DNA of 62,900 nt, filler included, from Sphacelaria rigidula (lineage: Eukaryota): NCBI GenBank assembly GCA_964200075.2. It is 6 parts of 6 records of this genome, joined end to end, with 100 filler letters (N's around TTAATTAATTAA, not from the genome) between each part and the next. Parts side by side here need not be neighbours in the genome. Positions count along the whole stretch, not along the records: positions 42,003 to 52,401 come from CAXNAA020006567.1; 5 more parts are not named here. One strand, written 5' to 3'. Both the position numbers and the translations under genes were made by a program. The notes under the pieces were generated by a model. The model did no database searches, was not told the DNA's origin, and saw only the letters and a list, made by a program, of their open reading frames with translations. This document shows, in pieces, positions 1 to 62,900 of the stretch. How positions within the stretch are numbered: the stretch's first letter is position 1; every line of letters starts with the position of its first letter.

Positions 1-935
1 GGGGACAAAAAAAAAAAAAAAGCAATGTTCCCGTCACCGCTACTACTGTTCTCTGTCACACACATGCCAGCAAGGGCGGTGCGTTGCGGCAAAAATAACA
101 GATGATTCAGTTCGAACTTGGGGGGTGTTATTCATCGTTGATTTTACCCTGACATATCTGACCATCATGGCGCCCGACCACAAGAGCCTGCCACAGGCCA
201 GTTGGGATGTGTGAGTTTGAGAGATCAAACACTTGTGGAGACCTTTTTCGCATGCGGAGTGAAAAAAGATACCTACGGTGGTGACCTGACTGTTGCTAGC
301 GTGGTGCAGAGGGGTGCGTCAGCTGCAATTTGGAGCTTTCGTTGCTCTACTCTGCTGCCTCCCGTCAGCAGAGCGTCTCCCGAGAGCGGGTTACACACGG
401 TAACATCATGTTGTTATGGGCCCAAATTCGGAACAGTTATGGAAACAAAACAGTTCGGTTTTTCGAATCACATCCACATGATTGAAATGACGCATCTTGT
501 TACCCTAGGGAAAGTGTCCGCTTTGGATCCGTTCAAACGTTCGAAGATACTGTCGAACAGCACTATCAAACTTTGTGGGCATTGGCATCCGCCAATCCGC
601 CAATCAGTACAGTACCGAACACGAATCGACACTTGAACGTTCTTATTAGGAAGCAACGAGCATGAAACTGTTTGCAGGGAGGAAAACGGGGATTTTCATA
701 AACGAAAAACTGTGTGCTCCCCCGTGGCCGTTACATGCACTCCCAAAAACTCTGTCGTCCTCCTTTCATACCTGGCGGGGGAACGGGGAAGCCGCAGTTC
801 CTAGACTGGCGGGTCTGCTCAAACGTGTTGTGGAAGTGGTTCTATCGTACAGGCAGGTTCTGTGAATCTACCTGTACAGGCAGATATACGCTGGCCGCCC
901 GCATCGTGGTCTAAGGGTTAAGCTTTCAAAGCAAT

Positions 936-1245
936 CATACGCGGCCATTTGGCTACCCCCCAAAATGCCTCCGGAGGCATGCGCGGCCCTCCAGAGGTAA
1001 AACAAGCCTCCGGAAGTCTCCAATCCCTCTGCAAGAAACTAAACACTACCGACCTGGAGAGCCGCGCAGCCCTCCGGAGGAATTAGGGGGTGGCGAAATG
1101 ACTTCGGAGCCATGCGCGGCCCTCCATAGGCGATAACAAGCCTCTCGAGAGCCGCGCACCCCTCAGGAGGAGTTTAGTTCCTCGGGAGGCTTGAGAAGTT
1201 GACCGACCTGGAGGGATTTTGGGGATAACCAAATGTCCGGGTGTG
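936..1245. mobile_element. MITE with CAC-type TIRs and 2-bp TSD (CACTA/Mirage-like, non-autonomous)
   Basis: Left end CATACGCGGCCATTTGGCTACCCCC is an imperfect inverted match to right end GGGGATAACCAAATGTCCGGGTGTG. Flanked by AT/AT. Multiple internal CCCTCC(A/G)GAGG subterminal motifs. Confidence 0.65.
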
Positions 1246-1426
1246 ATACCTTATTGATACACACGCCAACTCCTTCATCCGTTCAGCGTCACTGGCGGCA
1301 GTACGCGCGACAAACCCGGTCAAAGCTGGCTTTCGTTGCTCTACTGACCGTTCTCTCTGTCGTGGCGTCTGTACAATCACCTCGTGACAACAACGAAATT
1401 CACAAGTGATGAAAAAATTAATAGAA

Positions 1427-1835
1427 TATTTTCAATGTTGGGGCCCTCGAAGGTCTGTGTCAATATTAAAATCCCCTGGATTGTTCTTGAAGGCACAAGT
1501 GCTATGGATATCTGGAATTTGGACAGCCTCTGCTGTTCGAAATTAATCCTAATTCCAAATTATAAATCGGGCAAAAAAAAATATTTCGAACAGCTTCTGG
1601 TGTACAAATCCCATATACACCCGCAGATGGAATTTGTACACCAGAAGCTGTTCGAAATATTTTTTTTTCGCCCGCCAATACCTGAAATTGGTCAAAAAAA
1701 GAACTTACTTGCGAGCAGCTTCTGCTGTTCAAGTCCCACATACTGCACCGTATCAGTGGATGAGAATCGAGGCACAGCAGAATTTTTTTAAAACTCATCC
1801 TCTCGCCCCCCAGTCATTCATCAATCGGGCAAAGT
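1427..1835. repeat. Dispersed repeat; second, interrupted copy at about 3287-4545
   Basis: TTTTCAATGTTGGGGCCCTCGAAGGTCTGTGTCAATAT... recurs at about 3287. TTGCGAGCAGCTTCTGCTGTTCAAGTCCCACATACTGCACCGTATCAG... recurs at about 4420. The second copy is split by AAC-rich and TACTG-rich inserts. Confidence 0.75.
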
Positions 1836-2742
1836 GCGAAGTGAGAAGGACTTGAACGGTGTGCGCAGCTTTGCCTGCCTGCACTGTCCATGGGTGTGTA
1901 TGCAATAAGGCACCGGTTATTGCCCGCACCCTACCCCACGTATTTCCGGCACCACGCGACTCCGCAACCATTGAAGAAGATGCTCGAGTTTAAACTTCCA
2001 CCAACAAGACATACATGATACCCAACTACTGCAGTGTGTATCTATATCCCTGTGCCCAAATCGTGCTCTTTGCTGCAGGGTTTTTGTAGTGGCATTATAG
2101 CCGTGAATAAGTGTTGTCGGATTTGCAATTTAACCTGTGAACGGCGGGTGAGACATATATATCTGGCGTGATGATCCATACCATAAGATTGCCGGGGTCC
2201 CAAAGGTGCCCTGGGTTAGGACACAAGTGCAAAAGTTGGTATGTACACGCTGGAGTATACTGCACGGCTATATCCTCCGGAGTCGCAACAAGTGCCTTAG
2301 AGGCCCTGGTCGGTCCCTCCTCCAGAGGAATGATGCTCATATTTCCCCCTTCTGTTCATATTTCCCCCTTCTGTTCATATTTCCCTGTAAGGGACGTTCA
2401 CGAAAACCACGTGCTCCAGAGCACCATCTGTTTTATTACTCTCGAGGGATTCAGACCTCAGAAGTCACTGGACCATCAGATGCCCTCCAGAGGATTCGTT
2501 TTTAAGACCGGAACTGACTATTTTTATCCTCCGGAGCGTCACCTTACCCTCGAGAGGATGAAAATCGCGATAGAGGATTTCAAGAGGGTAGCCGAATGGC
2601 CGCGTGTGAGGAGTCTCGAGAGTTGCGGGGAGGGTGGCTTCCCCGCACCTCCACCAGGTATTAAATACACGATGATAGAGTTTTTGCCAGCTCATGTAAC
2701 ACTGCGACGGATTTACAGAGAGCTTTTCCTGGTGAAAATCCG

Positions 2743-3143
2743 CACATGCGGCCATTCGGCTACCCCCAAAAATGCTCTGTTCCGGTCAACTTTTTGAACC
2801 TCCAGAGGAATTAAACGCGTCTAGAGGGTGAGCGGCCCTCCAGAGGGGTGGGATCGAACGCCTCCAGAGGCTTGTTTGGCCTCTGGAGGGCCGCGCACCC
2901 TCTGGAGGAACTTGGAGGGTGCGCAGCCCGCCAGAGCACCATCTTTTTTGTTACTCTCGAGGGATTCAGACCTCAGAAGTCACTGGAGCATCAGATGCCC
3001 TCCAGAGGATTCGGTTTATGACCGGAACTGAGTATGAAATACCCCCTAGAGGGTGTCTTCATCCTCTGGAGGGTCACTTTACCCTCGAGAGGATGAAAAT
3101 CGCGATAGAGGATGTTTTTGGATTTGCCGAATGGCCGCGTGTG
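2743..3143. mobile_element. MITE, same CAC/2-bp-TSD family as 936-1245; a further partial copy ends at 2608
   Basis: TIRs CACATGCGGCCATTCGGCTACCCCCAAAA / TTTTTGGATTTGCCGAATGGCCGCGTGTG, flanked by CG/CG. Internal 2930-3143 is similar to 2415-2608. Confidence 0.65.
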
Positions 3144-4835
3144 CGCCTTTGTCTGAAAATCAGAATTTTTCCACGTAGACACGGCCGTTCCGCTATCTTG
3201 TAGAGGAATTCCCAAACGCCATCCTCGATTCCGTCCGTTTTGAAATACCCCTAGAGGACTTTGGATATTCGTGATGCTCGAGAAGATTTTCAATGTTGGG
3301 GCCCTCGAAGGTCTGTGTCAATATCATTTTTGAGGGCACAAGTGCTGTGGAAATCTGGGATTTGGACAGCCTGTGCTGTTCGAAATTAATCCTAATTCCA
3401 AATTTGGAATCGGGCAAAAATGATTTATTTCGAACAACACAGGCTGTACAAACCCCATTGATTAATTGCTTGATTGATTATCTCACATTAGCTGATTGCA
3501 AAGACCCAGCTCGTGGTCAGGAGCAGCAAAAAAATCAGAAAAATAAAATAAAAAAGGAAAGAAACAGAAAAAGACAGAAGCAACGGCCACAGAGAGGAAA
3601 GAAGAATGGAAGCAGCACTAACAACAATAACAACACCACCGCCACCACCACCAACAAACAACAATAAGAGCAATAAAAACAATAACAATAATGACAACAA
3701 TAACAAACACACATAAACCTCAATACAACCAACACAACAAGATGATTATCTCGCATTACGTTCATATACACTCGCAGATGGAATTGGTACACCAGAAGCT
3801 GTTCGAAAAAAATAACCACACCTGACTGTATCCTTATCCCGTGAGAAATCGTATCGTCTTGCACCACCGTTATGGGTGCATGTGGAAAAATCATCGCAAT
3901 GCGGCCAAGATCTGCTGTTTGAAAGTGCTGCGTACCGTACTGTCTGTACTACTGTCTGTACTACTGTTCGTACCAGTGACTCTGTACCGTATCGCTGTAC
4001 AGTATATTGTAATAGTTCACAGCATCGCAGTGCACTGTTGTAGGGTTCTATATTGCACTCTCTGTACTGCACTGTAATCCACACTGCACAGAACTACATA
4101 CAACACTACAACACTACAGTGTCCTGTAGTGTGCCGTAGTCGATTGAAGTACTGCAAGAGCTTAGTGTATGGTGCGTACGGTGCCGCAGTGTACGGTACA
4201 CTTAGTGTTGTGTCGGCCTATGCACTTTCGAAGTGGACGCTGGTCGATCGTACATTTGGCGGGACAACCTGCGGCCAATCACCGCGTCAAAAAAAATCAT
4301 TTCAAGCCACGTCATATCAGCTTCCGCTATGAACTTTTCAACTTCCACTGTAAAGTTTCGAAGCATCCACTCTGCACTCTGACTCTATGATGAAAAACAC
4401 ATCTTCCAAAACTTTCTATTTGCGAGCAGCTTCTGCTGTTCAAGTCCCACATACTGCACCGTATCAGCGGATGAGATTCTGGAGGTAGCAGAAATTGTTG
4501 AAGACTCATCCTCTTGCCCCCAATTCATGTATCAATTGGGCAAAAAGGTACTATCCTTCAACAGCCTCGGCTGGTAACAAACCCCATACAACAACGTTTC
4601 CGTGAGATTGAGAGTGGAGGCATAAACATGTTGTCTGGAGTCTACAGAGGATACGAGCGAGAGTGAAAATCGATCAATTAGTCGATGAATTGTTTCGGTT
4701 CCGAAATACCCATCCGCTAGGCCCGATATGCTTCCTGTAGTAGCTTGCCACTGAGGCCCTTAATATCCCCAAGTAGGATATCGACGTCTAGCTGCAAGCA
4801 CCCGCCAGTGATGGAGTGGTGTACTGCTGGCCGAA

Positions 4836-6053
4836 ATGGATGAGGTGCAGGAATATGTCATCGTCGATGGTCGTGTTGTTCCTGTCCTGGTGCTGAAGAT
4901 GCCGTACTACGGCCGCAAGTTTTCGAGCCGGAAATCGGCCGAGTTTTTACGCAAATACGAGCAATACTTGTACTTGCGAGATGCAGATCAGGTGAACGCG
5001 CGGTGCACAAACCTCTTTGAGGTGGAAGCAGTTTCTGAGCTCATGCCGAAACATATTGCGAAATGTCTGTGTGACACGTTCTTGAAACATAATAATGATG
5101 TTGAGGACGAGCAGTTGCTTTTCGCGTTGCGCAAGCATGCGCCATCCGGTGGGGCGCATTGCTCTGTGGAAGCCGAGAAGCATGTGTCTGTCCGAGGGGA
5201 CAGGCACGACAATGCACCCGACGAACGTGCATTAGGTGCTGCGCGTTTGAAATAACGATACAGGGCAGCTTCTTGCACTGTGACAACCGAGAAGCATGTG
5301 TCTGCTCGAGGGGACAGGCACGACAGTGCTCCCGCCGAATGTGCAATAGGTGCTGCGCGTTTGAAACAACGACATAGGGCAGATGCTTGCACTGTGAAAG
5401 CCGAGAAGCATGTGTCTGCTCGAGGGGATACGCGCGATAGTGCACCCGATGAACGTGCAGTCGGTAGGGCGCGTCTTACACCACGATACAGGGCAGCTGT
5501 TTCCACTGTGCAGAGCGGGAAGGAGACATAGCACGTGTCTGCCATAGCGGGGAGGCATGAGAACGCGCCCGCCGATAGTACCACGGTAAGCATTGGTTTG
5601 GATGCTGCTGGTAGTGCTGCTGGAGAGGGCGAATATGTCACGCCCCTCGAGCAGACTGCAGGTCGCTCAGCTGCCGCTTCTGCCGTTCATGAGTGTGCTG
5701 AGCAGGAGGTGATGGCTGAAGCGGGGATACTTGATCCAGCCGCTGCTGCCGCTGCTGTTGGAAGCGCGAAGCCAATTTTCTCCGATGAGCTAGCGCTGAG
5801 CGGCAAAGGTCCAGGTTGCTTGTGGCCGCCGGACCAGAGCGTGATTGGGGACACACCTTGCATGCTCACCGGTGCAAGGGGGTGTCATCTTCGTGATGAG
5901 AGTGAGCAGAATAAGCTTGGGGCTGCGATGCTCAGATTGAATCTATCTGCTCCCGTGACATGGCGGGAGATCGTTCAGATGATTCGCAGGGGTGTCTGCT
6001 TGAAGGATAGGTGGATGCCGGGTTGGCGGAATTGCCGCCGGAGCAGCGCGTAG
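4836..6053 (+). pseudogene. Gypsy gag-like N-terminal domain fused in frame to 38-aa tandem repeats; two in-frame stops
   Basis: ORFs 4836, 5280 and 5535 share one frame. KMPYYGRKFS...KYEQY...VSELMPKHIAKCL...DEQLLFALRKHA aligns by eye with the gag at 8796 (KAPEYQGHFS...KYRDY...VTELMPKHIRTCL...DEHLKEALGRDA). Confidence 0.6.
5161..5580 (+). repeat. Tandem repeat, 114-bp unit, about 3.6 copies
   Basis: Units start at 5161, 5275, 5389 and 5503 (GCACTGTG..GCCGAGAAGCATGTGTCTGCTCGAGGGGA...). The unit length is a multiple of 3. Confidence 0.9.
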
Positions 6054-8147
6054 ATGTGGACACGCCTTACATGATCGAAACAGCAGCGGCGTGTAACCCG
6101 CGTGAAGCGGGTACGCAGCGCGAGCTGCAAGCTCGTGATGCAGTTAGCGATCACCATTCTGACGGCGACGATGAGCGTCGCGTGGTGTTGGGGTGGTTGT
6201 GTGCACTGCTGTTTACATGGACAGCTTTGTCATATTTGGCGGCGATGGCGGAGCTGTCTCCACTGTTTCGCCGTGGGGTGTTTGACGAGGATCGTGTGCC
6301 ATCAGGAGGTGTTGCTGTTGCCATAGGGTGCAAGGAGGGAGTGTCCGAGAAGAAAGACTGCTCTACGCTGTGGACTGGGTTGTGGTTCGAGTGCTGCTGT
6401 TTCTCAGGAGTGGGCTGGAGGACTACACGGAAGGTATTACCTGAGGCGTTTGCTGTTGTGGTGAGCGCCGAGTTGGGTACTGATGTTGAGGAGCAAGTGC
6501 TGTGGTGATTGAGTGCTTGTTGAGAATGAGGAAACACAGTATGACTGGTATTCGCGAATCGTTTTGAGAATGGTTACAGCTTGTTATTGTATAGTTTGTG
6601 ATCATGCTTGCGCATGAAACATGGTTGTTGAGCGAGTATGATCGTATCGCGTATGCAGGGCAACACTCTGGCGTACACGTGGGTATTTGGCATGTGTGTG
6701 TTGTGTTGATCTGGTTGGCACGGACGATGCATCGTGTTTGCTGCGAGGAAGGTGGCATTGCATTTGCTGAATGGAATTTTGGCAGGCATGTGCGATTTTT
6801 TGCTCGAATGGGACTGATATGAATGGTATCTGGTGACGACCTAGGATGGGGGAGTTTCCAGTATACTGCTGTATGCTAAATGAAGAGAAGCTCGTATTAT
6901 CTTTTTCGCGCAGGAACACAGTCGAATAATATTTTTGCGATTTGCACGAACTGACTGCAGGATATATGGATTGCTGCTGTTGGCTTGAAAATGAGCTAAA
7001 AACTACGAAATGTGTAGGCTCGTACCGACTGCAGGAGACGGTGACATCTGCTGTTAGCGTAAAAATTAGCTGAAAGGTACGAAATGCGTAGGCTCGTCGT
7101 ATGTGAGCAGGTATGACACGCTTGCTTCCGGTGGTTGAAAATACAGACATTATGCGCGCATGCATCAATAATCTTTGACCGTGGCACGTGTTTGTATGGA
7201 TTGTCACGTGTTTGAACGAGCACGTGGTTGGTTTTTCGTTCATGTCAGAAGGAGTATGTGGATAATGCGTCTATTTGTTCCAAGCACTGGTGCAGGTGGA
7301 CTGCAAGAGTGTCAAGGAATTCATTATTTCTACATTTTGGCTGATGCACGGATGGGATATGATGGTCCTGATCCAAACGAGATACAGATTTGCCTGGGAT
7401 TTGCTCGAACACAAGAGTTCAAGAACGGGCTCACGAGGGGTGATCAATGATGGCGGAGGTCGAGGTCCGTTCGCCATCGTTGGATTAGTATGCATGAATA
7501 GCGGTTTGAGTCATGGCTTTCCTTTGATTGTCTGAATGAAATGATGGCAAGTTGACGCATCGAAACTTTGACGGCGGGGAGTCATGCGATGCATACATTT
7601 TTACGGTGTTGCAGAAGCAAGAGGCCAGGTGCGTTTTAGACGTGTCGGGTGCATCTTTTCCTTTAGCGTGAGGGTGATGTATCATTTGGCTGTTGCACTC
7701 CGTCGCGCAGGTGTTGAACGTACAAAAAGTGCATTTTGTATGTTGAAAAGCATCTTGTCTCAGATGAGAGGGACGATGAGTCACGGATCTTCTGGAATTT
7801 GACGTTCGCTGATATATCCGGTTTCCTGCCGATGAATAGTCAAGATACTTGTTTTGGGCGAAGATTTGAGAACTTGGCGCCACTTATCGCTTTGTAACTG
7901 GAAGTGGTGCAAGTAGCGTGATTGCATGTTCATGATGAACGATATTTTCTGGGGATCTCTCGCGAGTTGTTCGGAAATAGGGTAAGCTTGTATGGAGCTG
8001 TTGTCGAAAGCAGCGGAAGAGATTGCTATTCTTCGCGGAAAACGAAGGTACTATCAGGCACCAATGATGTTTGAGTTTGTCAAGCTCTGATGTAACTACT
8101 TGTTGGTAGTAGAGAGCTTTGCGGGTGCTGTAGACTCTAGCCACCAT

Positions 8148-8645
8148 TGTTACCTAAGGTTAGGGACATTGTGTAGGTGGAGTTGCGGGTCTAATTGCCG
8201 GTTTTGCTACTCTGGTGGGGAGAGGCTATGGTCCTGTTCTCCTGTACTATGCTGAGAGTTAATATATGAATAACTAAAGCTGCTGAAGTCCATGTGCCCG
8301 TGATGGGAGGAGTCCACATGGCAATTTGATCTTGAGTGACAGAAGTCTACATTGCCTTGATTCGGTACATGACTACAGTGGAGAAAATGCATAGCACTCG
8401 TTGATAGGCTGGTTGACAGATAACGGGTCTGAGAGTATGATCGGTGGGGCCGTGATATATGACGTTTGCATACGAGGTGCGCAGGTCACTTCCTATAACG
8501 AAGACTGTGTTTTTGAACAAGAATTGTCTTGAAGTCTCCAAGCCCTAGTGAGGATAGCCCTTGAAGCAGTCTTGTGACCTTGTTCTGAGTCCAGGAGGCG
8601 TCAATAATAAACGTTTATTCAGGGAATCCGCTGGTTTCTGGAACA
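8148..8645 (+). repeat. Possible 5' LTR of the downstream Gypsy remnant
   Basis: TGTT...AACA ends, AATAAA near 8606, about 150 bp upstream of gag. No second copy and no clean PBS, so the boundaries are tentative. Confidence 0.25.
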
Positions 8646-8795
8646 GTTTTTTTCAGCTGCGGACAGTTTCTGCAAAAACATTTTTGTATTGTACACAGAC
8701 AGGTGTGCAGTCTATTACGCGAGGCAGCTCGTTGCAGCGCGTTGCACAGAGGGACGGCTACGGTGGCTGGAAGCATCGCGTGCAGCTAAGGAAGA

Positions 8796-10330
8796 ATGGC
8801 AGCGCGCAGGAAAGGAGCTGGGAGCGATGCTGGCGATGAGGTGACATTTAAATTTACTGAGTTTGTGCCAGGTGGATCGCTAAAAGCACCGGAGTACCAA
8901 GGGCATTTCAGCGAAGATGCCTCTAGACAGATTTTTCAAAAATATAGGGATTACGAAGAAAGCGTACTACTCAGCAATAAGGGGCGGACAGTACAGGCCA
9001 GTTTATTGACCGTGACAGAACTCATGCCCAAGCACATTCGCACGTGCTTATCACGTACAATATTTGACGGATCGATACTCGATGATGAACATCTAAAGGA
9101 GGCACTAGGCCGAGATGCAAAATGTTGGATGGATATAGAGATCGATACTTCAGTTGCTGCAGCGGGTGTGCGGAAGGCGCTGGCCGGTCGCATCGAGCCG
9201 ACTGCCATGGGTAGAATCGAGGGACAGTGGGGTGCCCTCGATGAGTTTTTCGCCGAAAACACGAGCATCGAGCGCGCGTTCCGCGAGGACGAGACTTTCA
9301 AAGCAGGACCCGCTCGAATAATTACGCGGGAATTACTCGCCGGCATGTCCCCCCCTGAATTCAAGACAAAAGTGCTCAACATGCTTCACATGAAGGGGGG
9401 GTGGAAAGAGGACCCTGGGCTCGTGTATGATACCGCTCGGGAAGCAGCAGAGGCATAGAAGAAGGTAGAAGCGGTGGATAAACAGCGCCGTCTCTAGCTG
9501 CAGCTGAAACAGAAGAGCGGCAGCGGGACCTCGGGGTCAAAGCGCAATCTGAATGGAGAAAAAACGGTGAGCACTGGCAGTGAGACTGCTAGTTCCGACA
9601 AATCTCGGAAACCGGGTCCAAGATATGTAGGCTGTTCTCAGGTGGAGACAAGGGCCACTTCGTGAAGGATTGTAAGCAGCAAAACCAAGCTGCTGCTCCA
9701 GAACATACTTCAGGTGGGCAGTTGAAGGCCGGCGACACGCAGCAACAACAGCAGCAGCTATCGCAGGGCCCTGGACAGGTGCCTCGAGGAGGGGGCAAGA
9801 GTCCTACCGCTACAAGGGCTGTATTTTCAACCGATGGAGGGGGTGCTCCCAGCAGTGGAGCGATGCTACCACCAGAACCGGTCGTTTCTACTGGTGGCGT
9901 ACAGCATATCGTATCGGGGGAAACAGGGGAAACAGTCCCGCGCTGGACATCTGAGGCGATATCGCGGTGGAGATCGCTGAAACCGGGTGAGTAATCAGGT
10001 TTTCAATCTGCGGGTATACGCGTAAAAAAAGAGGAAAGATGGTGTCTTGCCGACTTGTCTGTACCGAGTGTAGGGTACAGAGTATTTGTCCGATCAAGGC
10101 CATTTTAGACTCGGGATCTGGGATAAAGACCATTTCAGTGGGTGTACCGGTGAAATTACAAGCTATGGTTCCAGATCTTCGAGCGGTTACACCGATGGTT
10201 GGTGAACAGCTGGTGACTCTGGCTAACGACAATGTTGAGCGCGTCAAGCAGAAAACTTGCCCGCTTTACACACCAGCTGGGGACCGTTTGTGCTAGAAGC
10301 ATGTTGAAATGCTGTCATGCCGGGGACAAA
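8796..10330 (+). pseudogene. Ty3/Gypsy gag-protease remnant
   Basis: 220-aa gag-like ORF, then a decayed zinc knuckle (GDKGHFVKDC, about 9640-9675), then the aspartic protease motif IKAILDSGSG (about 10095-10125). Stops and frameshifts throughout. Confidence 0.75.
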
Positions 10331-10401
10331 TGGAGTGATGCTACGGTAGGGGTACAGAAATAATTTCTGAGGTTAGAATTGTTAGGAGCCCCTTATCTCA
10401 T

Positions 10402-10501
10402 NNNNNNNNNNNNNNNNNNNNNNNNNNNNNNNNNNNNNNNNNNNNTTAATTAATTAANNNNNNNNNNNNNNNNNNNNNNNNNNNNNNNNNNNNNNNNNNN
10501 N
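10402..10501. other. Artificial contig spacer
   Basis: N44-TTAATTAATTAA-N44, which puts stops in all six frames. Confidence 0.99.
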
Positions 10502-10839
10502 ACGACCAGGTGCGGAGTATCTTCCCGTGGTGTTTTGGAGTGGGCAGTGCAGAGTTTGACACGCCTCACCTTGTTCAGTTCTCACCATCCCCACAACAAT
10601 TGGGCTTTGGTTTTCGGCAAGAATACTAGGTGCTAATAAAAGACTGATGAAACTCTACACGACGCAAGTTTTGGCTACTCTCCCCAGCAATGACACTCTT
10701 CCACGAAGAGATATCCCCTGCTACCACCTCAGCAGCTCTCCTGAGCTCCGAGTATTAGTCCCACAACAGCAGCACAGACACAAGAATCTACACGCGAGAA
10801 GAAGGAACCTCCGTGTCTCAAGAGTAAAGTTCAGGTTCA
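10502..10839 (+). repeat. 3' part of the LTR
   Basis: Ends GGTTCA, the inverse of the TGAAC start at 20386. Contains AATAAA at about 10635. The PBS follows 3 nt later. Confidence 0.8.
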
Positions 10840-10842
10840 GAG

Positions 10843-10858
10843 TGGCGTCGAGGACTGG
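10843..10858 (+). promoter_or_regulatory. Primer binding site; tRNA identity unconfirmed, possibly Ser
   Basis: TGGCGTCGAGGACTGG begins with TGG (complement of the tRNA CCA end) just after the LTR terminal CA. Confidence 0.65.
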
Positions 10859-12279
10859 CTTACTGTGCTTCTGCTTGGGGAGTTCGACTGTCTGCTCGGT
10901 GCGCTGTGGTCACGTCATGTGCGAAGGGTTCTCGTTGTCAGGGTGGGGGAAAAGGTCCAGTTACGCGGTCCCGGCGGTCTGCTACGACCCCGCGTCTAGC
11001 CGTGCCTCCGAGTCCGGTTGCGGTGCACGCGGCGCGTGCTGCGAGTAGTGAGTCTGGTTCTGATTCATCTATTCGTAGTGCCCGTGCTGTTCGTTCTCCG
11101 GCTCGTTCAGAACTTCGGTTCCTCGAGGGTAATATCTTACCTGCGCATGCTAGTGAGCACGCCCCTCCGTCGCCGGAGGGGACGGCGGGGGCGGCGCCGT
11201 CCCCGCTAGGTGAGGGTGGGGTTGGTACGGTTAAAGAGGGTTAGGGTAAACAGGGTAAAGTTAACGTGGGTACGGTTACGGTTGGTAAGGGTGAGAGGAG
11301 GGCGGCTCCGGCCCCTGATTCCCTGGTGAAAGGTCTCGACGCTCGAGGCGGGTTTTCGCATTCCGGGCCTCGAGGGCCGGGTAATTCGATGATTGATATC
11401 GCAGATCGATGCGGAGGGAAGTCCCACACGCTCGGGTAGTTGCGGTCATACGGCAGCGGTTCCGCCGCCGGAGGTAGATCGTGGTGCGTTGATGGTCGCA
11501 AGTGGTCGCGTTGGGGGTTGTGTCGGGGGTTCTGGCGTGCCTCTTGCACTGTGTGTATCGGTTGCGGAGGGTGGTTGTGCGGAGTCGTCTGCCTCCCTCA
11601 GCGCGCCTATTGGTGCCCGTCGTGCCGTTCGTGTTCAACAAGTGACATACACTATGGACCAGTCCGTGGACCTAACGGAGAGCGCTGCTCCCGCTGCGGA
11701 GGAAGTGGCCGCGGCAGAGCCTGCGTCGCCGCGGGGCTGAAGTGTAATGGGTGACGACGACCGCCGGTCGCTCTCTCCACCGCCTCCGTTGACGGTTCAA
11801 GAACAGGAAGTAAGGTTGGGATTGGTGTCGGAGGCACGTGAGTTTCTGGCCCAATTGATCCTAGAAAAACGTTGGTTGATGGAGGGTAATGCGTCGGCGG
11901 CGAATGAATTGTTCGCGCGACGTTTGCAAGCGGAAGAGGGCCGTGTTGGTCGTACGGAGGGTTCTCAGTCGAAAATGGGTCCTCTGCCGGTAGGGAGAGT
12001 TCCTGCTAGCGGTTCCCGCTCGCCGGGGGTGAACACGCCTGGGATACGTGACGAAGGTTGGACGCGGGTGTCGGGTTCCCGTTCGTATGCGGAGTTGTCA
12101 CGTGCTTCCCGTCCGGCGGTGTCGGGGGGTCGTTTTGATGTGTTACGAGACTCGACCCCGGACGATTTGTCTCGTGCCCCACAGGAGGCCATGGCCGGCA
12201 TTGGCCGGGCGGCTGAGGCTGCAGTTTCTCCGAAGGCGGGTGAGACAGTGCCCTCGACTGGGAAGATGCGGCCGGAATT

Positions 12280-14463
12280 GTGGTCCAGGCGGCGGGGCGT
12301 TGCGTGGCGGCCGCGGAAGTCGGAACCGCGGCGGCTACGTTGGAGATGGAGAGGGCGGAGGCCATTCGGAGTAGCAAGCGTGCAGAGGCGGACGGGGAGG
12401 CCTCTCGATTCTCGGAAGCGCTAAAGCACCAGGAGGGGGTTATTGCTGCGTGCGAGCAGCAGGCGGGGCCGCTTTTCCGCAGCTGGGCGCCGCAGCTGCA
12501 ACGGACGCGTGACTCAGAGCCGGCGTTTAATTGTGTGCCCTCCCCTCAACCGGTGATGGGAGTTGGGGGCGTATCCCCGGCGGCGGCGCCGGGGTCTGGA
12601 GGGTTGGCCGCTGTGGGACCGCCGATGGTCCCGCCCACGGCTCCGTCGGGTTCCGCGCGGAGAGCCGGGGACGGCGTGGTGATGGCGGTCGCCGCTCCGT
12701 TTGTTGCGAGTGACGGGCCTAGATGCGGCAGCCCTATTTCGGCCCGCGGGTGGGCGAGGGGAGCGGTCGGCTGTGCCTCCGGTGCGCCGGGTGGGACGGC
12801 GGCCGCGGGGGGGGGCGTTTTTCGGGCGGGCCTCGACGGGTCGCGCGGAGCACCGGCCCCTCCCTCGGATTGGACGCGTGATGGTGGCCTCGACTTATCG
12901 TCTCGGGCCTCTGATGAGTGGGGGGGGAGGGGGGGGGGCGGGGAGCTTGCGCTGCCCCGCCTCTCTGAGACGGACGTCGATTACTGTTTCTCCCACTGCC
13001 CCCAGGGGATGTCTTTGCTGGGGTTTTGCCGGCAAATCCGGGCCTGGGAGGATGAGCAGCGGGAGCTGCTACGGAGCGGTGGAGGAAGTTTGGCGAGGCT
13101 CGCGGTCTTGGACGCCCAAGGTGGTGGGGCGCCGGCACCAGCAGAGGGTGCCCGGATCCAGCCGGGTTTTCGGGCGGGCGGGCAAGAGCGCCGGGACACC
13201 AAGAGGGGGGTGGTGTCTGACGGGACCAGGGTGATGCCCGATTGTTGTGTTGCTCACGGGTCGCCTAAAGAGGAGGGTTCTCGGGCGGAGGGGGGGTCTC
13301 TCGGGACGGCAGGCTCGGGTGATGGTTTCCCTTCGTTTTATACGGCTCACATTGCGTAGGGTCATGCAAAGCTCAAGCTTGATTTGCTGGTGAACCTGCC
13401 AAAGTTGCCGTAGTCCTCTACGCATAGCATGCAGCAGTTAGTGGCGTCAATTGAAGATGTGAAAGATTCGGTGCCTGCCATGCGTCTCATTGTGGGGGAT
13501 ACCCACCTCACGCGTTGGACGCTGGGCTGGGAAAAGACCCTCCAGAAACACCAGCGGCGGGCGGTGCGGCCGGGGGCGCCGGAAGCCCCGGGTGTCGTGG
13601 CTCGGATCGGGGATGTGATCTCCCACATGTCTCGCCTACAGGGGGAGGGTGCCTCGGGGCCCGGGGCTATGGCTTTTCTGGTGCGGGTGCTGAGTCGGGA
13701 GTTAAGCAACTTGACGCCGGACGCCGTGCTACGTGAGTTGATCAATTTCCGGGCGGCTGAGGGGTCGTTCTTCGCCGACTACTTGCGTGACCTCCGGATC
13801 TTGGTGAGTAATGTCAAGTGTCTGGGAGCCGGAATGACTCCGGACCAGGCCCAAGTGCAGTCGGCAATTAAAATGGCCATCCAGGATCAGTTCCCCGGGA
13901 TTGGTGGTCACGTGTTTGCGGCTTGCGGTGATTGTGCGACGCCGTTCGACTCCCTCGAGTCGCTGATGGGCAAGTTGGACCAGTTTAGATCCAACACGAT
14001 GTGGGCGCACGCGCTGCGACTCGTGCAGGATTCTGGAGGGGGGGCGGTGCGTAGCCGTTATCCGCCCAAGTCAGGCCAGGGTAAGTCTTTCGGCGGGACC
14101 GTGATGAGCATCACGGTAATGCGCAATTTGCCCGGCGAGGATCGCGAGATGGAATATGTGTATATGGTGGGGCGGGGTAATTCGGGCAGGTTCGGCAAGA
14201 GTAGGGACACTCCGTTCTATGAGTCTTTCCCCACCCGGGAGCTGAAGAACGAAGCGCGGGAAGCATTCGGGCCGCATTGTCTCAACTGCGGCAGCCCCGA
14301 CCACACATTGGCTCGCGAGTGTCCGGAGGAGTACATTAATAAATCGGGTTTAATGCATTACTCGATGGGCGAGGGGGCGCCGGAGGAAGTCCGCCAGAAA
14401 TGGGTGCGGTGGCAACGCCGCCTGCGCTCTTACTTTGTCGACAACTACCCTCATAAGAAATGA
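12280..14463 (+). pseudogene. gag: gag with a long GC-rich N-terminal region and two in-frame TAG stops
   Basis: ORFs 12280 and 13429 are in the same frame. C-terminal zinc knuckle CLNCGSPDHTLAREC. ORFs at 11393 and 11747 are probably frameshifted upstream parts. Confidence 0.7.
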
Positions 14464-14841
14464 GGTTGCGACGGTAAAGTTATGGCCACTTCACCGGCAG
14501 CACAAGGGTCAGTGCAACATGGTGCTCGTCGAGTGTGCGTTGGTCTTACCGGGGATGAAATTGGGGTCAGCAGGGTTGCCGTTGGTACCTTGCTCGCTCA
14601 ACGATGCGGAAATTTCCGGGTTGCTGGACCCGGCACCAACAGCCGTTTTTGCAGTCGAGCCGGCACTAGCGGAGCCGTCGGAGGCCATGTTCGGTGATCT
14701 AAGTGCGGAGAAGCGTGCCGCGATTCGTCGTTTGTGGGAACGTATTCCTCCCCACTTACATAGCATCACCTTCGGTTTACAGGACAAGTACTGGCAGGTG
14801 GAGGATATTGATAAGTTGGCGAATGTGCTGTGCAAATTTTG

Positions 14842-15098
14842 CAAGGGTCGGACAAATTCATGATTCGTCTAGAAATCACTTGATTTTAGTTTGCTTGTTT
14901 CGTCCCGTACGAATCAATCCTTAGGCTTTGTTTTCAGCGTTGCAACCCAGGTATTCACAGCCCAGGCACGCGTCATCGCGCAAAATGTGCGTGGGGACCT
15001 TTTTGACCTGCGGTCGACTTTTTTCTCTCTTCAAGAAAACAGGCCTGAAATGCCGCGGATTTGGTGATTCGAACTGGGGATGATTCGTCCGAACCGTG
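14842..15098. mobile_element. hAT-like MITE (257 bp) inserted in pol
   Basis: Imperfect TIRs CAAGGGTCGGACAAATTCAT / ATGATTCGTCCGAACCGTG. Degenerate 8-bp TSD AAATTTTG/AAATTTCC. Removing it rejoins LCKF-PHRFS. Confidence 0.75.
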
Positions 15099-17472
15099 AA
15101 ATTTCCTCACAGATTTTCGGCGAATAAAATGGATTTGGGGTATTGTACGGTGGATCCGTTCAAAATCGAATTGAAGCCGGGGGCTAACCCCATCAAACAA
15201 CGGCCTTACCGTCGCAACCTGGCCACGCAACAGAAGGTGCAGATGGAAATTGACTGGTTATTAGCGGCGGGGCTCCTGCGACGTTCTTATTCCAATTGGA
15301 GCTCCCCGTTGGTGGTAGTAGACAAGAAGGATGGAGGCATTCGGTTGACGTGCAATTATGGGAAACTTAATGACACCACTGCCATTCCGATCCTGCCCAT
15401 TCCTACTATATCGACGAGCTGTTAGATGAGCAAGGGGGTGCCAAGGTTTTCACCTGCTTTGATATTATGTCTGGTAATTTTGACATCTCCATTCATCCTG
15501 ATACCACTCCACTTACCACTGTGTGTACTCAATCGGGATTGTACGAATGGTTGGTGATGCCCATGGGATGCCGTGGGAGCCCAGGGTGGTTTCATTCCAC
15601 CATGGCTCGGGTGTGTGAGAGTCTGGTGCGTTGCCGGTTGTACATCGATGCTATTTGCACGTTCAGTGCAAATGGGGCTGAACATGTGAGCGATTTATCG
15701 GGTTTTTTGGGACACCTCACCAACCTCAACCTTAAATTGGCACCCGAGAAGACTCATGTGGGGGCGGGTGAGGTCACTTCCCTTGGTCATCGTATCTCGG
15801 CTGGCGGAATTTCGCCTGACTCTAGGAAGGTAGACGCCCTGCGCCTCATGCCGGTGCCTACCTCTGTGACTGAGCTGCGTTCGCTCATGGGGGTTGAGTT
15901 AACACCGCAAATTCATCCCTAAAATGGCGGCTCGCACCAAATCCATTAACGGGCTGTTGAAAAAGGGGGTTGAGTTTCATCTCACGCCGGAACAAGAGGA
16001 AACGGTGCGCGAAATTCTGGGAGAGCTATCCGGTCCGAAAAAAAACATATTTCCCGGATTATGTTAGAGCGGTATCGAGTGGTCGTCCTTTCATGTTGTT
16101 TACGGACGCGAGTAAAGATGGGTTGGGGGCGGCGATGGAGCAACGTCATTCGGAAGGTGACGTGCGGCCGTTGTATTTTATGAGCCGCAGTACTTTGCCT
16201 AACGAGCGTAACTGGGCTGCCCCCGAGTTGGAAGCGGGTGCGATTGTTTGGGCCGTCAAGAAAAACCAGCCGCTGTTCTGTGGGATTCCTTTCCAATTTT
16301 TCAGCGACCATCAACCTTCGTGCAGTTTGTTCAGTCTTGCTGAGAAAGTGCCTACGGTCCAGCGTTGGCAAGATTTTCTCTGTGCCTACACCTATCAGAT
16401 ATTTTACCAGCCTGGGATGACGAATTCCAACGCCGACATGCTATCGCGTCTTCCTCTTGCTCACAGCGAAGAAGATGTAAGTGGACGTTTTCGAATCTCT
16501 CACCCGGCTGATTTAGATGTTCACTTTATCGGTGCCAGTGAGGTGGCGCCGCGGGATTTTGGACCCTCCCATTTTGCCAGCTTGGATGGACTTCCCTCTG
16601 TGTTGTCGGGTCCCCGTGCTTCACGCTTTGATGAGCTTGCTCTCCGGGGTAATTTTCAGGGGGGGAGAGTGCACCTTCGGCCGCTCCACTGACTTCGTCA
16701 GAGACAGCGGATGTCATATAGGATCGGATTCAGAAGAGACTAAAATCAACAAGTTCTACACTGGGCAGGAAGAACCCGGAAGTGGTAGAAGATGACTCAC
16801 GGCTTCTCTCCCTAAGTGTTACCGATGTGGTGTGTGGGCAGTGGGAACCGGGGTTGTGCTTGCATGCTTGTCCCGTTACTGAAGTGGGTAAATATTTGTT
16901 ACCCGAGACGACGGGCTCGGAATTTTTTTGTAATCACGGGTTAAGGTACGCCTGCGCTCACTCTGGAAGCGGCGGAAGCGTATAATTTTGGGGGGCGGTT
17001 GTGTGCCAAGTCAGCAAGTGACTGGGCGCAAATCCAACTTACTGATCTGACCGCTCGAACGACTGCGCGTATCTCTCACAGGGAAAGACAACACTCCCAA
17101 AGGAAGAGGGGAAAGCTGTGGATAGCGGGATTGACAGGAAAGAGCTCCAAGCTCTGGTGAAACAAGGTGAATTGTTTGAGCTGGCGGACGGTGGGAAGCT
17201 GCTAGACAAAAAGCTGACGGTCACGCCCTTGGAGTCGGAGGATCGGAACCCAGATATTTTCGAGAGATACATCGGAGAACAACCGGTGAGAGCCCATGTC
17301 CCTTTGTTGCTGAGGCCATGGGTAATGGACCAAACGCACAAGGAAGCAGTACATCTGGGGGGAAAATGACTATCTCTTCTGCAACGGTACTATTGGTGGA
17401 TAGGGATGAAAAAAAGTGTGACATTCTGGATTCCACGCTGTTGCTCATGTCAGGCCAAGAAATCTGATCGGT

Positions 17473-17724
17473 GAGTCATCCTCCGATAGGGGGGGGGGGG
17501 TATTTGGTTGCACGAAAAAAGAGGCTCATAGGCGTGTCAGACGACCTGCCACACTTGCGTTGCGCTTGTATTTGGTTTCAAAGGGTGTCAGGCAGTATGG
17601 ATGAGCGCTATTAGTCCACAACAAGCTCGTTCGAACAACCTTTGCTGCTTTCAACGACGATTTGACTCGGAATTTCGTGCAAGAAATGGCCCAAAATACC
17701 CCCCCCCCTATCGTAGGATGACTC
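17473..17724. mobile_element. MITE (252 bp) with GAG termini and 4-bp TSD CGGT (Sola-like)
   Basis: About 35-bp TIRs GAGTCATCCT(C/A)CGATAG-polyG-TATTT. TSD CGGT on both sides. Removal restores KSDRFTVRWPLV of the integrase region. Confidence 0.9.
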
Positions 17725-17920
17725 CGGTTTACGGTGCGGTGGCCTCTAGTCTCGCTGCCACTACCGAGTCGGCCAGGGCAAATGGTAGCGTTTGATTTCC
17801 TTGCTCCTTTGCCGAAAACGAAGAGGAGCAACAGATATATTTTCCTCACGGTCGATCTGTTTGGTAGGAACGCGGAAGCTTACGCGATCACCTCCGAAGA
17901 GCACTCGGCTACCGGGTGTG

Positions 17921-18170
17921 GACACTTTCTACGATAGCCCCCACCAAAATAGTGCATGGTGTTGGGAGGCAAAATCTTCACGTAAATCAAAATGAGAAAA
18001 GGCGAGCACAACGAGCAGCTGGGAATTCCCACGTTAGGGTTCATTCCAGCGAATGTCGCAAATATGAAGCGCTTGATGCAGCCTGAACCCAAACATTCGG
18101 CGCTGTATGGCCATTTTTTTCGTGACACTTTTGGGCTGGTTTGGGGGGGGGGGCTATCGTAGAAAGTGTG
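17921..18170. mobile_element. MITE (250 bp) with 4-bp TSD TGTG
   Basis: TIRs (G/C)ACACTTTCTACGATAGCCCCC. Removal restores TGCATIIV in the integrase. Confidence 0.9.
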
Positions 18171-20370
18171 TGTGCTACAATCATAGTGGGGGAATATGTG
18201 CCACGATCGGGTTGCCCGCACACTTTCTTGCCGGATCGGGGGGCGGAGTTCACTTCCGCGGTGTGTAGGTCGGTTTATAAAATGATGGGTGCGGTAAAAC
18301 GGTTCACAAGCTCGAATCACCCTCAGACGAATGGGATGGTGGAACGGTTGGATCACACCTTCTGTCAAATAAATGCTGTCTTATTTGGAGGTGGACGATC
18401 AGAGCAACTGGGATGGGTCTCTAATGCATGCGATCTCAGCACACAACAATAATATCAGTAGGGGTATCGGATTGTCTCCAAATGAGGTACATATTGAACG
18501 CTACCCGCGCATGCCCGTGATCATTCTGGAAGGTAGGGGGGTGCGGGGGCACCAGGGTTTGAAGACCGATCAGTTGCACTATCTCCCACTGATGAAAGAA
18601 CGACAGGTAAAGGCGTACAGATTGGTGAGACAAGAGGGTTTGTTTAATAAATGAAAAAACACGAAGCCAAGAACCAGGGTATTGAGAAAATGGCAAACCA
18701 CCGGCCGAAATGGCAAGCGGGTCAGTGGGTATTGGTGTATGATGACAAAAACACCATCGCCGCGGGGGGATAAGGTGGTGCAGGTGGCGTCGAATACAGC
18801 CCGGACGTCTTTGGCGCTGTCAGCGGAGCCGGCTCAGTGTTGGACGGGGCCATACAAACTTTTGTTGGTAGAACGAGCCTCGGAGGATGAACAGATTGAT
18901 AGGAACTTACTGTTTCTGGAGATTCGACAAAACGAGCCAGGGGTAAACATGAATTCCAGGGTATCAGTGGCGAGGTGTAAGAGGTGTTACAACCCCCATG
19001 AGGGGTCGGACAACGAGATTTCTGCCCTAGGGGCTTAGCCAATATCTGATCAACAAGTATTCCGAACGATCGCCTCCTCTGCATCCCACAGCGGAAGACG
19101 TCACGATGGAGTTGGACACCCACAGGATATTGCCTGATCAACTGGTGAAACACAGGTTGACTCGGGGGGCGGGTGGTTATCTGGCGGTACAATACCTCAC
19201 GCATTGGGGCGGTTTGGATGTTCCTAGGTCGGAGCATGAACCCGGCCTTGAGCAGTACGGCCGACAGGTAATTTTGAAGTATTGGTCAGGCGAACCAACA
19301 CGGGTTGAAGGTGACAATGCGCAATACCGGAAATATCGCATTCTTTTGTCGCGCATATAACGGCGCACGAACGGGGTGGATATTACGTGGCGCCGGGGTA
19401 TAAGGTGTCTGGACGAAGGAAGGATGGGATGTGTACAACTCTGACATTGTGGGCGCTCACGTATATTTTATAAACGGCTTCTGCAGGTTGGCAGTTGTCC
19501 GAGGTGGTGGGCTTGAGGAGAACCCAGGTCAGCGGGAGCGTCCACACGTTCTCTGCATGATGGACTTGGGGCGGAAATACGCGGTATATCTGAAGTGGGC
19601 CACCCTCGATAAGAGCCGTGGTCAACCGGGTGACTGGTGCTGGTATATTCCCATGCTGCGGAAAACCGTCAAATCACGCGCATGGCTGGTGAATGGGCAA
19701 GGATTTTGTTTAGTGCTGGAACTGGTGCGGGCACATTCCCATGCGGTGGAACCCTCAAATATTCCGCGCATATGGATGGTGGGGCAGGACAAATAGAGGT
19801 GGAACTAGACGTGGCGAACGTGCGAGTTTGATGTTTGAAATCTGGCAATCATGGAGGGGGGGAGCTATCCGACGCGCGGCGGCGGGAGCTGGGCGGGGCG
19901 CTGCAGAGCTGCATGCAAGAACGAGCAGGAGGACGACGCGAATGATTGATGTAACGGCTGGAGCACGGAGAAAAATTGACTCATATCCATTTGTGGTCTT
20001 TGCGCGGACTTTTCTTGGTGGATTGAAATCTGGAGCCGGATTTACCGCCGCTTCCGATTTCCCCATTCCTTGCGAGCGGATGTATCCAGAGGTGGTGACT
20101 GTGAAAACTAGTAGCAACATGAAATGTGTCTTCTGTTTTTGGAATGTCTCCAATTGCCTTTGCCTCTGTTTTCTGTTGATTCACGTAGGATTTAGACAGT
20201 GTGACCATCTTCTCGTGTAGTGTTTTCTTCTGGTTTTTATTTCGTCATGGTTGGATATCGAGCCGGAGCCGTCATCTCCGTCGATTTCCCACTCCTTGGA
20301 GGCGGACATATCCGGAGTCAGTCGGCGTTTGGGGTCGGGGTTGTCTTTGTTAGATACAGGACTAAAGTAC

Positions 20371-20385
20371 AAAAAGCGGGGGGGG
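20371..20385 (+). promoter_or_regulatory. Polypurine tract
   Basis: AAAAAGCGGGGGGGG immediately before the LTR start TGAAC. Confidence 0.8.
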
Positions 20386-20902
20386 TGAACAACTGAGCTC
20401 GCCCCGGTATATGTTGTTTGCACAGAGTAAGGTCCGTCTTTGACCAAACTTGGTGTTCACAGGATGGGCTGATGTGGTGAGCTCAGATTTCAGTGACTGT
20501 GAGTAAAAGGAGTGTCATCAGGGTATAGTAAAGTATGACTGCAGTACCGCATTGGGGAGGCTTTGACAGTTCCTAGAGGGTTGGCACAGACAGGTTTGAT
20601 GTTGACACAGGCAGGGTTAATGCAGGAGAATTGCACAGACTGTGTTAATGTGGATGCGAGAGGGCCAAGAGTCGGGGATATGTCCTTTGGCCAGGAGTGT
20701 CTTGATTAGATGCTTAGGGACGGTTGGGGGGCGAATAGAGTAGCAAGGAGCTGTCAAAACAGCGCATAGAATGTGACGACCAGGTGCGGAGTATCTTCCC
20801 GTGGTGTTTTGGAGTGGGCAGTGCAGAGTTTGACACGCCTCACCTTGTTCAGTTCTCACCATCCCCACAACAATTGGGCTTTGGTTTTCGGCAAGAATAC
20901 TA
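20386..20902 (+). repeat. 5' part of the LTR (reconstructed LTR about 728 bp)
   Basis: Starts TGAAC after the PPT. The last 127 bp duplicate the contig start. Confidence 0.8.
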
Positions 20903-21002
20903 NNNNNNNNNNNNNNNNNNNNNNNNNNNNNNNNNNNNNNNNNNNNTTAATTAATTAANNNNNNNNNNNNNNNNNNNNNNNNNNNNNNNNNNNNNNNNNN
21001 NN
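20903..21002. other. Artificial contig spacer
   Basis: N44-TTAATTAATTAA-N44. Confidence 0.99.
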
Positions 21003-21109
21003 ACGAGATAAGCGTTGTGTCCATTAATGCAGGCACAACCCGCCGCAGAGAGCCTCGAAAAGCCTACTCTCAATCGCACCATCCACTCTCAATCTCACGA
21101 AACTACTGT

Positions 21110-21582
21110 TATATGCAGCGGGATCTACAAAAACGGCGGTATCTCTTCGCCGATAGCTCCAATTGACCCCCGGATTTTTGCTGCTGATTTGTGTGACAAG
21201 GATGTTCATTTTTGCAAAAACGCTTATTGAAATCGTATGGCTCCTCCCTGGCAAAAAAACCCTTGATTCATTTTTCTTCAAAACTTATGCACGGGCCACG
21301 AGCGCACACATGCGAAGTTTCAAATCTTTTGTGCACAATGGCGCCGAGTTATGCAGCCAAAGGTTGACACTTTTACTCCTTAAAACAGCCCTTCTGAACG
21401 ACTCCACGCAAACCCCCCCGGGCGCACACGAGGCCAGTCACACAGCAGGGGAGTCGAAAGCCGCCGTTTCTGTGTGCTGTGGCGACGCCGTCGAGCTTTT
21501 CTCGAGGCGCGACTGCTGCTGAGACATGGAGACACACCCACCTTTCGCTGCGCCAGAGATGCCTAGAGACGCCGTGTCACTC

Positions 21583-21617
<35 letters not shown>

Positions 21618-24600
21618 ACTGCTGTTTATCTCCTTTGGCTGTACCCGGAGGTTTTGTGTGTGTGCGTGCGTGCAGCGACAGTAGCAGAAGTGGAAAAGCA
21701 GCAGCAAAGCAGCAGCGGCGCGAGATTGGTTCTGTGGTTCTGAAATGTTTCGGTTCGGCACACATGCAGCGGGATCTAAAAATACGGCTGTATTTCGGGC
21801 TGGAAGAGAACGTCACCTCGAAGGGTGTCACCATTCGATCGTGGCTGAAGATCTCCTGCTACCCTGTTTCAGAGAGCAGCGGCAAGTCGCCGGTGGTCGG
21901 TGGTTCAGCCATGTTCGTCGAAATGCCACTGGGCGAGGGTTCGGCGGACGGGCCGCGACAACACCAAGCATTGTAGAACTACGATGACAACACCATGCCG
22001 ACGTTGAACTCGAGATGCACGCTGAGATCACTGCCGTCAACTTGGTGCAAGGCACGGAATTCGAACAGTGAAATACGAAAAAATCTCTAAAACCACTTCT
22101 GATCAAGCAGAAGTCCGAAACCACGCATACCGATGTTTGTCGACCCTACATCATCGCGATCCATCTTGAGATGGGCGCGTTTGATTTGAATTGTGGTGTC
22201 GGGCACACACGGGCGCTGCCGCGTTCAATAGCTCATTTTTCAAATCTGCTCTGTGAACAAAAAAAGAAACGAACATCATGAACAACATCACGATCGACGC
22301 CGCCACAGGTGACATTGTTGTCAAGACGCTCATCAAGCACATCATGCCAAAACTGCATGACTCGAGCATCCTGAAAGCAGTGCACCGCAACCTTGAGGGC
22401 TCTCTTGGTCCTAAAATGGAGAAGCGTCTGATAAACGGAAGACTGATATCTATCGGCTCACTCGAGCTGTGCTACGAACTCCTTGATAAAATGAAAGGAC
22501 CCCTTTGGGACGCGTGGCGCGCGGAATCGGGGCAGGAGTTCAAACAGGCTCTGTGTGAGCGTGTTCAACAAGCTCACTCATCTGTGCAAGCACAGAAACC
22601 ACAGCCGCTGCAAGAGCACTTGGACGAACAGCACGATCAGATCGAGCAATTCGAGCAAGTCGAACAAGGGAGACAAGCGGAGACAAAGGCATCTGTCCTG
22701 CAAAAAGCTTTCAGATCTATCAACATCCACAACTCTGTCAGGATCGACGAATCATGTGGCGAAGCATCGATCGTTGACGTCATCAAAATGCTGTGCCCGG
22801 GGACAAATTCGAACAATGCAGCGTTCATGTTGGCTCGCGTACTCAAAAAGGACGAAGATGACAAAGGACCACTTGATGTGGTCGACGCTCCTTGCCGATC
22901 CATCCCCCTTGCCGAACGCGTGAACTACATCAAAATCAACGGCAAGGGGCACGAGAACCCCGTAGGTGACGCCAAGACTATAGTAGAAATCATCTGGTTG
23001 CTACCGGCGCGCGCGGCCAAGGAATTCAGGCGTCAATCCGCAGAGACGATATGTCGCGTGCTTGGTGGCGATTTGTCGCTGTGTGACGAGATGGAGCAGC
23101 GCTGTGCCCGCCTGCAGGTTTTTGGATGCGACTCGAGTACGGCCAACACTTCCTTGAGGCGACATATTCTGGCATATCCCGACTTGGGGTCTCGGTGCAC
23201 CGAACTCCACGTTAATGGAAAGGGGAAGGAAACACCGGTCGCCGATGCAAAGTCCACACAAACTCCCCCGGCGCACACGAGGCCAGTCACATAGCAGGGG
23301 AGTCGAAAGCCGCCGTTTCTGTGTGCTGTGGCCCCCGCAAATCGATGTACTGCTGTGGATCCATATTTGAGGTAGATCTGGCCTCCCGCCCGAAAATCGA
23401 TGTATTGCTCTTGATCGATCTTCGAGGTGAAGCCGGGCTCCCTCTCGCAAATCGATGAATTTATCACATGCTTCCTAACTGTGAGTTTCTCATTGCTGCT
23501 GGTGTCGTGTGCATACGTGCAGCAGCAGCAGAAGTAGAGAAGCAGCAGCAGAGGCAGCGGCGCAAGATTGGTTCTGATTCCGAAGTTTTTCGGTTCGGCA
23601 CATGTACGGCGGGATCTACAAAAACGGCGATATCTCTTCGCCGACAGCTCCGATTGACCCCGGAGTTTTTGCTACTGGTTCGTGTGACAGGAGTGTTCAT
23701 TTTGTAGACAGAAAAACACGGGCGCTTGGCTCCTGCTCCGGTACGTACTGACATCGCTATTTAATTAAAAATAGATGGGGTACGAACAACATCAGTCATA
23801 CGGAGTAGATATTTTGGCTCTGTATTTCCAAGCATGCTTTCACTTTCGCCTAATAGCAGAAGTATCATTTACAGCACCAGCATCGAGCAACAGCAGCATA
23901 GAGTATATGATCGCATCCCAATCGCTTCTAAAAACGAGCGCAAGGTCAGCTCAGCAGTCACATCATACTGCTGTTGGACAAATCGACCGAGCCTCCCGCC
24001 CACAACCTGATGATCGATATTTAAGGTACCAAAGACCTGGCCTCTCCCCCGCAAATCGATGTACTGCTGTGGATCCATATTTGAGGAAGATCTGGCCTCC
24101 CTCCCGAAAATCAATACTGCTGTTGATCGATCTTCGAGGTGAAGCCGGGCTCCCTCTCGCAAATCGATGAATATATCACATGCTTCCTAACTGTGAGTTT
24201 CTCATTGCTGCTGGTGTTGTGTGCATACGTGCAGCAGCAGCAGAAGTAGAGAAGCAGCAGCAGAGGCAGCAGCGCAAGATTGAAGTTTTTAATATTTCGT
24301 GCACGATGATGCCGGGTTATGCAGCCAACGGTTTACACTTTTACAATCTGCTGTAAAGACATATATCAGCACTACGAAGCGAAATCGTCGCGAACAAACT
24401 TCCTAAACTTCCCCTTCGGATGTCTTACAGCGAACGGTGTTCTTCACTGACACCATAAAATCGTAGATCAAGATCTCCTGATGTAAAACTTCAAATGCCA
24501 TTTAAAAATCCAAATTGAGTTCGTTGCTGTTCATTTTTTTCCCAAAATTCGGCACGGGCCATGATCGCACACATGCGAAGTTTCACATCTTTCGTGCATA

Positions 24601-25210
24601 ATGGAGCTGAGTTATGCAGATTACACCTCTTCTGCCGAATCTACTGCTGCAAAGACATTGATCATTACTGCTGTAAAACTTCAAATGTAAAGAAAAAAGC
24701 CAGTTCAAGTTGAGTGCTGCTCATTTGTTTCCCAAAAAGTCGGCACGGGCCGCGAGCTCCTGCAAGCGAAGTTTCAAATATTTCGTGCACAATGGTGCCG
24801 AGTTATGCAGCTAGAGGTTTACACTTTAACCCCTGAATCTGCTGTAAAGACATATATCCACACTACGAAGCGAAATCGTCGCAAACAAATTTCCCCTTCG
24901 GATGTCTTACAGCGATAGGCCGCCCGCACCCTCATATATCATTGTTTTGGCCAGCCGATAATTTTCAGCCGAGCTGCAGCACAAACACCGCCGGGATGTA
25001 TTTTGGGGTAAAGGGGATGTTGTCTTCCGTGATGCTGACGCAGGCACACGATGTGAGCGTGCCAACCATGTTGAAACAGCATTTCTGAACAACTCCACAC
25101 AAACTCCCCCCGGCGCACACGAAGTCAGACACACAACAGGGGAGTGATAATCTGCGGTTTCTGCGAGCTGTGGCGACGCCGTCAAGCTTTTCTCGCAACG
25201 CGACTGCTGC
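21110..25210 (+). repeat. Mosaic of shuffled direct-repeat modules surrounding the Bro-N-like gene
   Basis: CACAAACTCCCCCCGGCGCACACGA.. at about 21405, 23255 and 25097. GGGATCTACAAAAACGGCG.. at about 21120, 21770 and 23610. GCACGGGCC..GAAGTTTCAAAT..GAGTTATGCAG at about 21290, 24552 and 24743. Near-identical block of about 236 bp at 23332 and 24046. CTGCTGTAAAGACATATATC..CTTACAGCGA at about 24348 and 24839. Confidence 0.85.
22278..23294 (+). CDS. Bro-N/KilA-like DNA-binding protein of large-DNA-virus type; 3' end chimeric or truncated
   Basis: Intronless 338-aa ORF with SIVDVIKML...INGKGHENPVGDAKTIVEIIWLLPARAAKEFRRQSAETICRVLGGDLSL, which I recognise as a Bro-N-like family found in giant viruses. 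A second partial domain (NGKGKETPVADAK) is cut at 23252. Confidence 0.65.
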   Translation: MNNITIDAATGDIVVKTLIKHIMPKLHDSSILKAVHRNLEGSLGPKMEKRLINGRLISIGSLELCYELLDKMKGPLWDAWRAESGQEFKQALCERVQQAHSSVQAQKPQPLQEHLDEQHDQIEQFEQVEQGRQAETKASVLQKAFRSINIHNSVRIDESCGEASIVDVIKMLCPGTNSNNAAFMLARVLKKDEDDKGPLDVVDAPCRSIPLAERVNYIKINGKGHENPVGDAKTIVEIIWLLPARAAKEFRRQSAETICRVLGGDLSLCDEMEQRCARLQVFGCDSSTANTSLRRHILAYPDLGSRCTELHVNGKGKETPVADAKSTQTPPAHTRPVT

Positions 25211-25730
25211 CGTATGTGCACGGGTTGGCCTGCAGAGAAGAGAGAGAGAGAGAGAGAGAGAAAGAAGAGAGAGAGAGAGAAAGACAGAGAAGCAGATGGT
25301 AGAGGAGGAAAGGGGAACACACGCACACACCTGAATTCTAAGGCTCCTGTAGACGCCGTGGAGCACTCCTGATACTGCTTCACTCCCTTTGTCCCAATGG
25401 TATAGCTGTGTGTTAGCGTACGCGTGCGTGGATGCGTCGTCGGCGACGGGACTGTCGGAAAAAACACGCCCACGGTGATGAAACCCAGTGAGATGGCTTT
25501 ATAATATCAAAATCCTCGCGTGAAGTAAAGGTTCGTGGCGTCAGGTTAGATGTCGTGAAGCACTATGTGTGCGCTCGAGTTCGAAACTCGACGTCTTCAA
25601 CTTTTTCTGTTCGACTTTTTTTTCACGACCAACGTGACCTGAATTTTGACGTACATACTTGTATTCAAAAATGGTACAACGATACAGGCAAAATACCTTT
25701 TTTTTTGTTTACATGATATTATCACGAACG

Positions 25731-26638
25731 ATGGCGAAGACGAGAAACTGTCAGTCACAGAGCAGACGGTGTTACACCAGAAAAGACGGCAAAAAATGTC
25801 TCACACCCAATCTGTGGATCATCTTTCTGCGCACGCACAAAAACGATTTCAAGTCCGTTGCCGCCGCATCCGATCACTACAAGAAAAAGTTCAGACCGTT
25901 TTTGCAGGCACGGATCAAGAAAGAAATGGTGAACAAACCCAAAAAGGACGAAAAACTTGTCTATCGAAAAGTCTTGTGCACATTCTTTTACAACGAAATG
26001 AAAAAGAAGGGTGTGAAAATGCCTGCTAATAAAAAAAAAATCACAGCAGCGTGTCCAAAGTCATCAAGACCAAGTCACCCCCGAAAGTGCTCACCATGAT
26101 CGGTGCCACCAAGGCGGCCAACGCCATGAAAGCCAACCAGAAGGCCGAAGAAAAAGCTGCCGCCGAACTTATTAAGCAGGACAAAATCGCGTCTCAGAAA
26201 AAACGCGACGCTGTCTTCCTTTTAAGGCAGTTTGCCAGGGCAGCTGTGAAGGTGAAGAAGCTCAAACGGAAAGCCGGAGCATCAGCGAAAAAGGCGAACG
26301 CAGCAAAGAAGTCGGCGTCTGCCTCTCAAAAGTCGAATTCGTCTTCTCAGAAAACAGAGTCGGCTCTTAAACGCAAAAGAACGGCTGTGGATACAGCCTC
26401 AGAGAAGTCGAAGAGAGCTTCCAAAGCGAAGGGTGATGCTAACGCATTGGCGACAAGTGCCACAAAAGCCGTGAAAACAGCAGAAGCTGCGGAAAAGAAG
26501 AAGGCGGCGGCTTTGAAAAAACTAGAAACTGTCGGTAATTTTTCATCAAATGTACAGCGGAAAAGGAAGGCCAGCAATGGTCTGTCCTCCCCGCGGTTGG
26601 AAAAAAGGCTTAGGTTACCCCTAGTAAGGTACACGTGA
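25731..26638 (+). CDS. Basic protein with an HMG-like N-terminus and a Lys/Ala-rich histone-H1-like tail; frameshift in an A10 run at 26031-26040
   Basis: ORF from ATG 25731 (PNLWIIFLRTHK...HYKKKF). Adding one A, or a -1 shift, fuses it to the AAKK-rich ORF ending at 26638, giving about 302 aa. Confidence 0.55.
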
Positions 26639-26801
26639 GCACCGACTAATTGCGCAAATCCACACAGTCGTCTCCAATGCGAACGGATTATGACAGAATA
26701 TCAAACAATAGATGGTATTTTGACTTGCCATCTTCTCAAACCACGAAATAAAACTCCTCACATCCCTTGGATCCTTCGTTCTCCACGTAGTTGGCGCGTT
26801 A

Positions 26802-27665
26802 TTACGAAACTTCCGCCCCACTGTACTCTGTCTTGGACCCGTCCTTAAACACGACTTGAAAAACTTCGACGCACGCGTCGCCGACAGTCGTTTTGTACTT
26901 TTGCCAGATTTTACTGCACACAAACACCCGGTCAAGATAATTTGGATCCTCCTTGGCCAACATCATTCCACCTGGCCTTTCGAGACAAGCGGCTACATCA
27001 CCTTTTCTGTGACAAGATACGCCAGTTTCTACTCCGTTGTCAAAAGAATATGGCATTTCATCCGAGCATGGGGACGAGCGCGTAGACTGTGGAACGTAGT
27101 CCGAATCAGACACACCAGACCCTTCTCCGTCGATGCTGCCTATGATAGACCCCATGTTGCCGTCGGAATGAATCATGTTGCCATCGCTAGAGAACACGTC
27201 GTCATTTTCCGTACCGTCATCGCTGAGCACTGAAGAAGTCGAGTCGACTGTTGAGTGCCTGGTGACACGAGACCCCCCTGCTCCACGCGAGGGAGGTTTG
27301 TTGCTCGCACCCCTTTCACTGGGCGCTCCTCTTTCACGAGCCGCCGCGTCCCCCGATCCTGCTTCCTCGAGCGAAAGAGGGTTGTGGGGCGCACATCCTT
27401 CACCAGCCGCCGATTCTCGCGATCCTGCTGCAGCAAGCGACGGGTGGTTGTTGCCCGCACCTCGCAGCCGCGACGCAACGGGCCCTGATCCACCAGACAA
27501 GGGGGTAATACCACCAGTCTGCGCCTGTACCGGGGCGTCCGGTGTCATGCCGAAGGCCTCTGGCACATCGATACCCCCCAGTGATTGAGAGCCAGCCCCA
27601 CACGACATTCCATCGATGCTACTTCCCAGAAGCATGTCGTGAAGAGACTGCATATCCTCGCTCAT
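26802..27665 (-). CDS. Hypothetical intronless protein: Ser/Gly/Asp-rich linker plus a globular C-terminus that probably continued past a premature stop
   Basis: Long ORF from MSEDMQ. The C-terminal VFQVVFKDGSKTEY is followed, after the TAA, by the similar FYFVV*EDGKSKY. Confidence 0.5.
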   Translation of the reverse strand: MSEDMQSLHDMLLGSSIDGMSCGAGSQSLGGIDVPEAFGMTPDAPVQAQTGGITPLSGGSGPVASRLRGAGNNHPSLAAAGSRESAAGEGCAPHNPLSLEEAGSGDAAARERGAPSERGASNKPPSRGAGGSRVTRHSTVDSTSSVLSDDGTENDDVFSSDGNMIHSDGNMGSIIGSIDGEGSGVSDSDYVPQSTRSSPCSDEMPYSFDNGVETGVSCHRKGDVAACLERPGGMMLAKEDPNYLDRVFVCSKIWQKYKTTVGDACVEVFQVVFKDGSKTEYSGAEVS

Positions 27666-28180
27666 CTTGATCCTGAATTTTTTAGATGGATGTTGTCGAG
27701 AGCGGATAGGCGGGCGCACGAAAGAACATATAAAAAATATTGTTTCTTCGGAATAATGACGGCATCTTGCAATACGAGCATGACTTCTCGGGATGCCTTG
27801 GTGGCGCTACCCCATTTTGGCAAATGTGCGTCAGGCGTGTGATGGAGCAAACACCACAGCAACATATTTCATACATACCTGGCCCCTTTGCCCTTTCCGC
27901 AAATTGTGATGATGTGTAGGCTGCAGGTTTACAAACAACACGCGACGTGCCCAATGTCACCCGTCAAAAGCAATGAATTAGTGAAATCGATAACGGGTCG
28001 AAAAAAAGAAAAAATACCGCGTGTTTCTGCACAACCTGGATCCTGGTGGTATGCTGCATTCAGCAAAAAGAATCGACCATGCACACCACACATCACGCAT
28101 CGAACACAGCACAGAGGATTCGCACCGCCCGTTGTAACCATCCTACCCATCGTTTGCAGATCCGCCCTTCCTGCCCGATC

Positions 28181-28904
28181 ATGGACCCAGTGCGTGATAT
28201 CGAGAGCGCTTCATGGGAGAGAGGCACCGCCGTGGCTGCGTCGCCAGCACATGTTCGACAAACGATCGAGAAGATCGTATCATTGCTCTCGCACGCGCTT
28301 GTTCTCTCTCTCAAGTTGCTGACAGCCACTGTGATTGCCGGAGATACTCCCAACCTGGAGCTCGAGGAACAACGAGCGGCGATGCAGATCGAGCATCGAG
28401 TCGAGTTCGTTCCCGCTTCCGAAAATCCTACTGTGGTTGAGCACGGACGCGCACCAGTCACCGACGGCAACAGGTTTGTGGATCTTTGACGCGCATCCCC
28501 ACACAATGGTAGATCGACTTGGTCGCATACGCATTTTATAGCCTTCCTCTCTAAAATGAAGATTGATCCCAAGACCCATGTTGTGGCTGCGCAGCCTCAT
28601 GCGAGGCGCTTCTTCTTCTTCTTCTGATGAAGGCGCTTTTTCTTCTTCTGATGAGTAACTCCTGTCGCTTTACAATGCTTGTTGTAGTACTCAGCTGTGT
28701 ATTCGCCCCCGCAATCGGAGCGTAGCCGCTCCAGCCGAAAACCATTGGGGATGACCACGTCTTCAGTGAAGCGCACATGATCTATACTACTTGACTGTAA
28801 TCTGAGCAAGGCTCACGATCAAGTACAAGTCCCAGAAGCGGCACTTAGACAACATCGACATCATCACGACTCGTTCTCCAGACATGATCTCTGGATCAGC
28901 TTGA
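28181..28904 (+). pseudogene. Hypothetical gene broken by a TGA (28487) and a 198-bp insertion
   Basis: The frame continues past the TGA to ...QPHAR. After removing the insert and one target copy it reads LTIKYKSQKRHLDNIDIIT...GSA-stop. Confidence 0.5.
28608..28805 (-). mobile_element. Ty1/Copia integrase fragment with a (GAA)-rich tail
   Basis: RFTEDVVIPNGFRLERLRSDCGGEYT..CKATGV is an rve core motif. Flanked by GCGAGGC/GCAAGGC. Confidence 0.75.
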
Positions 28905-29721
28905 ATCAAGTAGATTGAAACATTCAATTGTTTTTTCGCTTTCCACTTCCTTCATCCTTTGGCCCTCCCCCAACAGCAGGGACGCCGCTACGATTACTCA
29001 TGAGAGAGGACAAGTGGTGTGGAGCGGATACACAGGACTAGCAGACGAAGAATGATTGACACGCGGAGACACCGACATGAGATGCAGAGAGAGACAGAGA
29101 GAGACAGAGGAAGAGAGAGAAGCAATTCGATGAGATTGCGCATGTTGGGAGGAAATTTCACATTGGCTTGTGCTTCGGAAGCTCTTGTGCTCTGAGAAGT
29201 ATACGTGGTTGTCGTTTTTTCGCATTCGGCAAGAAGTGCGAATGGTAGATCTTGAACTGATTTTATTTGATTTACCTTGATACAAAAAGAATTGTGCAAT
29301 CTTCGCAGTGCGTTACAGTAGCAGTTGCACCACGCGCCGCAGCCTCTTTTTCAAGTCATGTTGATCTCGGCATTGTTTATCCTCTATCTGTCCGCGACCA
29401 CTGTACTCACGTCATCTCGATGGCACGTCCTGTCGAATAGAATATGCGAATATACGACCAGCTACAGCTGTCAGGGGACTGTCAAGTGACAAATGGTTGA
29501 GGAGATGGTGTAATTTGCGGCTAGACCACGAGTTTGTGAGTCATCAAGCGCAAAACGCATATCGTGGCATATTGCTGTGTTGGTCGACAGGTCGCAGTAT
29601 TTGCCACTCATGGTAGAAGTGGAGGGCACTGAGTGTCACAAGGTTTTATTCATGAGGAATGTGTTACACAAGAGTACGTGTGACGCGTTCGTGTAATTGG
29701 AAATTAAAAAAATGAAAACGT

Positions 29722-30021
29722 ATGTCTGTACGTAAGGAGATACAGATATATATGATATTGTCAGTGAACGGGGTGCTTCACGTACTTTCTGCGTACGTCA
29801 ACTTGATCACCCTTGCATCGCTACTTCACCTCTCAACCGAAACTACTCAGCGCTATGCGAAATTTCCGGCTGTGAAGGCCGCCATGCTTTTTTCATTCGC
29901 ATTTTCGGTGATTCCCGAGAAAATGCCCTGCCTCGTTGCAACTCTCTTGTTCTTCATGTTCGAAGTCCGCAACTTTGTGAGCGGTGCAACCGAGGATACC
30001 AAATCGTCGGATGATGTGTAA
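29722..30021 (+). CDS. Small hydrophobic protein, virus-like
   Basis: Intronless 99-aa ORF, A-rich upstream sequence, hydrophobic helices (KAAMLFSFAFSVI..CLVATLLFFMFE). Confidence 0.55.
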   Translation: MSVRKEIQIYMILSVNGVLHVLSAYVNLITLASLLHLSTETTQRYAKFPAVKAAMLFSFAFSVIPEKMPCLVATLLFFMFEVRNFVSGATEDTKSSDDV

Positions 30022-30057
30022 TATTATGTTGCACTGTCAACATATCCCCCAAGTCAT

Positions 30058-30393
30058 ATGGAAACTACAATTTTTTTCGAACTAGAGGACTTCTTGCCAC
30101 AATACGTCTCGTCCATCCCGAGCTACGCACACGCGTCAATCGCGCTCGTCCTTGCTGGTCTCATGACATATTACCTTGGTGCAGAGTACTTCGTGGCCGA
30201 TTTTAATCGAGACGAGCAGGTGTTCGAAACGGAAGTGCGCGCAAGAAAATACGTACTGGTGGCTGCATCTATACTCGTCTCTCTTTTCGTCGCCGACGCT
30301 GTTTTCACCCTCTCCTTTCGTCTAAGGGGCTTCAAAGCAAACAAAAATCATTTCGTATGGAGGCGCTGGTTCCCGAAGCTTTACGCAACCTGA
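30058..30393 (+). CDS. Small two-TM membrane protein, virus-like
   Basis: Intronless 111-aa ORF 36 bp after the previous gene, with two hydrophobic segments and a basic C-terminus. Confidence 0.6.
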   Translation: METTIFFELEDFLPQYVSSIPSYAHASIALVLAGLMTYYLGAEYFVADFNRDEQVFETEVRARKYVLVAASILVSLFVADAVFTLSFRLRGFKANKNHFVWRRWFPKLYAT

Positions 30394-30462
30394 AGCATCG
30401 TAGTGTTACAGGAGGATTGACAGCTGGGCTGTCAACCTTTCTGGCTAGGGTTCATCCGTATA

Positions 30463-30679
30463 TCGTATACGACACAAGATAGCACACCCCCTGGGCCGAT
30501 TTTCAAAGCTTCGTTACTCCGCAACGAGTCCGATTCCAGCACCATACGACACGTTTTCTGAAAGCTCTCGGGAAGATTTTTCCAACGCCACCCTTTTCTT
30601 GACTGGCGTGCTTTTTGCTGTTGAGTAACTGAGGTTCGACAATCCGTCCAGGGGGTGTGTTATCTTGTGTCGTACACGG
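30463..30679. mobile_element. Tc1/mariner-type MITE with TA TSD
   Basis: About 30-bp TIRs CGTATACGACACAAGATAGCACACCCCCTGG / CCAGGGGGTGTGTTATCTTGTGTCGTACACG. The empty site (TA-GTCAGGGCATTC) is present in the duplicate block at about 30945-31080. Confidence 0.85.
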
Positions 30680-31326
30680 TAGTCAGGGCATTCTGCGTGC
30701 AGACCGTCTCACCTGCAGCTCTCAACTGCTGTACAGCTTCTCTTCCGACAACTGTTCTGCTCTCGACTTCTCTCACTCAAGGCTCTCGGGTAACGCACCG
30801 GGGAGCCTTCGATCTCAGATGCACGTCTCAGTGTTCTTCTATGACAATCTCTCTCTATGGTGGCGCAAGAATCTCGGCAGGGACGTGATCATTACGCAAC
30901 GCGAATCTTGCAGCGTAAAAAAAATCACTAGGGAGCTACGTTATTACAGGAGGATTGACAGTTGGCTCAGTATTGGGCTGTCAACCTTTGTGGCTAGGAT
31001 TCATTTGCTAGTCAGGGCATTCTGCTTGCAGACCGTCTCACCTGCAGCTCTCGACTGCTGTACAGCTTCTCTTCCGACAGCTGATCGCTTCAGGCATATA
31101 AGTCTTTCAATCTCGTGGGCCGCTTCGTGAGCGACCGGGTGCTGAAGCGTGGATGCCAGCGGAAGGGGATTCCGTGACTGAATTCGAGAGTCCCGTAAGG
31201 GACCCCTATAGCCTTCAACTCACGGCCGCGAAACCGCTCGTCGTATCATCGTGTTTATCCGAACACAGAAGCTGCCGTGTGACAATCGCCCCTCTCTCTA
31301 AGCCAAATGCCACGCAACCAGTTGAG

Positions 31327-31328
<2 letters not shown>

Positions 31329-31400
<72 letters not shown>

Positions 31401-31402
31401 TC
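31329..31402. repeat. (CT)n microsatellite at the contig end
   Basis: About 35 CT units. Confidence 0.95.
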
Positions 31403-31502
31403 NNNNNNNNNNNNNNNNNNNNNNNNNNNNNNNNNNNNNNNNNNNNTTAATTAATTAANNNNNNNNNNNNNNNNNNNNNNNNNNNNNNNNNNNNNNNNNN
31501 NN
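31403..31502. other. Artificial contig spacer
   Basis: N44-TTAATTAATTAA-N44. Confidence 0.99.
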
Positions 31503-32009
31503 GGGGGGGGGGGGGGGGGGGGGGTGGGGGGTGATGGATAACGGTACTTTCTGTATTGTCGAAAAGTTCAGTACAGTCAGTGAAGTACAGTGCACGACAA
31601 CGCTTACCGCCACGAGAGGCTCGTCAATCGACGGATATTTTCGCAACAGCTCTTCGACGGAGATCGTCGTTGGTGACAAACAAGCGCCCATGATAATGAA
31701 GGAGTCTTCATGTTCCAAGCCTCGATAATCGATCGCGAAAAAGTCGGGAGGGGGGAACACTCTGGTCTTGATGTACCTTATTAATTAACCTTCTCACGCC
31801 AAACAGTGGGTTTTATAAATGGCGATTTTGCCCTTCTTCCCTCCATGGCCATTTGGGGTCATGGTCGCCTTTCAGAACAGTATCGCCTGCTTACTTCGAG
31901 GGGGCACTCACCCGTTTACGCCATGGCTGACCCACTGCTCTCTCATCGTATGCATCCTCCCCCCCCCTCCCCCCCGGCACCCCCCGGTGACAAAATGCTA
32001 GATATTTGG

Positions 32010-33770
32010 GGCGTTCCAGCCCTTTAATATGTAATATATAAATCAACTACAGCCGTTGTTCATGATGAGCTCCTATTGGTTCTCTTCAGGTAGGTCAACA
32101 TGGCCGGTCGGTGACCCTTATAGTCTGATCTACTACCCCTGGGTGTGGAAGAAGTAGTCTCGGGAGCTACTGACTAGGTCGTGCTTATTTGGTATGTTGA
32201 GGAAAAGAGGGAGAGTACAAACAATCGGTACGAATAAGTGGGTGTGCCGAGCGTGATCACTTCTGTACGTGACGGAAACAAGAATTCCTCACGTGGGTTT
32301 ACTCAACTGCTACATTACTATATACACAACTGACTGTTGTACTGCTGAGTTACAAGTGGATTCAAACTACAACTTTCTCAAAACATGACAAGGACGTGGA
32401 TCAGCAGCTGTCGCCAACCCCGAGTTTCAGAGGATATGAGGCCCTTTCTTATGGTGAACTATGATGGATTTTTATCGAAAACTCCCTCGTTGAACCTTTC
32501 GTGTCGTTTGGAGGCGTCATGAAAGGCTGGGCGAATTTCGACATCTTGGAATGCCTTGCTACACTTGTTGGGACGGGTCCAGCACATATTTGCGTTCTCC
32601 GGTGGCCACGGTTTTCTTTCTTGGCCAAAGTTGCATTTTTGTCGGAGACCGGTTATTCGTCTCGGAGGCCAGTCTATCGCAGAAAAACTTTGGAAGTGTG
32701 GAAGTTTGGAAGTTGAAGTTTTTTCAGGACTTGCAAGTCAAAGATTAAAAAAGATGCGCAACCTGGAGTTCACCCCAGGAATCTCAACGTGGATTTCAAG
32801 TAGTTACTGCTCCCTCTTCGTATGCAACCCCAACCCCCCCTCCCCCCCCCCCCCCCCACCTCCCAACCATAACGCCCCCCCCCCCCCCCCACTGATTGAA
32901 TTATCTTTTTCAAAATACCTAATTTTTTTTNNNNNNNNNNTATGCAACCCCAACCCCCCCTCCCCCGATGATGACATACTACATAACATGGACGTCCCAG
33001 CCCTTGAACATTTGATGTAATATTCATCATCAAGACCGTTATTCTTGATTAACTCCTTTTGGTTCCCTTCAGGTCCGTATGGCGGGCTTGTGAGTCCAAT
33101 CGTCTAGTAGACTGACAAGCCTAATGATTTAGTGGACGGTCTCGTTGTGGCTTATTCGTCATGTTGAGAGAGTACAGTCGGTACGAATGAGTGGGTGTGC
33201 CGGGCGTGATTACTTCTGTATGTGCCCCGACAGAAGGGAGGAAAGAGAGAACAATTATTTGTCGCGTGGGTTTCCTCGACTGCGACATGTACACCTGTTG
33301 TACTGCTGAGTTTCACGCGGATTCAAACCATACGCTTTTCAAACATGAATGCAGGTCAACAGCTGTTACCAACCCTGAGTTTTCCAGGGGGATAAGGCCG
33401 CTTCTCACGGCAAACCAAAATAAATATCTGGAAAAAAACGCCTCTTGAAACCCTTCCCGCTTGAAACCCCTCCTGCGTCGTTGTTCAGCTGTGGAGGCCG
33501 TACAAGGTTACTAGTAGGCGGATTTCGACATCTTGAAATAAATGCCTTGCCATACCCGTTGAGACATTTCCACAACAGATTATCGTTTTTCGGTGGCCGC
33601 AGTTTTATTTCGCTGGCCAAAGTTGCATTATTGTCGGAGACCGATCATTTGTCTCGGAGGCCGATCAAGTCCAGAGAAACTTCGAAAGTCTGGAAGTTCA
33701 AGTTGTTTTCCCTGAACTTGGAAGTTAAAGGTCGAGCAGATGCGCAGGCGGGGGTTCACCCCAGGAATCG
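32010..33770. repeat. Diverged direct duplication of about 780 bp (32010-32785 and 32990-33770) around a 10-N scaffold gap
   Basis: Collinear shared motifs: CCAGCCCTT, TGGTTC.CTTCAGGT, GTGGGTGTGCCG.GCGTGAT, TGTCGGAGACCG, TTCACCCCAGGAATC. Confidence 0.75.
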
Positions 33771-34223
33771 AGAACAAGAGGGTGAGATCACATACTTGAA
33801 CAACTCTGCTGAACCTGTTCCGAAACGCGTCTCAAGCCGCCTCCCGCCTTCCCCGCTCCTCCTTCAATGAACGGGGTAAGGGTCAGGTATAAGAGCAGTG
33901 ACACGATTGAGGGTCATGATCCAAATCAGTCGTGTGGGAGGGTTTGATAACATCACGGTAGAGTTTTTGCGATAATATATCGTGTACCCCCCTTTTAGGA
34001 GAGCGAACTGTTCATCATCCCTTTCACAATCCATCATGCCGGAACTCGAACCGCATGGGTAAACTGTTCGCTTCCTGAACACGCCTATGCCCTCGCTCTT
34101 TTCCGGCTTTGTAGGGATGCGAGAATAATGGCCGTATAATTGTGGCATGCAAGATCGTGAGTATCTCCCCCCGTCGCGCGCGCATCCATCATCCCTGACG
34201 ATGGAACGTAACACTGAACCCAG

Positions 34224-37200
34224 GATTTTGATTTCCGAGGGCTTGATCTCCGCTTGACGACCTTCAACCTCCTAGCGCCGTGCTACAAGCGCATGCACAC
34301 GGAGGGGCTGCCTCCGGCGGTTACTGCCGCGGGTGGACATGGGCTCTTGGCTGGGCAGGCGAAGTCATCGCGTCGGAGCTCGCGAGAAAGCGAGTTTGCG
34401 GACGTGTGGGAACAGCGGGCCCTGGAAACCGTGAGTTGACCTCCAAGAAAGATGAACAAATGCGGCGTTTTTTGCTTGTCCTATTTTTCAATGATGGTGT
34501 TCCAGGTGTTCCAGAGGAAGTGTCAGATTTTTTTCATGTATGTATGTATTTATTTGCATACCGGTTCTCTTTTCTTCTAGTTCTTGCTGGTTTTGGTTTG
34601 ATGATAAGTCAGGCCGTGCCTGGTCAGATTATTCTTTGATCAAGAATGTGCGGTGAAGAAGAAAACGTCGTCCATGTTGAAGAGACGGCCGATCAGACTT
34701 GGAAGCTTTGTTTTTCCACCACACTTTTGTCGATCGAAAAGTTGCTTGATGAGACACGCCCTCATACGTTTTTTTAGTTTACGCGTCGGGATAACCGTAT
34801 TTCGTGTATGTTGACAAGTTCAGTGAGAGCTCGAATTGTGGAGCGTTCTAAGAACCGTTCTTCCTTTCCTGTAAGTGGTTCAGTCAACTGTGTGTTTACC
34901 CTTCAGTCAGCTGAATTTCCCGAGCGCTCTGAGAAAGTTCTTCGTCTCTTGTGGTGCAGTGACCTGAATGCCTTCGAGCGTTTGGAGGAACGTTCTCATT
35001 GTTTATGGTTAGTCAGTCGGCTGAAAACTGAAGCGCTTGGGAGAAGCGTACTTTGTGTTTATGATTCCGCCCGCTTCAATCTCGAGCTCTCGAAGATATG
35101 TTCTCCGTCCTCATCATTCCGTCGGCTTGACTATTTTCGAGCGTTTGATATGTCGTCCATCCTGGCTGATGTGTCGGGTTTACGAACCGCTTTCTGGTGT
35201 TATGGCTCAGTCAGCTTGAACCGAAGACCGTTCTCGTGTTTCAAGTGTCGGTGACCTGGATTGTTTCAAGAACCGTGCCGGTTTCGACAACGTTAGTTAT
35301 GATTGCTTGATTTTCGTTTTTTTTCGTTTATTTCTTTCCCGATTTTTTCTCTTCGAGCGTATCAAGAGCTGCCCTTTGTGTCTCATGATTGGGTCAACTC
35401 GTATCTCACGCTTGCGGCAAAAATCGTTCGTCATTTTTTCGAGCGCCATATCGTCGGGGAAGTTGTCAAGTCTTGGGTGTGTGAAAAACTCGAGGGGCAA
35501 TAGTTCATAGTCAAAGATATCTACTTGTGAAGGAGGTAGGTTGAAATCCTTGAGATCATGGACGCGTCCCGAGGAAGCGGAAGGTTTCGGAGTGTGACAA
35601 AAAAAGGGAAGAAAAAAAAAAGATGGTGAGTGAAGCGTCTCGAAATGGACGACATGGCACTCCTTGATCATTTTCAAGACGAAAGATAATAAAACACGCC
35701 CACTTATACTCATCAGGTGGACTTCATCAGGCGAGAAATGTCGTCGTCCGACGTGATCTGCTTGCAAGAATTCTGGTTCGAACCGACGTACGAGGCCATA
35801 TTCCGGTCCGCCCTTGGGGACGACTACAACTTTCACACCCTACAGCGGACCGGATCGAAGGCGGACGGCGTAGCGGTTCTCCTCCGCCGCGGGAAATTCG
35901 AGGTCCGGGCATCCCACGGTCTCTCGTTGTCATCAGTGGGTGATCGCGTTGCCTTGGTCATGCACCTGCGCACAGCCAACCCAGGACCAGAACACTCGAT
36001 GGGGGAGTCAGGCCTTGCGGCACCGGGTACCTCGGTGTGGGGGGGGGGGGGGGCAGGGTTTGAGGGCGACGACTTGGTGCTGGTCAACACGCACCTGGCG
36101 TTCCCGCATGGGGCGATGGACCGAGTCAATCAGATGTCGCAGATCCGAACGGTTACCGACGCGGTAGAGGGGCTTGTGAGGGATGCGGGTCTGCCTACAA
36201 TGACTCCGAGGGTCGTCGTCGGGGACTTGAATGTGGAGAGCAGCGACGCGGTCTGTCGTCACCTGTTCGACACGGGTTTCCGGAGTGCGTTCACGTCGTT
36301 GCACCGGGAGCAGAGGGTGGTCACGCACCGGAATCACCGGGGAGAAGAGGTGAGGAGGAGGAGGAGGCGGAGGCGGAGGGGGGGTCTTGTTATTGTTGTT
36401 GTGATTGTGGAGTGTGCCACGAAACGTACACAAGTGTGTTTCGGACCTTCACTACTTTTCAGCTATACATACGGGGGTACCGACGGCCTCCACATCGATT
36501 GAACCTTGTGGGCCATCCTCGTGCTCCGTCCCGGCTATGTAGGGGCGGACCCCCGATAGGGTTGGCGTCGGTTGATGATGACGCTATAGAAACACGCCAC
36601 TCACTGTGTAAGCTAGGCAACCAGCTTACCGATTTTGTTTTTTCGCGCTTGCGTTTTTTTTCCCCCGGTAACCATGATGGTAGTCCAGCTAGATCATGTT
36701 GTGCGGCGTGGGAGAACCTCCTCTCCGCACATCGGGGATGATGGTACCACGTAGTGTTGAAATGGTGAGACACCCATGAGGCAGGGTATAAGCCGTGGCT
36801 ATCTCTGGAAGTGGCGATACCAGAAAATGAAGCAACTCATTGGAGGCTGTAATCCAAGTGCAAGATGATTGGTAGGCTTCAGGCCGGACAATCCTAGCAT
36901 GATGCAGCTCACTCTTCGTGCGACTCACCAAACACACCACGGCGCTTCGCGCCTTGTGGTTGAATGCGAGCCTGGTCCGGCGAAAACCCGGTGTGCTCCG
37001 TCCAAGCTTTGTAGGGGATGCGAGGTCAATGGTCTGATGACTATGGCATGCAAGATCGTGAGTAAACCCATTACCCCCCCCTCTGCCACTTTGATGCACA
37101 AGACACCAGCGAAAAAAACGATGGTTATGCTAGGATATAGATGGTGGCCACAGACGGCGAAACAAGACGGGGATGAGATGTGCAAGAGGTTCGTGTAGTG

Positions 37201-37644
37201 TATGTGAGAAACGTAATGAGCGGCTGAATGTTGGAGGCGTCTCTATTTGGAGCAGGAAGGGTGGGATGTGTGTAGTCAATGGTCAAGCGACTAAAGCAAG
37301 CAACAAATGAGTACGCCCCACTGCCCTCACTTACTCTCTCCCTCGTACCTTGCTCCGCTTCTCACTGCACTCTGTCGCCGACCGTCGGACCTACCCCCCC
37401 ACTGTTACAGGTGATGGTTGACCACGTGTTCGTTAAAGCCCCTGGGTTCGCCGCGAGACGGAGGGGGGCCGCAGAATCTACTATGGCCGACGTGCCCGGG
37501 TTGGTGCCTCACATGCGGGAAGATGTCGTCGTGGAGGAGGCTACTCTGTTGCCGAGCGGTATTGCGGGTGATGTCTGGAGCCCCCGCTTCGGGTTATCGG
37601 ACCACCGACCCTTGACGGTTCGATTAAAGTTCCCTGTTTATTGA
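34224..37644 (+). CDS. Endonuclease/exonuclease/phosphatase (EEP, CCR4/nocturnin-like) protein; exons 34224-34430, 35717-36349 and 37411-37644; first exon(s) not identified
   Basis: Motifs TTFNLLAP, DVICLQE, NTHL, GDLN, VDHVF, SDHRP. All junctions are GT-AG, phase 0, and join in frame. Confidence 0.92.
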
Positions 37645-38449
37645 GCGACGGAAGTTTTTTCCGAACTTAATCAAAGCCTGATCTATGAATGGGGCTCATG
37701 AAAGTGTTCAACTCGAAGAGGTGGTGTGAACCCCCCCGCCCATCACAAGGCCAACCCCTACAAGGATAGCGGTGGCAGTTTGGAGAGTATTTTTTCAGTC
37801 TAACTTGATTCGATTATTGGATGTGATTTGATTCGATTATGAAAAATACTCTGCTTTCTGCCTGATGTGTGCGGGGGGGTGTAGCTTTGCTTCGTGGTGA
37901 AGTGTGAGTGGGTGGGGTGGGGTGGGGTCAGGAAACTGTGTCTTGTAGCTGCATGGTTTCACGTTGTTCTGTGAGTGTGCGTGTGAGTTTTTAGTGGTGT
38001 GGTGTGTTTCCTGTTAGTTGGCGTGGCTGTTGTTATTGTTATTGATTGTGATGCGTGCTTGGAAAAAGAAAAAAACAATGATGAAGAAAAAAGTGTGTCG
38101 TGTTGATGTTTGTGGCTCGCTCGCCTTTTAGCCCGCTCATGCCCTTTGCCTCGCCGATTCGGCTGCGATGTTGGAGCATAAGTAGCTGAACCATGTGTGG
38201 GAAAGAGCAGCCAGATTGCACTTACAGGGAGATTCATTCGTCCGGCGTCTCACCGATAGCTTTGATGGCACGTTCATGACGGACGCTATGCGTATTCTGC
38301 CAAGCTTCTCAGTTCCTGTATGTTTTTCTCAACCGGGCTTCAAAAGGATTTTGCGCCCGCGTTGAAGATGGGTCGTGCGAGAGCTTTGCTTATCGTGTGA
38401 AAAAAAGGCCTTTTTTCTTTTTCGTGACAAGCGATTAGAGTGAAATAAT

Positions 38450-39085
38450 GCACTTCGAGATACTCCTGGATCTTGCGGAGCTAAGGTGGTTGTGTGAGAG
38501 TTTGCCAGTAGCGTGGAAAGCCCTCGCATTTTGTTACTAGCGATGAGAGGATTCATGCGCCCGGAGATTTCCTGTACCTTGCCGGGCGTCGCACCTCGAA
38601 GTGGTTTTGTGTTTCTCGAGAGCCGTGCTGCATGGCAACACCGTGCAAGGGGGTACTCTCATGTCATTAGCCTTGCGGAGGAGCTGAAGTGGCTGCGTGA
38701 GATTTTTGCCAATCGCGGGGAAAGCCTTCATATTTTGTTACTAGCGACGAGAGGATTTATGCACCCTGAGATATCTTGGACCGTCCGGCGCTATTGTGAT
38801 TATGCGGGAGTTTACCAATCGCGTAGAAAGTCTTCACATGTTTTTATTAGCGGTGCGAGGATTGATGCACTGTTGAGATTTCCTGGACATTGCGGAGCTA
38901 AGGTGATAATGTGTGAGTTTTGCCAATCGCATGGAAAGCCTTCACATCATGTTTTTAGTGACGAGAGGATTCATGAACCCTGAGATTTCCTGCACCTTGC
39001 CGGGCGTCGTACCTCGAAGTGGTTGTGTCTCTTGAGAGCCATGTCGAAGGACAACACCGCGCAAGGGCGTGCTTTGGTGTCACTA
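38450..39085. repeat. Complex tandem repeat (higher-order unit about 420 bp with subunits about 200 bp)
   Basis: GCGGAGCTAAGGTG..TTTGCCA..GAAAGCC.TC.CAT..TAG.GA.GAGAGGATT.ATG recurs at about 38475, 38690 and 38892. Confidence 0.75.
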
Positions 39086-40029
39086 GCTTTGCCTGCATGG
39101 GGGAGTGATGGCTGATTAGTATCGCGTCATTTTTTTCGATATCTATTTTTTCATCGTGCGGTGGTGTGTCGGGGAACAAGAAAAAAAAATTGTCTTGGGA
39201 GGGTGTGAAACGCGGTGTCCGTATAACAGGTATAATCTTCATATATCTTTATATACTGTATGCATATATGTAGTCGTGCGGCGAGGACTGTGTTTGGTTC
39301 CTCCGGTTTGTTTTTTTGGAACAAATTGGCGATGAAAAACGCTGCTTCCTTGAAGGAGCATTCGTTTAGTGTCATTGGTTTTGTTCAAGTGAGAACACGC
39401 TAAGGGTGGTCGAAGGAGCGGGAAAGCGGGGGCATGGGGTTGGAGGGTATTGAGTATGCACGCTACTTTTGCTGTCTTTGAAAGACGTTTACGAGAAGAA
39501 CGCTGCCGTTAAGGTCGGCAAATTGTTTATTTGCATGTGACGGCCACGGCTCTTCCGTGGCCCATTCGTGAAGTGGCTTGTCATCGTCGTCTGAGAGTTT
39601 GGTCATGGTCTATACTCATACAGTGTATGTCACACAGCCCTTCGTTTTGTGAGGGGATCACCTCATGATACTGTATTAGTGTAGGTCCAGCGGGAAATCA
39701 GCAGTCTGACGGAGCTGTATTCGTAATACTGGGAAGGGAGGCGGAGAGGAGGGGCGCGCGCGGGGGGGGGGGGGGGTCACTGTAGCGTACATGGAATGTT
39801 TCCAAAAATTTGCAAGCAAGTGAGGATCGAGGTAAAGGTACTGTGTTGAACCCCTCAACGGTCAGCGTGCTTCATCTGGATCTCGTTATCAGTTTTCGAG
39901 TGAAAATGATGACCCCGCAGATGAACCTCATCCAATGGTCGCAGGATTTGGGGTACGTGCTGGGAGAAACAGGAGAGGGAGAGTTGCACAGTTGGCGGCA
40001 TGTCGCTGCTTTTTGAGTTGGGAATCTAA

Positions 40030-40167
40030 TACACCCTGGACAAGAGATTACACCGTAAAAAAATCTACTTCGTACAGTATAGGATCTATAGCCTAATGCA
40101 ACAGACGCAATAGTCGATACTGTACGCAGTACACTTTTTGGCGATGTAAACTTTTGTCCAGGGTGTG
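40030..40167. mobile_element. Short MITE with 8-bp TSD GAATCTAA (hAT/P-like)
   Basis: TIRs ACACCCTGGACAA / TTGTCCAGGGTGT. Homologous copy at 57560-57695. Confidence 0.85.
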
Positions 40168-40866
40168 GAATCTAACCGTTTGACCTCCAGGTTGGGCCAT
40201 TTGTTTGTCGAATCGGGATTTTTTTTCACGTGGAGTATAGCTGTTGAGACCCAGGTGAATCGACTCCAAGGTGGTCACAGTATTGACTCTCCGATGACAA
40301 AAGCAGTCAAAGTGAGTCACGGCATGCTATACTGCCAATGCTTCGTGACTTGGATTTCAGGTACGAATGAACGCTGCTGCAGTAAAGATCCGCGAACGAA
40401 CACGTCTCAGTCGGACGGGCTTGGAGTTTTCGATCGGGAAGAAGTTACTGCACTCCGCTGGCCGGCTCTCATTTGCGAGTGGTATTCAACACATAATATT
40501 ACGTGTATTTTTTGTGTTTTGGGTAGTAGTCTTGAATTGTGCGGGTGTGTTTGCGTGATTAATGCTGTTCCTGTTTGCTCGTTGGCATGACTGGTTGTGG
40601 AGTGCGATGAATAGTCGCACCGGTGCGTATACGTGACGAATTGCAGTAGTCAGATGACGAAATTCTGGTGTGAGCGTGACGTGCGTACAGCGTGGCCAGG
40701 GTGTTCGTACATTTGGAGTCTAGGTGAAGCAGAAGTACCTAGCGCAGAAGATCTGACGTGGAAGGAAGGAATAATATATATCTAAGTGTCTTTTTTTTGT
40801 TTGGTGTGCTGTGTGTGCATCATTCCTCAATTGTCAGAACGCTCATCGAAATACGCTGACGACACG

Positions 40867-41048
40867 CACGGGACGCATCAGTGTTGTTTCACGGCACGCG
40901 TCAGTGTTGGTTCACGCGATGCATCAAAGTGGTTCTCGCGATGCATCAACGTTGATTGACGACATACATCAATGTTGGTTCACGGGATGCGTCGGTGTTG
41001 GTTCACGGGATGCATCATTGTTAGTTCACGGGATGCAGTGTTGATTCG
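40867..41048. repeat. Minisatellite, 23-bp unit, about 8 copies
   Basis: Consensus CACGGGATGCATCAGTGTTGGTT. Confidence 0.85.
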
Positions 41049-41533
41049 GCGAGTTTTCCTCGTACGATCCAAACCGTGGGCTGTTCACACATGAAAAATT
41101 CTACTGTTGTAATAAGTTGTCGCACATGTAATACAGTTAGTTGTCGCACACATGCATCATAATACCGTTGTTTTTCGAACGGGAAGCAATCATGGTGAAT
41201 GCCATTTTTTTGGAAGCAAAAATCGGACAACCTATAGTTCGGATCATGGTGGTCATTATATCAGAATATGATGACACTACTGACTCCTGATGATGGTGAT
41301 CGCCAACGAACCCTCTACAGTAGGTGATGGTCCTTCACTCCTGCGCTCTCCACTTGGTTTGTTTAGGAACCCGCCCACGCATGTGTGGTGAGAGGCCACA
41401 CTTGATACAAATGTTCGTCGTGATCTTTTCACATGTAGTATGTACAATCAACCCTTCGACCGGCAGGGTGGGCGATTTTGGTATGGCGCCCGTTAAGGTG
41501 TAGCAGTAGTAGATTGCTAGTAATGGACGAGCG

Positions 41534-41571
41534 GTAGTAGTAGCAGTAGTAGTAGTAGTAGTAGTAGTAGT

Positions 41572-41602
<31 letters not shown>

Positions 41603-41607
41603 GCAGT
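41534..41607. repeat. (TAG)n(CAG)n compound microsatellite
   Basis: Direct inspection. Confidence 0.95.
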
Positions 41608-41902
41608 GAAAGTAGTTGTTGCTGTTGCCTACACATTTAGAGCCGTTCCGATTCAGATACCTGATGTAGTTCCGATACTTCTTACTTCCGTGCTCGACAC
41701 GGACGCCTTCGGTGGTCACAGGCTAACTCCCAGCATGTGAAAAAAGTGATTCCTCGAGAGCAATGCTACACGGTAGGGGTGCACTTTTTTCGAGAAATTT
41801 TGTCTTGTTCAGAGGCTCCTAACGATTCTAGATTGCACAAGAAGATGGGTCAGAGCATCCCTGTTTGCAAATTGATTCGGGATATCCCCAGCACATTGGA
41901 AT

Positions 41903-42002
41903 NNNNNNNNNNNNNNNNNNNNNNNNNNNNNNNNNNNNNNNNNNNNTTAATTAATTAANNNNNNNNNNNNNNNNNNNNNNNNNNNNNNNNNNNNNNNNNN
42001 NN
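41903..42002. other. Artificial contig spacer
   Basis: N44-TTAATTAATTAA-N44. Confidence 0.99.
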
Positions 42003-42239
42003 AGATTTTAATCCTCCGGGTTCTCATCCTCAATCAAAAGCACCATCCTCAACATAGATGATTGGCTGTTTCGAGAGAAGTGGTGACGATTTCCGTTGAT
42101 TCTTCCGGCTTCCACTCCACTTAAGAAGGGGCAAGTCACGATCAACACGCGTGCGTCTCTTTTTCAGCTTACCTGCGAGTGCTGCTTGTCTAGTTAGTCG
42201 CCATAATACTGCCGCTTCTTGGTGTGATTGATGATCCAG

Positions 42240-43294
42240 GTGGTGAGCCAAAACTACCTGAGATACGAGCTCAATTTCTTGATCGCCATGAAGGACACAG
42301 GGGTCGCACTCAGCAGTCTCTTTTTGCTGTGCCTCGACCAGAAATCGGTAGTTTCTGTGTTTGATAGCACGAACGGCAGCGTTCGATGCGTCGAGGTTAT
42401 CGACGTTCATCCGACACCCGACTTCCACATGATATGGAAGCTACGGACAACTGTCCTGGCGTGCCTTGTGGGGGAAGGAGGGCGGGACGTCCTCCTTTCA
42501 GACAACGATGCCTTGTGGTTGAAAAACCCACTTGAAGATCTGAGCGCTGTGCAGGGCGACATAGTAGCGCAGCGTGGGATCATGCCCGCAGAATTCGGCG
42601 ATCCCATTAACAAGGTGACCATGTGTATGGGATTTGCACTCCTTCGTGGCGGAAGCGATGGTATGCGAATATTCCTGGATAGGTGGCTGACACTAATGGA
42701 TACGGTCGGGGACGATCAGATCGCTGTTAACCAAGCAGCCCACTCGCTGCACATGGAATGGATTTATGAAGGTGAGTCGTTCAACGATGCGATCGAGGAG
42801 GACACCACACGTGCATTCCACGAACCTCTCGCGGGAAACTGCGCTCCTGGAGAGCTTTTACATTATTCCCGGCATTGCTAGGAACGCGGAGATCTTCTCA
42901 TACAGCGGTATAACGGCAGTTCGACAATACCCGCGAAGCAGTGACATCACTAGCGATTTTCCAGTGGGGAAGTAAGTCCCCCCTACTTATCCCCCATTTC
43001 TGGATATATTCCGCGATGACTACCCCCTCATGCTCGTATCTATCGTGCCACGACTCAGGTATCAGCGACATGCGGTTTTTGGAAAGCACGCAACCGGGAT
43101 ACGGGGTCCTCGTGGATCTCCCGGGAAACTTCACGGTTACATTCTTGCCTCATAACAAGTACCCTCGCAAGTGTAGGTGCAGCATAAACTCCATTGTGAC
43201 CAACGAGACAACGGTCGTTGCGCACTGCTTCCCAAAGCATCATGCTTCCAGAGAACAAGAAATGAGAGACTGCGGTGTGTGGTGGTTGGACTAG
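42240..43294 (+). CDS. Nucleotide-diphospho-sugar transferase (GT77-like); exons 42240-42771 and 43059-43294; 5' exons probably off the contig
   Basis: Motifs LLSDNDALWLKNP (DxD), DIVAQRG, MCMGF, DDQIAVN, LPHNKYPR, VVAHC and a C-terminal WW. Acceptor CAG at 42237-42239. Splicing 42772-43058 gives ...IYEGISDMRF... in frame. Confidence 0.85.
42774..43056. mobile_element. 283-bp MITE with GAG termini and AGGT TSD that forms a GT-AG intron (introner candidate)
   Basis: Left end GAGTCGTTCAACGATGCGATCGAG; reverse complement of the right end GAGTCGTGGCACGATAGATACGAG. AGGT at 42770-42773 and 43057-43060. Confidence 0.8.
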
Positions 43295-43313
43295 CAAGCT
43301 GGTTGGTATATCC

Positions 43314-43563
43314 GAGTGATTCTACGACAGGGGGGGAACGTTTGATTCCACCGAAAACGGGTTCATAGGTGTGCCAGACGAGCTAACACACTCGCTGTGT
43401 GCTCGCGTAAGGGTGAAAACGGTTTCAAGCAGTATGGATGAGTATTGTTTACCTGTAACAAGCGCATTCGAATAGCCGTTGCTGCTTTCAACGACCATTT
43501 GGAATATCGTGACAGAAATGCCCCCACCATCATCACTACCCTTCCCCCATCGTAGGATGACTT
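43314..43563. mobile_element. Diverged copy of the 17473-17724 MITE family
   Basis: Ends GAGTGATTCTACGACAGGGG / CCCCATCGTAGGATGACTT. Shares internal GCAGTATGGATGAG and TTGCTGCTTTCAACGAC. TSD ATCC/ATCG. Confidence 0.8.
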
Positions 43564-46500
43564 ATCGACAAAATATTCCGTGAAATAGGGATGCGGGATG
43601 AAAAGTTGTCCGGAGAGCCGGTAACGTCTTCCGCCTGCCTTACCTACCATTTACGGTAGACTTCACCCCGGGCAGTGCCGTGTCTACCTGCCATGGGGGC
43701 GTAGCTGGGTTAGTAGCGAACGAAATGTACACACACACATGTATTGGGCAAGAGAGACTTCGCGATTTTGGAACAGTAAGAGGGCAAGGAACAAGCAGGG
43801 CCCGAATGGTTTGCTGGCCACCACGACCATTCGACGCCTGTAGCGCACAGCTGATAAGTCGTCGAACAGTCAACGTAATATCTGGTTATGAGTGGATGAA
43901 TTGACTCAATTGCTACGGTGTGTACCACAAGAGTCACTGCTTGTGTTTGGTCCTTTAGTAGAAGGATCTTTGAATGTTCCGTACATTGGTGCAGAGCAGC
44001 GGCTACGGCATGGTTTGTCGGTACGGCAGTCATGCAAAGTATGCCAATTCATGTTTCTCTACAGCTAAACTGCTTAGTTCGGTTTGTCGTTCAGGCCATA
44101 ATTTGCCGTCCGCCGTGCCGACGGTAGAATTTCGCCCATAATCTGTCGTCGATGCAATACTGGAATACGAGATATCCCAACACGCCAGCCCCGTTGTGGT
44201 GTTCCTACACTGAGAGTACAATATGGCCAAGGAAGAGGATGCGCGTCAGTCGTAGCCCAAATACAACAAACAATCAACTCGTGGTAATTGGTGAAATGTC
44301 CAGTAGTACATGTTCAAATCAACCGAGGAATTTACGTCTCCACTGAACAGCAGTTGCCGACGGTTTCCCATCCATGATACCAGTGGAGGCACAGGGATAG
44401 CGTCCAGCGCTGGGAGGGCGGTGTGATATGATGTGACTGCAGGACGTAGCCATGATCTTGAGCAAAGGTGACGTTGAATGATGGGCATTTTCATATTCAA
44501 ATAGCGGAGAATTGGCTGCCCCTTGAATTGACGTCTACGGAGAGCATGTATTTGAATTCGAAAAAAGGCAGTGATCCAACCATGGCATGAATTGAGGAGA
44601 CCGGCTCTTGGATTTTATGGTATGACCTCAGTTTATGTTGATTTAGGGGGCGGCGAAACACGTTTGAATAAGCAGCCCGTACGAGCCCCACTCTCTTTTC
44701 ATGCCCGGTTTTTGGGCTGCGATCCAACAGTTCCCCAGTGGAGTATCTACAAACCGCGAGAAAGTGAGTCCCAGAGATAAGAGCAGTAGTCAGGCTGCTG
44801 TTTGGTCTGGTGTGTTTTATTGATTTAGGTTTCGGCTTGTTTCGGTTTGTGTTGTATCTCCCTGTTCTGTAGATGAAGTTGGATGCAACCAATTGCGTGA
44901 TAAAAGTGCTATTCTGGTCTGTATTATTTGTTGGTTTTCTCCTTGTGTGGATGCTACACGAGAGCGACTGTGGTCAGCCCGCGCTGCTGAGCTGCGTAAA
45001 CAAACAACGAACACTGAGGTCTGAACCTGGAACAATCGTGGTGAACATCATTGCACCTTCTCAAGCTGCTTCACCTCTATCACATCACAGTTGGAGCTCC
45101 TGCACGAAGTTGAACCATGGACCTGCTGCACAGCACAGTTGGACCTCCCGCATTGCCTCTGCTGTTCTTCTGTTTTTGAGTTGTGTTGTGTTCGGACTGC
45201 CGAGCTGCCGTGTATACTACACCACCACTGTGTGCCTTGCATGCGGATCTCTTTTGTTTGTTCATCGCCTAGCCGTCTGTAGCTGTCGCTCTGTCATTTA
45301 TCCCTGGCAAGATGCGTTCAAGGGCCTCTGATACACTAGACGCTCGCACCCCGCGCCGACTCCGACGCGAACGTACGCGAACAATAGCACTTGCCCCCCC
45401 ACCATCTTCACCTGCTCGTCCCAGCTGCCTCTCTATGACACCCGCCTCAGCAATGATACCCATCTACTCTGTAGCGGATACGAGTCACCATGTAAAGTCC
45501 AAGTTATACCGTGACTCTCCTGCCCCGTTACATTTTTTCTCACATGAGCTGCCCGTACATTACCATCTACCAACTCTTTTCCACCACCACTGGCACTGTC
45601 TCAGCGTGCATCCTTTCGTTTCACCCACCCCGTCGCATGTGCCGTCCGCCTTTTATTCTTCAGTAGCTTATGTTGACCGTCTCTTGCTGTCTCAAAATGT
45701 GCTCACCGTGCAGCACATTTTGTTTTGTGCTCAACCTGGGTGTTGACTGTACATCATCCTACCCCACCCTGTACTATGTATGTGAACCAACCACCCGTGA
45801 TAACACTACAGGACCACCCTCTTCCCAAGGTCCTGTGTTCATCCAGTACATTTCGTGGACTCCGGTATGGACAACTCGTCCACACCCTCTCTCTCGTACC
45901 TTCTTAGATCACCCCTCATTGTCTTTCATGGGTGCCTGGCCGACCCCCACCACGCCCACAGGCTCCTACAGTATACTATTTTCCTCTTCCATTTCCAATT
46001 CAACACCCCGGTCAGTCATTACCCTCCTTCTTTCTACACTGACTGTGACGCGCACCCGCGCAGGTACAGAAGCTCTAGACTACGTACTCTTTTGACTTTC
46101 ACACGGCACCAGGGCACACTGAAGTTTGATTGGCACCCACCAACGCGCACTACAGTGCGTACTTGATCATTCAAAAGGCCGCGTACCTTTCGTGTTGAAA
46201 TACTGCTCCAAATTGAAGTACTGACCACAGTCCAGTACCGTCTGACCTCCAAATGGTCTCGGCGGGCAATATGTTGCGGACGGCGAGGTACCGTGGTGTA
46301 CATACGTGCTACTGCTGCACTATCTGAACGAAATCATATATATTGCATTGCAGATATGAACACGGCGCGGATACAGCGGGTGTCGGGTGTTCTCCGTGTA
46401 ATACGAACGAATTGACGTCGGTACAGCACCAATAACCCGACCCTCCGCTACCCCACGCGAACATCAGACGAACTGTAGAGTGCCACCGTGCATTTTCCTG

Positions 46501-47372
46501 TCTGGTGCTGTGTACGCTGCTGTTGTACTGCATTACATATTTGTATTACGGTTGCGCTTGTACGTTTATTGACTGTGTACCTGCACGATGATACGTCATC
46601 GACCCCCGACTCGGCGATTTTCAGCGAACTACGCGGTACTGTAATAAGTATCGACAGCTGCACTAGTATTGCTTCTAGACACACGGCATCCGGTAGTTGT
46701 TTCTTTCCTCAGCCTCAACGTGTTCTCAAAATTGAACTGAGCGGTTTATCGTTGCTGTTCGCTGCATCCGACACGTCTATTCCTTCGTGGCATGCAGTTT
46801 TTTTAATGCGCTGTTGCGCTGGTGACAGACACTGTATGTCTGTTGATTGTGACAACCTTCGTTTTCTTTTCTCTTGCTGTTACAATTTATTCCAACACAC
46901 ACACACATACGGTTTTTTGTGTGCTTTCGAGATATATATACATAAATATATATATGTTTTTTCCCTTTCGTCTGCACCTAACTAAAAAGGTGATAGACCG
47001 CTACATGTGCGGAGTGCGCGGACCTACACGTTGAGAGAAAACTGTCGACAGTACCCTGCCACTTTTTTGCTTTTATTTTGTTCGCTCCGCCTCAGTCCTC
47101 AACAACTGTGCTGTCTCCCACGACGAAATGAGAACACGTCTACTTCAAACCCCATTGTCGACCACAGGTCCACAGTCGGGCTCCACAACCCTTCAACAAC
47201 AAACCGCGGCAATATATTTTCCTTCACTCAGCCAGTGCACCATCACCACTTAACACAATCCTCGTCGGCCAGCGTGGGTTCTCGCTTGTGGTGTGGGTAC
47301 GCTAGCGTTCATCGTTCTGTCATGACGGGTTCCATGACAGCACAGTCCCGTGCGACATTGCATGGCTCCTAA

Positions 47373-50300
47373 ATGCGCGGTGACCAACCCGAGTGTTTTT
47401 ATACTGGATCTGATCACCCAGTTGTATTTCCGAGTGGTAGTAATCAATGCCAGTTGGATCCGATCGCCCCGCGAGATCGGCAGTCGTGCAGCGTAGCGCC
47501 TACCGCCTTAAAAACAGGTACATCTTCTGATACGGTCGCTGTTACCCCTACGACCGTTCATCGTAGGATGCAACGTTTACAGAGATTCCCAAGCTCCAAG
47601 AAGGACTCAGGGTCCAGCCGACCCCGGTAACACATGCGTGCGACATTCCACGTGTGTCCGGTCCCCTTTCATTTGGTGAGCGTAGTTCTTCGTGCACTAC
47701 GCGCGCCAGTGCTGAACCCTTACTTTCCGTAGCTCAGCGGAATGGGAAGGAACCCCAAGCGACAGTGCCGACCAAGCGCCACGCGTGTAGTCACGAACGG
47801 ACTGGCCTTGCCGACTTCCCAAAAGCCCCTGGAACAGCCGGCTCTTCCGAATGACACTGTAAATAAACCTGTAGTTGCCGCTACATCCGCCCACCAAGAA
47901 GGTGCCCGGGTGCCGGGCACAGCGGATGACGGCCTTGTCGTAGAACAGGTCGGTGTTTTCCAGATCCCGAATAGATCAGCCCTGCTTCCTGCCGACCCCT
48001 AGGAATCTATGTTGAAGAATAAAGTAGCGTTGACAACTGTTGGGGCAGTAAAACCGTTACGCCCTGCATGTATGTCTCATGGTGCCGGACAAACCCCGGC
48101 TGTGCCGTCCAAATCGCAGTCCGATCAGGACTGTTTCTCCCCTGTTTCTCCTAGCTCCAAACAAATATTGAAAACATCCACATCCACTTTATTTCCTAGG
48201 CGTCGTCCATCCCTGACTGGGTACGAAATCCAACTTTCGTCTACTGCACCACACGCCCTACAACACCCCCCATGCCACGACGGCCCTTCGGAAAACACAT
48301 TCGTTCCGGAGGATCAATCTCGAGTCTATTTTAGTACCATTGCCCAACAACACAAGAGCGATGTGGCTGCAGATCACTTGTCAAAATACGGACCAGACTT
48401 GGTAAGTGGAACTGCACTCATGGATGACGCCTCCTTCACAACCCGAATAGGTATACATAGTGGAGTGCATGCAACACGCCCTTTGATGGCCGTTACCCTC
48501 CCCGACACTGGCTCGCCACAAACTTTCATCACAGCCAGCTGTTGGCAACACATAATGAACGCTGGAGCAGCAGACAAACATTGTCTTTCTACTGTTCCGC
48601 CTCGTGTTTTTGGCGGGTTCGGTGCCTCCACTCCCCTTACGGTTGATCAATCAGCACGACTCAGTGTGCAATTCTTCGATGACACGGGTCCCACTGTATG
48701 ATTAGCTGTGTGGGCACTCATCGTGCCCGATGGTTCCATGTCGGTTCATGTTCGCTTGGGACGCGATAACTGGCTACGTTTTTCCACACGTACATACACG
48801 ACGAACTCACCTGTTTTAAACCAACCACTGACAGGCGGATGAAAATTGGGACATCACGACGCTGATCCAGGGGCTCAGGCCTTTGTCGATGACCCAACAC
48901 AAGCAGATGATGCTTTTCGACTGCATTATTTGGAGACCATGTTGTCTCTCTGTCCCGTGAACCTCAACACATCCCTGTGAATCTTGTGAGTCGGAACGGA
49001 TCCCCCGCTCTCACTGGACAGTACTTGGTCGACTTAACCAATCCCAACCAAACCCCAGACAGTATTCCCCTCTTTGATCAGACCGATGTATTTGTCCATG
49101 AGGGTCGGCAATCTATTTCCCTCACGTCCTCTGCATGTCTCGATGTCCTCCCTGGTCAGTTGTTGGGTTTTGCTCAAGCGCCCCTCCTACGGGCAGCCTT
49201 GTCGAATGTATGTCTGAAGGTGCCACCGCAAACATCATCAAACAGCTCAGAGACAAACGGTCCCACTTCGTTCGACAAGACTGACCCCATGGTTGTGGAC
49301 GAATCGACTGATACGCCTGACACAAACCCTCCGACTGCCTTTCTAGATACATTTTCACCAGAGCAACGTGTTAGTTTTCAACGATCATGAGACACATTAC
49401 GTTTGATTTATCTGGTGAGGGTTGGACACCCATGATGATTGATCTAGGCCGCTGCAACTATACCGTTCAAAATCAACATTCCTGATGGTACGACACCTAT
49501 CGCCATGCGTCCATACCGTACAAACCCTCTTCTAGCGGGTACAATTCAAGTAATTCTCGACCAATACTTGTCTGCCGGGTTAATACGGCACTCAACGTCT
49601 CCGTGGGCCTCGCCTTTGGTAGTCGTCCGGAAGAAGAATGGTAAGATCCGACTGACCGTCAATTATCAACGATTGAACGCAGTCACCAAAATCGCACGTC
49701 CACCTCTTCCCCCGGATAGATGAAATCATCGACTCTCTCGAAGGAGGCAAAGTTTTTTCGAACTTCGACATGCAGTCCGGTTACCACCAACTGGTGATGG
49801 ATCCGCACTCTATCGCGCCGACGGCGTTCTGCACCGCGTCAGGTCTATATGAGTGGCTGGTCACTCCACAAGGTGCCGCCGGCGCCCCAGGAGCGTTTCA
49901 ACGTGTGATGATTCGCGTCATTGATGGACTGTCCAAATGCCGCATGTACCTCGACGATGCGGTGGTTCACGGTAGTACACCTGCTGAACACGTCGAACAT
50001 TTGGCGTCCTTCTTTTTCTCGTTTTGAACGATACAATTTGAAGCTCGCCCCATGTAAATCCTGCATTGGAGCCACGCGCATCGAGTTCCTAGGCCATTCC
50101 TACTGAACCACAACTCGGCACTTTTGAAAATAAGCTGACGCCTTCGGCTCACGCTTATGTATTGGGCAGTTTGGCCCCACGATCGTTGTGTTCAGTTAGG
50201 AGTGAAATTCGTGCAACTACCGGCGGGTATGATCAATTTCGTGCGTCTGGTCATCGGATGGTTTGCACTGTAGAGCCGGTTTTCTACTGACTGCGTCCTC

Positions 50301-51312
50301 CCGGTTCAGGTCCGAGGCCTCATCTCGAGCCGGACCCGAGGACGCCGGTCCGCGGAAACGGCTGCCGCCCTGGCAGCAGCCGGCCCAGATCTCCCAATCC
50401 CCAACCCCATTCCAGTCCCCGATAGCCTCCTTGCGCCCCCGCTACCTCCACGGCGCAATGCCCCCAGAAAATCGATACCTTCCAAACCACCTCTGCCCAC
50501 CATAGTCGAGACCTCGACTGTGCCTCCTCCACCCCGTGATGGTACCACCTCCGGTACCACACTATCCGACACCCTCCACAACGTAGGAATAGAGGTGAAC
50601 GTTCCGTTTGAGAATACACTGATCACCCCGTCTGACCTTGATCCAAATAACGTCTCGTGTCCATCCCACAGCGATTCGATCCCCTGCGTTTTGGACAACC
50701 CCTCCGACAGTGTACTCAAGGAGCTGATCCTCTTTTTTCACGCCGACTGGGCCCGGGAACAGCAAGCTGAACCTGCTTGTAGAGCAGCTATACATTACCT
50801 GTCCAAAGGATGCCTCTCCCCCTTTCCAGAATCTGAGTTCCTTTTACCAGTAGGGCCCCACCGAGCCCCCGCACAGGATGAAGTTACTGAATTATCGCGT
50901 AACGGCATGCTTTACACGGATGATGATGGCGTTGTTCTTTTAGTTCACCGGCCCCCCTCAAAACCTCCTGGAGGGAAACCTACGAGTAGTCACGCCCGTT
51001 TGTTGGGTGATGCCCCCGTACGTATTTATGTTCCGATGCTTCTGCGTCCATGGGTTCTCCATGAATGCCACTCACAAGCATCCACACATCTGGGCGTCGC
51101 TAGGACCTCCCAGATGCTTCAGCGTCTTTTTTGGTGGATTCGTATGGACCAATGTGTGCGTTGGTGGGTTCGGCGGTGTCTTCTTTGCAAAGCACGCAAA
51201 AATTCGCGTCAAACAGTTAGATGACCGGTAATCTCTATGCCCGTCCCCAATGGGTCAGGTGAAATAGTTTCATGGGACTACTTTGGCCCCCTGCCCCTCA
51301 CTGATAGTGGTA
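47373..51312 (+). mobile_element. Degenerate Ty3/Gypsy internal region (gag remnant, protease, RT, integrase N-terminus); RNase H missing
   Basis: Protease PDTGSPQTF. RT: MRPYR, WASPLVVVRKKNGKIRLTVNY, GLYEWLV, YLDD. Integrase H2C2: HECHSQASTHLG...CLLCKARK, then DYFGPLP. Confidence 0.9.
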
Positions 51313-52401
51313 TGTGATGTAGAGAAGGGTATAGACAGGTTTCACACCTTCCTAGGTATGATCAATGTGCTGCAAGCTTGGGTAGGTGCGCAAACGCGCT
51401 AGGTGTCCGAGTAAAACAAGCTGCAAATGCACACGTGCAGATTCACGTGACTGTTGGTCACAGTAGCAACAAAGGGAGCTCAAAGGCTTGATATCTTTTT
51501 TACTCTCACTGGTTATTCCCTTGATCGCCCAGCACACTGTTCTCACCAATGGTGAACAGTAGGAGCAGATGGTCCGGCTCGAAGGGTAGCTCAAGAGTGA
51601 GCGAGGGGTGCATGAGGCACGATAGAGCAACCTATTTTTGTCGACCCGGGAAGGCGTTTCGCCTCCCCGGGACTAGGGCACACCAATCTGTACACTAATC
51701 TTCCCGAGCTAGAGTAGACCAGTCTGTACACCAATCTTCCCAGAGCTATGGGAGCATTCCCCGTGGACAGATCGGACGATCTGTAAGCCAACCTGCCCCA
51801 AAGTTGTCTGTGGGAACAAATAACGCCTCTCTATCTTCCTTCCTCATAACATATCAGATAAATCTGTCGTCTCCCCGTGCTCCAGGGAAGATCTGCACAA
51901 AACATTGTCATCATCCGCTTAATGAATCGCTCCGGGTTTCACACAGATTTCAGTATGGACGCTATCTCCGCTAGGTATTATAGGAATTACTAGGCATGGG
52001 GTTTAACCCTTTTGGGACAGAAGCTCACTAACACCACGTTCACGACGTGTTAGTAAAATAATAATAGTAAAGTCTGGGAGCGACCTGTCCAATCAGGGCG
52101 AGGCGAAATTTATCGAGCACATCGGAACGACCAGTCGGGGGGGGGCTATTGCGTGAAGTGATGTCACTGCGAAGTTGGTGTACCCTGTCCCTGGCCCACA
52201 GAAAAACCTTCGAAGCAAAAGAAAGCCTACATTATCGGGGCTCGGATTCCCGAATTTTTCATTATTTTCTTGCATTTTATCTATGCCCGGCCTCCCATCC
52301 CCCGAATTTTTGTTAGGTCACCATCCCATACGAGCTGGGCCAGCCTAGAGGCTGCATGAACGTTTGCAGGCGGATGCGCCGGCCAATATTTGGAGTTAGA
52401 C
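51313..52401. mobile_element. Unresolved insertion that truncates the integrase (TG start, possibly an LTR)
   Basis: The integrase frame (GPLPLTDSG) stops abruptly at TGTGATG and never resumes before the contig end. Confidence 0.4.
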
Positions 52402-52501
52402 NNNNNNNNNNNNNNNNNNNNNNNNNNNNNNNNNNNNNNNNNNNNTTAATTAATTAANNNNNNNNNNNNNNNNNNNNNNNNNNNNNNNNNNNNNNNNNNN
52501 N
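52402..52501. other. Artificial contig spacer
   Basis: N44-TTAATTAATTAA-N44. Confidence 0.99.
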
Positions 52502-52835
52502 CCAAACACGTGGAATGGCGCAAAAGTTGTGTGAATACCCTTTGGACCAGCGGTCAACTTTTTTCTCCCTTTTGGGCAATCAGGCCGAAGAAATCGTGAC
52601 TTTGATGATTTCGAGTCGTGATGATTTGTCCTAACCGTGAACATTTCCATAGAGTCGTATAGTTCAAAAATATATGCATGCAAAGAGTACCTTTGATATA
52701 TATATATATATATATATATAAATGGGTGTGACGCTGCGGACAAGAAGTGACATGGCTGTCTTGCTTCCCGTTCTTGTTATATTACATTCAGATGTATACC
52801 TGTTTCTCCGTGTTTTATTGTCGGGGCTGCTACAG

Positions 52836-55800
52836 GAACAGCGGCACGTATCGATGGCCTTCGGAGTATCAAAGCATGATGCGGCACCAGGAGAGGCACG
52901 ACCTTTGGAACACCAGGTGGGTACAGTGATTTACCGTCAGCACGTGTTCACGTTTTCGTTCAACTGTTGATGAGAGAGAAGCATCTTGTATGTACATGGC
53001 GTTTGGGATCGCCCTTTTCTTCTTGATTTATTTCTCGAAAGGGATGAAGCGCACATTCCAATCTTCAAAGCACCCAGTTTGACTTTTGGCCGGACAAACG
53101 ATTTTTCACGCAATCCGGATAAAGAATTGTTCATCTGAGGATTATCTGGTACAACCACAAGAGGTTACGTTTTCGTTTGTTCGCTGGAGAAATCGTGTGG
53201 CTGGCTAGAAGTCGAGCTCGGTGCACGAAGTAATGGAAAATTGCTATATGTAGTCTTTCCGAGGCGGCACGATCCGCTGAGCCCGTTGTATTTTGGGGGA
53301 AATAGGCCCTGCATTGCCAACTTCTTTTTTCGCATTTTTTATTTCACTTGCGTAAGAAGCGCTTTTAACTATAGCCTCGCTTTGTTTTGGCAAACAAAAT
53401 GTGCATGTACCTTTCTTTGTGCCAAAATGATGATCCCGAATGTCGGAAACTGCATCCGCGTGTTTGCCGTTGTACGTTAGGCGCCACTCTTCGAGGTTGT
53501 ACCCAAACTACCGAAAATTTAGGTGGAGTATTTTAGATGGTACCCAATATACTCATATTTCTGGGTAGGGTAATCAGGCCATACTCAAATGATACTGTAT
53601 ACCCAGTTATTGCTGACAGTGCTCACCCAATATCTGGAAAGAGTATTTGAGTTCGTGCCCAATCTACCAAAAGTTTGGGTAGAGTATTGAGGTCACACCC
53701 ATGTGATGCTTTTTACTCGGGCGTTGCTGAGGGTACTTCCCCAATATTTAGGTGAAGTATTTGGGACCATACTTCCTCTTCCCCAAAAAAAATGTGTTGA
53801 GGTCATACCCAAGTGAAAATCATTGGTCCGGTATTGCTAAGGTTTTTACCCAATACTGGGGTGAAGTATTTGAGATGTCGTACTCAATCTACCGAAAATT
53901 TGGGTAGAGTATACGAGGCCGTACCCAATCAATCCACACCTTGCGAAAATGAATACTGGGGTATGTTACCGCAGTATTCAAAAGTACATGCCCTACCTGA
54001 CCTGCCCTTGGCTTTTTCGACCAGAAACATGTGGAGGAAAGGTACGAAGGGGCACTTGACTCCTATCTTGCAGACCACACGCCAGATACCACCCGTTCAC
54101 AGAATCATGCAAGCCCCAAAGAACTCATCATCAGCCACCATCGCAACCCTGCATCATGGAGCATGAATTTGGTACAAGGATATATACCTTGCAGTAGTGA
54201 GGCATGATATGTTCGTTTTTGTTGGCGAAATCTGGAACATCTTAATCACGGTGTGGGTTGGCGACGGAACTTCGTGGTGGGGCGGACGAATGACTCGCGT
54301 ACACTCATGGACAGTGCAGGCAGTACAAAGCCGCACGTTGATGAAGTCCTGTTGACGTCGCACTGTAAGCACAGACAGTCGTGCGCTGTCTGTACTGCAA
54401 GTTGCCCCCCCCTTCTCTTTCAAATACCACAGTACGAAGCACGCACACACACTCGGGCACACTGCATCCATACAGGGCAGAGAGGACATCACAGTACATG
54501 ATACGGTGCGGTGATGCATGATGGCACAGTCGGTATTACAAGATCAGGGAACAGTGTGGGGGGAAGAGTTCAGTAGTGCAGTGCTATCCATCAACCTGCA
54601 AGTACAGCGACAACAGACTAGGATAGTACAGTACCGTTCGTCATGGTGATACATACGGCAACGCAGTGTGTGTGTGTTGTCCCATTTATTCTGGGCACCA
54701 GTCTACGCCTGTCGGTATTTGTGGGCGCATCAGCCGGGGTCACACAGGAGAAAGGTGAAAACAAGAGCTTTTTCTTTTTTATTTGTTTTTAATACCCCAT
54801 CTTCCTTCTGCGGTGCTTGCCTTCATTTTTTTGTCGCGAGGGGAGTTCAGCAGCCCCTTTCCCTCGTCAACCGTTCAGTCGAATTTTGTGTGCTCACGAC
54901 ATAGTTGCTCTCCACTGTTGAGCATGGTGTGAAAAAAGATTCCAGATCACTCCGGGAATCGAACCCTCTACTCAACCATCAGAAGGTTACGAGGTTACCA
55001 ACTGAGCCACCGGGGCGAACGATCAGCGGTGCAGCGTAAAATATTACCATTGCCGCTGGGTACGACGTCAACACTAATTATCTGCTCATCAAAACCCCGT
55101 TCGAAGCTGCTACAGCAGCTGGCGCGGGCAGGTACTATCCGAGCTGTCACGAGACTGCTGCGTGGTTGCCAACATATCAAACGCCGGTTGCCTCATCACC
55201 AAACGTCACTGCACGTACGTCAGTTCCTATAGATCGGGGAACCTCAAATTTACCCCGTTTTTCCCGAAAAAATCGGGGGAAACCGTTCCCAGATCGTGAT
55301 ATTCGGACTTGACGGTCGTCCATCTGCCCCATAATCGATTTGTGGAAATGCGTCTCCCCGATTTGAGGTCCTCCGATCTGCGTTCAGTTCGAGATTGGTG
55401 ACCGCCATAAAAGCTAGTCTAGTCTAAGACCAACTTTTATGTCAACGAATCTCGGTTTGTTTTAGATCGGGGGGATTCTAATTAGCGAACTCGAAATGGG
55501 GGGGATCATTTTATGATACATAAAGACGATATCACAGATTTGTGAAACAGTTTTGCACACAGTCATGTTAGCATGAGCGTGGTACTGCGTGCTCGTGCAT
55601 GCAGCTGAAGAGCAGGCGGGCGGTGAATAATCCTTCGACTACAATGTTGTAACTTGATACCCTAGGAGAATACAGTGCATGCAGGACACTCCATCACTAC
55701 ATGATGCCGTGTGCTAGTACTTGATGGCACAGTCGGTATTGCAAGAGCAGTGCACTAACCGTGCGCGAGAAAAGTTCAGTAGTGTAGTGCCATGCATCAC

Positions 55801-58800
55801 CCTGCAAGTATAGCGATGACAGAGTAGGAGAGTACAGTACAGTTCGTTGTAGTGATACATATGGCAGTACAGTGTCGCATAAAATATCACCATCGCCGCA
55901 GGGTACGGCGTCAGCACTTCTTATCCGCTTGTCAAATCCTGTGCGCGCCCTGTGCTGTCACGAATCCGTCTTCTGCTGCAGTTGCAAAAATATCAAACGC
56001 CTCGTGGCCCACCATTGTTCGTCAATGCATGTACTTCACCTCACAAAAGTCGGGGGGAGTCACGATCTCGGAACGATTTCCACCGATTTTTTCGAAAAAT
56101 CGGGGGAAATCAAGATAGTGACAACCCAATTTTTACCCCTCCGATTTGGTCCAAATCGGTGTTGACATAATTCGTTCCCCGATTTTTCTCCTCACAAAGT
56201 TAGAAAAACCTTAGAGTGATGACAACCATGAAATACGGTCCTAGGATACCCGTAGGCAAAGTGTGCGTTGGCAGACGAACAGGCGTTCAGCGCACGCTAG
56301 GAAGCACTTGAGACTGTCAGCTCCACTGAAGATCCGGATCTCGGCCTTCATACTTTTTACTGTCCAAAGGACAAGGTGTGCATTAACCCGATGCGTGACG
56401 CGAAGAGAGGAACAGTCACAGAAATGGGAATACATGGAAGCAACTTCACACCGCGGAGCAAGTTTGAGCATGTGCCCCCAGCCAAAAACGGCAGCGCACC
56501 TGGAAGCCACCAGAAAAATGAAGACGGGTATTTTGATGAAACAATGCATCTTGATGCGATGCGAGCGGTAATGATGTACGAAGCGCAGCGCCGAAGCCTA
56601 CTACGTGTCGAGAATCTTGCAAAAATTATCGTTGTCCAACTGAGATCCGGAAATCAAAAAGAGACCAGAGGCTGAAAACATGGGTGGCAGCCAAACAAAC
56701 AACCCGCAAGTTACGTCTAATTTCCAGCAGAACAGAGACAACCGAGCGGCATACACACGCACAACGCCGCATCGCACCGCCGTGCAGCCGGTACTGAACA
56801 CAACACGTGAAGCAGATGTACTCTAAACACGAGTAGAAGCAAAACGCTCCAAAGTCGAGCAAAGACGGAATGGTGGCCTCTAAGAGCTCGAGAGATGCAA
56901 TGGTGACCTGTCAGCAGCCCAGGGAATTAGCTGTCTTGTCAAATTCTGAGGATGTCAATGACAACTGATACATGTGACGGGGGCACATTTTCGAATTTTC
57001 GCAGGCCAGCTTTCGGCAAGCGAGTGTTGGTGAAGTTCGATGGCACATTTTACCCGGGAACAATCAACTCGGACGGGGAAAGCGCGCGCGACCGGAAGCA
57101 CTCGCGGGGGAGGTGGAGCGTACTCTTCGATGACTGCACTCGAGACCGATTCAAAGATAATGCTAACGACGGTGAGTACTTGTTTGTGAAGAGGGGAGTG
57201 GTTGTAACATGTGTGGTGTAACGGGTGCAGCTGTGTAAGCTTTACCAAAATGAGGTACACGTTCGACGGAAATGGGATGCAAGCGCGACGGCAGGGCACA
57301 CACACGTTGAAACGGGGCACAGATGAATGTCAGAGCGGGGCATACTTCTGACAGAAAGAGGGTACAGAGGTATATGTGGGCAGGTGGCCGGTACAAGAAG
57401 TCCTCGATGATTTAAACGCTTGTCACTTGACCCGCGCATGAGTATATTCTTACGCCACATGTTACCCTATTTCCGGAATCGCTCTAAAGGTTCTCGTGTT
57501 GAATCTTGACCTTGCTCGTAAGGATGCCCTGAAATATTTTTGCTGTGAAAGCATTGTTGCGCACCCTGGACAGGAGATTCCATTGTCGAAGAATGTACTG
57601 CGTACAGCATGGAATATATTGTCTGTTGCAATAGGCGCAATAGTCGATAATGTACGCAGTTCACTTTTTGACTGTATTCCATTGTCCAGGGTATGCATTG
57701 TTGGTGTTTTTTTTCTTACCGATGGTGAAAATCTTGGTGACCAATAGAGACCCAAGAGATAACTTTTCCCTGTCATGGACTATTTACGGATGAACCGCCG
57801 TTTTTGATCTTCCGCGCATTAGTATCATTCACCTTTGTGAAGTTCATTACATAAATAGGCAAGCCGACACGAGCCCGCCTCCTGCGACCTCCCCCCTCAA
57901 AACGCACCCGTTCACGCACGTATACAGTGATGGTTTCGAATCAGCCAAGGCCGATGGAGGTGACCACCGAAGTCCACGACTACTACCTCACGCAAGAGAA
58001 CGGCGCGCGGCTGATGGAGGGCATTCACGTCATCCGACCAACACCGACAGCCAAACCCGGGCCGAAATCAACTCCTGGCGCAGGGAAGGCCAGCAGCGGC
58101 AACAGCAACAAAAAGAAGAAGCCAGGGGTCGCGAAGAAGAACGGAGAACGCGCTGGCCCGTCATTATCATCGTCCACCGAAATCAAAAGCGGGCGCGGGA
58201 AGGGACGGGGGCGGCCGCCGTTGGCCAGTACGGATAAGGCGCGTTCCAAGTCGGCGTCTGCCGTGGCCCCAGCACAGAGTGGAGATTCCTCCGGTGCGGG
58301 GGCTGGAGGGGACGGTCGAAAAAAAAAGCGTAAAAGCGTAGAGGAGCAACCACCGGCAGTGGTGACGGCTGCGGGCAGCGAGGGAGCGTCCAAAGAGGAC
58401 AGGCGACGACCATCGTCAGAGGTGGAATCGAGAGCAGCAGTAAGGTCGAAAAAGTCCTCAGTTGGAAAGTTGAAGAAGGTGCGCAATCATGCCGTGGATG
58501 TCGAAGGACCGAGGGATGATGAAGACGGTGTCAGCGTGGGCAGTTCTGGAGGATCGTTACGTGCTTTAGAGGGGTCCGGCTCCGAGGGGACAGCTGGTGT
58601 CTTGGAAGGAGCGGGGCGGGTCAGGAGGAGGAGGGGCGGCCTCATCACGGCGGCATCGGCGGATCGTGCACGATTATTTCTATCTACTAACCGTATCGGG
58701 CTTGTGGGCAAAGTTAGACGCAAGCAAAAACGTAAGCGTAAGCTCGCCGTACATGATAACAGCGACGCGAACGACACGCGGTCGCTCGCCGATGGCGAAG

Positions 58801-60098
58801 AAGCGCGAGCGAGCGGCGATACTGTGATGGGCATGGAGCTTGAGGACCAGCGTGCGGGTGACGGCGTGAATAGTGGTGAAGCTGCTGCACCAGCGCGGGT
58901 AGTTGCGAGCTCGAAAAAAAAAAAGCGCAAGGCAAAGGAGGCTTTAAAGCGCGAGGAGGAGCAAGCTATGGCGGGCGACAGTGACAACTCGGTGAGCACG
59001 GATATTGAGCAGCCGTGGCAAGAGATGCTGGACACGAACAGCGGCAGCGACTCGCCAACTGTGCCTGAAACTGGCAATGGTCGCAGCTCGGGTAGTGCAC
59101 GTCGAAACAGTAACTCCGGCAATGGCGATGCCCATATTGGCAACGGCAGCGGCGACGACGATGCCGGCGGTAGAGGCAGTGGCGACGGTGGCGGCGCGGG
59201 CAGCAGAGGGAACGTTGTGGCGATAGAGGCCGCTCGGCTGTCACCCCCTCGTGACGACGACGATGACGATGAGGACGGCAATGGCCAAAAAAAAACTTCG
59301 AACAGCAGCCACGTTCTTGATGCGGTAGTGCCGGAAGACCATGGTAACGACGGTGGTCTGAAGTACGAGGAAGATGATGCGAGTGTGCCATCGCCTAGCT
59401 CACCTCCGATCAAGGGATCCACGGCGACGGCGCCGGTAGACCTGACGGCTGTGGCTATCGTCACAGCGGACAGCAACACTACCGGACCGGGGCAGCGCGG
59501 CGATGGCGCCGGTGATGGTGGTTTTGATGGTGTTGGCCAGGACCTCGATGGCCGGGACGGTGATGGAAGCAACGAACAAGACTGGGTGCCATCGATCGCG
59601 CCCGCATCAGAAGACTTGTCTGTGGATGATTCGTCTGGGGAAGAGGACAGTCCCCCTCGCCGTCTCACCATCTCTTCCGCCGAGGATGAGGATGATGACG
59701 AAACGCAAGCCAACGATCCAAGTAGTGGTAGCGGACGTCATAGACGGCAAGGGGAAGCAGAGATGGTGACGGCGGCGGCACGTGGTGGAGCGAGAGGGAT
59801 GGAGGAAGAGGATGTGACAATGGTCGGAGTGGTGAGTGCTGGGGAAGACAGCGAGCGGGGCGGGAAGGCGGATGTTGGGGTAGCTGTAGGGGTGAAGGGT
59901 GGCGATATACCTGGCTCGGTGGATTACCACACCAAACTCACGAGTGATGGAGATGGTCATGTGGGTGAAGCGGGCGCCGCGGCGGCCGCTCCGGTGAAAG
60001 CTAATGTGGTTCCCGTTCTCTCATCTTCTAGCGCGAATGATCCCCATGCGTTGGAGGTAGCGCGTGTCTTGATTTCGGGTCTGGGTATGGTGGGGTGA
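52836..60098 (+). CDS. Putative chromatin protein: Tudor-like domain, AT-hook, and a long acidic/basic low-complexity tail; exons 52836-52916 (tentative), 57005-57171 and 57928-60098; 5' end off the contig
   Basis: GKRVLVKFDGTFYPGTI...WSVLFDD is Tudor-like. KGRGRPP is an AT-hook. Several NLS-like KKKRK motifs. The GT-AG junctions are phase-compatible (2, then 1). Confidence 0.72.
53495..54005. repeat. Degenerate tandem array of TACCCAA..GGGTAGAGTATTTGAGGT motifs (intronic)
   Basis: More than 10 related units of about 35-45 bp. Confidence 0.75.
54666..55020 (-). mobile_element. tRNA-derived SINE with an (AC)n tail
   Basis: Minus-strand 5' head has A box TGGCTCAGTTGG and B box GGTTCGATTCC; 3' end ATAAATGGGACAACACACAC. 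The empty site is visible in the duplicate block at about 55720-55940. Confidence 0.88.
55230..55380. mobile_element. MITE-like element; related fragments at about 55460 and 56050-56190
   Basis: TIRs AGATCGGGGAACCTCAAAT / ATTTGAGGTCCTCCGATCT. TSD not resolved. Confidence 0.55.
57560..57695. mobile_element. Short MITE with 8-bp TSD CATTGTTG (same family as 40030)
   Basis: TIRs CACCCTGGACA / TGTCCAGGGT. Shared internal CGCAATAGTCGATA.TGTACGCAGT.CACTTTTTG. Confidence 0.85.
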
Positions 60099-61584
60099 CC
60101 CTCCTTAAATTGCCATGTTGTGAATCACGGGCGGGCTGGTTGTGGTGACCCGACCTCTGTGCTGTTGTCTTTCATGTTACATGTGTACCTATGTCCTCGT
60201 GTGCGTTTTTTTACTGGGGCTGTTTCGTCGGACACACGCGAATATTTCGTGTTCGTTGCAGCTGCGTGTGCTTTAGTTCTTTCGTTGATTTTACTCATTG
60301 TTGGACGTACATATGAACCTTACGTGCTTTCCGATTTGTGTTACAGTGTCGTGTGTCTCTATCGTAGCCCTGTCTTTCGCTCGTGTAAATTCCCGTTGGA
60401 TACATGCGTCGACCGCGCCTGGTTTTGAGTGTGCATATATAAGCGCTGCTACCGATCGGACAAGACGGTAGCTACGATCGTTGTTGGACACACGAGACGA
60501 GTGTCGTTCGAAGTCGGTACTTCTGTGGCAGCGACGGGGCTCACGCTGCGTTAGACCCCTTTTATTGTTTCGCGGACTCGTGCTTTTGCTGTTCGAACGG
60601 TGTGCGAAGGCGGTGTGCCGTGGCGAGCGTCGCGGTGGACTTGAAAGTTCAAGTGTCTGCAGCAACAGCCGGAACAGCCACACAACCTGTAACGGGCGGT
60701 TGGAGGGCTCATATTAGGACTGCAAGCATTGGAATTGATGTGCTGCAGGCGGCGCCGGTTGACCACTGTATACGTGACACTGTGAAAGTGTGCGGCGTGG
60801 CCTGCGTGCGTCGAAGAGAAAATATAGAAGTGACTGGGTTTCCATGCACTCGAGCATGTATCCTCTTGTCTTGATTTTCTGCAGCAATATGTACTAGTAG
60901 ATCTACCTAGAACTTCTCATTTATCAACTGATGGAATGAAAATCACTCACACGGAAAATAATTATTCTGGGCGAGGCAGGGAGTGATGAGAAAGAGGAGT
61001 AAAGAGGTGGAGTGGGCATCGATTTGTGTCACCAGGTCAACCATATCTGCGTACAGCGCACATTCACATCAGTGACGACGAGACATGAGGAACACTGCGG
61101 CGAACAATGAAATACGGGCCATGTTTTCTGCACACCCGTTCGACGTTCACCAGTGCTGGGAAAAGATAAAATATGTCCGTTCTGCGCCTCGTGTGCGGTG
61201 ATGGTGGTACAGCCGCCGTGCTCCGGTGGTCAACTGGAATCCAACGGGTAGTCCCGGGCAAATCACCGTGTGTTCGAATCTCATTTTCATATCTTGAATA
61301 TGGTCTCCGTCGTTGCGAAAGTATGAGGACGTGCGGAACATACATACATCCACTCCATTTGTCGGGCTGCTGAGGAACTGCTGATTCTTATCCTCGGTGG
61401 CTGATTGCCAGGTAGACACGGGGCGAGCAGCGACGAATGAGTTGATCCCTTAAGATTTCAATACCACGAATCCGTCGGGAAAAATATAGGGAGTTTAGAA
61501 AACTGTAGAATAAGAGGCGGACCGGCACCAAGGCGGCCACCTGGTCAGTGTGGAGCAGCCCTGCATCATAGGTGTAAGCCAACC

Positions 61585-62005
61585 AACATGGGATCTTACA
61601 AATTGGGGATGGACCTTCTCTTGGGGATGAGAAACCCGAAGAACTAAAATCTTCGTATCCACACCAAATCTTCACCTATTGACATCTATTGACAACTGCT
61701 ACACGCATAGAAATTTGGATGTCGATCACCGAAATGTTGGGTTCCTAGGTGAAGAAACAAATATGGGAAATTCCGGGTGTCCGAACGGACACCACAATGG
61801 TTCCGAAATTGGTTTTTCACCCAGGACCCCAACATTTCGGTGGTGGAGATCCAAATTTCCATGGCGTGTAGCAGTTGTCAATAGCTATCAGCAGGTGAAG
61901 CAATGGAACCATGCTCGAAGATTTGGTGTGGATAAGAAGATTTTAATTTTCCGGGTTTCTCATCCCCAATAAAAGATGCATCCCCAATCTATAAGATCGC
62001 GTGTT
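61585..62005. mobile_element. MITE with long TIRs (about 85 bp) and 4-bp TSD AACC; a second copy starts at 62698 and runs off the window
   Basis: AACATGGGATCTTACAAATTGGGGATG..GGGGATGAGAAACCCG..CCACACCAAATCTTC is mirrored at 61917-62005. Confidence 0.8.
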
Positions 62006-62900
62006 AACCCGTGATGGTGTCTACGTTCCAGGATGTTCCTCTCTCGATTGACAGCAATACCCCTGGGTTCTTATAACCGTTCTTGAGCACGAGGAAAGGA
62101 CCGAGGCGAGGTATGAAGCGTTCCTACTGGCCCTGGATGCTTTCCTCCAGCACCTCCAACGCTTGCGTCACAATCTGCTGGTTGAACAACCTGATGTAAG
62201 GCTTTCGACTTTGAGGCCATGCAGTCAGTCTTCTAGACCCTGCACGGTGAAGGAATCGCTCCACAACTGTCAACAGTCATGTTACGATGGCGTCGGGGTA
62301 TTTTGAACCATTTCTTGAGCGAAATTCCTGAGAATCACGTGCCCCCGCTAACCAAAACACACAGCTCAATCCACAGCTGTTCATGAGTTGAGCACGTTGT
62401 GCGTGACCTTGCTCAAAGCTGCTCAGAATTCAGTGAGAAACGATGATAAGCGTGACTCGCGCGCACAGCACATGCACACAAGAAGCCAGCAACGGCGCGT
62501 TTCCGGTTAAAGTTTGATACGCACGCGGTCGCTTTTCATCTAATACTGGACGGATTTCCGTCAAAGGCTGCGGTGCGTAGATGATCGAGAGCTAGCACTG
62601 GAGCTAAGGCGCGTGATGAGTAGTCGGTATCTTCGCGTGGGTTTTCGGGGCTCGGTGTGCCGGCATTCTGTGGCCTTGTTGCGTTTTATCTGTTAGAAAC
62701 ACGGAATCTTACAAGCTGAGGATTCATCTGTTATTCGGGATGAGAAACCCGAAGAACTAAAATCTTCGTATCCACACCAGATCTTCGAAATATGGTTCCA
62801 TTTCTTCAGCTTCTGATAGCTATTGACAACTAGCAGCCGATTTTCGAAAATGGGGTTGAAAAAAACAATAAGAAGAAACTCAACGGCGGTGATTTCCGCG

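Follow-up and report, generated by a model that had tools for sequence, protein, structure and literature searches.

What made the intron of a glycosyltransferase-like gene in which a 283-bp body (42774-43056), beginning with GAGTCGT and finishing with ACGACTC, lies between two AGGT tetranucleotides? The original prediction read the arrangement as a transposable element whose target-site duplication (TSD) builds a cleanly spliceable intron, and as a possible source of intron gain in this lineage. The coordinates, the AGGT on both sides, the length of the body, the 287-nt intron and the restored IYEG|ISDMRF reading were all found in the sequence as described. The same applies to the geometry of the splice sites, in which the donor AG|GTGAGT and the acceptor CAG|GT are each composed of a TSD and the adjoining end of the element. 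The following sections address whether this segment is spliced, whether it has relatives, how old it may be and which origin explains it best.

The host gene and its locus

The window, i.e. the whole 62.9-kb stretch of DNA that was analysed, consists of six pieces of ~10.4 kb each, between which stand 44 N, TTAATTAATTAA and another 44 N. The locus lies inside the piece 42003-52401, which does not include the 5' end of the gene. The reading frame is open from 42228 to 42771 and beyond, and a second one extends without interruption from 42914 to the stop codon (Table 1). When compared to Pfam, exon 1 was found to belong to PF03407 (Nucleotid_trans, nucleotide-diphospho-sugar transferase; 33.7 bits versus a gathering cut-off of 22, E = 4.8e-8), and exon 2 searched alone matched no Pfam family.

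Table 1. Positions in the window of the features of the intron-bearing gene and of the resident MITE group.
Feature	Position	Strand	Evidence and description
Internal exon ("exon 1"), D.D and GDDQ parts	42240..42771	+	Open frame and Pfam PF03407; further 5' exons outside the piece
Left AGGT: exon AG and intron GT (5' splice site AG|GTGAGT)	42770..42773	+	Sequence; X5 joint with GT..AG ends
Spliceosomal intron, 287 nt, GT-AG, phase 1	42772..43058	+	X5 skip and depth; homologues colinear across the junction
Left arm of imperfect terminal inverted repeat	42773..42798	+	Repeat search and arm alignment; starts (T)GAGTCGT, ACGAT at element positions 11-15
Right arm of imperfect terminal inverted repeat	43032..43057	+	Arm alignment; ends ACGACTC(A), with ACGATAG in the reverse complement (element positions 11-17); base-paired to the left arm in the predicted minimum-energy fold of the RNA
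Right AGGT: intron AG and exon GT (3' splice site CAG|GT)	43057..43060	+	Sequence; X5 joint
Last coding exon ("exon 2"), ISDMRF...VAHC...WWLD, stop 43292-43294	43059..43294	+	Open frame; homologue alignment; X5 contig 43057-43455, depth 159.9
MITE A, 252 bp, 4-bp duplication CGGT	17473..17724	+	35-nt inverted ends, 86%, starting GAGTCATCCT.CGATAG, then a G run
MITE D, 250 bp, 4-mer TGTG on both sides	17921..18170	+	Ends GACACTTTCTACGATAG, then a C run; end core in common with A and B
MITE B, 250 bp, flanks ATCC / ATCG	43314..43563	+	71% identical to A; in the 3' region under X5 high-depth contigs
MITE fragment	62274-62330		Similarity to A/B

Homologous proteins comprised seven sequences from a 90%-clustered protein collection and 394 representatives (E ≤0.001) in a 50%-clustered library. 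A GDDQ-type motif was found in 18 of 21 homologues inspected, and 15 of these 18 motif-bearing sequences continue straight through W.Y..xSDMR to VAHC, as does the proposed splice product. Together with the Pfam assignment of exon 1, this agrees with the prediction that the two halves belong to one domain region. The remaining three are P0001, which reads into an intron and is discussed below, and the aberrant P0006 and P0028, which were left uncounted. P0006 had been considered as a second protein reading through into the intron; this was dropped, as its alignment suggests a degenerate colinear copy. A query built from the reading frame of the 3' part of the intron plus exon 2 returned no candidates of 69-221 residues.

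An alignment-based scan furthermore identified five metagenome loci related to the gene, at only 29-37% identity. Three of these (L001, L004 and L005) encode a colinear homologue in one frame across the junction, and the other two (L002 and L003) stop short of it. The loci are useless for dating the intron, as they are too distant and may be of transcript, viral or prokaryotic nature. The ESM Atlas clusters nearest to the host protein are mostly from haptophytes, which provides a lead on the host only.

Elsewhere in the window nine long ORFs were found, three with retroelement domains and six without any match, and a search of the whole window against Rfam gave 0 matches. The host genome is eukaryotic and transposon-rich, and is probably that of a haptophyte-like alga.

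An exactly spliced intron

Ten sequencing runs are listed for the locus, five of which contain the stretch, and none is recorded as RNA. Contigs, rather than reads, of runs X1, X4, X5 and X8 were aligned to the locus at ≥80% likeness. X1 and X4 appeared DNA-like, with exact contigs of even depth over both exons and intron (61-70 in X1). The depth profile of X5 is RNA-like, with values of about 103-160 over the exons as opposed to 10.1 upstream of 42237 and 6.9 within the intron. One X5 contig with a depth of 97.3 joins 42769 directly to 43057 and thus skips 287 nucleotides, with GT..AG ends when the cut is shifted by +2 within four ambiguous letters (AGGT). The shorter side of this junction contig amounts to only 26 letters, and the RNA nature of X5 is judged from depth, not taken from its record. 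X8, guessed to be RNA, covered repeats only (6 of 30 bins) and was uninformative on the gene.

Removal of 42772-43058 fuses the two frames in phase 1 into ...WIYEG|ISDMRF..., with the predicted junction TATGAAG|GTATCAGC. The segment 42772-43058 is an ordinary working spliceosomal intron that is exactly spliced, and the spliced product proposed as a check of the original prediction was thus recovered, as contig evidence and with a skip of precisely the predicted length. The host is an expressed PF03407 glycosyltransferase-like gene.

The X5 exon contig starts at 42237, three letters before the cut in CAG|GT at 42237-42241, which suggests a further intron upstream, with a preceding exon that would end in CAG. 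The acceptor side of that neighbouring intron would then show AG|GT as well.

Inverted ends at the intron borders

One account of these borders is an ordinary old intron, in which the pairing of the ends reflects chance plus splice consensus, or a selected stem, the AGGT on each side is the usual AG|GT, and any likeness to a MITE is coincidental. The ends were compared both to shuffled versions of the intron and to the rest of the window. A repeat search gave an inverted pair of 16 nt at 81% (42773-88 / 43042-57), and the arms, counted from the element ends, match at 16 of 25 positions when ungapped and in 20 of 26 columns when gapped. When the interior was shuffled with GTGAGT and CAG held fixed, 3 of 20000 shuffles reached the observed end-anchored score, and 68 of 20000 did so with the stricter fixing of GTGAGT and ACTCAG. 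Inverted ends of this kind are thus rare for one pre-specified intron, which speaks against their being ordinary.

In a blind scan of the whole window, on the other hand, where any 4-mer that recurs at a distance of 60-1500 nt and encloses inverted ends was accepted, 41 of 406,253 four-mer-flanked pairs equalled or exceeded the end score of the intron (26 at score 9-10). The same 431-nt region contains a further inverted pair (I2; 16 nt, 81%) that is just as strong and has no relation to the first. The end-repeat signal stands out only because it coincides exactly with the intron borders, and window-wide it is at chance level, in favour of an ordinary intron. The imperfect terminal inverted repeats (TIRs) of about 25 bp that had been predicted beat shuffles of this intron, but they are weak (16/25 ungapped, 20/26 gapped).

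Part of the arm pairing (T-A, G-C, A-T, G-C) is moreover expected from GTGAGT facing a pyrimidine-rich ...CAG. The predicted RNA fold of the intron pairs both ends (-92.8 kcal/mol, z -3.56, 0 of 200 shuffles as good), and such a strong fold with a closing stem also fits an ordinary intron. In the fold the complementarity of the arms makes a terminal RNA stem bringing the splice sites together, which may have a role in splicing.

The flanking duplication is exactly 4 nt long, as the fifth letter differs, and thereby of the same length as the CGGT of MITE A described below. All four of its letters belong to the splice consensus, and with no locus-specific letter among them the AGGT is not distinguishable from that consensus. 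A duplication made up of splice-consensus letters only is likewise described as indistinguishable from insertion-site preference in the Methods of Gozashti et al. 2022 (PMC9860276). The upstream acceptor, with the same CAG|GT, also agrees with an ordinary intron.

A resident group of 250-bp MITEs

When the window was scanned for GAGTC...GACTC between identical 4-mers, which gave 3 pairs, MITE A was found, and with it a group of elements of similar length and ends (Table 1). The end motif of the group consists of 8 variable letters, CTACGATAG at positions 9-17, and a subsequent homopolymer run. MITE B is situated only 20 bp behind the stop codon of the glycosyltransferase-like gene, and its core reached a summed contig depth of ~1e5 in X1 against ~65 for single-copy sequence, a figure that is not a copy number. 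The group is very abundant in the genome. A blastn comparison of the interior of MITE D with A found nothing, and subfamilies of these MITEs can thus share their ends alone. With A and B only 71% alike, the group has existed long enough for the traces of a sister family to be lost. The three full copies in the window (A, B and D) include none flanked by AGGT (0/3) and none placed as an intron (0/3).

Both arms of the intron contain two blocks at the same offsets as the MITE ends, GAGTC (positions 1-5) and, at positions 11-17, ACGAT(G) or ACGATAG. GAGTC occurs at 86 sites in the window; apart from A's own two ends, the best matches to the end motif of A were those at either end of the intron (8/12 and 7/12), with the other 82 sites scoring ≤6/12. 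Both the coincidence of arm content with real 4-bp-duplication MITEs of this genome and the ranking of the two ends above all 82 remaining GAGTC sites weigh against the view that the intron is ordinary.

More general comparisons, in contrast, are what that view would lead one to expect. A profile of 7 MITE arms placed the left end of the intron at E = 11 (3.4 bits), behind seven unrelated places, and gave no match at E ≤100 to the right end. Aligning the arms locally without constraint gave no significant result, as 41 to 591 of 1000 shuffles did as well in the 14 comparisons made. As for the interior of the intron, its local alignments to MITE A or B were matched by 250-388 of 500 shuffles, and an nhmmer profile of A and B did not find the intron at E ≤10. 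The element is also longer than A, B and D (283 bp versus 250-252 bp) and has no clean homopolymer run. As judged from these comparisons, the link between the intron and the resident MITE group is no more than suggestive.

Copies and age of the intron

Introners are defined by a family of mutually similar introns. No second copy of the 283 bp was found in the 62.9-kb window, where the best chance matches were 14-16 nt long, and the left-end pattern had no other match when up to 3 mismatches were allowed. The motif AGGTGAGT occurred just once per strand in the same 62.9 kb. In the DNA-like runs X1 and X4, searched for other copies at ≥80%, the interior of the intron (42858-43028) lay under one contig only (depth 66.8 and 22.9, respectively). 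The same contig mapping piles thousands of contigs onto the neighbouring repeats, which demonstrates that the method does detect repeats. At this threshold, the set of related introns that the definition requires was thus not found. The original prediction had named a lack of further genomic copies as evidence against it, and the absence of such copies from the window, and at ≥80% from X1 and X4, counts against it in part. A sequence that is single-copy in these data is, at the same time, in line with an ordinary intron.

A paralogue of the gene, represented by a contig in both X1 and X4 at about the depth of the first gene copy (65.5 and 14.5), was found to have an intron at the same site. 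The paralogue is 86% identical over 599 exon letters, and an additional GGA behind 42767 gives it the YEEG seen in the homologues. In its contig 42804 is followed directly by 43035, and only the intron ends 42772-42804 and 43035-43058 align at ≥80%, as expected if an ordinary intron is constrained at its ends. The interior of the paralogous intron appears to be of the same length as that of the intron in the window (records of 407 versus 404, with the 3 extra letters exonic). Furthermore, in the ~60% identical P0001 the chain continues after ...YEEG as GESPNGRTEDRE, similar to the read-through of the window, GESFNDAIEEDT. In BLASTP, the alignment of P0001 with the window extends 17 residues into the intron-coded part.

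Since it is common to the 86% identical paralogue and to P0001, the intron is old. It was in place before the duplication whose products now share ~86% exon identity, and probably also before the deeper split from the ~60% identical homologue. A recent, lineage-specific gain is therefore not borne out. A position shared with distant taxa had been named as a further observation that would tell against the original prediction, and the sharing seen here extends to the paralogue and to P0001. Presence of the intron in diverged gene copies is equally in keeping with an ordinary old intron. No intron-free genomic allele was seen among the copies compared, and the colinear homologues may be transcripts.

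Sister copies of a founding element of this age would by now be roughly 40-50% diverged. Such copies would be invisible to searches at ≥80% likeness.

Origin of the intron

The explanation that we tentatively place first, at somewhat short of an even chance, is an old MITE insertion into an exonic AGGT that now survives as a solitary relic. The founding element would have been a small non-autonomous DNA transposon (MITE), for which the resident GAGTC-ended group with its 4-bp duplications is a candidate source. Upon landing in an exonic AGGT, the element would have duplicated this tetranucleotide, which then supplied the GT on the left and the AG on the right, and its GAGTC/GACTC ends would have completed AG|GTGAGTC...GACTCAG|GT. 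Since splicing removes the element together with one AGGT, the coding sequence would have remained unchanged. The sister copies would subsequently have drifted beyond recognition, leaving a lone relic. The original introner reading is supported by the exact splicing, the geometry, the ends that are more complementary than shuffles of this intron and the presence of resident GAGTC-ended MITEs, whereas no family was found at ≥80% likeness and no interior similarity to these MITEs.

An ordinary old intron with coincidental ends, as set out above, is a serious contender that we regard as plausible while not quite probable. It accommodates the chance-level pairing window-wide, the arm profile and the single-copy state of the sequence, and is harder to reconcile with the shuffling results and with the rank of both ends among the GAGTC sites.

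It is unlikely, in our estimate, that the abundant 250-bp MITE group as such is a pre-adapted introner, with the present intron as the fossil of one insertion and many more to be found genome-wide. With GAGTC...GACTC ends and 4-bp duplications, an insertion of such an element into an exonic AGGT would be cleanly spliced in either orientation.

Still less credit can be given to the proposal that the intron belongs to an introner family which is active now or was so until recently, inserting in either orientation at exonic AGGT genome-wide. The symmetric geometry, with GAGTC/GACTC beside AGGT at both ends, would suit such a family, as would the extreme abundance of the GAGTC-ended MITE group in this genome. 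Comparable families are also described for Polarella (class 14, AGGH) and for a Chrysochromulina MAG (4-bp TSD). Nothing in the present data shows an active family, however: no copy was found at ≥80% in X1, X4 or the window, and the intron is older than a duplication whose copies now differ by 14% in their exons. In addition, A, B and D are neither AGGT-flanked nor intronic, and AGGTGAGT is confined to its single occurrence per strand.

In the tandem-duplication model, duplication of an AGGT-containing exon segment yields an intron with AGGT at both borders, whose splicing restores the coding sequence. The model predicts that the intron copies the adjacent exon. The locus shares the AGGT borders with this model, and a 14-nt direct repeat (13/14), 290 nt apart, links the intron to exon 2. 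Unlike the prediction, the intron copies neither neighbouring exon: the best intron-exon local alignments span 14 nt, 8 of 300 and 44 of 300 shuffles were as good, and this origin was rejected as scarcely credible.

Relation to known introners

The mechanism considered here is not new, being already in print for Polarella glacialis. An AGGH duplication supplies both splice sites in the class 14 introner-like elements of that dinoflagellate, where the donor derived from the TSD shows a strong preference for GT (Roy et al., bioRxiv 10.1101/2020.10.14.339549). A 4-nt AGGH-type duplication providing both splice sites is exactly the geometry proposed for the present intron. The Polarella classes comprise >100 mutually similar introns each, in contrast to the single copy without found relatives at this locus. 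As a lead only, the present host also looks haptophyte-like and not like a dinoflagellate.

The introners of Micromonas pusilla and Aureococcus anophagefferens are described in a 2024 review as short MITE-like DNA elements with TIRs and TSDs, which bring along one of the splice sites and co-opt the other from the duplication (PMC11282704). These families have thousands of copies, and their duplications are 3 nt (Micromonas) or 8 nt (the Aureococcus-like pattern, as given by Roy et al.) long. The present intron differs in that a 4-nt duplication gives both core dinucleotides and in that no family was found. Closer in duplication length are the introners of a haptophyte, Chrysochromulina sp. MAG, which have 4-bp TSDs and no TIRs (Gozashti et al. 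2022, PMC9860276). These resemble the present intron in the 4-bp TSD and the co-option of a splice site from the duplication, and possibly come from the same phylum. They form families, unlike the single copy with TIR-like ends examined here. The literature search found no report of this GAGTC-ended MITE group or of TIR-bearing introners in haptophytes, and supplementary family tables (e.g. those of Gozashti et al. 2022) could hold such.

As it stands, the locus holds one old intron with suggestive ends. If the MITE origin is true, it is a candidate transposon-made intron, in a probably haptophyte-like alga, in which both core splice dinucleotides derive from a 4-bp duplication; in the literature consulted, such an arrangement is described only for class 14 of Polarella glacialis. 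Should the MITE group be a pre-adapted introner, this would give a second, independent lineage, outside the dinoflagellates, with both splice sites from the duplication. An abundant MITE group with accidentally spliceable ends would open intron gain to a direct test in this genome, and the GAGTC-ended group is a more interesting lead than the intron alone.

Inverted ends that unite the intron borders are also a feature of the nonconventional introns of euglenids, which have paired inverted ends and TSD-like junction repeats but neither GT-AG borders nor a polypyrimidine tract (PMC11282704). The present intron shares the paired ends with these and differs from them in its consensus GTGAGT...CAG borders.

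A paralogue of the host gene and an additional upstream intron

A second copy of the glycosyltransferase-like gene, corresponding to positions 42163-43142 of the window and with exons approximately 86% identical to those of the window copy, was found only in contigs of three sequencing runs: X1 and X4, which are DNA-like by contig depth, and X5, which is RNA-like by its depth profile. The paralogue encodes one additional codon (GGA, behind 42767) and carries an intron at the same site as the window copy and, judging from the record lengths, of the same length. Both copies had equal depth in X1, while in the RNA-like X5 the paralogue reached a depth of 18.5 compared to 84.5 for the window copy.

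The X5 contig begins at 42237, directly before a CAG|GT acceptor (42237-42241), which implies an additional intron upstream of this position, with its 5' exon located outside the piece. The N-terminus is approximately 35-65 residues longer in homologues.

Over the start of the same piece (42003-42116), contig depths add up to about 2.8 million in X1 and to about 1.8 million in X4, in both runs far exceeding the sum for the MITE core, and numerous contigs break off within this short stretch, at 42039 and at 42070-42072. A search of the whole window against Rfam gave no match for this stretch.

Repeats and composition of the window

The window is made up of six pieces of approximately 10.4 kb joined by artificial spacers, and features of different pieces are not genomic neighbours.

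Repeats and artificial features of the window.
Feature	Positions	Remarks
250-bp MITE family	17473-17724, 43314-43563, 62274-62330	Target duplication of 4 bp
MITE D, second 250-bp MITE	17921-18170	Flanked on both sides by the 4-mer TGTG
Two ~140 bp elements	40028-40169, 57558-57697	Similar inverted ends ACACCCTGGACA...
Retroelement remains	15961-16689, 35693-36499, 50274-51221	Domain matches
Artificial spacers	10402-10501, 20903-21002, 31403-31502, 41903-42002, 52402-52501	Each 44 N + TTAATTAATTAA + 44 N

The ends of the 250-bp MITE family (copies A and B, the first two listed) consist of GAGTCATCCTACGATAG followed by a G run. The family core is extremely abundant in the DNA-like runs: depths of the contigs covering it add up to about 1e5, compared to 65 where the sequence is single-copy, this sum not being equal to copy number. 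MITE D shares the end core of this family, CTACGATAG, but with a C run, and its interior gave no blastn match with copy A as query. Copy A lies 200 bp from MITE D, with retrotransposon pol-like ORFs nearby.

The two ~140 bp elements, with ATCT and TTGT as their 4-mer flanks, probably represent another MITE family. The domains recognized in the retroelement remains were RT RNase H, LINE-type endonuclease and integrase zinc-binding. Several nested long inverted repeats (end scores 20-30) were returned at 61585-62817 by the blind scan, a window-wide search for 4-mers repeated around inverted ends. A long trinucleotide microsatellite of GTA and then GCA repeats occupies 41520-41610, a short way ahead of a spacer.
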